Source of the DNA: Hypanus sabinus
Taxonomy: Eukaryota
Direction of reading: 5' to 3'
Assembly (NCBI RefSeq): GCF_030144855.1
Contig: NW_026778903.1
Location: 310,001 to 374,000 of the forward strand
DNA: 64,000 bases
In this document: positions 1 to 64,000 of the stretch, piece by piece
Numbering within the stretch: the stretch's first letter is position 1
How the letters are laid out: every line of letters begins with the position of its first letter
Translations under genes and position numbers: made by a program
Notes under the pieces: generated by a model
Told to the model about the DNA's origin: nothing
Database searches by the model: none
Seen by the model: only the letters and a program-made list of their open reading frames with translations

Positions 1-187
1 TCCCACCACCGAGCAACATCTACACAAGGCAACGTCATAGGGAGGTGACATCAGGGACCTGTACTATCTGAGCGATACCCTCTTATTGATGCTGCTTTCA
101 GGCAGGAGGTACAGAAGCACGGAGACCTACACCACAAGGTTTTAACAACAGCTTCTTCCCCACTGCCATCGGATTCTTGAACTAAAT

Positions 188-640
188 GTGGATGTGAGTA
201 CTACAGAGAGAGTACAGAGGGGATTTATAAGTATGTTGCTGGGACTGGAGGGTGTACCTTATGAGAATAGGTTGAGTGAACTTGGCCTTTTCTCCCAGAA
301 GCAACGGAGGATGAGTGGCGACCTGATAGAGGTATATAAGATGATGAGGGGCATTGTCGTATGGAGAGCCAGAGGCTTTTTCCCAGTAGTGAAATGGCTA
401 ACACGAAGGGGCATGGTTTTAAAGTGCTTGGAGACAGGTACCGAGGGGATGTCAAGGGCAAGTTTTTCACACATAGAGTGGTGGGTGCGTAGAATGCACT
501 GCCAGTGGTGGAAGCGGGATACAATAGGGTATTTTAAGAGCCTCTTAGATTGATATATGGAGCTTAGAAAAAGGGGGCTATGCGCTAGGGAAATTCGAGG
601 CAATTTCTAGAGCAGGTTCCATGACGGCACAAATTCGTTC
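188..640 (+). mobile_element. CR1 LINE 3' fragment
   Basis: ORF 188..553 resembles CR1 ORF2 C-terminus (YENRLSELGLFS..RR.RGDLIEVYK); degenerate. Confidence 0.8.
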
Positions 641-899
641 TAGGTAAACTAAAAAACTGGAATATTATCTCTCAGATTGTCTTACTGTCTCTCTCCCACT
701 ACCTCCATTTATATTTATTTTTCTCATTTTCTCAATGTTATACTTGTTTTGATGTGATTAATGTATTTATTTTTGCCTACATGTAACTAATTTAAGATAA
801 CGCTCTATAAAGACCAGTACAGAATAGGAAGGCTCTTCAATCCCACAATATATGTGCCAAACTCAATAGCAAATTAAACCTTTTTTGTCTCTACATGAT

Positions 900-2010
900 C
901 CATATCCCTCTGGACAATATGAAGGTAGGTGGAGGGGCAGATGGTGTTGAGGAAGCAGAAAGTCTGCAGAAGGACTTAGACAGATTGGGAGAATGGGCAA
1001 TGAAGTGGCAGATGAAAGTGTCGAGAAGTGTACGGACACACATTTTGGTAGAAGGAATGAAAGCATAGGCTATTTTCTAAAATCAAAAATCCAAGGTGCA
1101 AAGGGACATGGGACATGCACTCCTCGTGTAGGAGTCCCTAAAGGCTTTTGCAAGTTGAGTCAGTGGCGAGGAAGGCAAATGCAATGCGGGCATTTATTTG
1201 AAGATGACTAGAATTTAAAAGCAATGATGTTTTAGGCCTCACTCGAAGTACTGTGAGCAATTTTTAAGATTCAAATACTTTCATTACCAAAGTATGTATA
1301 AATTATACAAACCTGAGATTTGCATGCTCACAGGTAGTCACAAAGCAAGAGACCCAGTAAAAAACAATTAAAGAAAAAATAAAAATTAAAAAAAACCAAC
1401 ATGACGCACAAAAGGAAAAAAATCATGCAATTAAAGCACAGATTTGGGTCCTTTATGTAAGAAAGGATGTGCTGACATTGGAGGGTTCAGAGGAGGCCCA
1501 CGAGAATGATTCCAGAAAGAATGTGGAATGTTAAATGGCTCTGGGACTTTACTCTTTGGAATTTAGGAGAATGAAGGGGGAACATCACTGAAACCTATCA
1601 AATGTTGAAAGGCGAGATAGAGTGGATGTGGAGAGGGTGTTCCACTCTATCTATGGAGTCCAGGAGCAGAGGGCACAGGTTAAGAGGGAAGTCCATTTAG
1701 AACAGAGATAAGGAGGAATTTCTCCAAGTAGAGGGAGGCAAATCTCGAGGCAGGGCGGCTATGGAGGCCAGGTAATTGTGTGTACTTAAGGCGGAGATTG
1801 AAAGCTTCTACAGTCAAGGTGTGAAAGTTTTTTTGTTAGTCAGGGCGTGAAAGGAGGTTGTTCGTTAGTCAGGGTGTAAAAGATGATGGGAAGAAGGCAT
1901 GAGAATGAGGTGTCAAAGGGAAATGAATCAGACATAATGAAATGGTGGAGCAAAATCGATGCACCAAATGGCCGAATGCTTATGGTTTTGTGATCTTATA
2001 TTCATGCATC
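900..2010 (+). mobile_element. Decayed CR1 LINE fragments
   Basis: LQKDLDRLGEWAMKWQM / HFGRRN motifs, then typical CR1 3' end. Confidence 0.75.
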
Positions 2011-2060
2011 TAACAGCTTCTTAAATGCACTTTGATCCAGAAGCTACAACAATGCATCAT

Positions 2061-4542
2061 GTTCCCAGTGTGGGTCTGACCCAGGGGTACGGAGACTGGA
2101 ACTGTGCACGGTGCTCCCAGCGTGGGTCTGATCCAGGGGTACGGAGACTGGAACTGTGCACGGTGCTCCCAGTGTGGGTCTGACCCAGGGATACGAAGAC
2201 TGGAACTGTGCACGGTGCTCCCGGTGTGGGTCTGACCCAGGGATACGGAGACTGGAACTGTGCACGGTGCTCCCGGTGTGGGTCTGATCCAGGGGTATGG
2301 AGACTGGAACTGTGCACGGTGCTCCCGGTGTGGGTCTGACCCAGGGATATGGAGACTGGAACTGCGCACGGTGCTCCCGGAGTGGGTCTGACCCAGGGGT
2401 AGGGAGACTGGAACTGTGCACGGTGCTCCTGGTGTGGGTCTGACCCAGGGATACGGAGACTGGAACTGTGCACGGTGCTCCCGGTGTGGGTCTGATCCAG
2501 GGGTATGGAGACTGGAACTGTGCACGGTGCTCCCGGTGTGGGTCTGACCCAGGGATATGGAGACTGGAACTGCGCACGGTGCTCCCGGAGTGGGTCTGAC
2601 CCAGGGGTAGGGAGACTGGAACTGTGCACGGTGCTCCTGGTGTGGGTCTGACCCAGGGATACGGAGACTGGAACTGTGCACAGTGCTCCCGGTGTGGGTC
2701 TGACCCAGGGATATGAGACTGGAACTGTGCACGGTGCTCCTGGTGTGGATCTAACCCAGGGATACAGTGATTGGAACTGTGCACGGTGCTCCTGGTGTGG
2801 GTCTAACCCAGGGATACAGTGACTGGGACTGTGCACGGTGCTCCCAGTGTGGGTCTGACCCAGGGATACGGAGACTGGAACTGTGCACGGTGCTCCTGGC
2901 GTGGGTCTGACCCAGGGATACGGAGACTGGAACTGTGCACGGTGCTCCCGGTGTGGGTCTGACCCAGGGACACGGAGACTGGAACTGTGTACGGTGCTCC
3001 CGGTGTGGGTCTGACCCAGGGATACGGAGACTGGAACCGTGCACGGTGCTCCCGGTGTGGGTCTGACCCAGGGACACGGAGACTGGAACTGTGTACGGTG
3101 CTCCCGGTGTGGGTCTGACCCAGGGATACGGAGACTGGAACCGTGCACGGTGCTCCCGGTGTGGGTCTGACCCAGGGATACGGAGACTGGAACCGTGCAC
3201 GGTGCTCCCGGCGTGGGTCTGACCCAGGGATACGGAGACTGGAACCGTGCACGGTGCTCCCGGTGTGGGTCTGACCCAGGGATATGGAGACTGGAACTGC
3301 GCACGTTGCTCCCGGTGTGGGTCTGACCCAGGGATACAGTGACTGGAACCGTGCATGGTGCTCCCGGTGTGCGTCTGACCCAGGGATACAGTGACTGGAA
3401 CCGTGCATGGTGCTCCCGGTGTGGGTCTGACCCAGGGATACAGTGACTGGAACCGTGCATGGTGCTCCCGGTGTGGGTCTGACCCAGGGATATGGAGACT
3501 GGAACCGTGCATGGTGCTCCCGGTGTGGGTCTGACCCAGGGATACAGTGACTGGAACTGTGCATGGTGCTCCCGGTGTGGGTCTGACCCAGGGATACAGA
3601 GACTGGAACTGTGCACGGTGCTCCCGGTGTGGGTCTGACCCAGGGATACGGAGACTGGAACTGTGCACGGTGCTCCCGGTGTGGGTCTGACCCAGGGACA
3701 TGGAGACTGGAACTGTGCACGGTGCTCCCGGTGTGAGTCTGACCCAGGGATACGGAGACTGGAACCGTGCACGGTGCTCCCGGTGTGGGTCTGACCCAGG
3801 GATACGGAGACTGGAACTGTGCACGGTGCTCCCGGTGTGGGTCTGACCCAGGGATAGGGAGACTGGAACTGTGCACGGTGCTCCCGGTGTGAGTTTGACC
3901 CAGGGATACGGAGACTGGAACCGTGCAGGGTGCTCCCGGTGTGGGTCTGACCCAGGGATACGGAGACTGGAACTGTGCACGGTGCTCCCGGTGTGGGTTT
4001 GACCCAGGGATACGGAGACTGGAACCGTGCACGGTGCTCCCGGTGTGGGTCTGACCCAGGGATACGGAGACTGGAACTGTGCACGGTGCTCCCGGTGTGG
4101 GTCTGACCCAGGGATAGGGAGACTGGAACTGTGCACGGTGCTCCCGGTGTGGGTTTGACCCAGGGATACGGAGACTGGAACCGTGCAGGGTGCTCCCGGT
4201 GTGGGTCTGACCCAGGGATATGGAGACTGGAACTGTGCAGGGTGCTCCCGGTGTGGGTCTGACCCAGGGATATGAGACTAGAACTGTGCACGGTGCTCCC
4301 GGTGTGGGTCTGACCCAGGGATATGAGACTGGAACTGTGCACGGTGCTCCCGGTGTGAGTCTGACCCAGGGATATGAGACTGGAACTGTGCACTGTGCTC
4401 CCGGTGTGGGTCTGACCCAGGGACACGGAGACTGGAACTGTGCACGGTGCTCCCGGCGTGGGTCTGACCCAGGGATACGGAGACTGGAACTGGGCACGGT
4501 GCTCCCGGTGTGGGTCTGACCCAGGGACACGGAGACTGGAAC
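2061..4542. repeat. 52-bp tandem satellite (roughly 48 copies) in PSMC4 intron 2
   Basis: Unit GGAGACTGGAACTGTGCACGGTGCTCCCGGTGTGGGTCTGACCCAGGGATAC; 52-nt period read directly (2221 vs 2273). Confidence 0.97.
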
Positions 4543-5048
4543 TCTGCATTGTTTTTATGCACAGGATTGTAACAAGCCCTTTTTCATGACACTTATTCAT
4601 TCTGTGTGTCTGCCTTGGAGAATAAATTTGAAGTGCCACGGTCTTAAGGTGCTGCTTCCGCACTGAACGATCCTCTGACCTGATGGGTTTCGTCCAAAGG
4701 TGAAACAACCACTGTAAATGAATGTGTGTGTGAAGAGCAGAATCTGGGGAGGGGCGAGAATGAAGCAGGATTGGTGTCCACGGTCTGGTCAGAAAACTCG
4801 ATGGGCCAAAGGGCCTGTTTCTTCATGATACGACAATGATCTTTGACCAACGGGAGCTTAGAGGGACTGGGAAACAAAGGAAGCAGAGGTCAAAACCCAT
4901 CAGGATAAACCGTATCCAATTCCCGGTCCAACACCTCAGACAAGCACAGGGGAGGCTATTCTGCCCCTCTGAACAGTACCCACCCCACCCTCTCTGTAGC
5001 CCTACCTTGCACAGACCACTCAATGGGTTCAGAACCCCTCCCCCTCAC

Positions 5049-5147
5049 CTTGTACCGACTATACAGGTCCTCCAAGTCCTCGGGCTCTGGAGCAAGGAAG
5101 GACAGAGCCGTGTGTGGTCTGGACGTCATCAGCGCTGGAATCTCGTC
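5049..5147 (-). CDS. PSMC4: 26S proteasome AAA-ATPase RPT3/PSMC4, coding exon 2
   Basis: ttcgcag|exon|gtgagg, 99 nt, phase 0-0; [33 protein letters not shown] matches recalled human PSMC4 [33 protein letters not shown]. Confidence 0.95.
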
Positions 5148-5422
5148 CTGCGAACACAAGGAGAGGGACAGAAATTCAGGAGGGTGTAAGCACCGGGGGC
5201 AGGGGGAAACGAGTGGAACAATTAGCACTGCCATGTTTGTGTACCCACTGTGGGCCGTGGTGTCTCAGTAAACAACACCCCCACAACTCACTCACCCAAC
5301 CCATCATCCCTCCACCCAAATCTGGAGCCTGTTCCTCACCAAGTCACCATGGTGCATCTACTCACTGCTCCGATTCTCCCCTTACCATCTCTCTTACACT
5401 AATCCCTTCGATTCCCCTACAC

Positions 5423-6671
5423 CAGGCATGGGCAAACTACGGCCCGCAGAACTTGATGAAATTATATTAATAAACCTTAACGTTTTTTCCCCGCAATTCT
5501 GGCGTTTTCCCAATAGATGACGCACTCTATATACATTTGTGGCGACCCATTTCCTGGCACATCCGAACCGGCTCACAATTAGCCAGCGTTCCGGCTAAGG
5601 GAGATAGCCTGCAGGGATCTGCGAGCACAGAGCTTTGGAGCCTCTGCGCCACGGGGGGCAGGTTGAGGGAGGCTTAAAAGTGAGGCTGGGGATTTGGAAT
5701 AAAGTTTTTTTCTTCGACTGCAGTTACCGACTCCGTGTCTTAATTTTAGCGCTGCATGTAGCACACCGCTACACATTGACCTTTGTTGAGGTGCAGCGTA
5801 TTACTCCACATTTGCGCTTTACTCTTTGTTCGGCTCGACCTATTTGTGTGAACAGGCATTCAGCGTCATGAACATCAACAAAGCCAGCCACAGATCCAAG
5901 TTAACTGACTAATACCTCAGATCCATCCTGAGAATTGTCACAACAAAACTAAATCCAGTCTTTGATGCGCTGGCTAAAAAGGGAGACCAACAACACTGTT
6001 CCCACTGAAATTAAAAATAAGTTTCTTCGTTGTGTTATGTAAAAAATGCATTTGAAAATATTTTTTTTCAATAAGCCTTACATGTTACATGTCATTTCTG
6101 TTAAGTGATGGACATGAGTAGTGCGCAGGTGCAAGTACGTTCTCAAAATAAAAAATGCGCTCCAGATCAAATAACGCGCTCCGCATACTGTCGCGCTGTC
6201 CCTGTTCTGTCCTTGTGCTGGTCGTTGTTGAGTTTTGGCACAGGGGACAATTGAATAAGAAGGAGCAGGACAAGTAGACCTGCATCTCCTACCGTTTTTG
6301 AAATAAAGACAGTCAGGAGGAGAGTGATGATGATAATATCTTGAAGGATAACAGAATTTTCAGTGCTTTAAAATAATAACTGTTACTATTAAAAAAAGCT
6401 GTATTTTATTCATTTAATTTTCAGTGTTTTAAAAGTCATTTCAATAAATAGCTAAATACCATGGGACTTCAAAGACAGATATTTTGTTGTAATGCATTTG
6501 TTCATTTTCAATTGAAATTAAAGCACATGTTTACTACATATCCCATGATATTTTATTTTCTCTTATGAGGTGTATTACCAAAACACTCCATCCATCTGCT
6601 GCTGGTCCGGCCCCCCTGTCAAATTTTAGAACCCTTTGTGGCCCACAAGTCAAAAAGTTTGCCCACCCCTG
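5423..6671. mobile_element. Non-autonomous hAT DNA transposon
   Basis: Imperfect TIRs CAGGCATGGGCAAACT / AGTTTGCCCACCCCTG; perfect 8-bp TSD CCCTACAC (5415-5422, 6672-6679). Confidence 0.9.
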
Positions 6672-6779
6672 CCCTACACCATACCCTTGTCCTTCTGCCC
6701 TTTGTTCTACCCTCATTTAACTTGCTTCATTCCCCTTCTGACCTCTTCACTCCTGCTCTCCTTACTCTCCTCAAGCTTT

Positions 6780-7570
6780 CCTGCAACTTTTCCTCTTCCC
6801 CCCTCCTCCCCACCCTCCCCTTCACTCTCATCATCCCTCCCCCTCTCTTTCCCCTACGTCACCCTTCCCTCTCTTCCCCTTTCTCCTCTCTTCCCCCGCC
6901 CTCTCCTTCCACCTCCATCCCCCTTTCTCCTCTCTTCCCCCGCCCTCTCCTTCCACCTCCATCCCCCTTTCTCCTCTCTTCCACCTGCATCCCCCTTTCT
7001 CCTCTCTTCCCCCCGCCCTCTCCTTCCACCTCCATCCCCCTCTCTCCTCTCTTCCCCCGCCCTCTCCTCCTCCTTCCCTCTCTTCCCCTTTCTCCTCTCT
7101 TCCACCTGCATCCCCCTTTCTCCTCTCTTCCCCCCGCCCTCTCCTCCCCCTTCCCTCTCTTCCCCTCTCTCCTCTCTTCCCCCTGCCCTCTCCTCCTCCT
7201 TCCCTCTTCCCCTTTCTCCTCTCTTCCCCCACCCTCTCCTCCCCTTCCCTCTCTTTCCCTCGCCCTCTCCTCCCCTTCCCTCTCTTCCCCTCTCTCCTCT
7301 CTTCCCCCCGCCCTCTCCTCCTCCTTCCCTCTCTTCCCCTCTCTCCTCTCTTCCCCCCGCCCTCTCCTCCTCCTTCCCTCTCTTCCCCTTTCTTCCCCCC
7401 AACCCTAACCCTTCCACCTCCATCCCTCTTTCTCCTCTCTTCCACCTGCATCCCCCTTTCTCCTCTCTTCCCCCTGCCCTCTCCTCCTCCTTCCCTCTCT
7501 TCCCCCCCGCCCTCTCCTTCCCCTCCATTTCCCTTTGGCCTCTGCTCCATTCTCCCTCCCTCCCTCCTGC
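6780..7570. repeat. Polypyrimidine (CT-rich) low-complexity tract in PSMC4 intron 1
   Basis: Almost only C/T on + strand; recurrent CCTCTCTTCCCCC units. Confidence 0.95.
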
Positions 7571-7579
7571 AGTCTCGTT

Positions 7580-7780
7580 ACTCCCCCAATGACGAGGTTG
7601 CCGTCCCGGATCGCGGGCTATCTGAACGCTGCCTGCTTCCCCGGGACCCGTCCGCTTCCTTACCACCGGCCGCTCCACCGCCAAGCCCAGCTCCTCCATG
7701 GCTGTCGATTCCGCCGTGTCACTCGCACTTCCGCCGGAAGCCGGCCGCCGGGGGCGGGGCCTATTCCACAGAAGTTTGGA
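7580..7780 (-). promoter_or_regulatory. CpG-island promoter of PSMC4
   Basis: CpG-rich; CACTTCCGCCGGAAG ETS-type sites and GGGGCGGGG GC box just upstream of the ATG. Confidence 0.6.
7664..7699 (-). CDS. PSMC4: PSMC4 coding exon 1
   Basis: ATG..MEELGLAVERPV|gtaagg; 36 nt, same codon count as human MEEIGILVEKAQ; phase 0 fits exon 2. Confidence 0.9.
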
Positions 7781-8729
7781 CAACTTTGTCGCTGCCCTCT
7801 AACTTTCTCCACCTGCCTTCACCTCTGGACACACATTTATCTTTTACAAGCAGGGTCCTATCACTAAACTCACCCCTGTTCCAAATCACCCTTTCCCCCA
7901 GCCCGGCCCAACCACTACTCTCCGCTTTCAGTCGGGATCGATCCCCTCGCCCATTCGGCTCTCCGCGCTGATCTTGCGCCTGCCTCTTATCCCCCGATCG
8001 AGTTAGAAATGCCGCACTTCCTCACTCACCACCGTTCAGGGCCCCAAACAGTCCTTCCGGGTGAGGCGACCCTTCACCTGCGAGTTTCTCGGGATCATCT
8101 GCTGGCTTGGGTAATGCTGCTATTGTTCCGGTAGGCCTGTGAGTCCCTGAGATCCAAGAAGGACCCCGTCTGAATTGTGGCCACTTGGCGCTCAGCTCAG
8201 GGTAGGGCCGCCCATGGTCAAGGGGGGAAGGGGGAGGTTGGTTCCAGACAGAGAGCGATCCAGCCAATGACCCCAACGGTACATCACACACCACAACGGC
8301 AGTGAAGGTGCGGTTCCCAGTCAATGCCACTGGACTCTGATCCCAATCTGTCAGGGTCCATGTGGTGGCTGCCCGTGCATCAGCCTCCCCACGCTAAACA
8401 AAGACGCACATGAGCGTTATCAATTAAGAGAATAATTATTACTGAGAGAGAGAGCCTGTGGGACGTCAAAGTGCTGGGTTATGGTCTGATGGACGGTCTT
8501 TGGGGTCTTGCTAGTGCCTGTGTGGTGGGTGCAATCTGATGCTTCCCGCTGGAACAAGAGGGGAAGGAGGAGGGGGAAGGTTGCTGCTACGCTGCTGCTT
8601 GTGTGTGAGAGGAGTAGGGGGACTGAGGGGTTCTAACTTTTTTCCTATCATTCATCCTTTGGGGTTTCCTTCTGTTTTGTCGATGTCTGTGAAGAGTAAG
8701 AATTTCAGGTTGTGTACTGTATACATTCT

Positions 8730-9190
8730 CTGATATCTCATGGGCCCATTGAACCACTGAAGGAACAACACCTTGTATTTCATCTGGGTGGAGGTAACCT
8801 CCAACCTGATGGCATGAACATGATTTCACAAACTTCTGGTAATTCCCCCCCCCCCTTCACCATTTCCCATTATTGCTTTCATCTCACGCCTCTCTTCTTA
8901 CCTGCCTATCACATCCATCTGGGACTCCCCCCCCCCACATTCCCTTTCTCCATGGTCTTCTGTTCTCTCCTATCAGATTCCAGCTCCTCCAGCCCTTTAT
9001 CACTTCCACTAATCAATTTCCCAGCTCTTTAATTCACCCCCTCTCCCAGTTCTATCACCTGTCATCTTGTACATCTTCTCCCCTCCTCACCTTCTTATTC
9101 TGACTAATCCCCTTCCCTTCCAGTCCTGATGAAGGGTTTCGGCCCGAAACTCGTTTCCATAGATGCCTCCAGCATTTTGTGTCTGTTGCG
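8730..9190 (+). mobile_element. Penelope-like element 3' fragment
   Basis: LKEQHLVFHLGG.LQPDGMN, the Penelope GIY-YIG C-terminal motif. Confidence 0.7.
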
Positions 9191-9519
9191 ATTAACGATA
9201 CTGAAAGGATTGATGAAATGACACAAAGAATGTAAATTATTCAGAAACATAGAAAACCTACAGCACAATACAGGACCTTCAGCCCACAATGCTGTGCCAA
9301 ACATGTCCCTACTTTTGCACTGTATTTGCCTTTATACAAACAGTAGGTATATTATTACGAGTAAATATATAAATATCTTACAAAGTCAGGTGGATAATTG
9401 CGGTATTAAACCAGGTCAGGATTTCCGGTGTGAACGCTGGTGAGAGGCGCCTAGTGGCCTATGAATGTAGTTCACTGTGGAGCCACAGGTGGACCGGGTG
9501 ACGAAGAAGGCATTGAGCA

Positions 9520-10440
9520 CCCTCATAGGTATAGGAGGGGTGTCATTAAGCTGGAGAGGGTGCAGGAAAGACTCATGAGGCTGTTACTGGGACTGGAGGC
9601 CTTGATTTATCAGGAGAGGCTGAACAGGCTGGGACCGTTTACCCTGGTGTGAAGGAAGCTGAAGGTGACTTTACAGGGGTTTATAAAACCATGAGGGGGT
9701 GTTGATAAGGTGGATGATCACAGTCTTGTCCCCAGGGTAGGGGAGTCTAAAACCAGAGGACACAGGTTTAAGGTGAGAGAGGAGAGACCCAGGGGGCAAG
9801 TTTTCACCCAGAAGGTGATGGGTATATGGAACAAGCTGCCAGAGGAAGTGGTCGAGGCAAGTATAATTTCAACGTTTTACCGTGGACAGGTACACGGATA
9901 GGAAAGGGTTGGAATATGTACAAAGGCTGCTCAGGTCAGCATGGACGGTCCTGATGAAGGGTCTCAGCCAAACCATGGACTGATTATTCCTTTCCATAGA
10001 TGTTACCTAATCTGCTGACTTCCTCCAGCATTTTGTATGTGTTACTATGCACTGTATAAGCTTATGTTCTGGCCTCTCAAGCTTACTGTGAGCTTTTGCA
10101 GTTTTTTATTATGAGGGGGAGATAAGTCACAGTCTTTTCCTCAGGGTAGGGGAGACTAAAACTAGAGGGCATAGGTCTAAGATGAAAAGGGAAAGATTTA
10201 AAGGGGACCTGAGGGTCAAACAATTCGCACAGAGGGTGGTAAGTAAATGGAACGAGAGTAAGTGGTTGAGGAAGGTACATAACAACATTCAAAAGACACT
10301 TGGACATGTACATTGATAAGAAAGCTTTAGAGGCATATGGGCCCAAGGCAGAGAAACGAGACCAGCCCAGAAACACATCGGTCAGTGTGGATAAATTAGA
10401 CGACGGGCCTGGTTTCTGCTCTGTATAGCTGTATAGCTCT
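9520..10440 (+). mobile_element. Two CR1 3' fragments
   Basis: LERVQERLMRLLLGLE; TRGHRFKVR; CR1 3' UTR-like ends. Confidence 0.75.
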
Positions 10441-11019
10441 ATGAACTTTGTCTCTCAAGCTTAATAAATAACTATTTGTCTCATCTGGTCTCACTGCCAG
10501 TCGCTGATACTGTTGGGAACAGCAGGGGACAAAGGAGATGGGCATTGACTCCGGGAAGCGGGCAGAGTAAACGTCCCTGTCGTATCCTTGGTGCTAATGT
10601 GGAGGTAGCTGACAGCTTCAAGTTCCCAGGAGTGAACATCTTTCCGGCTCCTCTGACTCCCAGTCAGTCTCCCCGACCCATTCACTCATCTGATTACTAT
10701 TTCACAACCCTGTCTCTCCCCAGTCCACCTCCCACACGACCCCCCCTGCCCCACCGTGGGAGGATCGGGTTGGGAGTGGGAAGTTCGAGACCAGGCCAGC
10801 ACCTCCGTACTCAGGACAGGAGATCGGCGAGTTGTCAAGGACACGCCAAGCATCACCCAATAATGATGATAGATTAGCTGTATTTGTCACATTTGTAACA
10901 TACAATGTGAAAGGTGTTGTTTGCGTCAACACAGTCCAAGGATGTGGTAAGTGCAGCCCGCAGGTGTCACCCATGCTTCCCACTAGTTACTAACCCTAAC
11001 CAATACGTGCTTATGAATC

Positions 11020-11175
11020 CTGCTGCACAGCTTTGGGATATGGGAGGAAACCGGAGCACCCACGGGAAGCCCACACAATCACAGGGAGAATATGCAAACT
11101 CCTCACAGATAGTGGCGGGTATTATTGATACTCAGTCGTTGCTGCTGTAGAGTGTTATGCTAACCATTACGTCCT
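11020..11175 (-). mobile_element. tRNA-derived SINE (V-SINE/HE1-like)
   Basis: GGAGGAAACCGGAGCACCC..GGGAGAATATGCAAACTC core typical of V-SINEs. Confidence 0.55.
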
Positions 11176-11199
11176 AAGGCTGCGATGTCCCTTGTAGAA

Positions 11200-11735
11200 G
11201 AGTTCTTCCAAAATCAAAAGAAATCAAAAGAAAAAAAAACACACACATAAAAGCAAACACCCCACCATTAAAAAAGCAGTCAATTCAGTTCGTTACTTTC
11301 ATCACCCTGAATGTTGTTCTCCAGAAACTTGTAAAAAATGTCCCAGATTTCCCAAAATTTGCCCCGTTTGTTTTTTTTGTGATTAGCTTATCTTTTCGAG
11401 CAAGATAAGAAGTCACTGTGAGAGACACGTGCATTAAATGTAAACACCAAGAGGGGTCTCTGTTCCATTGTATGTGGGAGTGCCCCCAGATAATCTGCTT
11501 CTGGAAGAAGGTGCTGGATTTGATCAATCAGATTATTGGAAAAAAGGTGCCCCTTGATCCTAAATTATGTATTTGAACAAAGGACTTCGTAACATCCAAA
11601 AATGTAAGGTCTCTGCTTAATATTTGTTTTGTTTGGAAGCCAAACGCTGCATGGCCTCCTCATGAAAGAAACCAACAACAAGTGGCCTCTCCCACCTGGA
11701 CTTCTGATGTAATTCTGGATCACCAGTCTTGAATG
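11200..11735 (-). mobile_element. Old L1 3' fragment with probable internal inversion
   Basis: + strand ~11380-11735 encodes C-terminal CCHC knuckle (CIKCK..GSLFHCMWEC); - strand ~11370-11200 encodes the ORF2 end (KFWEIWDIFYKFLE). Confidence 0.6.
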
Positions 11736-12699
11736 CCGTGGTTGTAGAGATGGGGAGGGGTGTAGGGACCGGAGGGAGTTGAGAAGACAGACAGTGGTGC
11801 TTGGACCACAGTGTAAGATGACCTCAGCGACAGGCGGTCGGGGTCATCATTATAGTGGGACCTCGTTGTGTCAGCCACTGACTGCTTCTTTTCCCTCCGT
11901 GGTTATAGTGAAGAATGGGCACCTGTTTGGCTATCCAGATTTGCCACAACAACGGCGGCGATGTCAGTCTCCTATTAACTTGGTCCCGACGGGTTTAAAG
12001 GGAACAGAAACCGGGTTCCCATTAGTTTAAAGGAAGCAGGAAACCGAGTCCCTTGTTGCATCAAGATCCTAAACCATGGAATTGCGATTATTGAAGCTTT
12101 GCTGAACTCTTTCAAACTGAATGTAAAAGTCTACTGGTGTAAAGGGTTCCGAAGGACCTTTCTGTATACACCTCTCTGGCTGTGGCAGTATCTCTTCCAT
12201 ACAGCCTTTCTCCCTCCAGCTTGAACATCAAACTCAAAATAAGTTATTATCGAAGTACAGAACTGTTACGATATACTGCCTTGAGATTCATGTTTTCAGA
12301 CATTTACAGGGAAAAAAGTGACACAATACAACTTTTTATAAAAGCCTATACATAAGCAGATGAAGACTGACAACAGGTGTCAAACACAGGTTGTCCTTTT
12401 CTTCCACCCATCTTCAAGAAGTCCTGCTCAGTGCTCACTCTGTCTGAAGATTCCTTCCCAAGTTTTGTGTTTAGGTGTTATTTGGCTCACCTACATCAAA
12501 AGTTAAATGCATTGCTTGCATCAGATCAAATCAGCAAGCATCGTCACTACGCTTCTGACGTCAACATAGCATGTCCACAACTTACTAGCCCTAACCATCT
12601 ATCTTTGTAATGTGGGAGGAAACTGGAAGGGAGTGGTGCAATCATTGATTGCTGGAGGACCAGATAGTGGTCAGGAGGCAGGGAATCTTAAGCAGGACA

Positions 12700-24305: not shown

Positions 24306-24790
24306 CCTGAGGAGAAAGATAAGTTGAGGTGAGGCGGGAACTCTGCAGAATCGGATCCCACCTCAGACAGGAACTGCCCAGGGGGCCATCTGGACTTAAT
24401 TATACTTTGGGGATTGGATTTAATGGAAAACCATGCCTGAATTGGGGTCAGTCAGCCTGCCTGTGTGCGGGGTAAATTGTGTGTTTTTGATTTGATTGAG
24501 TTTTTTTTTACGAGAGGGACTGATGAAGTCTGAGCTGTGTATGCTGCCGACATGGATTTTAGCAAGGCCTTGATGGGAGGCTCATTGGGTTTAAGGTGCG
24601 TGAGATCCCGAGTGAATCGGCTGTTTGGCTTCAGAATTGGCTTCCCCACATCAGACAGAAGGTAGTGGTTGATGAGATGTATTCTGACTGGAAGTATTTG
24701 GACTAGGGGTATTGTGCAGGGATCCGTACTGGGACGTCAGCTGGATGAAACTGTGGATGTATGTGTCAATATGCTTGTAGACGATGGCCC
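24306..24790 (-). pseudogene. Truncated duplicate of the receptor leader-exon acceptor and upstream intron
   Basis: Colinear with 63253-63790 including the embedded CR1 piece; breaks off at the first exon base. Confidence 0.7.
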
Positions 24791-25139
24791 CTCTGGATTG
24801 TTGTGTTAACCGCTGGTCACCCAATACAGGAAGGGTGTGAAGCGGGTGCAGCACAGGTTAACCAGGGTGTTGCCTGGATTGTTGGGTACCTGCTACGTAG
24901 AGAGGTTGAACTGGGGTGGTTTGTGGAGCGTTTGGGGAGAGCTGATAGAAGTTTATGATGTTACCAAAAGCATAGAGGGAGCAGACAGCCGTTGGCTTTT
25001 CCTCAGAGTCGTAATGTCCAACACTAGGAGGACGTGCAGCTATAAAGTTAATGTGCGTGGCAAGTTTTCTTTAGTGGTGAATTCCTGGAATGTGCTGGTG
25101 GAATCCCACATGACAGGTGTTTAAAAGGCTCGAGAAATA

Positions 25140-26530
25140 TACATGAATATAGACAATAGGTGCAGAAGTAGACCATTCGGCCCTTTGAGCCTGCACTGCC
25201 ATTTTGAGATCATGGCTGATCAACTACTATCAATACCTGGTTCCTGCCTTGTCCCCGTATCCCTTGATTCCCCTATCCATAAGATACCTATCTAGCTCCT
25301 TCTTGAAAGCATCCAGAGAACTGGCCTCCACTGCCTTCTGAGGCAATGCATTCCAGACCCCCACAATCTGGGAGAAGAAGTTTTTCCTTAACTCTCTCCT
25401 AAATGACCTACCCCTTATTCTCAAACCATGCCCTCTGGTACTGGACTCTCCCAGCATCTGGAACGTATTTCCTGCCTCTATCTTGTCCAATCCCTTAATA
25501 ATTTTATATGTTTCAATCCGATCCCCTCTTAATCTCCTTAATTCCAGCGTACACAAGCCCAGTCTCTCTAACCTCTCTGCGTAAGACAGTCCAGACATCC
25601 CAGGAATTAACCTCGTGAATCTACGCTGCACTTCCTCTACAGCCAGGATGTCCTTCCTTAACCCTGGAGACCAAAACTGTACACAATACTCCAGGTGTGG
25701 TCTCACCAGGGCTCTGTACAAATGCAAGAGGATTTCCTTGCTCTTGTACTCAATTTCCTTTGTAATAAAGGCCAACATTCCATTAGCCTTCTTCACTACC
25801 TGCTGCACTTGCTCATTCACCTTCAGTGACTGATGAACAAGGACCCCTAGATCTCTTTGTATTTCTCCCTTACCCGACTCTATGCTGTTCAGATAATAAT
25901 CTGCCTTCCTGTTCTTACTCCCAAAGTGGATAACCTCACACTTATTCACATTAAACATCATCTGTCAAGTATCTGCCCACTCACCCAGCCTATCCAAGTC
26001 ACCCTGAATTCTCCTAACATCCTCATCACATGTCACACTGCCACCCAGCTTAGTATCATCAGCAAATTTGCTGATGTTATTTTCAATGCCTTCATCTAAA
26101 TCGCTGATGTAAATCGTAGACAGCTGTAGTCCCAATACCAAGCCCTGTGGCACCCCACTAGTCACCACCTGCCATTCTGAGAAACACCCATTCACCGCTA
26201 CCCTTTGCTTTCTATCTGCCAACCAGTTTTCTATCCATGTCAATGTCTTTCCCCCGATGCCCTGAACTTTGATTTTACCCACCAATCTCCTATGTGGGAC
26301 CTTATCAAATGCTTTCTGAAAATCGAGGTACACTACATCCACTGGATCTCCATTGTCGAACTTCCTGGTTACATCCTCGAAAAACTCCAATAGATTAGTC
26401 AAGCATGATTTACCCTTGGTAAGTCCATGCTGGCTCGGCCGAATCCTATCACTGCTATCTAGTGATGCCACTATTTCATCCTTAATAATGGACTCTAGCA
26501 TCTTCCCCACCACCGATGTCAGGCTGACAG
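25140..26530 (-). mobile_element. Young 5'-truncated CR1 LINE
   Basis: ORFs 25965..26513 and 25230..25961 share a frame, split by one stop (WADT*QMM); YLDFQKAFDKVPH and KFADDTKLGG RT motifs. Confidence 0.95.
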
Positions 26531-26620
26531 GCTGCCCAATGAATCAGAATCTCTCTGCCTCTGGTGCTGCCGGAACAGAAGGTGATGAGATAGTGTCGCA
26601 AAATACCGCATGTGGGGCAT

Positions 26621-26850
26621 ACCGCGCCTCTTGCTCCGCCCCTCCTGCTCGCGCACCGCGCCTCTTGCTCCGCCCCTCCTGCTCGCGCACCGCGCCTCTT
26701 GCTCCGCCCCTCCTGCTCGCGCACCGCGCCTCTTGCTCCGCCCCTCCTGCTCGCGCACCGCGCCTCTTGCTCCGCCCCTCCTGCTCGCGCACCGCGCCTC
26801 TTGCTCCGCCCCTCCTGCTCGCGCACCGCGCCTCTTGCTCCGCCCCTCCT
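26621..26850. repeat. 34-bp GC-rich minisatellite (about 7 copies)
   Basis: ACCGCGCCTCTTGCTCCGCCCCTCCTGCTCGCGC repeated exactly. Confidence 0.95.
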
Positions 26851-27044
26851 GCCCCTCACCGGCGGGAACTGGTTCTTGGTCTTTTCACAGACACATTGAA
26901 ACGCTACAGCGCAATACAGGCCCTTCGTCCCACAAAACTGTGCCGAACATGTCCGTTCTGTCATGCTTTTGTAGTTTATCGTATGTTTGGTGATACTTTA
27001 AATTAATAAAAGACTTCACTCCCTTTAACTTCATTCACTCACAA

Positions 27045-27340
27045 GAAGTGAGAATCTGGACAGTTCCGTTCCAGATTCACACAGAGATTCGCTAAACACA
27101 GACACTACCCCCATCCCGCGACCTGAGCCCAGCTCCCGGTGCGGTAGGTGTCTGTCCCCGTCTCGGCAATAACGGTCCGGTAGTGCAACACCACCGTCAC
27201 GGTCCCGGGATTTTTACCTGAGGATAATTGGCTGTGTGATAATCCCATACACCGGGCAGAGAACCGCTCCAAACCCCATCGCGACCGCTGTGGAGTGACA
27301 GACTCCGGTTCTCTGGGGCTGGGCCAGCTCAGCTATGACG
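27045..27340 (-). pseudogene. Highly decayed V-type Ig exon relic
   Basis: AQPQRTGV..; VVLHYRTVIAETGTDTYR; NGTVQILTS before gtgagt; stops and frameshifts. Confidence 0.45.
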
Positions 27341-27426
27341 CTTCATTCTATAACGCCAGATGAGAAATCTGTACAGATTGGTACAGCTTGTTGTCCCTCA
27401 GCGTTGAGATCTGCTTCCGCGTCTTT

Positions 27427-29055
27427 TTTTAAATTTTTTAAAACTTTTTTTATTGTATTTCAAGTAGTTGCAAAATAAAAGTAGAGGAAAAAAATGTATA
27501 TTACCCATCCCCCCTCCCCTTAGCCCCTCCCCCTAGCATCCCTAAAAAAAAGAGAAAGAAAGAAAGCAAAAAAAGAAAGTTTGCCTGGATATTGGGAGAT
27601 CCCCACATGCTCCATGGAGTTCCTAATAACTTTAATATATATATATATATATATAGATATTTATTTATTTCCCCAAATAACCAATTATTTCATGTTCGGA
27701 GCATCTATATATTTAATCCTGTCTTTTGTAAACAAGGGAGCCAAATTTTCAAAAATGTTTCATATTTATCTCTTAAATTATGTAATTTTTCAAGTGGAGT
27801 ACAGCTATGAATTTCTTTCTTCCAACGATCTATACTTAAATATGTATCCAAATAACTGCTTCTGCCAATACAATTTTTATAAATACTTTCTGATATTTAT
27901 TCAATTTGGGTATCGGTTTTATCCCTTCAATATCACCTAATAAAAATAATATTGGATTATGTGGAAGTTGTATTCCAATAATTTGTTCCAATAAAACACT
28001 TAAATTTGTCCAAAAAGGTTGAATTTTAGAACAAGACCAAGTAGAATGTAAAAAAGTACCAATTTCTTGGTTACATCGGAAACATTGATCAGATAAATTT
28101 GGGTTTAATTTATTTATTTTTTTGTGGTGTAATATATAATTGATGTAAAAAGTTATATTGCACTAATCTTAACCGGATATTTATTGTATTTGTCATACTC
28201 TCAAGACATAGTCTTGACCAATTTTTTTCTTCAATTTTAATATTCAAGTCACTTTCCCATTTTTGTCTTGCTTTATGGACTCCTTGTTTAATTGCCTGTT
28301 TTTGAATCAAATTATACATACAAGAAATGAATTTTTTAATCTTTCCTTTGAATTAAAGTTTCTATTTCATTAGATTTTGGCAATAACGTTGTTTGACCTA
28401 ATTTTTCTCTTAAATAAGCCCTTAGTTGAAAATAACAAAAAAGTGTTGTTTTATACTTTATATTTATTCTTTAATTGATCGAATGACATTAATATACCTC
28501 CTTCAAAACAATCACCTATATATCTAATCCCTTTTTGAAACCAATTATATAAAAGTTGATTATCCATTGTAAAAGGAATAAGTCTATTTTGAATTAAAGA
28601 TCTCTTTGCTAATAAGGATTAGTAGGTATTAGTAGGTAGAGTAAATGCCATAAAAATGAATATATTTCCTAGATTACAATACTTATTTCAATCACTACCA
28701 ATACAAATACCCCAGAAGTTTTTTCAAGAGTTAAATATGTGAGGAAGTTTCTTTGGAAAGGTAAGATGTCAAGAATATCGTTGGAAAAATTGACATGGAA
28801 ATTTGATCTAGGAGGGTTACAACTTCCAAGTTTTAAGTATTATTATAAAGCAAATCAACTTAGATTTATTGCATCCTTTTTTGAGAAAGATAAACTGGCA
28901 TGGGTTAGAATAGAACTAGATAAAATAGGAGAAAATATACCAGAAGATTTTATATCTAAATGGATACGGGAAAAGAAAGAATCTCCTATATTAAAACATT
29001 TGATTGACTTATGGAATAAGATAAATGTTGACGATGAGATAAAGAAATCCTTATT
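27427..29055 (-). mobile_element. L1 with 5' inversion (twin priming)
   Basis: T-rich tail at left; - strand to 28620, + strand ~28628-29055; TSD TGCTTCCGCGTCTTT / TGCTTCTGCATCTTT. Confidence 0.85.
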
Positions 29056-29106
29056 TGCTTCTGCATCTTTCAATGACAGAGTCTATATATTGTGACAACA
29101 TATTAA

Positions 29107-29385
29107 AGTGGTTGCCACAAGAGGACACAGATTTAAGGTGCTGGGGAGTAGGTACAGAGGAGATGTCAGGGGTAAGTTTTTTACTCAGAGTGGTGAGTGG
29201 GTGCAATGGGCTGCCAGCATGGTGGATACCATAGGGTCTTTTAAGAGATTTTCGGACAGGTACATGGAGCTTAGAAAAATAGAGGGCTATGGGTAAGCCC
29301 AGTAATTTCTAAGGTAGGGACATGTTCGGCACAAGTTGGTGGGCCGAAGGGCCTGTATTGTGCTGTAGGTTTTCTATGTTTCTAA
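29107..29385 (+). mobile_element. CR1 3' end
   Basis: TRGHRFKVLGSRYRGDVRGKFF; same family as 188-640. Confidence 0.8.
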
Positions 29386-29899
29386 CCTACACATAATACT
29401 CCAAATTAGGCCTCAACTATATCATTCAACATCTCCATAACATCCCTTATCCTGTACTCAATTTATGAAGGTTAACTTGCCAAAAGTTTTCTTTCCAACT
29501 CTGTGTGACTGACTCCTGAGTAAATACATATGCAAAAGCTCCACTTAAGATCTCCCACATCTCTTTAGGCTCCACACGGCTTACCAACTGATCTTCCAGG
29601 GACCAATTTTGTCCCTTGCAATCCTTTTGATCTTAACATACCTGTAGAATCCTTTACGATTCTTCTTCATGTCTGCTTCAGCAATTTTGTGTCTTAGTTC
29701 TCCCGATTTTTTTTTAAGTGTTCTTACATTTCTGTACTCCATAAGTACCTCATTTGTTCCTACCTGCCTCTACCTGCTATGCAATGTTTTTTTTTATTAA
29801 CCAGGGCCCCAGGATCTCTTGAAACCCAGGGTTCTCCAAACCTGTTATCGTCATAATTATATTCTGACACACACACATAAGTTTTGAACCACAAGCTAG

Positions 29900-30860
29900 A
29901 GAAAATCTGCAAATGTTGGAAATCTAAGCAACACACACCCTATCTCTGGTGGGTGGGCGGGTGGATCGAAAGGATACAGGTGAGGACAATGTTGATGGTA
30001 GAGTATGGGAAGCTCATTTCTTTGAAGAAGGAGAACATGTAGAAATGCCATCCCCTTCTCTCAATTCCTCTATCTCCAATGCACCTGCTCTTGGAATGAG
30101 CCTTTTCATTCCAGAACTGAGACTACTTCTTTGGTAATGACTCTCCAACCCACACAGATGAGCCCTTCTTCTGTCTTCAACCCTCCTTCTTTTCCTCAAC
30201 ACCCCAGTCTGGTCTTCTGCCTGCACTGGATATTTCCATTGTTAACTGCTGACAAGACATCAACTGTCTTCACCTCTCTCAATTCTAACCTCACTGCTTT
30301 GGAATGCAATGCTCTCCTCACTCACCACACTAATCCTAACCTCACCATCAAACCTGCAGGTGGTATGGGGTGGAAGTACTGTAATAGTTTGGAGGACTGA
30401 CTTCTACCTTGCTGAAAGCAGGTGACAACTCTCAGATACTTCCTCTTACTTATCACTTGAAGAGGACTCCGCTAAGGAGCACAAGATCCATTGTCTGCCA
30501 TACCCTCTGACCCTATCAACTGTAAGGATCTGCCTTCAACCCCACAGTTCCCTTACACTGCATGTCCTGTTTTAACCTCATACCCAAAATCCACAAACCT
30601 ACCAGTATACGTGGACACATTGTTTCTGCTTGTTCCTGCCCCACCAAACCTGGATCTGCATACCCCTGTTTCGGCCTACATCCTGCTGACATTTTTATAG
30701 AACGTCAGGTTCTATTGCCCTGATCATCTTATTTTCACCTCCAGACCCAGCCAGTTCCCCTCCACCACCAATCTCCTCCATCAGGCAAAAATGGTGCTCA
30801 CTCTCAATAATTTCTCCTTTGGTTCTTCCTATTTCCTTCAAACCCAAAGTGTAGCCATGA
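29900..30860 (+). mobile_element. Penelope RT fragment
   Basis: LIKPADK-like and FLQTQSVAMST (FLQTKGVAMGT-like) remnants. Confidence 0.6.
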
Positions 30861-31590
30861 GCACTCTTCCATTTAGAAATCAGATGGCGGAGGGGAAGAA
30901 GCTGTTCCTGAGTTGCTGAGTGTGTGCTGTCAGGCTTCTGTACCTCCTATCTGATGGTAATAGTGAGAAGAGGGCATGCCCTAGGTGCTGGAGGTCCTTA
31001 ATAATGGACGCTGCCATTCTGAGACACCACTGCTTGAAGGTGTGCTGGGTACTTTGTAGTCTAGTACCCAAGGTGGAGTTTCTAACCCTCTGCAGCTTCG
31101 TCCTGCCTTGTGCATTCCCCCCCCCCCCCATACCAGACAGTGATGCAGCCTGTCAGAATACTCTCCACGGTACATCTGTAGAAGTTTTTGAATGTATTTG
31201 TTGACATACCAGATCTCTTTAAACTCCTAATGCAATATAGGTCCCCAGGTTAGGTCCTCAGAAATCTTGACCCACGGGAATTTGAAACTGCTCACTCTCT
31301 CCACTTCTGATCCCTCTTTGGGGATTGGTATGTGTTCCTTTGTCTTACTCTTCCTGAAGTCGACAGTCAGCTCTTTCATGTTACTGACGTTGACTGCCAG
31401 GTTTTTGCTGCGATACCACTCCACTAGTTGGCCTATCTCGCTCCTGTATGCCCTCTTGTCACCAACAATTGTTGTATCATCAGCAAATTTATAGATGGTA
31501 TTTGAGCTAAGCCGAGCCACACAGTCATGTGTATAGAGAGAGTAAAGCAGTGGGCTAAGCATACACCCTTGATGTGCACCAGTGTTGAGG
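30860..31590 (-). mobile_element. L2/Rex-type LINE RT fragment
   Basis: [23 protein letters not shown]. Confidence 0.8.
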
Positions 31591-34500
31591 AGATGTTATC
31601 ACAGACATTTCCAATGGTCTGATATTAACTCTCGCTTCTCTTATATTTCAGGAAAAACATTTAGTACCCTCTTGTATATTATTGGCTGTCTTACCTTCAT
31701 ATTTCAACTTCCATACCCCTCACCCCCCATGTGTTTTTGCTGCATTCTGTTGGTTTTTAAAGCTTCCCAATCATTACATTTCCCACTAATTTTTGCTCTG
31801 TTTTCAGCTTTTCTGCTGTCTTTGATTTACCTCCTCAGCCACGGTTCCCTCGTCCTCCCTTTAGAATACTTCATCTCTGGGACTCAGGATCCACATGCGT
31901 AATGTTGCATGAACACTATCAGCAAAGCACTCTGGTGCAATATTGGCTCCATTTTGCTACAACAAGTAAAGTATATTTCCACATCTCCTTTTTGTCATTT
32001 CAAGACAGCACTACATTTCACCCAACAGAGTAATTGAAATATGTGTATATGTATATAAAGCAATGATGCCGTTTCAAAGCCCTATCCAAAATTCCCTTTT
32101 CATCTGTGTTTGTAAGTACAGCAACACAGGAGACCCTTTCTCTGAAAGATCAGAATCCCAAGCCACTCTGCTCTGTAATGCTACTGTATGAGCAGCCATC
32201 GGTTCTGCGACAACTTGCTTAATGCTTATTGGGTTTGATCAAATGCATGTGGAGTTTCATTCATTTAGCACCAGCTGCTCCCTCCCTGTCCCAGAGGCAT
32301 TCCCTTTATGCTCGGACACCATTGGGCGCTCCCACCCTGGCCTAATCCACCGAGACCTCACCACCAGCCCGACATACACTATCATTACTGATTCTGCCAT
32401 ATCACCTCAACGTCTACCAGAGGCATCACAATGATGATGCCAGGAACCGTAGTTCAAAGAGTTCCATCCGGCCAATGGAAGATCATCAACTCATTAGGAG
32501 CTTGTTGGTTTTAGGTGACGTACTGAATCTCTACAAACTTCTAAGAAAGTAGATGTGCTGTGGTGCCTTTGTGATGAGGCTCATGTGCTGGTCCCAGGAC
32601 AGATCCTCTGACATGTTCACCCCAAGGAACTACAGCTAATTGACGCTCTCCACCTCTGATCTCTTAATGATGCGTGGGTCATGGACCTCTGATTTCCTCC
32701 TGCTGTAGTCAATAATCAGCTCTTTGGTGTTGCTGATGCTGAGTGAGAAGTTGTTGTGCCACCATACAGAGACATTTTCAAACTCCTTCCTTTATGCTGA
32801 ATCATGACACCTTCCAATCGGCCCACATTGATGATGTTGTTATTTACCTTTAATATCTTTTCATGTTGACAAATTCGCCCATGTTGACCAACAACTTTTA
32901 ATGCTGGCAAATTCTACATGTAGGATGTAAAATAACTTTTAACATTTACAAATTATGCATGTAACTTTAATGACTTTTACTGTCAGCAAATAATACATGT
33001 AGCCTTGAATTATCAATGTAACAAATTCTACATCTAAATTTGACAATGTAATTTGCACATGTACCTTTAACGACTTAATGTTGGCAAACTCCACATTGAG
33101 GGTTCACAACTTTTAATGTTGGCTAGAAGCTACAGAGAACAGTAGAAGGAGTGAGAGCTATTACTGATACAGCCGTTACAATGATTGAGGGACATCTACA
33201 GGAGGTAATGTCTTGGGAAGGCAACATCCATCATCACGGGTCCTCACAAACCAGACCATGTCATCAGACCAGAGGTATGACAGCCTAAAGGCAGACATCT
33301 CAAGGTTCAACGACACCTTCCTCTCCGCTGCTATCAGGTTCTTGAACCTACCTACAAAAAAACCCTGTCACTGTCTATGATTGTGTCTTCCCCACCTTCA
33401 GCCTGCACTGATGTTTGAGTAATTAATTAGTAATTTATCAACATAATTGCATCAACATGTACCATCTTGAGATTTGTGGTCTTACAGCCAGACATAAAAC
33501 AAGAAACTCAAAATAACCCATTAAAAGAAACAACAAACACGCAAACAAACAAGCCTTCTGAAGGCTTCACTCTTACCAAGTACACCTTTGCTAGAAAACA
33601 TCTCGTCTCAATCCACACTTGCTAGATCCTTTCCAATACCATCAAAGTTGCCCTTTCTCCATTTAGAATGTCAATCCCAGGACCAGACTTACCCTTTTCC
33701 ATAATTACCGTGAAACTAATGGCACTGTGAAACCTAGTGTGTTACTTGTCTGAGTTCAACTGCATCTGCAATTCCTTGATTCAGTTCCCCAGGTCATCTG
33801 GAACTCACAAAAATGTGAGATAACACCCTTCACTGCCCACGAGCTCACCAATTTTGGTGATATGTGCAAACTTACTTGAACAGCATGAGGGTGCCTGTAG
33901 ATTGGGTGTTTGTAAACCTGTGATATGTGGTCTCCTGTCTGTTCTCACTCCTGAACTGCTCCCAATCACTCAGTGAGTTTGTCTGCACCTTCTCCCCATC
34001 AGAGACATCCTCCACCCCCACTCCCCCCTGCAGTTCCACAAGCAGAGTTTACAATTTACCTGCTTCTCCATTTTGATAATTGCTTTATTATTCTCACTTG
34101 TACTGAGGAACAGTGAGGAGCTTTAATTTGTGTCCTGTCCTGTAAGATCATGCCTACATCAGCACAGCAGTGCAGTGCAAATGGGAAACAGAATACACAA
34201 TACTATTAGAGTTACAGAGAAAATCGGGTGCAGGTAAACAATCAGGGCCACAATGTTCTCATTGGAAGATCGGGAAGTCACAAGACTCATACCACAGCTC
34301 CCACAGTTGCTACCTGACCTGCTGAATGTTCCCATTATTTCCGGATTACATTTCCAATCTCCATCCCCTACTCCCTCACTCTGGGCCGAACACTTCAATG
34401 TAACAATGATATATTGCCATAAATACAAGATAACTACAATAAATATTTACAACACTGATCCCTCTCACAGCAGGGAGGGATAGTTGCTGTTCGCATCCTA

Positions 34501-34829
34501 GAAAGCAGACTCCATCATTCCCACATCTAATTCCTTAAGAGGTGTGGGAAAGGCAGAAATTAGTGGCATGAGATTTTGAACAGTGTGAAATGCCTGTGCT
34601 TGTATACACAGTCCAATGCCAGGGTTTACATAGGTGACCCAGGGATGCACGTACACCCAGAGGTCCAGTAATTCCCCCCCCCCCCCCCGATACATTGGAC
34701 GCCTGAGAGAACCATCAATTCTAACCGGGAATAGGTTGGGCTGGAATGTCACAAAACTATACAACACAGGTAAAGGTCCTTCAGCTGGTCTTTCCACAGG
34801 GGAATTCCTCCCCTCTGCAAGTGTTTTTT

Positions 34830-35320
34830 TGAGGAGGTAACTATAAGAATTGACAAGGTTGGCTCGGATACAGATCGGATGGAAAGTTGGGTCGATAGAG
34901 ACAGATGAGAATTTAATACAAATGAGGACAAGGTGATGTATTCTGGGATGTCAAATTCTGGTAGAACAACCACAGTTTATGATGGGACACCGGGGGGGTG
35001 GAACAGAGAGTCCGTGGGATACAATTCCAGAGACCCCTGAAAGCAACTACACCATGGGACAGGATACTGAAGTCATACAGTGCAGTTCCCTTCAGAGGTC
35101 AGGGGATGGAATGGAAAAGCTGGGATGTTATGTTAGAACTTGACAAGATACTGGTCAGACTGCACTGTGATCACTGTGTGCAGATCAGCTGACTGCACTA
35201 CAAGAAGGTTGGGGTCACATTGGAGGGAGAACCGAGGAGATACACTATGATGTTGTCTGGATCGAGAGGTGGGGGCTTTAGTCATGTGGAGTGATTAAAC
35301 AGGTTGGAGCAGATTCCTGA
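34830..35320 (+). mobile_element. CR1 fragment plus adjacent repeat, copy of 13130-13740
   Basis: Colinear similarity by eye with 13.1-13.7 kb. Confidence 0.6.
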
Positions 35321-35748
35321 GGGCAGACGATGGACATGCTGCTTGAGGTATCAGCCCTGCTGATTGTGGGATCTCACTCTGCATTGGCACCCTGTGCACG
35401 TCCATCCAGGCCAACATTCTCAGACATTTTTTCCGATGTCTCCTGGAGGGACAACAGAGGGGAAGGTCACAGAGTCTGTTCACCGAGCAACAGAGGCGGT
35501 GAGCGATGTGGGGCATCGGACAGCACATCTCGAGTACTATCATTGCTACAGCTAACTTACAACACATCAGGGTATTCACTTCAAATCTTATCTCTATCTT
35601 GTTTAGCCTCTTCACTTCAATTATCTTGATTATGAATTGCAGCAAGTGAGCAAGCCGGTAACTCAGTCTTCACCATTTCAGTAACAATCTGAATATCCTT
35701 CTTTAATCAATATTGAAATATTATTAGCCCTAGGAATCTGCCCCCATC

Positions 35749-38535
35749 TTTCTTTTTCAATCTTTTTATTATTGTTATTAATATCAACAAAATACAATTG
35801 ATACATAGATAATGGGATTACAAACATACACATTTCAACTGCACATGAAAGAATACATAAGCAATGATTACAGTATAAATGAGTATTCCCAAATCATGGA
35901 TGATACAATATATATATAAACAAGGCAATTCTAGGTATATCATAATATATAATAAAAAAACAGTAAAAAGAAAAAAAAATATGCAAAAAACTAATCTAAT
36001 AATCTAATAACGAAAAAAAAGCAAAAAAGGAAAAAGAGAAAAAGAAAAAACAAGGGCTGTTTATAATATCGCACAAGAATACAAAACCATCAGTGTCGTC
36101 AACTCCGATCCTCTCAACATAAATAAAATCAAAACTGGAAGATCAAATAGGCTTGAAACGGGTCATATTATATCATATGAAAATATTGAATAAATGGTCT
36201 CCATATCTTTTCAAATTTAATAGAAGTATCAAATACATCACTTCTAATTTTTTCTAAATTTAAACATAACATAGTTTGAGAAAACCAATGAAATACAATA
36301 GGAGGATTAATTTCCTTCCAATTCAACATCATAGATCTTCTAGCCATTAGAGTAAGAAACGCAATCATTCGGCAGGTGGAAGAAGATAAATGAAGTGAGT
36401 CCATCATTGGTAAACCAAAAATTGCGGTAATAGGATGGGGTTGTAAATCAATGTTCAATACCGCAGAGATAATATCAAAAATATCTTTCCAATATTTTTT
36501 CAAAAGCAGACACGACCAGAGCATATGTGTTAAAGACACTATTTCAGATTGACATCTATCACAAATAGGATTTATATAGGAATAAAAATGAGCCAAGTTA
36601 TCCTTGGACATATAGGCCCTATGTACAACCTTAAACTGTATTAATGAATGTTTGGCACATATAGATGATGTATTAACTAATTGAAGAATTCTATCCCAAT
36701 TCTCAATAGGAATAATAAGATTAAGCTCTCTTTCCCTATCATTTTTTGTCTTATAAAGGGGCTCAGAACGTATCTTCATAATTATATTATAAAGTTTTGA
36801 TATAAGCCCTTTTTGAAAAGGGTTTAATTCAAACAAACTCTCCAAAATACCTGAAGACACAAAATGTGGAAAAGTAGGAAGTACAGTATTTAAAAAAATG
36901 CCTAATCTGTAAATATCTAAAAAAATGAAATCTAGGCAAATTATATGTATTAGATAATTGCTCAAAAGACATAAAACAATTGTCCAAAAATAAATCAGAA
37001 AATCGTAGTAATCCCTTAGTCTTCCAAGTCGAATAAGCTTGGTCTATAATTGAAGGGTGGAAAAAACAATTGGATACAATAGGAATATTTAAAACAAACT
37101 GAGTCAACACAAAAATTTTCGAAATTGAAACCATATACGTAAAGTATGTTTAACTATCGGGTTGTCAATTCGCTTCGGCAATTTAGAAAGAGCAAAAGGG
37201 AGCGAAGTCCCCAAAATGGAACCCAGTGCAAAATCTGGTACCGATTTAATTTCCAGGCTCACCCAATGAGGGCTAAAAGATCCATCCCAATCTTTCAACC
37301 AACATATCAAATATCTAATATTAACTGCCCAATAATAAAATCTAAAATTAGGCAATGCTAACCCACCTTCCTTCTTTGCCTTCTGTAAATATATTTTACC
37401 TAACCTGGGATTTTTATTCTGCCATATATATGAGGAAATTTTTGAATCAACATTAGTAAAAAAAAAAGATTTCGGAATAAAAATTGGTACCGCTTGAAAA
37501 ATATATAAAAACTTAGGTAGGATTATTGCTATTAAGATGGTTATTTTACCTATCAGAGATAAAGATAATGGTGACCACTTAGTAAACAAGCATTTAATCT
37601 GATCAATTAAGGGTACAAAATTAACTTTAAATAAGTCTTTATGGTTTTTTGTGATTTTAATCCCTAAGTAAATAAAAGAGTCATTAACTAATTTAAAAGG
37701 TAAGTTTCCATAAATTGGGACCTGTCTATTTAAAGGAAACAATTCACTCTTATTAAGATTTAATTTATCTCCAGAAAAATCACTAAATTGAGCCAACAAT
37801 GATAAAACTACTGGAATAGATTTCTCAGGATTAGAAATAAATAATAATAAATCATCTGCATACAAAGATAACATGAGTATCTGTCCCACGATTAATACCA
37901 AGAATATCCTGTGATTCTCTGATAGCAATTGCCAAAGGTTCTAAAGCAATATCAAATAATAGTGGGCTAAGAGGACAGCCTTGTCTAGTGCCCCGAAATA
38001 AACGAAAAAAGGGAGATCTTTGATTATTAGTAAACACCAGTATGATAAATCAGTTTAATCCAGGAAATCCAGGACTAAAATTAAACTTCTCCAATATATT
38101 AAATAAGTAAGGCCATTCAACTCTGTCAAATGCTTTCTCCGCATCTAATGAAATAACACATTCTGAAATATTATGTGAAGGAGTATACACAATATTCAAT
38201 AACCTCCTAACATTAAAAAAAATTAACGATTTTTAATAAAACCGGTTTGATCTTCCGAGATAATTTGGGGTAATACCTTCTCCAACCTGGATGCAAGTAA
38301 CTTGGAAAAATCTTGGAATCTACATTCAATAAGGATGCGCAATCAGTAGGGTCTTTATCTTTCTTCAATATTAAAGAGATGGAAGCTCTATAAAAAGATT
38401 GTGGCAGATTGCCAAATCTAATTGCTTCTTCAAAAACAAGAGAGAGTAGCGGAAAAACATTTTTTAAATTCTGCTGTATGCCCATCCGGACCAGGTGCTT
38501 TCCCTGAATTCATGGAGGAAATAACCCCTTTGATT
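35749..38535 (-). mobile_element. 5'-truncated L1 (second family), frameshifted ORF2
   Basis: GKAPGPDG, GTRQGCPLSPLLF, LYADDLLL and CDRC..H..WSC motifs; 12-bp TSD TCTGCCCCCATC / TCTGCCGCCATC. Confidence 0.9.
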
Positions 38536-38789
38536 TCTGCCGCCATCAACCACCGTATTTTAATCATTCCCCAATTACCTCCAAGTTTAATACCGCTCTG
38601 ATCCTATCAGAATACGACCACCCATAAACCTTTGTCGCAACCTTCACTACTTTCCCCACCACCGCCTGTGCCCTTTTAAACTGAACACGGCGCGGAGCTC
38701 GCCGATTGTACTTCTTAAGGAACGAACCAGTCGCTGTCAATCACAGGTGTATAGCCAATCAGATGGGTGTATCAGACAGACCCCAGTGC

Positions 38790-39870
38790 ATTGATTGACG
38801 GAGGTGTTTGTGCCGGCAGGGTCTGCATTGAATGATGTGGAGAGGTCTGGAGAAAGGTGAGAAGTCGTCTTTCATTGTTCATCCCGAGCAGTTGCATGAC
38901 AGAGGACTCTCCCATCGCCGGGCTGTTCGCAGGGACACACAAGGAGACGGACATCAAGCGCAGCTGGCAGATCATCAACTCGGTGAAAGGCGCCATTTGG
39001 TCCGCCCGGACCCCACTGTTCATCGAGATGTCCGTGGATGGGAGCTGCCGTCTGGCGACAAGAGACCGTGCTGAGGGAGGGTCTGAAGCTTGGCTCGGGC
39101 ACCGCAGGGCTCGCTGAGGAAGGGGCCCAGTGCAGTGTTCCTTCACTACTGGAGAGGGAGGGGCCGGGTTGGGTGAAGAAGCCCCTCAATTGTTGTAGTA
39201 GTGTACGTGAGTGACAACGATCCTATTGGTGTTAAGGAATGGAATCGAACACTAATGAAAGCTTTGACTAAGAATTTAAGAATGAAAGGCCGCTTGTTCT
39301 TGTGTTTTTTTAAAATTATGAATAAAGATATTCTTCAACTATAAAAACGTTGACAAACCTTTGGAAATCCTTCTAAGCCAACACATCTCACCACAAATCC
39401 ATCGGGCAGTGGTCTGCGCGGAACTATCTGCAGACACTGCGGGACAGCGGCCGTGGGGTGAATCGCTGAGCAAACGGCAGAATGCCTCATCGCCAGATCG
39501 CAGTAACAAGCACAGAGTCATGCTGGGCTGGCGGTGAAAGTGTCCCTCCCGGTAAGAATCTTCCTCCATCATGACCACCACACGTTACCTTCGGGACGGC
39601 TGTGATCGAGAACAGACGGTCAGCGCCTCTTCGCAGACCGTGGATTCGCTCGGAGGGTGTGGAGACAGAAGCAAAGGTCTGAGTACCGGTTCATCCCCAT
39701 CAACTGTGAAACGAAGGATTCTCTGCGAAACAGACTATTTCCTGATCACACACAGACAGGCATCAAGTATTGCTGGAAGATGATCAGCTCGATGAAGGAC
39801 GTCCTTTGGTCTGTCGGGAATCTGTTGGTCTCTCCTGACGGTGAGATGTCGTTGGGAGAAAGTTGGTGAT
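38790..39870 (+). mobile_element. Two Tx1-like LINE 3' fragments
   Basis: WQIINSVKGAIWSAR and CWKMISSMKDVLWS motifs; AATAAA at ~39322. Confidence 0.7.
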
Positions 39871-39899
39871 TGGCACAGTCCAGGCCGCAGGAGGACGGA

Positions 39900-40096
39900 C
39901 TAAGGAAGTGTCCCGGGTCCGCCAGCAGTGCTCCGCCACTGTCTCCGTCCTTTCAGAGTCCGCACATTACGGAACTGAACTGGGTGCGCTGGTTCGCTCT
40001 TGCTCTTTGGGAGCCGATACGCGGTGGTCAGGAATAGCAGTGCGAGCGCCTTCAGGCTGAGCAGGATGTAAAGAGGCAGTGGCTCCCGGGGAGAAC
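39900..40096 (-). CDS. VJ-type receptor, TM/cytoplasmic exon with intramembrane Lys
   Basis: actctcag|GT TCT.., phase 1; GSPREPLPLYILLSLKALALLFLTTAYRLPKSK..GTLP*. Confidence 0.8.
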
Positions 40097-40165
40097 CTGA
40101 GAGTAAATCGGAGTTCAGAGTGAGACGGTTCACCGAGGCGAGCTAGGGATGGGATGTATTCCGAG

Positions 40166-40862
40166 TGTAAAGGGCGGGTTTCTTCTTTTTTTTGTTACTG
40201 TTGGGAAAGGGTTTCTTTGTTTTGTTTACAGGAATGTTTATTTGTTGCGAGAGAGTGCTGGAAGCTTGTTTGTTAAAATTTACTGATAACAAGAATGGTA
40301 TTCCTTTGTAAACCAAATGGGGATTAATGTTCATTCCTCTGAGTCTGTAAACTATTGTTGACGGGCTTTTGGGCAGATCGGCGCGAGGGAGTCGAGAGAG
40401 AGGACGCAATGATGTAAGCTGGGCGAGGATCGGACCCCAAGCGGGGGTCCGAGGCCAGGAGGTCTCCGAGGAGGGGGGATGAAGCTAGATGTGCTTGGTT
40501 GACCACTCGGAGGGTCCTGAGCTGCGAGTCGAGGAGTTCGGAGGGGATCGAATGGTGGCCAGAAGACTTCAGTAATTGAGCTCCAACGGCTGTGCACGAA
40601 GTGGTTTGGACTTTGATAAGTTTGGCGCCTTTTCTTTATTTTTTTCATATATACTGTATCGTTATTAATCACTTAGTTATAGTAACCTTTATAAATTGTA
40701 CTCATTTAATCGCATATGGTGTGCTGTCTGTTTTTGGGCGAGGCGGGGACATCACACAGCATCCACACCAGCTGATTACCCAGTTTGGCGGGGCCGAAGG
40801 CTGCTCCCCCTAGGCCTAGACGAAACGAGCTGAGCGAGCCTGAGGCGACCCAGGGGGTTACA
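40166..40862. mobile_element. Solo LTR (inverted relative to 23186-23883)
   Basis: TGTAA..TTACA termini; 4-bp TSD CGAG. Confidence 0.9.
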
Positions 40863-41047
40863 CGAGGGTTCAGGGGTTTATGTATAGAATCACATTGCTG
40901 GGAGTGGACCACAGGCTGGGATCTAATCCGAGCGTTCAGCGGGATAATATATATGAAATAACAGAACTGGACATGCGGTCCAATCCCAGGAGGAATCAGG
41001 GAAGCGGCGGTGGAAAGTGAACCAGGGGAGAGATACCGGAGACTCAC

Positions 41048-41407
41048 CTCGTACCAGGAGCACGGTCCCGTTCCCTCGGAGCAGCAGCTGCCGGTCGGGA
41101 AGGTGAACGGACGCCAGGCAGCGGTAGGTGTTGGAGTGGCTCGGGCGGAGGTGCCGGAGTTGGAGGGAGAGTCCCGCGCCGATCTCACTCTCAGGTAGGG
41201 CGGCTTCCTGCTGGGATTCCTTGGGGGGCGGGTAGACGACACGTTCCTCTTCCCCCTCCCCCGTCCCGCCGATCACCCAGTAGGGGTAGATTATCACCCG
41301 GGGTTCCGTCAGCCCCAGAACTTCGCAGTGCAGCGTCACGTTGGAGCCACTCGGGACCTCCAACCTCTGAGGCAACTGGGACACGTGGAGGGTGGCCAGG
41401 GAGCTGT
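41048..41407 (-). CDS. VJ-type Ig V exon (V1), CD28H/NKp30-like
   Basis: gtgacag|360 nt|gtgagt, phase 1-1; VSQLP..VTLHC..YW..LSLQL..TYRC..GNGTVLLVR. Confidence 0.9.
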
Positions 41408-42708
41408 CTGTCACATAGTGAGGGAGGGAGAATGGTGAGGCAGCGTCTGTAACACATAGAGGGAAGGAGAGAGAGAGGTGCATGAGTGAGTTTCTGTAAT
41501 ACATTGAGGGATGGAGAGTGACGAGTAATCGTCTAACACATGTAGAGAGGGAGTCGTGAGGGAGGGTCTGTAATACAAGGAGGGAGGGAGCATAATGAGG
41601 GAGCATCTGCAACACATGCAAATAGGTAGAGAGATTAGATAGGGAGCGTCTGTAACACTTTGAGGAAGGGAGAAAATAGTGAAGGACAGAGCAGGGCAGA
41701 GATTAAATGTGGAGTGTTATCAAACTGTAAGGAACGAGTTAAACAATATTCGTTCTTAGTATGTGCTAAAATAAAAAAGGAAGTCTGCCAGACAAGATGG
41801 TGTTAATCCGGAGCGGAACGGATCTGAGAAAGTGGAAGGAGTACAAGTCTCCAGCCTGGAGAGTAGATCATGATTAATACAAGTTTGTGTCGGGAAGGCG
41901 AGGCCTTTGTCCAGGTATCAAATTGTGACCCATCAGAGAGAGTTCTAGCGTGAGAGTTGTGTTAGAGTTTTAAAGGATATCGAATGGAGGTAGTACGGGT
42001 AAATCTTTGTGTCAGTCGGGAGAATTTTCTATCAGACCACGTTACAACCAGTGATAATGATAAGAATTGGGGGAGATAGAGAAAAGTACGTCCAGTGAGA
42101 GAGAGATGAAAGTTTGTGGGATCTGTGATTCCTTCCGGTATCTGCATATCAGCTCGTTCAGTGGATGGGAAGTGTTTGTTTCTCGCGACATCATTAACAC
42201 TTCGTTTTTCTTCTTGCATTACATGGTTATATAATTATAATAAAACAATTTATTTTAGTTTAACGTGTGTACAGTTGTCCCCTTTGTTTGTCAATACAGA
42301 CCCGAATGCATATTGCTGAATCAGTAAAGAACACGGAACGAACTTTCAAACAATTATCGTCAGGCAAACACAGCCCAAAATGGGGCAAACTCTGCCAAAC
42401 CCTCCCACTTCTCCCCATGTCCTTCCTCCCATTCAACCCGTGTCCATGACATTTCCCTTCCCTGCCCTCCACAGGCGTCCCCTCCTCCCTCTCTCCCACC
42501 GCGATTCTCCAGCTCCCTCATCCCCTCAGACTTGCACAATTCATCGAAAGATACACAGATGTACTGCCCATGATCCGGTTAGAGACTGGGATCTAACCCA
42601 GCAAGTCAGGAAAATTATATATATTAAAGCGGAACAGGATATTGTATTGGATCCCAGTAGGCAATCGGGAATCCGCGGGGATTAAGGGCAGTGGGACCGG
42701 AGACTCAC

Positions 42709-43068
42709 CTCGTACCAGGAGCACGGTCCCGTTCCCTCGGAGCAGCAGCTGCCGGTCGGGAAGGTGAACGGACGCCAGACAGCGGTAGGTGTTGGAGTGG
42801 CTCGGGCGGAGGTGCCGGAGTTGGAGGGAGAGTCCCGCGCCGATCTCACTCTCAGGTAGGGCGGCTTCCTGCTGGGATTCCTTGGGGGGCGGGTAGACGA
42901 CACGTTCCTCTTCCCCCTCCCCCGTCCCGCCGATCACCCAGTAGGGGTAGATTATCACCCGGGGTTCCGTCAGCCCCAGAACTTCGCAGTGCAGCGTCAC
43001 GTTGGAGCCACTCGGGACCTCCAACCTCTGAGGCCACTGGGACACGTGGAGGGTGGCGAGGGAGCTGT
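42709..43068 (-). CDS. VJ-type Ig V exon (V2)
   Basis: gttacag|360 nt|gtgagt; 3 nt differences from V1 (one L/W replacement). Confidence 0.9.
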
Positions 43069-43901
43069 CTGTAACACAGTGAGGGAGGGAGAATGGTGAG
43101 GCAGCGTCTGTATCTCAGAGAGGGAGGGAGTGTAGTGAGGTAGCGTCGTAACACATGGAGTGTGGGAGAGGGTAGTGAAGGACTGTCTGTTCACAGGGGA
43201 GAGGATAGGAGTGCAGAGAGTAAACGTGGAGTGATAACTGTAAGGAAAGAGTTAAACATTATTCGTTCTTGGTATGTGCTGAAATAAAAAGGAAGTCTGT
43301 CAGACAACATGGTGTTAACCCGGAGTGGAACTGATTTGAGAAGGTTGAATGAGTACCAGTCTCCAGCCTGGAGAGTAGATCATGCTGAATTCAAATTTGT
43401 GTCGGGAAGGCGAGGCCTTTGTCCAGGCACCAAATAGCGTTCTGGTGTAAGAGTTATGTTAAGAGTAAGAGTTTTAAAGGGATATTGAAGAATATTAATA
43501 CGGGTAAATCTTTTTGTAAATGGGGAGATTTTTCCATCAGACCACGTTATGACCAGTGATAACGGTAAGAGTTGGGGAAGATAGCGGTGAGGGAGCGTCT
43601 GTAACCGGTGAGGGAGCGGAGCGGGGCAGAGAGTGACCCGGATGCATTGTCCAGAACAGCTCGAAGTCAGGCAACCTCTGCCCAATATCAACCAGTTCCT
43701 CTGCCGACGACCCCTGACCTTTCCCGAATCCATGACATTCCTCTGTCAACAACACGCGCCCCTTCTCCTTCACCCCTACATTGACATCCTAACTCATTCA
43801 CCCGAAAACGACGGAATTTCTTCCCAACACTCCGCCCCTTCATGCGTACTATCACTCAATGGGGAACGGGGCCCCACAGACACAGACTCTTTCTGTCATT
43901 T

Positions 43902-44047
43902 NNNNNNNNNNNNNNNNNNNNNNNNNNNNNNNNNNNNNNNNNNNNNNNNNNNNNNNNNNNNNNNNNNNNNNNNNNNNNNNNNNNNNNNNNNNNNNNNNNN
44001 NNNNNNNNNNNNNNNNNNNNNNNNNNNNNNNNNNNNNNNNNNNNNNN
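43902..44047. other. Assembly gap (146 N)
   Basis: Run of N. Confidence 1.
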
Positions 44048-44056
44048 AGTTCTTAC

Positions 44057-44099
44057 CCAGTAGCAGGAGCAAGATCAGTTTCCGAAGCTGCGCCCTCAT
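44057..44099 (-). CDS. VJ-type receptor leader exon
   Basis: ATG..MRAQLRKLILLLLL G|gtaaga; 43 nt, phase 1 fits V exons. Confidence 0.8.
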
Positions 44100-44479
44100 C
44101 GCCCAGTTAAAGTATTTTCAATGAATACAGCTCTGAGGGCGCAAAAAGAAACTTAGCACAGTCTTGCCGGGCCGAAGGGACGCAATACCTTGCTGTAGTG
44201 AAATGCTCTGAATGGACGTGCAGAACAAAGTTTTTCACTGTGACAATAATAAACCAAGTTACCAGTTACATGTTTCAATTACAATATGCACACGTTGTCT
44301 CATTTAGGGAGCCGCGAACACAGCCCAAAGACTGACAAACTCTGCCCAGTACCCGTCCCCAACTCTCCCCGTGACCCCCCACCCAAACCTTCCATCCATA
44401 GCCATGACATTACACTCACCCCTATACACGCCCGCTCCATTTACCACACAGTCCTCCCAGCTCCCTCTTCCGAGTCAAG

Positions 44480-44880
44480 GCAGTAAATAGGAAACCGATA
44501 TCGCTGACATTGACGTTCAGTGTGCGTCTTCACGCTTCTGTACCTTCTTCATCGTGGCGGCAATGAGAACTAGGCTTCAGCTTAATGTAGAGGGAGTAGA
44601 GCAGTGGGTTAAGCACACATCCCAGAGGGGCGCCGGTGTTGTCAGCGAAGTGGAGATGTTATTTCCGATCCACACAGACTGTGGTCTCCAGCTTGGTAAG
44701 TCGAGGATCCAGTTGCAGAGGGAGGTACAAAGGCCCCGGTTCTGGAGCTTTTTGCTCAGAACTGAGGAAAGATTGTATTCAATGCTGAGCTGTGGTCAAT
44801 AAACAGCAACCTGTCATGGCTATTTTTATTGTCCACGTGATCTGAGGCCGTGTGAAGAGTCTTTGAGATCGCATCCTCCG
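44480..44880 (-). mobile_element. L2/Rex-type LINE fragment
   Basis: Similar to 30860-31590 and 60500-60800. Confidence 0.6.
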
Positions 44881-45244
44881 TAGACCTTCCTTAACCTGTC
44901 CCTTTCCAATCTATGTTTCTCTACTCTCTCTCTCTTTCTCTCATTATTCTGCCCCCTGTTCTTCTGTTTCGTTTCCCATCCCGGGCTTTCTCCCTCCTAA
45001 TACCCCAAGATATTTTTCCAGCCCACACTCCCTCCTTATGTCTCTCCCTCTCTATTCCTCACCCCATTCCCCCTCCTCTGCACTTGTCTCCTCCTCACAC
45101 TGCCCCTCTCTCTCTGCTCCCTCGATTTCCCTGAAACCCCACTCACTGCTCACATCCCCCACCTCCGCCTGGTATCATGTCCACCACATCCTGTTCACCT
45201 CTTGTTCCGCTCTCCCCTGTTTCGCTGTAACTAATTCACTGACC

Positions 45245-45540
45245 TCACTGGCAGGCCAGTTCCGTTCCGCAGTAACTGTGTGTGGTACGGACTCTGACAA
45301 CACTCCCACCCGATTTGCTTCACCGCTACCGGGGTCTCACCGGCGCTTATTGATCCCGGGCAACGGCAGGTGGCTGGCCAATTATACAAACGGGAACTGG
45401 ATCCTCTTTCTGGACCAGTTACCTGACTGGTCGTGCGATCCCTCACTTGCCCTAACTCCTCACCGCCCCTCCCGCAGTGGTTCATCAGCCGAGGACTTCA
45501 AACTGATTTCCACCGAGTATCGCCATCTTTGTGCTTCAGA
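45245..45540 (-). pseudogene. Possible decayed V exon relic
   Basis: Ends QLLRNGTGLPVR (cf. QLLLRGNGTVLLVR); shares CAGTTCCGTTCC with the 27 kb relic; all frames closed. Confidence 0.35.
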
Positions 45541-45786
45541 TGAGGGAGACAAGAAACAGAGAGAGCGGAAGAACAAGAGCGAGAGTTATGAGGAGAAAGA
45601 GGGAGGGAGATGGGGACATGGAGATGTGGGGAGACAGAAAGAAGTGGTTAGGGTTAATGGAGACAGAGAGACAAGCGCATACTCATAGAGCTCCAGGCCG
45701 CCATCACCTCCTCACCTGCCCCCTTCTCATAGGCTGGCCACTGAGTTCAGTCACCGCCTCCGACCTGTTCCTCCCTTCCCCTCCAG

Positions 45787-45990
45787 GCGCGCTCTCCTCT
45801 TCGTTTGGGAGCAGCCGATCCCATTGTAACTGCTTCCCCGTTGGGGTCGAGCGCTGGCGCTCCGGACGCCCGACACGAGAGGAGCAGCGGCAGCGAAAGT
45901 CAGTTCTCTATCACGTCTGACTTCCAGTCCGGGGGCCGGGCTGAATCTGACCATCCGGAATCTCACTTCCATCGGAAGTGGGGGGCGGGA
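45787..45990 (+). pseudogene. Decayed V exon relic
   Basis: cctccag| then VWEQPIPL*..GAGLNLTIRNLTS (cf. GAGLSLQLRHLRPS). Confidence 0.45.
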
Positions 45991-46579
45991 GGAATGGCCG
46001 CCCTGAGGCGGACCGAGGGAGCAGCCTTGAAGAGGCAAAGTCACGGAATGAGCGGCAAGCAGTGAGAAAGGGACGGGGCACAACGGACACGGCTTCCCTT
46101 TCATCTACCCTCTTCCCCCAATTCCTCATCGCTCCAAAGCCTTCCTTCACCCCTCCCGACTTCTTCCACCCTCCCCATTCTACCCCACCCACACAGACAA
46201 TGGTGCGAGAAACACAAAACATCCAGTAAATGGCGGTTCTGTTGGAGAAATCGCCTTGTTAATGAGAGGGCAGACTGGTTCATGCTGACGGGATGGGGAC
46301 AGTAACTCAGATCATCACGCGATACAACAGTGTGTGCTAAATGCCCAGCACATCGAAACTTGCAGCGGGTGATGCAGGTCACGAGCAGACAGTCAGCGGC
46401 CACTTTATTAGGTACAGGGGGTTCCTGATAAAGTGGCCGCTCATCGTCAGCGGTAATGGTGATATGGTTCAAACTACTGGAATGACCAAATGACACGAAA
46501 TTTGTTTAATATACATTTTATTGTGAATAAGGTTTATTTTTGAAATTAAAATCGTTCCACACACAGCTGGAGAATTGGT

Positions 46580-47340
46580 GGTTGAAACAAGGCCAAGTAT
46601 CAAGTAGACAACGCTGAGCCTTTATAAGACGCTAGTCAGGCCGCACTTGCTGTATTGTCGACAGTTTCAGGTCCCTGATCTCAGAAGGGATGAGTTGTCA
46701 TGGGCGAGATTCCAGAGGAGGTTCACAAGGATTATTCCATGATTGAAGGGGTTAACATATGAGGAGCGTTTGTCATCTTTGGGCCTGTGCTCAGTGGAAT
46801 TTAGAAGAATGCGGGGGATCTGATTGAAACCTATCGAATGTTGAAAGGACTAGATTGGGTGGATGTGGAGAGGATGTTTCCTGTGGTGGGGGTATCCAGA
46901 ACTAGAGGGCACAGCCTCAAAATTGAAGGGTGACCCTTTAGAACAGAGGATATTTTCGCCAGAGTAGTAAATCTGCGGAATGCTTTGCCACAGATTGCGG
47001 TGGAAACCAAGTCTGTGTATTTAAGGTGGAAGTTGATCAGTTCATTATCGGTTAGGGCATCGAAGGATATGGCAAGAGGGGAAAAAGTTTAGGGGTAGCA
47101 CGAGGAGGAACTTCATGCTTGGGGAGTGGTGGCTGTGTGGAATGGGTTTCAGGTAGAAATGGTAGAGGCAGGTTCGATTTTGTCATTAAAAAAATTGAAT
47201 AGGTATTTGATCAGAAAAGAAATGGAGGGTTATGGGCTGAGTGCAGGTACGTGGGACTAGGTGAGAGTAAGCATTCAGCACGGACTAGAAGGGCCGAGAT
47301 GGCCTGTTTCCGTGCTATAATTGTTATATGTTTATATGGT
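46580..47340 (+). mobile_element. CR1 3' fragments
   Basis: LYKTLVRPHL.YCRQF; RTRGHSLKI. Confidence 0.75.
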
Positions 47341-47449
47341 TATACATCAAAGCGTGAACTGTGAAGTGCTTTCGACAGAGACATCTAGCGAATGGGAGTG
47401 TTTTCTTTGGAGTGAAGAGGGGTGGAGGGTGTACCTCGTAGTGTTTTTT

Positions 47450-47989
47450 TAAATAATGAGGAAAGGTTTAAAGTTGGATGATGCAACAAGACAATGATCC
47501 AAAACACAGGAAATAAATGGTTTAAAAAGAAGAAAATTTGTGTTTTGGAAGGGCCAAGTCAGAATCCAGACCTTAAAAATATTGGGGTGCTGTGGCATAA
47601 CCTGAAGAGGGTTGTTGACACAAGGCATCCCAGAAATATTGATGAACTGAAACAGTTTTGTATGGAGCAATGGTCTAAAATTCCTGTGCATCATTGTGCA
47701 GGTCTGATCAGCAGCTACAGGAAACATCTGGTGGAGGTTATTGCTGCTGAAGCAGGTTCTCCCAGTTATTAAATACAAGGGTTCATACATTTCCCAGCCT
47801 GGACTGTGAATGATTTTAAAATGTGTTCAATAAAGACATGACAAGTACAATTGTTTGTGTGTTAATAGTTGAGGCAGATTGTGTTTGTCTATTATTGTGA
47901 CCCAGATGAAGATCAGACCACATTTTATGAGTAATTAATGCAGAAAACCAGGGAATTGGAAAGGGCTCACAAACTTTTCTTGCAACTGT
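47450..47989 (+). mobile_element. Tc1/mariner transposase C-terminal fragment with right end
   Basis: QQDNDPKH..PSQNPDLKNIGVLWHNLK; ends ..GCAACTG TA. Confidence 0.85.
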
Positions 47990-48329
47990 ATGCATGTTGG
48001 AAAGCATTCTGACTGGTTGTATCACGCCCTGGTATGGACACGCCAGTGCACAGGAACACAAGAGGCTGCAGAGCGCGGTGGGTTCATCACAGGTACAAGT
48101 CTTCCACCAGCGGACATCCTCAGAAGGAATTGCCAAAGGAAGGCAATATCTATCATCAGGCCGTGCCCCTTTCTCGATGCTGCTGTCAGGAAGGAGGTGC
48201 ACAAGCCTGAAGACCCATTCTCAACGTTCCAGCTTCTTCCCCTTTGGGCACGGAACGGCACAGCACAGAAACAGAATACTGTGCCAAATAGTTTTTGATA
48301 TTCAATATTCACCTCAACATTACTCAATA

Positions 48330-49440
48330 TCTCTCTCCATATTGCTTCGCCACCCTCTCTCCCCATCCCCCTCTACTTTTTATCTTCCATCTCCACCCTC
48401 CTCCCTCTAGATCCCTTTTCCGCTGTATCCTGGTCTCAAACATTCCAAGGCAGCCTCTCCACACTCAACTGACTCTCCTGTACGAGGCCTGGAGGTGCTC
48501 ACTCACCACCAGCTGCTCTGCCAGTCTAAGAGTCACTTTCTACCCGGTCCGTCACCGCCTGTGGCCCCTCCCCAGGCCCAGAGCCACTTACTACGTGGTC
48601 CAGCCCCACTCCCTCCCCGCTCCTCGCCACTGAGCTGTCCCACCACGGCCCAGACGCGTTCCCTTACCAACGGGCTCTCTCTCCATTCCCAGTACCGCTC
48701 CATCCTGTTCCAGAGGCGCTTTCTCATCACCGGACTCTCCACAGTCAAACTGAGCTCCATCTGAACCGCTGAATCTGCGCGTCAGTCCCACTTCTACCTG
48801 CTCGCCGGTAACTATCGTTCTGTAGAAACCACCAGCCGCTGCCAATCAGAGATCAATAGCCAGAATGACGGGAGGTGCTTGTGGCGGCAGGGTCTGCATT
48901 GAATGATGTGGAGAGGTCTGTGAGGTTCGGGACCCTGCGAAGCCAAAATGCCCTGAGGAAACATGAAACTGGGCGCTGGGAATTTAAAGGGAAACAGGAC
49001 CCGGTGAGATGGAAGGAACACACCAAAAAGGAAGTTCCAGAACACCAGAACCTCCCAGAACTTCCTGTCGTCTGTCACAGAGGTGTTAGACAACAGCAAG
49101 CGGGGGGTCTGGCGATTTTATCAGTTCCTTTGACTGGAAGAAAACTCCGGGAAACGACGTCTGACCAGCTGCGTTGTCGTCGGCTCTGCGGGCCTGGATG
49201 AGCCGAGACTCGCTGGAAATGTATAATACTGTGCTTCTCGCTGGCAGCCCGGGGTCAGTCCCACACTGTGCGGCTGTCATGGGGGAGAGACGGTAGCTCA
49301 GCTCTTTGAGGACCGTGGGTTTGCGAAGAGGGTCTGGAGAAAGGTGAAAAGTCGTGTTTCATTGTGCACCCCGAGCAGATGCGCGATAGAGGACTCTCCC
49401 ATCTCCGGGCTGTTCCCAGGGCCTCAGATGGAGACGGCCT
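48330..49440. mobile_element. Rearranged Tx1-like fragments
   Basis: Shares GGCAGGGTCTGCATTGAATGATGTGGAGAGGTCT with 38815. Confidence 0.55.
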
Positions 49441-49864
49441 CAAATACCATCTATAGATTCGCTGATGATACAACCATTGTTGGTAGAATCTCAGGAGGTG
49501 ATGAGAGGGCGTACAGGAGTGAGATATGCCAACTAGTGAAGTGGTGTCGCAGCAACAACCTGATACTCAACATCAGTAAGACGAAAGAGCTGATTGTGGA
49601 CTTCAGGAAGGGTAAGACGAAGAAACACAAACCAATCCTCATAGATGGATGAGAAGTGGAGAGAGTGAGCAGTTATAAGTTTCAGGGTGTCAAGATCTGA
49701 GTACCCAATCTGGTCCCAATACCGATGTAGTTATAAAGAAGGCAAGATAGCGACTATACTTCAGTAAGAGATTTGGTAGGTCAACAAATACACTCAAAAG
49801 CTTCAATAAATGTACGGTGGAGAGCATTCTGACAGGCTGCATCACTGTCTGGTATGGGGGGTTG

Positions 49865-52800
49865 TGTCATCGGGTGGGCGTTGGGAGTGGACCCAAAAGC
49901 AAGACACAGACACTGAACTACCAGGAACAGGACTAGGCGTGAGAAGGAAGCAAGGAAAGTGGGGAAAATAGGACGCTGGACATGACACAGGCAGGCCCTG
50001 GACGAGACAAGGATTCCAGGCCTGAGCTCGGACTTGACGAGGATAGCGGAAACAGGACTTGGAACTGGGAACTAGGAGTCTGGGCTTGGACTCCGAGCCA
50101 GAGACTAGACAAGGACCCAGAACATGGCTCTTGACGCGGGCTCGGACCCCAGAACCCGGCGAGGACAAGACGTGGCTACAGGACGAGGAGAGGCACAGGA
50201 CTGGATGAGAGACTCCTGGACGGGACAAGGGAACCCCAACACAGGACGAGGGAATCCCAGCACCGGGCTGGGCAAGGTACTCCTGGGCTGGGTGAGGCAC
50301 ATGGACATGACGGGAGCACAGGGTCTTGGTCGAGAGAGGACAGGAACATGGAACACCAAGCCGGGACCCCTCCTTGGCTACAGGACGTAGGGCCAGGACT
50401 CGTTACACAGAACACAGAGCCGGGACCCCTCCCTGGGTACAAGAGGTAGGGCCGGGACTCATTTCACAGAACACAGAGCCGGGACCCCTCCCTGGGTACA
50501 AGAGGTAGGGCCGGGACTCATTACACAGAACGCTGAACACGACGAGACAGTTCCCAACGCTAGGTAGTGGCAAGATGGCCGGACCTTCGTAGCGAAGGCG
50601 TGGACACGACGAGACAGTTCCCAACGCTAGGTAGCGGCAAGATGGCGGGTCCTACCTAGCGAAGTCATGGACATGGAGAGGCAGTTGCAAAGAGGGAGAG
50701 GCTCCAGGCACTTGCAAGGCGAGGCAAGTCTCAACTGCCAAGCAAGAATTTTATGTGATCTTTCACCTAATTCGTAATATTTCAGTTTAGTTCTCATAAT
50801 TACTTTTTCTGTACGATATGTCTGGAGTGTATTATATTGTAGTTTTTTATTAACAAGTTGTCTTCGTTTTTCTTCTGTCATGTATCTTTGGGATTCTTTT
50901 TCTAACTTTATGATATCTTTTTCCAATTGATCTATTTCTGCCATGTATTCCTTCTTAATTTTAGATGTATAACTTATAATCTGACCCCTTAAGTATGCTT
51001 TCATCGCTTCCCATAATACAATTTTATCCTCAACTGAATGTAAATTTGTATCCAAAAAAAATTGAATCTGTTTTTTCATAAAATCACAAAAATCTTGGAC
51101 GTTTTAATAAAATTGAATTAAATCTCCATCTATAAATCGATTCCTCCTTATCCATCATTATCATTGTCATTATCAAGGGGGAATGATCTGACAGTATTCT
51201 TGCTTTATATTCCACACTTTTCACTCTATCTTGAATATTTTTTGATAATAAAAAAAATCAATCCTTGTGTAAGTTTTATCTCTATTTGAATAAAATGAAT
51301 AACTTCTTTCTCTTGGATTAATTTTCCTCCATATATCAATCAGGTTTAAATCTTTCATTAATGATAAAGTTAGTTTTATTACTTTTGATTTTGTAGCAAT
51401 TTTTGTTGACCTATCCAAAACTGGATCTAAACAAAAGTTAAAATCTCCACCTATTAATATTTTATCATGTGCATCAGCCAAGTTCAAAAAAACTTCATGT
51501 ATGAATTTTGCATCATTTTCATTTGGTGCATAAATGTTCATAAAAGTCCATAATTCTGAAAGAATTTGACAATGTATAATCAGATATCCCCCCCAGAATC
51601 TATTATTACATTTTGTATATTAATTGGTAAAGATTTATTAACCAAAATTGCAACTCCCCTCGATTTTGAATTAAATGAAGCTGCAATGACATTTCCAACC
51701 CAATCCCTCTTTAATTTCTTATGTTCTGTTTCTGTTAAATGTGTTTCTTGTAAAAAAAAAAGCTATATCTCCTTTCATTTTCATAATATATGTTAAAACT
51801 CTTTTTCTTTTCACAGGTCCACTAATTCCATTAATATTAAAACTTAAAAAATTAAGTAAATTAAGCATTCATAATACCTTGGGAACACTTTAAGATTCTC
51901 CATGTTGCTATGAGTTTCTCCCCAACCATCCAGGCAAAAAAGAAGAAAAATAGAAGAAAGATAACTAATATATAAGAAAAAAAAACAAAGTACCCCCACT
52001 AATGTTGTGAATAAAAAGAACATAACATTACCCCCCCCCATTGGGTAAAAGTGAAATTTTACCCCTTACCAAAGGAAATTATAATTAATGTCGATTAGTA
52101 ACTCAATTTCGATGGTCAATAAGCGGGATAAAATACTTAGGTATTAGAGTTGATTAAGATGTAAAAAATGTATATAATCAAAATTATTTGCCATTATTTA
52201 AAAAAATAAAAGAGGATCTTGATAAATGGATGATGTTACCAATAACATTAATAGGTAGAGTTAATGCTGTAAAAATGAATATATTTCCTAGATTGCAATA
52301 TTTATTTCAAACTTTACCAATACAATTACCTCAGAAGTTTTTTCAAGAACTGAATAAATATGTGAGGAAATTTCTTTGGAAAGGAAAGATGTCAAGAATA
52401 TCATTGGAAAAATTGACATGTAAACTTGATTTAGTAGGGTTACAACTTCCAAATTTTAAGAATTATCATAAAGCAAATCAACTTAGATTTATTGCGTCTT
52501 TTTTTGATGAAGAAAAACCGGCATGCATTGAAATAGAATTAGATAAGATAGGAGAAGATATACCAGAAGATTTTATATATATGAATGGGAATCTAAATGA
52601 TATGGGAAAAAAAGAATCTCCTATATTAAGACATTTGATTGATTTATGGAATAAGGTAAATATGGACGATGAGATAAAGAAATCTTTATTAGCAGAAAGA
52701 ACTTTAATTCAAAATAGGCTTATTCCTTTTACAATGGATAATAAACTTTTACATAATAGGTTCCAAAAGGGGATTAAATATTTAGGTGATTGTTTTGAAG

Positions 52801-54108
52801 GAGGTATATTGATGTCGTTTGATCAATTAAAAAATAAATATAAAATATCAAACAACACTCTTTTCTGTTATTTTCAATTAAAGGCTTATTTACGAGAAAA
52901 GCTGGGTCAAACAATGTTGATGCCAAAATCTAGTGAAATAGAAATATTAATTCGAAAAGGAAAAATTAAAAAAGTTACATCTTGTATGTATAATTTGATT
53001 CAAAAACAGACAATTAAATCAGGAATTCATAAATCGACAAAAATGGGAATTTGATTTGAATGTTAAAATTGATGGAAAAAAGTGGTCAACATTATGTTCT
53101 GATAGTATGAGAAATATAATAAATGTTCGACTTAGATTAATACAATATAATTTTTACAGTAATTATATATAACACCACAGAAAATAAATAGATTAAATTC
53201 AAATATGTCTGATCAATGTTTTCGATGTAATCAAGAAATTGGTACTTTTTTACATTCTACTTGGTCTTGTTTTAAAATTCAACCATTTTGGATAAATCTA
53301 AGACTTTTATTGGAACAAATTACTGGAGTACAACTCCCACATAGTCCAGTATTATTTTTCTTAGGAGACATTGAAGGGACAATACCGAAACTTAAATTGA
53401 ATACGTTTCAGAAAAAAATTATAAAAATTGCATTGTCAGTAGCCAAAAAAGTTAACGCAGTTACTTGGAAATCTGATTTATATTTAACTATGGATCGTTG
53501 GAATAATGAAACACATAGTTGTATTCCACTTGAAAAAATTACATACAATCTAAGAAACGAATATGATATATATTTGAAAATTTGGCTCCCATATCTACAA
53601 AAGACAGGATTAAATACATAACTCCTTTGAAGGTAAAATTATAAAGTAATTGGGGAAGTAAAAATAAATATTAAAATTATTTTGAACCATGGAGCATGTG
53701 GGAATCCTCCGATATCCAGGCAATCTCTCTTTTTCTTTCTTTCTTTAGATAAGGGTTAAGGGGGGAGGGTTAATATTATTTTTCTCACTGTTTATCATCA
53801 CATTTATTCTTTGTAACTTTCTAAAATTTAATAAATAAATATTTTTTTTTAAAGGCGAGGCAAGGCTCCAGGCAGAGGCAAGGCCAGGCGAGGCTCCAGG
53901 CAGGAAGATTAAGAGAAGGGATCCAGACAACGGACTTGGACAGGAACAATCCAGCAGGCAGAGGCTGAATCCTGAAGCTATTTATGAGGTCAGCCCTAAC
54001 AAGAATCAGCTGCCTCAACAGAATCTGGGGAAACCGGGAAATCCTGGAATTAGGTATCAGGACTGTACCCCGAACCGGAATGCGGATTTCACAGACCGGA
54101 CCATGACA
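49865..54108. mobile_element. Solo LTR-like element interrupted by L1
   Basis: Inverted termini TGTCAT..ATGACA; internal ~60-bp repeats; the two halves join across the L1 TSD. Confidence 0.65.
50729..53851 (+). mobile_element. L1 with 5' inversion (twin priming)
   Basis: Perfect 13-bp TSD AAGGCGAGGCAAG (50716-50728, 53852-53864); - strand EN domain (LQETH, NIYAPN, GGDFN) then + strand ORF2 C-terminus and AATAAA. Confidence 0.9.
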
Positions 54109-56074
54109 GGGGGCTGAGCTACGGCACGGGACCGAAAGAATCTGCAGAGTGTTGTAAATTTAGTCGGCTCCATCTTGGGTACTATCCTACAAAGTACCCA
54201 GGACATCTTCAAGGAGCAGTGTCAGTGACCATTATCAAGGACCTTTAGCACCCAGTGCATGCTCTTCTCTCACTGTTACCATCAGGTAAGGAAGCGAGAA
54301 GGCACAAACTCAGCGATTCAGGAACAGCTTCTTTCCCTCCATCCGATTCCTAAATTGGACCCGTGAACACTACCTCACTTTTTAAATATATATTATTTCA
54401 GTTTTTGCAGAATATTTAATATACGTGTATTGTAACTGATTTTCTTAATTATTTAATAATGTTTTAATTATTCTTTCTTCCTCTTCTGCGTTACGTAGTG
54501 CATTGAACTGATGCTGCTAAGGTAACAAATTTCACGACACATCCTGATGAAAATAAACCTGATTCTGAATTATAAGGTGAACTGTGCGGCGCTGGTGAAA
54601 GTTGTAGAGCAGCGCCATCTAGCGGTAGAGGAATGTAACTCACTAACAGTGGTCACACAGATAAACAGGGCGGTGAAGAAGGTCTTTGGCCCACCGGCCA
54701 TGATGTGTCAGGGAACTGAGTACAGGAGTTGGGCCGTTATGTTACAGTGTCCAAGACATTGCTGAGACCGTACTGGGAGAATTCCGTGAGTTCTGGTGAC
54801 CAGCAATAGGAAGAATGTAATTAATCTGGAGATGATGCTGGACAGATTAGGATGTTACCGGGACTGGAGATTTTGAAGAATACGTACACAAGGCTGCAAG
54901 AACTCAGCAGGTCAGGCAGCATCCGTGAGAAAAGAGTAGCCAACTTTTCGGGCCGTTCCTGATGAAGGGTCTCGGCCTGACCTGCTGAGTTCTTCCAGCC
55001 TTGTGTACGTATTGTTTGATCCACAGCATCTGCAGTTGTATTTTCGTGTCTGGAGATTTTGAGTTAGGTATAAGGTTTGGATGAGACCTCGAACCTTTAT
55101 TGTAGCTGATCTCTCAAGCTTCATTGTGAATCATCAGTAAACCAGTCACGATTAGAGATGGCGTTGAGAGAGACACAGAGTAAACAACATATTCCTTATC
55201 CCCCGTCCGCTCTTACCCCCCCTCATTCGATCCACCACTTCCAGTCCCATCTCCCAGTCCCCGTTCGCCATCCCTTCCCCCTGCTGCTTTCCAGTCTCCT
55301 CTCCCTTCCTCAAATCCATCTCTGTCCCGCAAACATTGCCCGAGTGAGGGACTGGGGAGACGAACAAATTCGATTCTGCGACCGAGCTAACCCCTCCCTC
55401 CGCAATCATTGGTAACACGTGATGTATCTAGATGGGCAGGGATTAGGTGGGGAACCAATAGGAGACCCGGGTAGCAGGGGCGAGGATTGCCAAGGCGCGA
55501 AAATAACTCCGAGCGCGGGAAAAGTTCATCTGCTGTCAGGAAGAGAAGACTCGGGACCGCAGCCCCTCGCTGAATGGAGACAACAGATAGAATCTGTATC
55601 CAGGGATTCCGGAGAGGCTGCGGGAAATCAGCAGGTACTGCGATGTCTGTGGACGCACATTGGACTGTCTTATGTTCCAAGTCGGACACTTCCAGTGAGT
55701 CAGTATGAAGGATTGCGAGACTGAACGACATGTGTGGGTGTGGGAGAGATGTCCGTGTGTGAGTGAGAAAGGTAGACTGGACCCCGGTGGCCGGCAGGGG
55801 GTGGGGGTGAAGGGGGTTGTGAGAGAGACAGAGAGATGGTATGGGGCGCAGGGTTTTGCTTGTTGCCTGCGGATCAGAATCAGGTTTCTGTATAAAGGTG
55901 ACATTCGTTGTTTTGCAGATCAGTGCAATGCAAAGGCTTCAAATCTCTAAATAACAATGCAGAACGAGGTGTTGTTGACAGTTCGCGCGTCTATTCGTGC
56001 CTCTCCCTTCTCTGCGCCCCTACGGGATCTACTTCACCCCCTTCTTTGGGGAAGAAATATTTGTCCGATAACAC

Positions 56075-58420
56075 AGGAGGCAAAACTACTCAATCCTGTA
56101 ACAGCGGTCTCACCAACGTCGTATGTAAACTGCATTATAACCTCCCAACTCCTATACTCAGCGCCCTGGCTAATGCGGAGCAGCGTCCTTCCCCACCCTG
56201 TCTACGTGTGACGCCGCCTTCAGTGAAGTATACTCGTACTTGGAGGTCCCTCTGTTCCATTGCACTCCCCAGGGGCCGTACCATTCACTATACAAGTTCT
56301 ACCCTTGTCTGGTCTCCTAAAATGTAATCTTGCGTTTATCTGGTTTAACAGCCATTTGTCAATGCTCGGCCTACAAAATCCAGTTCCCTTACTACAGTTC
56401 CTGTTTCGATATCGTCTGCAAACTTCCCGAGCCTTGTCGATGGGCCGGATGGCCTACTCCGGCTCCTGTTTCTTGTATTCTAGGTTCTCCGATTTCCCAT
56501 CCAAATCCAGCGAGTACAGACCCAGAGCCGTCAGCAGTGAAGCCTCATAAATCCTCAGCATCACATCCCAGCTCTTGCATTCTAGACCTCTTGAAATGAA
56601 TGTTAACATTGCATTTGCCATCCTCACCACTGACTCTACCTGCAAGTTAACTTCCAGAGTGTTCTGCACAAGGAGGAGTCTTTGCATCTTAGCATCTCTG
56701 GTATTTGAGACCCTTAAGGAGACCCTTAGCATAAAGAACTGTCCAATCACTGATCCCTGTGAAACACCACTAGTCCCTGGCATCCAACCAGAAAAGGATC
56801 CTTTTATTCCCAGTCTCTGCCTCCTACCAATCGGCCAATGCTCTAACTATGCCAGAAACTTTCCTGAAATGCCACGCGCTCCTAACTTGCAGCCTCATGT
56901 GAGGCAGCTTGTCAAAACCCTTCTGAAAGTCCAAATATGCAGCATCCACTCTATCCCCTTCATCTAGCCTATGTGTAATCTCCTCAAAGAATACAAGCAG
57001 GTTTGTTAGGCAAGATTTTCCCTCAAGGAAATCATGCTGCCTTTGTCCGATCTTGCCCCGTGTCACCAAGTAATCCATAACCTCGCCCTCAAAAATTGAT
57101 TCCAACATCTTCCCAACCACTCAGGTCGGAGTAACTGGTCTGTAATTTCCTTTCTGCAGCTTCCTCCTTTCTTGAAGAGTGGAGTAACATTTGCTATATT
57201 CCTGTCCCCTGGCACCATGCTAGAGGCTAATGATTCTTAAAAGATCATTACTAATGCCTCCACAATCTCTACTGTTACCTCTTTCAGAACCCCAGGGGGC
57301 AGTTCATCTGGTACAGATGACTTGTGTTCCTTTCGGTGTTTCAGCTTTTCGAGCACCTTTTAATTGCCCTCAATTCCCTTCCCTCACACCCTTCAATATT
57401 TGCACACCGCTAGTGTCTTTCAGTGAAGACTAATACAAAATACTCATTTAGTTTATCTGTCATCTCATTGGCCCCTGGTATTATTTCTCCAGCCTCATAT
57501 TCTAGTGGTCCTGTATTCACTCTCCTCTCCCATTTTTACCCAATTGAAGCAGCTTTTACTATCCACCTTGATGTAGTTTGCTAGCTTGTTTTCATTTTTC
57601 ATCTTTTCCCTCCTAGCAATTATTTTAGTTGCTATCTGTACGGTTTTGAAAGCTTTCTAATCTTTTATCTTCCCACTAATTTTTGCTTTGTTGTCTGCCC
57701 TAGCTTTCTTTTGCTTTTACATTAACTTTGACTTCGCTTGTCAGCCACAGCAGTACAATTTTTGACATTTGAGTATATCTTAGTATTTGGAATACATCTG
57801 TCCCACACCTTCCTGATTTTCCCTAGAAACTCGCACCATTGCTGCTCTACTGTCATCCCCGCCAGCATATTCCAGTTTACTCTGGCCAACTCCTCTCTCA
57901 TGCCCCTGTGATTTCCCTTAATCCACAGTAATACTGCTATGTCAGACCTTACTTTCTCCCTGTCAACTTTCAAGTTTAACTCAATGATATTGCACTCCTC
58001 AGGGCTCTTATATCTTAAGCTCCCTTATCACCCCCGGTTGGTTACATAACACTCAATCCAGGATAGCTGATCCCCTAGTAGGCTCAATGACAAACTGGTT
58101 TAAAAAGCCGTCTCATAGGCATTCAACAAACACACTCTCCTGGGATCCATTTCCAACCTGATTTTCCTAATTGATCTGCATGTTGAAATCTCGCATGACT
58201 GACATAACATTGCCACTTTGAGATGCCTTTTCTATTTCTCGTTGTAATCCACAACCTCGCTGCTTTTGGGAGGCCTGGCACCAGGGTTCTTTTACCGTTC
58301 CAGTTTCTTATATCAACCTACAAAAATTCAACTACTTCCAATCCTATCTCTCATCTTTCTATGAATTTGATGCCTAATTTCCTATCCCTCCGATGCAACA
58401 TGTGACCTTGGACATTCAGC
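56075..58420 (-). mobile_element. Decayed CR1 ORF2
   Basis: GKSCLTNLLVFFEEIT..YLDFQKGFDK. Confidence 0.85.
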
Positions 58421-58929
58421 TCCCAACTACAACAATCCTTCAGCCATGATTCAGTGATGGCCACAACGTCATAGCCGATAATCTGTCATACTGCAACAAG
58501 ATGATTCACCTTATTTCTTATACCACACGCATTTAGATTAAACACCTTGAGACCGTATTTACCGACTCTGTATCCCCAATTATTTGATACTCAACTTGTT
58601 GGCTGCAACTAAGGCCCATCACCTGCCTGCCCTTCCTGACAATCTGACAGCACATTAACTTTCTTTTTCTGTTCTATCCTGCGTCCCTTTACACTGGTTT
58701 CCAATCCCCTGCCAAAATTAGTTTCATCCTCAGCAACAGCTCCAACACACCTGACTGCGAGAACATTGGTTCCCCTCGGATTCAGGTGCAGCCCGTCACT
58801 TTTGAACAGGTCATGCCTCCCCTAGAAGAGATCCCAAATATCCAAGAACCCGAAGCCCTGCCCCCTGCACCAGCTTCTCAGCCACGCTGCTTTCGGATTT
58901 CTGTTGGGATTGTTCCCCAAGCAGCTCCC

Positions 58930-59570
58930 TATTCCATCTGTCCCTCCCCAGTGATATCCGTGCAAGCAGAACCAGTACAACACCTGTCCCTACACCTCCT
59001 CCTTCACTACCATTCAGGGCCCCGATCAGTCAGTGAGCAAGAGTGCCTTCGGCTCCGTCTGCGAGGAGAGCAGTCGGTCTTCAGGGTGGGGTTTCAGTCA
59101 CCACGGGAACCACTTCGCGAAGCACCTATGCTCTGTCCCCCAGCAGAAACGTGATCTCCCAGTGGCCATCCCATTCCGATATGTTAATCCGTGGCCTCCT
59201 CTACTGTCTTGATGAGGCCACACTCAGTTTGGAGGAACACCACCAATCATCCCCTTTTCCCTCACTCACCTCATCTCCTTACCTACCATGGCCTGCCTCT
59301 GGTGCTTCACCCCCTTTTTCTTTCTTCCAGGGCCTTCTGTTCTCTCCAGTTGGACTCCCCCTTCTCGAGCCCTGTGTCTCTTTTCCCAATCAACTTCCCA
59401 GCTCTTTACGTTATCCCCCCTCATCCTGGTTTCAGCTTCCCTCTCCTCCTCCTCCACATATTCAATCTACTCATCATTTTTTCCTCCAGTTCTGCCAAAG
59501 GTTCAGCCCAAAATGCCGACTTTTTTCCATAGATGCTGCCTGTCCTGTCGAGTTCCTGCAGCATTTTGTC
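58930..59570 (+). mobile_element. Penelope GIY-YIG fragment
   Basis: YPCKQNQYNTCPYTSSFTTIQGP; FAKHLCSV; DEATLSLEEHH. Confidence 0.75.
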
Positions 59571-59814
59571 TATGTTGCTCTGAAGAACCATTTTGTCTTT
59601 AAAATTAATATGAAATTATACACTGTGTTGTTATGTTTATTTTGTCTAAATGCAAACAAGGCCACAGCAGCCACTTTATTCTGATCAACATGCAAACATC
59701 GATTTTGCAGGCTTTAATGCATTGAGTTGCTGCCAAATGATTGTCTGGTTAGATATTTGCATTCATCAGGTGTAGGTAAACGTGGCCACTGAGTGCAAAT
59801 TCATCACTCACTGA

Positions 59815-60820
59815 AGTACAAATTGAAGTAAATATAACAAAAATTTAAATTATAAATCATAATTAGAAAATAGAAAAGGGAAAGTAAGGTAGTGCAAGTC
59901 GGGTCCGGATATTTGGAAGGTACGGCCCAGATCCGGGTCAGGATCTGTTCAGCAGTCTTATCACAGTTGGAAAGAAGCTGTTCCCAAATCTGGCCGTACG
60001 AATCTTCAAGCTCCTGAACCTTCTCCCGGAGGGAAGAGGGACAAAAAGTGTGTTGGCAGGGTGGGCCGTGTCCTTGATTATCCTGGCAGCTCTGCTCCGA
60101 CAGCGTGCGGTGTAAAGTGAGTCCAAGGATGGAAGATTGGTTTGTGTGATGTGCTGGGCTATGTTCACGATCTTCTGCAGCTTCTTCCGGTCTTGGACAG
60201 GACAACGTCCATACCAGGTTGTGATGCACCCTAGAAGAATGCTTTCTACGGTGCATCTATAAAAATTAGTGAGGGTTTTAGGGGACAGGCCAAATATCTT
60301 CAGCTTTCTCAGGAAGTAAAGGCAATGGTGGGCCTTCTTGGCAGTGGACTCTGCTTGGTTAGACCAAGTCATGTCATTTGTGATATTCACCCCGAGGAAC
60401 AAGCTTTTGACCTGTTCCACCTGTGCACCACCGATGTAGATGCGGTCGTGCAGTCCGCTACTCCTGAAGTCAACAACCAATTCCTGACATTGAGGGATAG
60501 GTTATTGTCTTCGCACCATGCCACCAGGTTCTTAAATTCCTCTCTGTACTCAGACTCATCATTACCCAAGATATGGCCTACAATTGTTGTGTCATCAGCA
60601 AACTTATATATTGAGTCCGATGAAAACTTGGCTACACAATCGTGGGTGTACAGTGAGTACAGCAGGGGGCTGAGTAAACAGCCTTGTGGGGCACCAGTGC
60701 TCAGAGTGATTGTAGAGGAGAGCTTGTCCCCTATCTTTACAGCCTGGGTCCTGTCTGTGAGGAAGTTGAAGATCCAGCTGCAGATCTGAGTGCTGAGATC
60801 CAGGTTCTGGAGCTTAGGAA
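59815..60820 (-). mobile_element. L2/Rex-type LINE RT fragment
   Basis: [31 protein letters not shown]. Confidence 0.85.
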
Positions 60821-61196
60821 TCAATTAGATAGATTAGATATTTGCATTGATCGGGTGTAGGTAGAAGTGGCCACTAAGTGCAAATTTATCACTCAACTCC
60901 TCTTGCCATTTAAGGAGCAGCTCGTATCTGCTGCCTATTGTTGGTAACTGGTTTACGATTGTCACAAATACCAAGACACAGATCACGCGTTCATCTTCTT
61001 GGGTCCCAGACGTTTGGTGATGGCGGGACAGACGTTGTCCTTGAGTCTGGTTGGACCAGTTTGAACTGTTTGTATCTTCTGCTGACGGGCAGTGGAAGAG
61101 GAGAGAATGTATAAGTGCCAAGGGTCCTGAATTCTGGGGATAGTGGGATCTCACTGTGCGTAGACAGCCCACAATGTTCTGTGTGGTCCAACCTTC

Positions 61197-61218
61197 TCAC
61201 GAGCCACACATTCCGCAC
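61197..61218 (-). CDS. Receptor gene B, candidate terminal exon
   Basis: catgcag|G TGC GGA ATG TGT GGC TCG TGA; phase 2 gives WCGMCGS*. Confidence 0.4.
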
Positions 61219-61401
61219 CTGCATGTAGAACAGAAGGCCGTAAGGAGAGTCTGATCACAGGGTGACACGGGCAGGGAGTGGAGCTGAGGTGGGGAGGGGA
61301 TTCACAGCTGGAGGGCAACTGAAGAACGGAAGGGGTACAGCGAAGCCACCAATGGGGAGGTCTGGAATAGAGACTCTCCAGGAATGGATGAGGTCACTTA
61401 C

Positions 61402-61447
61402 CAGAGAAAGAGAAGCACGGCCACAGGCACACAGACTGCCACCGTCA
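61402..61447 (-). CDS. Receptor gene B, transmembrane exon
   Basis: cttccccag|46 nt|gtaagtgacct; VTVAVCVPVAVLLFL. Confidence 0.7.
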
Positions 61448-62336
61448 CTGGGGAAGAGAAATACTATAATCAGAGCAAATCGACCAGAAATGTACAGTAT
61501 AGATGTGGAATAGTCTGTTTACACCCACACCTCACCGCGCGGTTCCATCTATTCCATTGCGCACTGGGGATTGGGATCTATGGAACTGGGGGGGGGGGGG
61601 TTCTTGCTGATGTTGTTTGTTGCTCCTTCTGTTCTGATTTGTATATTTACTGCAGACACCAGAATGTGTGCTGACAATCGCAGGCTGCCCCCGCACCTCC
61701 TTCGGCTCTTAGTCGTTAACACAAAGGATGCATTTCACCGTATGTTTCAATGTACATGGAACAAACACAGAGAATACAAATTCTCCCGCCCTATCCCACT
61801 GCATTTTGCATCAAGAAATATACCCATCCCCTTATATGTCAAGTACATGTTTTGTACGCAGTGGCACAGGTAGACAGGTCCGCTGGCCTTCAGCAATCAG
61901 GAGATTTACAATATTGATTACCCTGCTATTGGACAGATGCCATTCAGCTGTAGAGAGAGCCGAGGGGATTTGACGATGTTGCCCAAGGGACTGAGCTATT
62001 GAGAGAGGCTGAACATTGGGGTTTTATTCACAGTAGTGTTGGAGACTGAGAGAGGTGCATAAAATTTGAGGGATGTAAATAAGGTGAATACATTCTTCCT
62101 AACCCTGAGTTGTGGAATCAAGGAAACGGGGGTTTAAGATGAGAGGAAACATTTAAAATGGAGCACAGGGTTGAGAAAAATCAGCCGCTGTTCAAATGGC
62201 AGCACAGACTCAATGGGCTGAATGGCCTTATGCTGCTCCTCTGCCCTCTGTTGTCAAACTGCCCAGCACGGCAATGGGGAAAAGAGCAGGAGGAGGGGAG
62301 AGACCCGCTCACTTCTGGGAGTCATTTAAACCTCAC

Positions 62337-62480
62337 CTCGAATTCCCATCAGCACATTAAAGTCCCACGATTCTGCTCTTTTGGAACTGTCCGTCCTAGT
62401 GGACACAATCTCAGAATTCGTCACCGGTGGGGAGGTGGACGTCCCGTCTGCCACTGTCTCCTGTCTGAGACTCTCCGAAC
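62337..62480 (-). CDS. Receptor gene B, Ser/Thr stalk exon
   Basis: cgacag|144 nt|gtgagg, phase 1-1; SESLRQETVADGTSTSPPVTNSEIVSTRTDSS.. Confidence 0.75.
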
Positions 62481-62643
62481 CTGTCGAACATGATGGGAAC
62501 ACCTCAGTGCTGAGCTGCTCTCCCCAGTTCCCCAAGTCTTTTGGGCCAAAGTGCCTGTTCCAAGTCCAGAGTGTCCCTCGTGGCACGGAGAGAATGTACA
62601 TCAGAATGGAGTATCAGACCCTCCCTCTCCCATCAGCACTTAC

Positions 62644-62889
62644 CCGATGTGTTGTAGACCTCACAATAGACAGTGTGAGGGATACCCTGGGTGTAGTTCA
62701 GGGTGACACCGCCAGCTACCACCCTGGCCTGGCTGGCGATCCGACAGTGGAGTTCGTTGCCTTTGCCTCTGGTGCAGTTATCCCGGAACTGTCGGAGGTT
62801 GTGAAGCCGCAGGATCTGGGACCTGGACATGGTGCAGGGACAGCTGAGGGAGATGGGTTTTTCAATGAACTTACAGGGGCCGTGATCAC
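62644..62889 (-). CDS. Receptor gene B, six-Cys ectodomain exon
   Basis: cggcag|246 nt|gtaagt; DHGPCKFIEKPISLSCPC..PHTVYCEVYNTS. Confidence 0.8.
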
Positions 62890-63206
62890 CTGCCGGGAGA
62901 GGAGTGTCAGGGTTAGTGGGTTCAGAGGGAGGTCATCCTCCCCTTCATAGAGTGGTTCCTCATACACTGCCCCATCACAGCCCCAGGGTCAGACAAACAA
63001 TGAATCTCTCCCTCCCCCTACCGTCTCATAATACCATACTGGAACCAGATACAAGGTGAAATTCCCTCTACAATGTCGCATCGCCCACTCCATGGGTCAG
63101 ATGAAATGCAGTTCCCTGCAGACTGTCCCATCACAGGGATCAGACACAGAATGATTCTCACTCAACCGTGGACACAGAATCTCCCTCTATGCTACGTTGT
63201 ACTTAC

Positions 63207-63253
63207 GAGCAGCAGATCCGACCGTGAACAACAACAGACAGATTGCGATGGAC
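63207..63253 (-). CDS. Receptor gene B, signal-peptide exon 2
   Basis: ctcctcag|47 nt|gtaagt; SIAICLLLFTVGSAA; first exon not found in window. Confidence 0.75.
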
Positions 63254-63419
63254 CTGAGGAGAAAGATAGGTCGAGGTGAGGAGTGAACTCTGCAGAATGT
63301 GATCCCACCTCAGACTAGAATTGTCAACAGCGGTCAGTTTAGTCATGAACAGCTGGAACTGTCCAGCCAGTAGCCTGATTTTAAATGTTCCTTTGGGATT
63401 GGATTTAATGGAAAATCAT

Positions 63420-63870
63420 GGCCAAATCGGGGTCAGTCAGGCTGTTCTTGTGTGGTGTCAGTTGCGTGATTTTGACTCGATTTTGTTTTTTGACAAGGTG
63501 GAGGGTGACTGATGGAGTATGGACAGTAGTTATTATCTACATGGATTTTAGCAAGGCCTTTGACAAAGTCCCTGATGGGAAGCTCATCCAGTTTAAGGGG
63601 CGCGGGATGGAGAGTGAATCGGCTGTTTGGATTTAGAACTGGCTTGCCTACATCAGACAGAAGGTAGTGGTTGAGGGGATGTGTTGTGACTGGACGTATT
63701 TGACCAGTGGTGTTGAGCAGGGATCCATACTGGGACCTCAGCTGAATGAAACTGGATGTATGGGTCAATATCCTTGGGGACGATGGTCGATGGAATCCAG
63801 TCCAGGCAAGTGTGCGTTATTGGGTGTTTGTGAGATCATATTTAAAGGACCAGTGCATGTTAATGGCCAG
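63420..63870 (+). mobile_element. Old CR1 RT fragment
   Basis: IYMDFSKAFDKVPDG; shared with duplicate at 24.4-24.8 kb. Confidence 0.75.
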
Positions 63871-64000
63871 ACCTTGCTGAAATCCGTGTCGGCAGCATCT
63901 GCGCACTCGCCCCCTATCGCGTGCGCTCACAGGCATTTCAAACGTGATCTCGCTGTGCAGAAACACCGGCTTTCTGCTTCTAGTCATTCCTTGTCAACGT

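Follow-up and report, generated by a model that had tools for sequence, protein, structure and literature searches.

A candidate adaptor-coupled receptor with tandem VJ-type domains in the stingray Hypanus sabinus, and its unnamed elasmobranch family

LOC132385340 of Hypanus sabinus is a real and intact gene and more than a product of chance, as is evident from the match of its V domain to a Hemitrygon protein at E = 3.7e-211 (phmmer) and from its identity to a RefSeq protein. It probably encodes a type I, non-rearranging receptor with tandem V domains that would be activating and coupled to a DAP12-type adaptor, and it appears to be a member of an unnamed, lineage-specific elasmobranch family, in which one V domain is found in a catshark and two to five are found in myliobatiform rays.

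Gene layout and splicing

In the window (the whole 64,000-nucleotide stretch of contig NW_026778903.1 that was analysed), the gene lies on the minus strand and consists of a leader exon, two V exons and one exon for the transmembrane (TM) segment and tail, with canonical splice sites and with every junction in phase 1. Its features and those of its surroundings are as follows, with a slash marking exon boundaries.

44099 to 44057, minus strand: leader exon, 43 nt, with the ATG start; encodes MRAQLRKLILLLLL and the first base of the following codon; donor G/gtaagaac
43902 to 44047, intron 1: assembly gap of 146 N, starting 9 nt beyond the leader donor; the only run of N in the window
43054 to 43169, minus strand: in-frame tandem repeat, three copies of 39 nt, at the 3′ end of intron 1; carries the alternative acceptor at 43107
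43068 to 42709, minus strand: V2 exon, 360 nt, phase 1-1; acceptor ...gtgttacag/AC, donor CGAG/gtgagt; Pfam V-set
41408 to 41446, minus strand: optional 5′ extension of V1, 39 nt, giving a 13-aa linker of AASPFSLPHYVT plus one residue; the form in the RefSeq model
41407 to 41048, minus strand: V1 exon, 360 nt, phase 1-1; boundaries as in V2
40186 to 40863, no strand assigned: interspersed repeat inside the V1-TM intron; 92% identity to 23185-23873, in inverted orientation
40096 to 39900, minus strand: stalk/TM/tail exon, 197 nt; acceptor ctctcag/GT; stop codon TAG at 39900-39902
40017 to 40079, minus strand: TM helix LPLYILLSLKALALLFLTTAY; best 19-residue Kyte-Doolittle mean 1.90; Lys codon at 40050-40052
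15283 to 15414, plus strand: relic third V exon, 5′ part only, 73-75% identity, with a frameshift and a stop

Joined in the order leader-V2-V1-TM/tail, the exons add up to 960 nt and an open frame of 319 aa, and the exon placement and in-frame splice proposed in the initial annotation were thus recovered in full on the minus strand. V2, V1 and the TM exon are contiguous in the assembly. The gap lies inside intron 1 and therefore cannot shift the reading frame; the link of leader to V2 across it is putative, and further V units may hide in the gap. The leader is the sole copy within the 64-kb window, and its peptide recurs unchanged in the Hemitrygon proteins and almost unchanged in those of Mobula. 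Neither the sequence between V2, V1 and the TM exon nor the rest of the window was found to contain a second leader or TM exon.

Both V exons are preceded by a strong in-frame acceptor 39 nt upstream, the first exon bases being 43107 for V2 and 41446 for V1. Splicing through the 41446 acceptor yields, letter for letter, the RefSeq ‘uncharacterized protein LOC132385340’ of Hypanus sabinus, so that the RefSeq model, which uses the upstream acceptor for V1, has 332 aa as against the 319 aa given initially. A single-V form arising by exon skipping had also been suggested, and the splice leader-V1-TM does keep an open frame. The relic V exon at 15283-15414 may be what is left of a counterpart to the second gene that other rays have in this family.

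V domains and the elasmobranch family

Each V exon is unbroken from NVTLHC, which holds the B-strand Cys, by way of YPYW and YRC to the G strand RGNGTVLLVR, in agreement with the canonical Cys/Trp/Cys and the J-like GNGTVLLV within one exon that had been described at the outset. V-set was the only domain type assigned by Pfam, and the AlphaFold model of the V domain has the standard V fold (pLDDT 84.6). The full-length two-V model, in which the TM segment is the sole confident helix, has a pLDDT of only 36, and V-V packing and domain arrangement are therefore not readable from it. Among solved structures, the best matches were SIRP D1, TCR-alpha, kappa and IgNAR V domains, with TCR-alpha and kappa V domains best by sequence. 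The V-set matches obtained by Foldseek (Swiss-Prot models and PDB) and VIA-align were all good and did not discriminate between families, the VIA-align Z of 12.6-13.3 being alike for PD-1, light chains, TCR, IgNAR and SIRP; the ESM Atlas returned generic V-set clusters only.

An exhaustive phmmer search at E ≤ 1e-3 gave 17 matches. In a word-indexed protein search, the V domain alone found no match and the catshark protein as query found only itself. The relatives are all unnamed (‘uncharacterized proteins’ predicted by pipelines). Hemitrygon akajei has a 3-V gene, whose isoforms (XP_0729114xx) differ only in their inter-V linkers, and a 2-V gene encoding a 307-aa paralogue; Mobula hypostoma likewise has two genes, LOC134350234 and LOC134350235, one with five V domains and the other with two, the frameshifted 5-V model stopping short of the TM segment; and the catshark Scyliorhinus torazame has the single-V protein GCB59757. 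Over 153 aa, the catshark protein is colinear with V1, stalk, TM segment and tail at 38% identity (pairwise E = 1e-25), and the Lys residues of the two coincide in the alignment. These proteins share with that of Hypanus the V domain, a PRE..PLPLY stalk, a central TM Lys and a short tail, but they differ from it in the number of V domains (1, 2, 3 or 5) and in the inter-V linkers, which measure 0, 13, 28 or 41 aa. The initial annotation held a two-V ectodomain to be unusual; in stingrays and devil rays, judging from these predicted proteins, the multi-V ectodomain appears instead to be the family norm and not an oddity of the Hypanus gene, and the gene models in three ray species back a multi-V product.

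The V domains are 83-96% identical among rays and 34-40% identical to that of the catshark. Strands B, C, E, F and G do not vary among rays, nor do the equivalents of CDR1 and CDR3, and all differences fall in the C′-C′′-D stretch. Because these loops are almost unchanged across rays, a conserved ligand is suggested. A tree of individual V domains resolved three pairs only, namely Hypanus V1/V2, Hemitrygon gene-1 V1/V2, and Mobula V4 with V2 of Mobula gene 2; the V copies are held near-identical by selection and homogenisation. A C′′ signature (PEGSRQ versus KESQQ type) gives no more than a visual hint of positional orthology of V domains.

Two rival explanations concern the tandem V exons. 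V1 and V2 match at 357 of 360 nt, with a single amino-acid difference (L versus W), and such 99.2% identity with a gap 0.8 kb away might point to a mis-assembly duplicate whose true product has one V. This is very improbable, since the flanking introns are only 60-90% identical and contain indels, because of which V1 and V2 are taken as distinct genomic copies, and since genes of two other ray species contain 2-5 V domains, among which some have plainly diverged from one another. Even harder to credit is an origin of the exons as relics of rearranging Ig/TCR segments that became joined in the germline: the TCR-alpha and kappa matches noted above would suit it, but the domains share just 17-28% identity with TCR/Ig V domains, which does not exceed their identity to SIRP or PD-1. 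No recombination signal sequence (RSS) was found on either strand of 39000-45000 (heptamer plus nonamer of at least 6/9, spacers of 11-13 or 22-24 nt), the J-like strand lies inside the V exon, the V exons splice to the TM exon without a C domain, and both catshark and rays have preserved the family in the form of a receptor. The V domains are thus of a non-rearranging VJ type.

The transmembrane lysine and adaptor coupling

The TM segment is hydrophobic despite its Lys, which occupies position 10 of 21 and is invariant in all six aligned family proteins, catshark included. It follows a short stalk without Cys and precedes a tail that has neither ITIM nor ITAM, its sole Tyr lying at the membrane boundary (AYRLP). 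Conservation of the tail ends after its first ~15 residues, at ...SEPAH, beyond which the sequences diverge; that of Hypanus extends 25 residues past the conserved ...SEPAHPV, and the tails of Hemitrygon and the catshark have 17 and about 14 residues, respectively. The Lys and the motif-free tail had both been recognized in the initial annotation, and its reading of an activating receptor is upheld in the sense that, because the Lys is central and conserved and the tail is without ITIM or ITAM, an adaptor-coupled activating receptor is the most reasonable reading. Features of the adaptor-coupled activating IgSF class found here are the basic residue buried in the TM segment and the short tail lacking those motifs. 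It is established that receptors associate with FcR-gamma or DAP12 through a basic residue of the TM segment (PMC4016189).

In the mechanism that we propose, the product would be a type I membrane protein composed of a tandem V ectodomain (two V domains visible here), a Cys-free stalk, a Lys-bearing TM helix and a motif-free tail. The buried Lys would pair with the Asp of an ITAM adaptor dimer, most likely of DAP12 type and less likely of FcR-gamma/CD3-zeta type, and this Lys-Asp pairing would be required for surface expression and signalling. Repeated, near-invariant V domains would allow multivalent binding of a conserved ligand, and V copy number together with the optional 13-aa linker modules would tune reach and valency. 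We infer from the sequence this pairing and the activating function, as well as signalling, expression, ligand and cell type.

Near-invariant binding loops are unusual in pathogen-facing NK-type receptors, an observation that counts against this reading. A paired counterpart with an ITIM is common in the adaptor-coupled activating IgSF class but is not obligatory; the window and the relatives yielded none, which likewise weighs against the reading, and every family member retaining the TM/tail exon has the Lys and lacks an ITIM. Literature searches on DAP12 in cartilaginous fish, PRARP and MDIR returned nothing usable.

SIRP-beta, which has a TM Lys, a short tail and adaptor coupling through DAP12, is a known receptor of similar design. 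Its D1 is a non-rearranging VJ-type V domain, and SIRP D1 was the best Foldseek match among solved structures, at 23-26% identity. SIRP is, however, V-C1-C1, whereas the Hypanus protein is V-V without a C domain, and the sequence match between them is not significant beyond the generic V-set signal. Neither a Siglec nor a large elasmobranch family was among the phmmer matches.

Other VJ-type receptors and the meaning of the family

It is unlikely that the ray protein is a divergent member of the NKp30/NCR3 family, internally duplicated in rays and binding a B7H6-like ligand, although the two share a body plan. NKp30 likewise has a single-exon, non-rearranging VJ-type V domain followed directly by a stalk, a TM segment with a basic residue and a short tail, and its G strand contains GNGT; in Hypanus, the V domain and its J-like strand are encoded in the same 360-nt exon through RGNGTVLLVR. 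Shark NCR3, as Kinlein et al. are said to have described in 2021, is a multigene family with highly divergent subtypes. The Arg of NKp30 is near the outer end of its TM segment, where it pairs with CD3-zeta or FcR-gamma, whereas the charged residue of Hypanus is a central Lys and the ray proteins have tandem V domains. NCR3 does occur among the Foldseek matches (E about 6e-6, 19-23% identity), but at ranks 21-29 (human 23rd, 23% identity), after TCR-alpha, SIRP, VSTM4, IGSF6 and kappa V; it is absent from the 17 phmmer matches, and no relative bears an NCR3-like name in its source record. Neither phmmer nor Foldseek placed the protein nearer to NCR3 than to other V domains. Nurse shark NCR3 genes exist (MT914154-914161; PMC12227049), and by the present comparisons, which left out the divergent shark NCR3 subtypes, the proteins appear to form an unnamed shark-and-ray family rather than relatives of NKp30 or CD28. 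The initial annotation had taken single-exon VJ domains to define a group of CD28, CTLA4, CD28H and NKp30 and had placed the gene in it. Such domains do not, however, define the group: SIRP, CD8, CD7 and PD-1 also have them, and all four occur among fold matches of the same quality. Further, phmmer gave no NCR3, CD28 or TMIGD2 match at E ≤ 1e-3. The CD28 family is recognized by a CDR3 motif MYPPPY, EIP(PP) or PPP before GxG and by Tyr-based tail motifs (PMC11599192). The Hypanus protein resembles CD28, CTLA4 and CD28H in its VJ-type V domain on one exon and matches the fold of TMIGD2 (26% identity), but its Cys-to-GxG stretch, LASVHLPDRQLLLR, is without a CDR3 motif of this kind, its tail is without YxNx, YEDM or ITIM/ITSM, and its stalk is without Cys. 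The single extracellular V domain of CD28, CTLA4, ICOS, CD28H, CD28X and PD-1 is found in the catshark and not in the rays. With EIP/PPP-type and Tyr-based tail motifs absent, a CD28-family assignment was rejected (criteria in PMC11599192).

We also think it quite unlikely that the protein is a non-signalling adhesion or co-receptor subunit, in which the Lys would serve assembly with a partner other than an ITAM adaptor, such as a CD3-like module or the tetraspanin web, as for the multi-V EWI/IGSF3 proteins. The strong conservation of V loops across rays would fit a fixed self ligand, and the weak matches include multi-V IGSF3-like and SIRP-like proteins; yet the EWI motif is absent, and it is adaptor-coupled receptors that classically combine a central Lys with a very short tail.

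Outside the cartilaginous fishes, the closest matches to this probable adaptor-coupled receptor are VJ-C1-TM proteins of basal bony fishes, namely paddlefish (LOC121298714), coelacanth (LOC102360497) and tarpon (MATL_G00124470), with V identity of about 30-37%. They share the GNGT/GDGT motif and, where the TM segment begins, an (E/H)P..LY motif, but they have a C1-type domain (with a Pfam C1-set match for coelacanth only) and no charged TM residue; they may be members of the PRARP group. A chain with two tandem V domains is also known from amphioxus VCBPs, which are secreted and have a chitin-binding domain, and from NAR-TcR and TCR-mu, which rearrange and have C domains; their likeness to the Hypanus protein is one of layout. 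An improbable proposal is that the family is an elasmobranch offshoot of ancient non-rearranging VJ(-C1)-TM relatives of antigen-receptor precursors, in which C1 was lost, the TM Lys was gained, the VJ exon was multiplied and V domains came to pair. Neighbouring V domains on one chain could then pair through their GFCC′ faces to form single-chain Fv-like sites, and the 39-nt acceptor modules (linkers of 0, 13, 28 and 41 aa) could set intra- versus inter-chain pairing. If this were true, binding-site geometry would be changed through splicing in a germline-encoded manner.

A single-exon VJ domain with a charged TM segment is, by itself, a mark of neither NKp30 nor CD28 relatives. Since the gene was already predicted in RefSeq, the novelty lies in how the family is interpreted and not in finding the locus. 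Little has been charted of the innate activating receptors of cartilaginous fish, and non-rearranging VJ domains bear on the origins of antigen receptors. In this family, a VJ-type V exon has been multiplied within the gene (one to five copies) and is combined with splice-selectable linkers and a lysine anchor, and the Hypanus gene thereby becomes a definite candidate, amenable to testing, for an activating receptor of DAP12 type in rays.

Gene structure and encoded domains

The minus-strand gene LOC132385340 consists of a leader exon, two V exons (V2, the first after the leader, and V1, next to the transmembrane exon) and a last exon for the transmembrane (TM) segment and tail. Its splice boundaries are canonical throughout and every junction is in phase 1.

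Exons of the gene and the TM segment (window positions; / marks the splice site)
44099 to 44057, minus: leader exon, 43 nt, from ATG to donor G/gtaagaac
43068 to 42709, minus: V2 exon, 360 nt, acceptor ...gtgttacag/AC, donor CGAG/gtgagt
41407 to 41048, minus: V1 exon, 360 nt, boundaries identical to those of V2
40096 to 39900, minus: TM/tail exon, 197 nt, acceptor ctctcag/GT, TAG stop at 39900-39902
40050-40052, minus: Lys codon of the TM segment LPLYILLSLKALALLFLTTAY, Lys being position 10 of 21

The four exons add up to the 960 nt and 319 aa of the initial annotation, and a leader-V1-TM splice, giving a single V domain, is likewise open in frame. As had been described, each V exon encodes a complete domain with a J-like strand, comprising the B-strand Cys (NVTLHC), YPYW, YRC and the G strand RGNGTVLLVR; Pfam detects only V-set and Ig_3 in the product. 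No heptamer-spacer-nonamer arrangement occurs on either strand of 39000-45000, and because this region is without recombination signals the V domains are considered non-rearranging and complete in the germline. The last exon specifies a stalk without Cys, a hydrophobic TM segment (Kyte-Doolittle mean 1.90 over the best 19 residues) that does contain the Lys claimed for it, and a tail of 42 residues; this tail has no ITSM and, again in agreement with the earlier reading, no ITIM or ITAM. Neither AATAAA nor ATTAAA is found at 39000-39899, the 900 nt that follow the stop codon; the first such signal lies at 38591, so that either the 3′ UTR is about 1.3 kb long or a variant poly(A) signal is used.

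The sole run of N in the window (43902-44047) starts 9 nt past the leader donor and is confined to intron 1, so the reading frame is unaffected. Further V units could be hidden in this gap. Shared strand, compatible phase and family precedent are evidence for the assignment of the leader to the gene across it, which we infer from sequence: the leader exon is single-copy within the window, and relatives in two other ray species have the same leader peptide followed by the same V domain, the Mobula leader being one or two residues longer. The concern that V1 and V2 might prove to belong to separate genes once the gap is closed does not depend on the gap, since V2, V1 and the TM exon lie in contiguous, gap-free sequence with no second leader or TM exon between them.

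Duplicated V exons and linker acceptors

The V1 and V2 exons are identical at 357 of 360 nt and differ by one amino acid (W/L). In the flanks, identity has dropped to 60-90%, and indels have set in, by about 40 nt from either end; this divergence rules out an assembly duplicate of one V exon and identifies two genuine genomic copies. The V exons are far more alike than their introns, also at synonymous sites, a similarity that fits putative homogenisation by gene conversion together with purifying selection. The V1-TM intron contains an interspersed repeat of about 700 nt (40186-40863), of which an inverted copy, 92% identical, lies at 23185-23873.

Linker elements 5′ of the V exons
43054-43169, minus: in-frame tandem repeat of 39 nt, three copies, directly 5′ of V2
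41408-41680, 5′ of V1: apparently more decayed 39-nt array, missed by the repeat finder
43107 and 41446: first exon bases for a second acceptor (...acag/AC) that has a strong pyrimidine tract and lies exactly 39 nt upstream of V2 and V1, respectively

Use of the upstream acceptor adds a Pro/Ser-rich linker of 13 residues, and an open frame extends some 70 codons upstream of V1. Such modules serve as linkers of 13, 28 or 41 aa in isoforms of Hemitrygon akajei.

Family members, conservation and fold

When V1 is spliced at the 41446 acceptor, the leader, both V exons and the TM exon together yield exactly the 332-aa RefSeq product of LOC132385340 of Hypanus sabinus, the Atlantic stingray; RefSeq thus already includes a predicted two-V gene at this locus. 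An exhaustive phmmer search of 1.84 billion representatives, with the V domain as query, returned 17 proteins at E <= 1e-3, the best being an "uncharacterized protein" of H. akajei with three such V domains (E = 3.7e-211, 94% identity). No Siglec was among these 17.

Elasmobranch relatives and a decayed fragment in the window
Hemitrygon akajei: three-V gene with isoforms differing only by inter-V linkers (0, 13, 28 or 41 aa); two-V paralogue of 307 aa
Mobula hypostoma: five-V gene, its model having a frameshift in the last V, next to a two-V gene
Scyliorhinus torazame: single-V protein of 175 aa
15283-15414, with 14995-15166, plus (opposite strand): decayed V-exon fragment, 73-75% identity, frameshift and stop

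None of these Hemitrygon, Mobula or Scyliorhinus proteins has been named, and in the literature we found no account of an elasmobranch tandem-V family or of its variable V number. The catshark protein is colinear with V1, stalk, TM segment and tail (38% identity over 153 aa, pairwise E = 1e-25), and its PRE..PLPLY stalk and TM Lys match. The decayed fragment follows sequence similar to the intron 3′ of V1 and is probably left over from a second family gene, perhaps the one that other rays have, or from a tandem V array.

Retroelements are abundant across the window, with reverse-transcriptase/LINE-type ORF fragments at 25230-26513 (minus), 36168-37928 (minus), 52188-53621 (plus) and 59938-60824 (minus). 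A long minisatellite at about 2000-4700 (minus; units of roughly 52 nt repeating ...PGSDPHREHRAQFQSPYPWVRPTPGAPCTVPVSVSLGQTHTGSTVHSSSL...) gives ORFs in several frames, the longest of 883 codons, and is most likely a non-coding satellite. A low-complexity block at 6600-7800 shows strong strand skew (GC skew -0.55), its pseudo-ORFs being Pro/Ser/Leu-rich on one strand and Gly/Glu/Arg-rich on the other.

Identity between the V domains of rays (Dasyatidae and Mobulidae) ranges from 83 to 96%. Strands B, C, E, F and G do not vary, nor do the CDR1- and CDR3-equivalent stretches, and the acidic C'-C''-D stretch accounts for almost all differences. The TM Lys is unchanged in every aligned family member. 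The tail is conserved only as far as ...SEPAH, after which Hemitrygon ends within two residues, Mobula diverges and Hypanus continues for 25 unconserved residues. Such conservation is what one expects of a receptor whose binding surface is fixed, whose buried charge is essential and whose tail does not itself signal.

AlphaFold predicts a standard V-set fold for one V domain (pLDDT 84.6); the full-length two-V model reaches a pLDDT of 36 only. Foldseek/VIA-align matched the domain equally well, at 13-30% identity, to SIRP D1, TCR-alpha, kappa/lambda V, IgNAR V, PD-1, VSTM4, IGSF6, NCR3, TMIGD2, CD7, CD8-beta and CTLA4, and PDB sequence searches, by profile as well as by single sequence, ranked TCR-alpha and light-chain V first. 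Neither the fold nor the PDB-sequence searches singled out one named family.

Relation to named receptors and proposed function

Charged TM residues differ in position and kind between NKp30, which has an outer Arg, and the stingray protein, which has a central Lys. The two share a general plan and the GNGT motif, and nurse shark NCR3 is a multigene, reportedly highly divergent family, so that membership of a broad NCR3 family deserves mention; it is nevertheless unlikely, as the stingray V domain has no sequence or fold affinity to NKp30 detectably above that to other V domains. The nurse shark NCR3 genes are cited under accessions MT914154-914161 (PMC12227049). CD28-family members carry a single V domain, a MYPPPY, EIP or PPP motif in CDR3 and Tyr-based tail motifs (PMC11599192), all of which are absent from the stingray protein, and CD28-family membership is rejected. 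The proposed placement in a CD28/NKp30 group is therefore not borne out, the CD28 hallmarks being absent and NKp30 no closer than other V domains.

The nearest non-chondrichthyan matches (about 30-37% V identity) are VJ-C1-TM proteins of the basal bony fishes paddlefish (P0014), coelacanth (P0020) and tarpon (P0017), an unnamed, short-tailed group that we take to be possibly the PRARP group. They share GNGT/GDGT and (E/H)P..LY at the start of the TM segment with the stingray family but, unlike it, have no TM charge; the coelacanth protein has a C1-set match. These likenesses hint that the stingray family may derive from a VJ-C1-TM ancestor by loss of C1 and gain of the Lys.

Gene structure, domain type and conservation are established by the present analysis, and the original view of a non-rearranging VJ receptor of activating type stands, its signalling being putative. 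The protein is rather more likely than otherwise to be an adaptor-coupled activating receptor, for which we infer pairing, signalling, ligand and cell type. As a general principle, a basic TM residue mediates association with FcR-gamma or DAP12 (PMC4016189). The central Lys would pair with an ITAM adaptor's Asp; the position and kind of the basic residue suggest that this adaptor is of the DAP12 type, the FcR-gamma or CD3-zeta type being less likely. The near-identical tandem V domains would allow multivalent binding of a conserved ligand, and V copy number together with the 13-aa linker modules may tune the reach of the receptor.

What the first reader, a model, noticed from the sequence alone, without database searches (positions are those of the whole stretch)
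61197..63253. Gene B: diverged paralog of gene A, about 40 kb away
Seen: same exon sizes and phases for the leader (47 nt) and ectodomain (246 nt), a similar stalk (144 vs 147 nt), and conserved C, CPC, LxLHNL, FRDNCxRG, QARV and TxYCE. Both frames stay open despite substantial divergence, which argues for purifying selection. The TM exons end in different phases (0 vs 2), so the tails differ (candidate WCGMCGS* in B). Inference: a small multigene family with divergent tails.
Basis: partly seen in the sequence, partly recalled or inferred. Interest (0 to 1): 0.75.

Follow-up and report, generated by a model that had tools for sequence, protein, structure and literature searches.

The report
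Tail-less paralog in ray-only membrane-protein family
Gene B is a real, apparently unannotated copy of a small cell-surface glycoprotein family found only in rays; it keeps the family's six-cysteine outer domain but has almost no inner tail, and whether it is expressed could not be tested.

Summary
On the minus strand, gene B has five exons with canonical splice sites: 47, 246, 144, 46 and 22 coding nt. The first three match gene A in size and phase. The ectodomain exons are 52% identical (E 4e-22).

The genome is Hypanus sabinus. Gene A is RefSeq LOC132385339. No protein matching B appeared in the searches that returned family members.

An exhaustive profile search found relatives only in rays and sawfish, all "uncharacterized", with no Pfam or solved-structure match. 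AlphaFold2 gives a confident nine-strand beta domain (pLDDT 90). Its nearest structures are IgV domains, at background-level scores.

A Mobula birostris RefSeq isoform ends in the same residues. B's TM-exon phase (2) is the usual family state, and A's phase 0 comes from a one-base shift.

dN/dS between A and B is 0.35 for the ectodomain (p = 3.5e-4) and about 1 for the stalk.

B's first exon, with the ATG, lies outside the window.

The scan has noted this family before: gene A (s1-172399) and the adjoining window (s1-178117).

The parts
63207..63253 (-). Gene B leader exon (second coding exon, 47 nt). Enters in phase 2 and leaves in phase 1. Encodes SIAICLLLFTVGSAA, the hydrophobic core of the signal peptide.
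   Evidence: Acceptor ctcctcag, donor gtaagt. Upstream read-through hits stops with no ATG. 15 of 16 residues (with the junction Arg) match Hemitrygon P0023.
62644..62889 (-). Gene B ectodomain exon (246 nt, phase 1-1). Six Cys and three N-X-S/T sequons (NCT, NYT, NTS).
   Evidence: AF2 pLDDT 90.1, pTM 0.77, nine beta strands. All 7 invariant and 10 near-invariant family columns are intact in B.
62337..62480 (-). Gene B stalk exon (144 nt, phase 1-1). Ser/Thr/Pro-rich and lacks the stalk Cys that A-type members carry.
   Evidence: 80% identical to the Hemitrygon P0023 stalk. In the full-length model of P0005, the stalk is disordered (pLDDT <50).
61402..61447 (-). Gene B TM exon (46 nt, phase 1 to phase 2), encoding VTVAVCVPVAVLLFL.
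   Evidence: 13 of 15 residues match both Mobula P0002 and Hemitrygon P0023.
61197..61218 (-). Coding part of the gene B tail exon: (W)CGMCGS plus TGA. It sits at the same position as the tail exon of A and other family members.
   Evidence: acceptor tacatgcag. Identical C-terminus in Mobula birostris P0002. Shares GAGAAGGTTGG with the A tail exon.
60986..61135 (-). Downstream open frame, 88% identical to the 50-aa tail that RefSeq predicts for the Hemitrygon orthologue P0023. In B it is probably 3' UTR.
   Evidence: In B the only AG acceptor within reach (ccccag|AATTC) would give TG|A, an immediate stop (read output).
61540..61713 (-). Intronic stretch between the stalk and TM exons. It is homologous to the extra, frame-shifting exon of Mobula birostris isoform X1 (P0017). 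In B it is interrupted by a poly-C run and a stop.
   Evidence: P0017 110-185 aligned to 61713-61390.
63254..63786 (-). 3' part of B intron 1. The last ~55 nt resemble exon-1 coding sequence of orthologues but have no ATG. The whole block has a paralogous relic at 24307-24787.
   Evidence: 73% over 536 nt, E 4e-91.
16588..27279 (-). Gene A (LOC132385339), the comparison copy. Exon 1 27279-27217, leader 21712-21666, ectodomain 20319-20074, stalk 19261-19115, TM 16870-16812, tail 16644-16588.
   Evidence: P0001 and P0016 are identical to the spliced translation.

Best explanation
Shown: Gene B is a genuine member of a multigene family, restricted to rays and sawfish, that encodes small type I membrane glycoproteins. 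The layout is a split signal peptide, one 82-aa six-cysteine all-beta ectodomain exon, a disordered Ser/Thr/Pro stalk exon, a TM exon and a tail exon. B belongs to a well-supported "B-type" clade that separated from the A-type before stingrays and mobulid rays diverged.

Shown: B's closest relatives over the stalk, TM and tail are Hemitrygon P0023 and Mobula birostris P0002. B's tail exon keeps the usual family phase, but the polybasic tail seen in most other members (W-RQRRRMCRR...) is replaced by WCGMCGS-stop, as in Mobula.

Inferred: The mature protein would be an N- and O-glycosylated ectodomain. It would be held at the cell surface by a C-terminal hydrophobic segment with essentially no cytoplasmic part. 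Two juxtamembrane cysteines would be available for palmitoylation, or the segment could act as a GPI-attachment signal. Such a protein could not signal on its own. It would more likely act as a ligand, decoy or partner chain beside its long-tailed paralogs. The setting suggests an immune-type recognition role: a tandemly duplicating cluster, a V-set receptor gene between A and B, and a fast-changing surface on a fixed cysteine core.

Not shown: Expression and the first exon of B.
For: - **Exon structure and splice sites:**
- **Paralogy with A:** E 4e-22.
- **Taxonomic range:** the exhaustive profile search found 11 related clusters, all in Hypanus, Hemitrygon, Mobula or Pristis. The only other hits were repeat-driven matches to large repetitive proteins.
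- **More Hypanus paralogs:** P0021 and P0022 lie on the same contig.
- **Conserved core:** six Cys, D36 and E76 are invariant or nearly so across 15 domains, and all are present in B.
- **Structure:** AF2 of the B ectodomain gives pLDDT 90, all beta. A full-length relative models as signal helix, beta domain, disordered stalk and TM helix.
- **Clades:** the B-type clade has 100/99 support.
- **Tail:** the C-terminus VCVPV.VLLFLWCGMCGS is shared with Mobula P0002. The stalk and TM are 80-87% identical to Hemitrygon P0023.
- **Selection:** ectodomain omega 0.35, p 3.5e-4.
- **Neighbourhood:** V-set exons lie between A and B.
Against: - No protein matching B was returned by the protein searches, although three other Hypanus loci were. 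B may therefore be unannotated, non-coding or a pseudogene in RefSeq.
- No ATG-bearing first exon lies in the window.
- RNA evidence was unobtainable.
- B has a long terminal branch, 0.19 against 0.06 for P0023.
- B-lineage relatives look structurally unstable. Hemitrygon P0023 has Tyr in place of the sixth Cys and a different tail. The Mobula isoforms skip the stalk or shift the frame.
- An intact ORF is weak evidence. In a substitutions-only simulation, 17-65% of copies stay open at 3-12% divergence.
- Palmitoylation, GPI attachment and any ligand or decoy role are pure inference.
Confidence: 0.68

Rival explanations
1. B is a recently inactivated or never-expressed copy, a pseudogene or relic in a birth-and-death cluster. 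Its frame is still open only because elasmobranch sequence changes slowly.
For: - No protein matching B was returned by the protein searches.
- The window has no start codon or first exon.
- The ancestral long tail downstream of the stop is frame-broken in B.
- A relic copy of the same 5' flank sits in gene A's intron, so partial dead copies do occur here.
- Ectodomain identity to Mobula (67.5%) is no higher than pseudo-translated non-coding sequence (about 75%).
- The ORF-survival simulation is permissive.
Against: - All four acceptors that follow the leader and all four donors are canonical. All six Cys and all 17 conserved columns are intact.
- The same seven-residue tail and stop occur in Mobula, and the TM plus tail is 20/22 identical against about 70-75% for other segments. 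That points to a truncated form kept since before the Dasyatidae-Mobulidae split.
- First exons in this family lie kilobases upstream. Gene A's is 5.5 kb from its leader, and the orthologous genes span 5.87 kb. Absence from the window is therefore expected.
Confidence: 0.25
2. B is anchored by GPI rather than by a transmembrane helix. The terminal hydrophobic stretch, which has no basic stop-transfer residues, would be a GPI signal. B and its long-tailed paralogs would then form a GPI/TM pair, like Fc-gamma-RIIIB and IIIA.
For: - The protein ends in a 22-residue hydrophobic run, with no charged residue after the Arg that precedes it.
- Most other family members carry a run of basic residues right after the TM.
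- A small-residue triad (D-S-S), a polar spacer (KRAESWD) and a hydrophobic run lie upstream (read).
Against: - No GPI predictor was available.
- The hydrophobic run after that candidate site would be about 30 residues, which is long for a GPI signal.
- Small residues are lacking at the positions 9-11 residues before the VTVAV core.
- Hemitrygon's predicted orthologue has a 51-aa cytoplasmic tail.
Confidence: 0.25
3. The six-Cys domain is a much reduced immunoglobulin V-type domain. The family would then be a divergent relative of single-V co-receptors such as CD28, ICOS, CTLA-4 or CD8.
For: - The nearest structures are almost all IgV domains: nanobodies, CTLA-4, ICOS, CD28, chicken CD8aa, CD84 and nectin-2 D1. 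About 75 of 81 residues align at about 3 A.
- The architecture is the same: leader, one-domain exon, Cys-bearing stalk, TM and short Cys-rich basic tail. Extracellular exons are phase 1-1.
- ISLSC and VYC resemble B-strand and F-strand motifs (read from sequence).
Against: - Pfam V-set gives no hit at E up to 10.
- hhalign against the neighbouring V-set exons gives probability 0.2%.
- The domain is about 25-30 residues shorter than a V domain, has no equivalent of the G strand, and lacks the conserved C-strand Trp at the usual spacing.
Confidence: 0.15
4. B is a membrane-bound CXC chemokine of the CXCL16 or CX3CL1 type: a CPC motif, a mucin stalk and a TM.
For: Only the C-P-C motif and the stalk-plus-TM layout.
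Against: - No Pfam hit to any family, so none to the chemokine family.
- The model has nine beta strands and no C-terminal helix.
- No chemokine appears among the structural neighbours.
- The domain is encoded in a single 246-nt exon.
Confidence: 0.02

Closest known systems
RefSeq 'uncharacterized protein' models of rays: Hemitrygon akajei XP_072... (P0023), Mobula birostris XP_072123319.1/XP_072123318.1 (P0002/P0017), Mobula hypostoma LOC134350231 (P0005), Hypanus sabinus LOC132385339/385341/385355
   Same: Same six-Cys ectodomain (68-80% identity to B), stalk, TM and exon logic. P0023 shares B's distinctive KPISLSCPC motif, stalk and TM. P0002 shares the exact WCGMCGS end.
   Different: B itself was not returned as a predicted protein. 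P0023 has Tyr at the sixth Cys and a 51-aa tail from a downstream exon. P0002 skips the stalk exon. Long-tailed members (P0004, P0021, P0022) keep a polybasic stretch and a roughly 45-residue tail.
Single-IgV type I co-receptors (CD28/ICOS/CTLA-4, CD8)
   Same: Signal peptide, one beta-sandwich domain exon, a stalk (with a Cys in A-type members), a TM and a short Cys-containing basic tail. They are the nearest structural neighbours.
   Different: No sequence or profile similarity. The domain is about 81 aa with three non-canonical disulfides and no G strand. Structural scores are at background level.
TM/GPI or long-tail/short-tail paralog pairs in immune receptor clusters (e.g. Fc-gamma-RIIIA/B), from general knowledge
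   Same: Tandem paralogs with similar ectodomains differ mainly in how they are anchored and whether they carry a cytoplasmic tail.
   Different: There is no charged TM residue, ITIM or ITAM in this family. The anchor type of B is untested.

Membership tests
Ray/sawfish six-cysteine type I glycoprotein family (unnamed; RefSeq 'uncharacterized') | Six invariant Cys at fixed spacing (C5, C16-x-C18, C38, C48, C75), plus D36 and E76 | tested here: met
   Alignment of 15 domains. B has all of these and all 10 near-invariant residues.
Ray/sawfish six-cysteine type I glycoprotein family (unnamed; RefSeq 'uncharacterized') | Exon plan: 47-nt leader exon, 246-nt phase 1-1 domain exon, phase 1-1 stalk exon, TM exon ending in phase 2 (Trp = TG|G), tail exon | tested here: met
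   for B. The W junction is seen in P0003, P0005, P0021, P0022 and P0002. Exon borders in other species are inferred from proteins only, because no DNA was obtainable.
Ray/sawfish six-cysteine type I glycoprotein family (unnamed; RefSeq 'uncharacterized') | Significant profile match to other members | tested here: met
   hmmsearch E 2e-45 to 2e-08 for 11 clusters. tblastn of members onto B gives E 1e-18 to 1e-41.
Immunoglobulin V-set domain | Match to the Pfam V-set/Ig profiles | tested here: not met
   No family at E up to 10. The neighbouring genuine V exons score E 2e-7 with the same tool. hhalign probability is 0.2%.
Immunoglobulin V-set domain | Ig beta-sandwich with nine strands including G, and a structural match clearly above background | tested here: inconclusive
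Transmembrane chemokines (CXCL16/CX3CL1) | Chemokine fold (three-strand sheet plus C-terminal helix) and a match to the chemokine (IL8-like) profile | tested here: not met
   No Pfam hit to any family. The model is all beta with nine strands and no helix.
Ly6/uPAR three-finger domain | 8-10 Cys with a C-terminal CCxxxxCN, and a profile match | tested here: not met
   Six Cys, none of that motif. No Pfam hit.
GPI-anchored proteins | C-terminal hydrophobic signal with no cytoplasmic residues, preceded by a spacer and a small-residue omega site | not testable with these tools
   The hydrophobic C-terminus with no basic residues is present. Omega-site scoring needs a dedicated predictor or an experiment.

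The most novel reading that the evidence does not exclude
The six-cysteine module is a new extracellular domain that arose in, or diverged beyond recognition within, batoid fishes. It would seed a birth-and-death cluster of surface molecules, interleaved with V-set receptor genes, in which long-tailed, frameshifted and tail-less (lipid-anchored) paralogs coexist. B would be the long-maintained tail-less form, kept for over 100 My as a decoy or partner of its signalling-competent relatives, with its ectodomain surface under diversifying selection.
Probability: 0.2. Interest if true: 0.6.

Novelty: new variant of a known kind. Interest (0 to 1): 0.42.

Why it matters
Cartilaginous fishes are the oldest lineage with antibody- and T-cell-based immunity, and their lineage-specific surface receptors are poorly catalogued. 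This family has no Pfam domain, no solved relative and no paper found here, yet it models confidently as a compact disulfide-rich beta domain. It sits in a duplicating cluster next to an Ig V-set receptor gene.

Gene B adds a member that did not appear among the database proteins the searches returned. The family also turns out to hold at least three tail states: long basic, frameshifted and truncated. That gives a concrete handle for asking what the family binds and whether tail loss is functional.

If B is merely a dying copy, the locus is still a clean example of birth-and-death evolution in a slowly evolving genome. In absolute terms this is a modest finding: an orphan family member with unknown function.

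Tried and rejected
- **Sequence and feature searches, all empty or noise:** Pfam on both ectodomains. ESM Atlas feature search, best score 0.61. PDB sequence profile search, no hit at E up to 10.
- **Weak Pfam hits:** Adeno_E3 hits on three relatives are below threshold and map to inconsistent regions. Rejected.
- **Large repetitive hits** P0011 and P0013-15 in the profile search are bacterial repeat proteins or translated satellite. Rejected.
- **Structure searches** in PDB, AFDB clusters, Swiss-Prot, BFVD, the Atlas and VIA-wide gave nothing above background.
- **Chemokine, Ly6 and sushi ideas** were rejected on the predicted fold and the lack of profile hits.
- **In-window first exon:** the only in-phase candidate is ATG 63346, MTKLTAVDNSSL, with a donor at 63308. 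It would need a 55-nt intron and does not resemble orthologous exon 1. Rejected.
- **Read-through from upstream** of the leader hits stops with no ATG.
- **Orthologue DNA** for codon-level tests was not retrievable, and P0002 is not on record.
- **Exon versus intron identity** by global alignment did not discriminate: shuffled sequences gave 0.74. Discarded.
- **The search for homologous proteins with the ectodomain alone** found nothing, not even the 133-aa P0002. I treat this as uninformative.
- **Literature:** two full-text searches found no paper on this family.
Full report
**1. What is in the sequence**

The feature lies on the minus strand. Reading 63320 to 61150 and locating the exons by script gives five exons for gene B:
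- leader, 63253-63207 (47 nt)
- ectodomain, 62889-62644 (246 nt)
- stalk, 62480-62337 (144 nt)
- TM, 61447-61402 (46 nt)
- tail, 61218-61197 (22 nt, ending in TGA)

Each exon has an AG acceptor, and each exon except the last has a GT donor. The joined frame reads SIAICLLLFTVGSAA-R-DHGPCKF...VYCEVYNTS-G-SESLRQ...LMGIR-VTVAVCVPVAVLLFL-W-CGMCGS*.

Gene A has the same plan: leader 21712-21666 (47 nt), ectodomain 20319-20074 (246 nt) and stalk 19261-19115 (147 nt). Its TM exon is 16870-16812 (59 nt) and its tail is 16644-16588. Its first exon is at 27279-27217.

The two ectodomain exons are 52% identical over 77 residues by tblastn, E 4e-22. The window holds no further ectodomain copy.

**2. Whose genome, and what family**

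An exhaustive HMMER profile search with the A+B ectodomain alignment ran against 1.84 billion representative proteins. It returned 11 related clusters at E 2e-45 to 2e-08. The only other hits were matches to large repetitive proteins, driven by their repeats, which I discount.

All 11 clusters are RefSeq "uncharacterized protein" models. They come from Hypanus sabinus, Hemitrygon akajei, Mobula birostris, Mobula hypostoma and the sawfish Pristis pectinata. P0001 and P0016 are identical to the spliced gene A, which is LOC132385339 of H. sabinus. This identifies the genome.

A second search with a full-length family alignment added three proteins:
- LOC132385341 of H. sabinus (P0022), A-like with a long tail
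- LOC132385355 of H. sabinus (P0021), a model that fuses two units
- Hemitrygon P0023

No shark, skate, chimaera or bony-vertebrate protein was found. No protein corresponding to gene B was returned by any search. B is therefore probably not annotated as protein-coding.

Two literature searches found nothing on the family.

**3. Where B sits in the family**

A maximum-likelihood tree of 15 ectodomains separates a B-type clade (support 100/99) from the A-type sequences.
- B-type: B, P0023, P0002, P0005, P0004, P0006 and both units of P0021.
- A-type: A, P0022, Mobula P0003, Pristis P0007, and Hemitrygon P0008, P0010 and P0012.

Both types occur in Mobula and in dasyatid stingrays. The A/B split therefore predates that divergence. 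The ectodomain alone does not resolve relationships inside the B-type clade.

Other exons do identify B's nearest relatives. Hemitrygon P0023 shares B's unusual KPISLSCPC motif. Its stalk is 80% identical and its TM matches 13 of 15 residues. Mobula birostris P0002 ends VTVGVCVPVVVLLFLWCGMCGS, against B's VTVAVCVPVAVLLFLWCGMCGS.

A-type members carry "CC" at domain positions 47-48 together with a stalk cysteine (ECPR). Six of seven B-type members, including B, lack both. I read this as the loss of a probable fourth disulfide.

**4. The tails**

The direction of change can now be given.

In most members the TM exon ends TG|G (Trp) and continues into a basic stretch. Examples are LW-RQRRRMCRRVPV and LWW-QRGKRCRRRSVEMETHREIPLS.... 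B keeps this phase. However, its tail exon now reads W-CGMCGS-stop, and the remnant of the long tail (HSEIPLS...) lies downstream in another frame.

Gene A is the derived one for phase. The family-type frame of its tail exon (RQRQKRCRRRLVEMEMLSEM...) is still open and matches P0021 and P0004 (E 0.004 and 0.001). It is one base out of register with the annotated product. This agrees with the earlier follow-up on gene A (s1-172399).

The WCGMCGS tail is supported in two ways. It occupies the family's usual tail-exon position, and it recurs exactly in Mobula.

A rival ending exists. RefSeq gives Hemitrygon P0023 a 50-residue tail from a downstream exon, and B has an 88%-identical open frame at 61135-60986. 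In B, though, the only acceptor within reach would give TG|A. Either way B has at most seven residues after its membrane segment.

**5. Selection**

Nei-Gojobori estimates between A and B are:
- ectodomain: dN 0.355, dS 1.01, omega 0.35 (Fisher p 3.5e-4)
- stalk: omega 0.96
- leader: omega above 1, on 2 synonymous and 10 non-synonymous changes

So the domain has been constrained over the long A-B history, and the stalk has not.

For B's own lineage I could not obtain orthologous DNA. As a rough yardstick I used the pieces of Mobula isoform X1 that translate apparently non-coding sequence. These are about 75% identical to the same frames in B (52 of 69 residues, hand count). Against that:
- ectodomain: 67.5%
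- leader: 69%
- TM plus tail: 91% (20 of 22)

This suggests the anchor is conserved while the ectodomain surface changes at least as fast as neutral sequence. Two readings fit: relaxed constraint, or diversifying selection on a fixed core. The core is indeed fixed, because none of the 17 invariant or near-invariant columns is altered in B.

This estimate is crude, and it assumes orthology of the ectodomain exon. The open frame by itself is weak evidence. In a substitutions-only simulation, 17-65% of copies stay open at 3-12% divergence.

**6. Structure and comparison with known folds**

AlphaFold2 on B's 81 residues with the 15-sequence alignment gave pLDDT 90.1 and pTM 0.77, with nine beta strands and no helix.

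A full-length relative (P0005) models as signal helix, beta domain, disordered stalk (pLDDT below 50) and TM helix.

No search gave a significant match:
- Foldseek against PDB: best E 0.2, TM 0.45-0.54 (nanobodies, CTLA-4, TCR V-alpha)
- AFDB clusters and BFVD: nothing
- Swiss-Prot models: ICOS from five mammals at E 0.4-1.7

Sequence profiles agree that there is no detectable Ig relationship. Pfam finds nothing, the PDB profile search finds nothing, and hhalign against the neighbouring true V-set exons gives 0.2% probability.

The domain is therefore best described as a compact disulfide-rich beta sandwich that loosely resembles an IgV domain. I do not file it as IgSF. The CXC-chemokine idea suggested by "CPC plus mucin stalk plus TM" fails on the predicted fold and the absence of a profile match.

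**7. The missing first exon**

The leader exon enters in phase 2, so an upstream exon must supply the ATG. Reading upstream in frame gives stops and no ATG. The only in-phase ATG-plus-donor candidate in the window would need a 55-nt intron and is not homologous to orthologous first exons.

In gene A the first exon is 5.5 kb upstream of the leader. The Hemitrygon and Mobula orthologous genes each span about 5.87 kb, whereas B covers 2.3 kb from its leader to the downstream stop.

In addition, the 533 nt upstream of B's leader are colinear with a relic block in A's first intron (24307-24787, 73%, E 4e-91). That block lies 2.9 kb below A's exon 1.

Both extrapolations put B's exon 1 near 66-67 kb, outside the window. 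Its absence here is therefore expected and is not evidence of decay.

**8. How it most likely works**

Shown: the gene structure, family membership, conserved core, truncated tail and predicted topology.

Inferred: a signal peptide is cleaved near GSAA|RD. The ectodomain carries three N-glycan sequons and is held by three disulfides. The stalk is probably O-glycosylated. The C-terminal hydrophobic segment holds the protein on the cell surface.

Most other members place a run of basic residues straight after the membrane segment, and B has none. It has two cysteines at the membrane-cytosol boundary. I therefore favour a tail-less, possibly palmitoylated anchor. A GPI signal is a live alternative that I could not score.

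A protein like this cannot signal by itself. The most economical role is as a ligand, decoy or partner chain alongside its long-tailed paralogs. The immune flavour rests only on context: tandem duplication with relics, V-set receptor exons between A and B, and a fast-changing surface.

**9. Verdict**

The candidate tail is corroborated, and the polarity of the phase change is resolved: B is ancestral in phase and A is shifted.

Two things remain open. One is whether B is expressed or is a recently dead copy, which I put at about 25%. The other is what the family binds.

The scan has met this family before on other DNA: gene A (s1-172399) and the adjoining window (s1-178117).

Noticed in passing
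window 24307-24787 (minus strand), inside gene A intron 1: Colinear copy of the 533 nt upstream of B's leader exon (73% identity, E 4e-91). The last 71 nt are 87% identical. Homology stops exactly at the leader acceptor, and transposon-like sequence follows instead of a leader exon. This looks like the relic of a third family copy.
   Followed up: partly
window 20395-20603 and 20845-21651 (gene A intron, leader to ectodomain); degenerate in 62950-63170: A 52-nt minisatellite (4 and 15.6 copies, 93-95% matches) fills A's intron. B's homologous intron keeps only a few ~70%-identical units that TRF does not call.
   Followed up: partly
window 63275-63310 (minus strand): The last ~55 nt of B's intron 1 read, in two frames, like the coding end of exon 1 in relatives (ILQSSLL against Hemitrygon MAVCSILQSSALR; GGIT..PIFLLR against gene A GIITQPIILR). 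They have no ATG or donor. This would fit an intron born by duplication of an AGGT-containing exon piece, or a decayed exon-1 duplicate.
   Followed up: partly
window 42596-43045 and 40926-41621 (minus strand): Two near-identical Ig V-set exons (Pfam V-set E 2e-7 and 5e-7, 84% identical over the longer stretches aligned) lie between genes A and B on the same strand. They match the tandem-V receptor noted earlier (s1-172410).
   Followed up: partly
P0021 (H. sabinus LOC132385355, same contig, outside the window): This RefSeq model joins the TM exon of one family unit directly to the leader exon of the next (...VLILW|SIAECVW...). TM exons leave in phase 2 and leader exons enter in phase 2, so read-through splicing between tandem units stays in frame. 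It could be real or an annotation artefact.
   Followed up: no
window 16588-16870 (gene A TM and tail exons): Gene A's annotated tail (ETTPEKMSEKVGRDGDAQ*) is one base out of register with the family frame. That frame is still open for about 41 codons (RQRQKRCRRRLVEMEMLSEM...). The shift appears to lie at the end of the TM exon (CTGGGTAC).
   Followed up: yes
alignments A2/A3 (family-wide): A "CC" at domain positions 47-48 co-occurs with a stalk cysteine (ECPR) in all A-type members. Both are absent in six of seven B-type members, which suggests a fourth disulfide or an interchain Cys lost in the B type. Two B-type domains (P0023 and P0021 unit 1) also lack the sixth core Cys.
   Followed up: no
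window 43902-44047: A run of 146 N (assembly gap or mask) inside the V-set receptor region.
   Followed up: no
window 63480-63800 (plus strand) and 17900-18700 (minus strand): Reverse-transcriptase-like LINE fragments (the FSKAFDKVP motif in the first; a related motif, SEGL**AAT, in the second) flank or sit within introns of both genes. The one upstream of B is shared with the 24.3-kb relic, so it predates that duplication.
   Followed up: no
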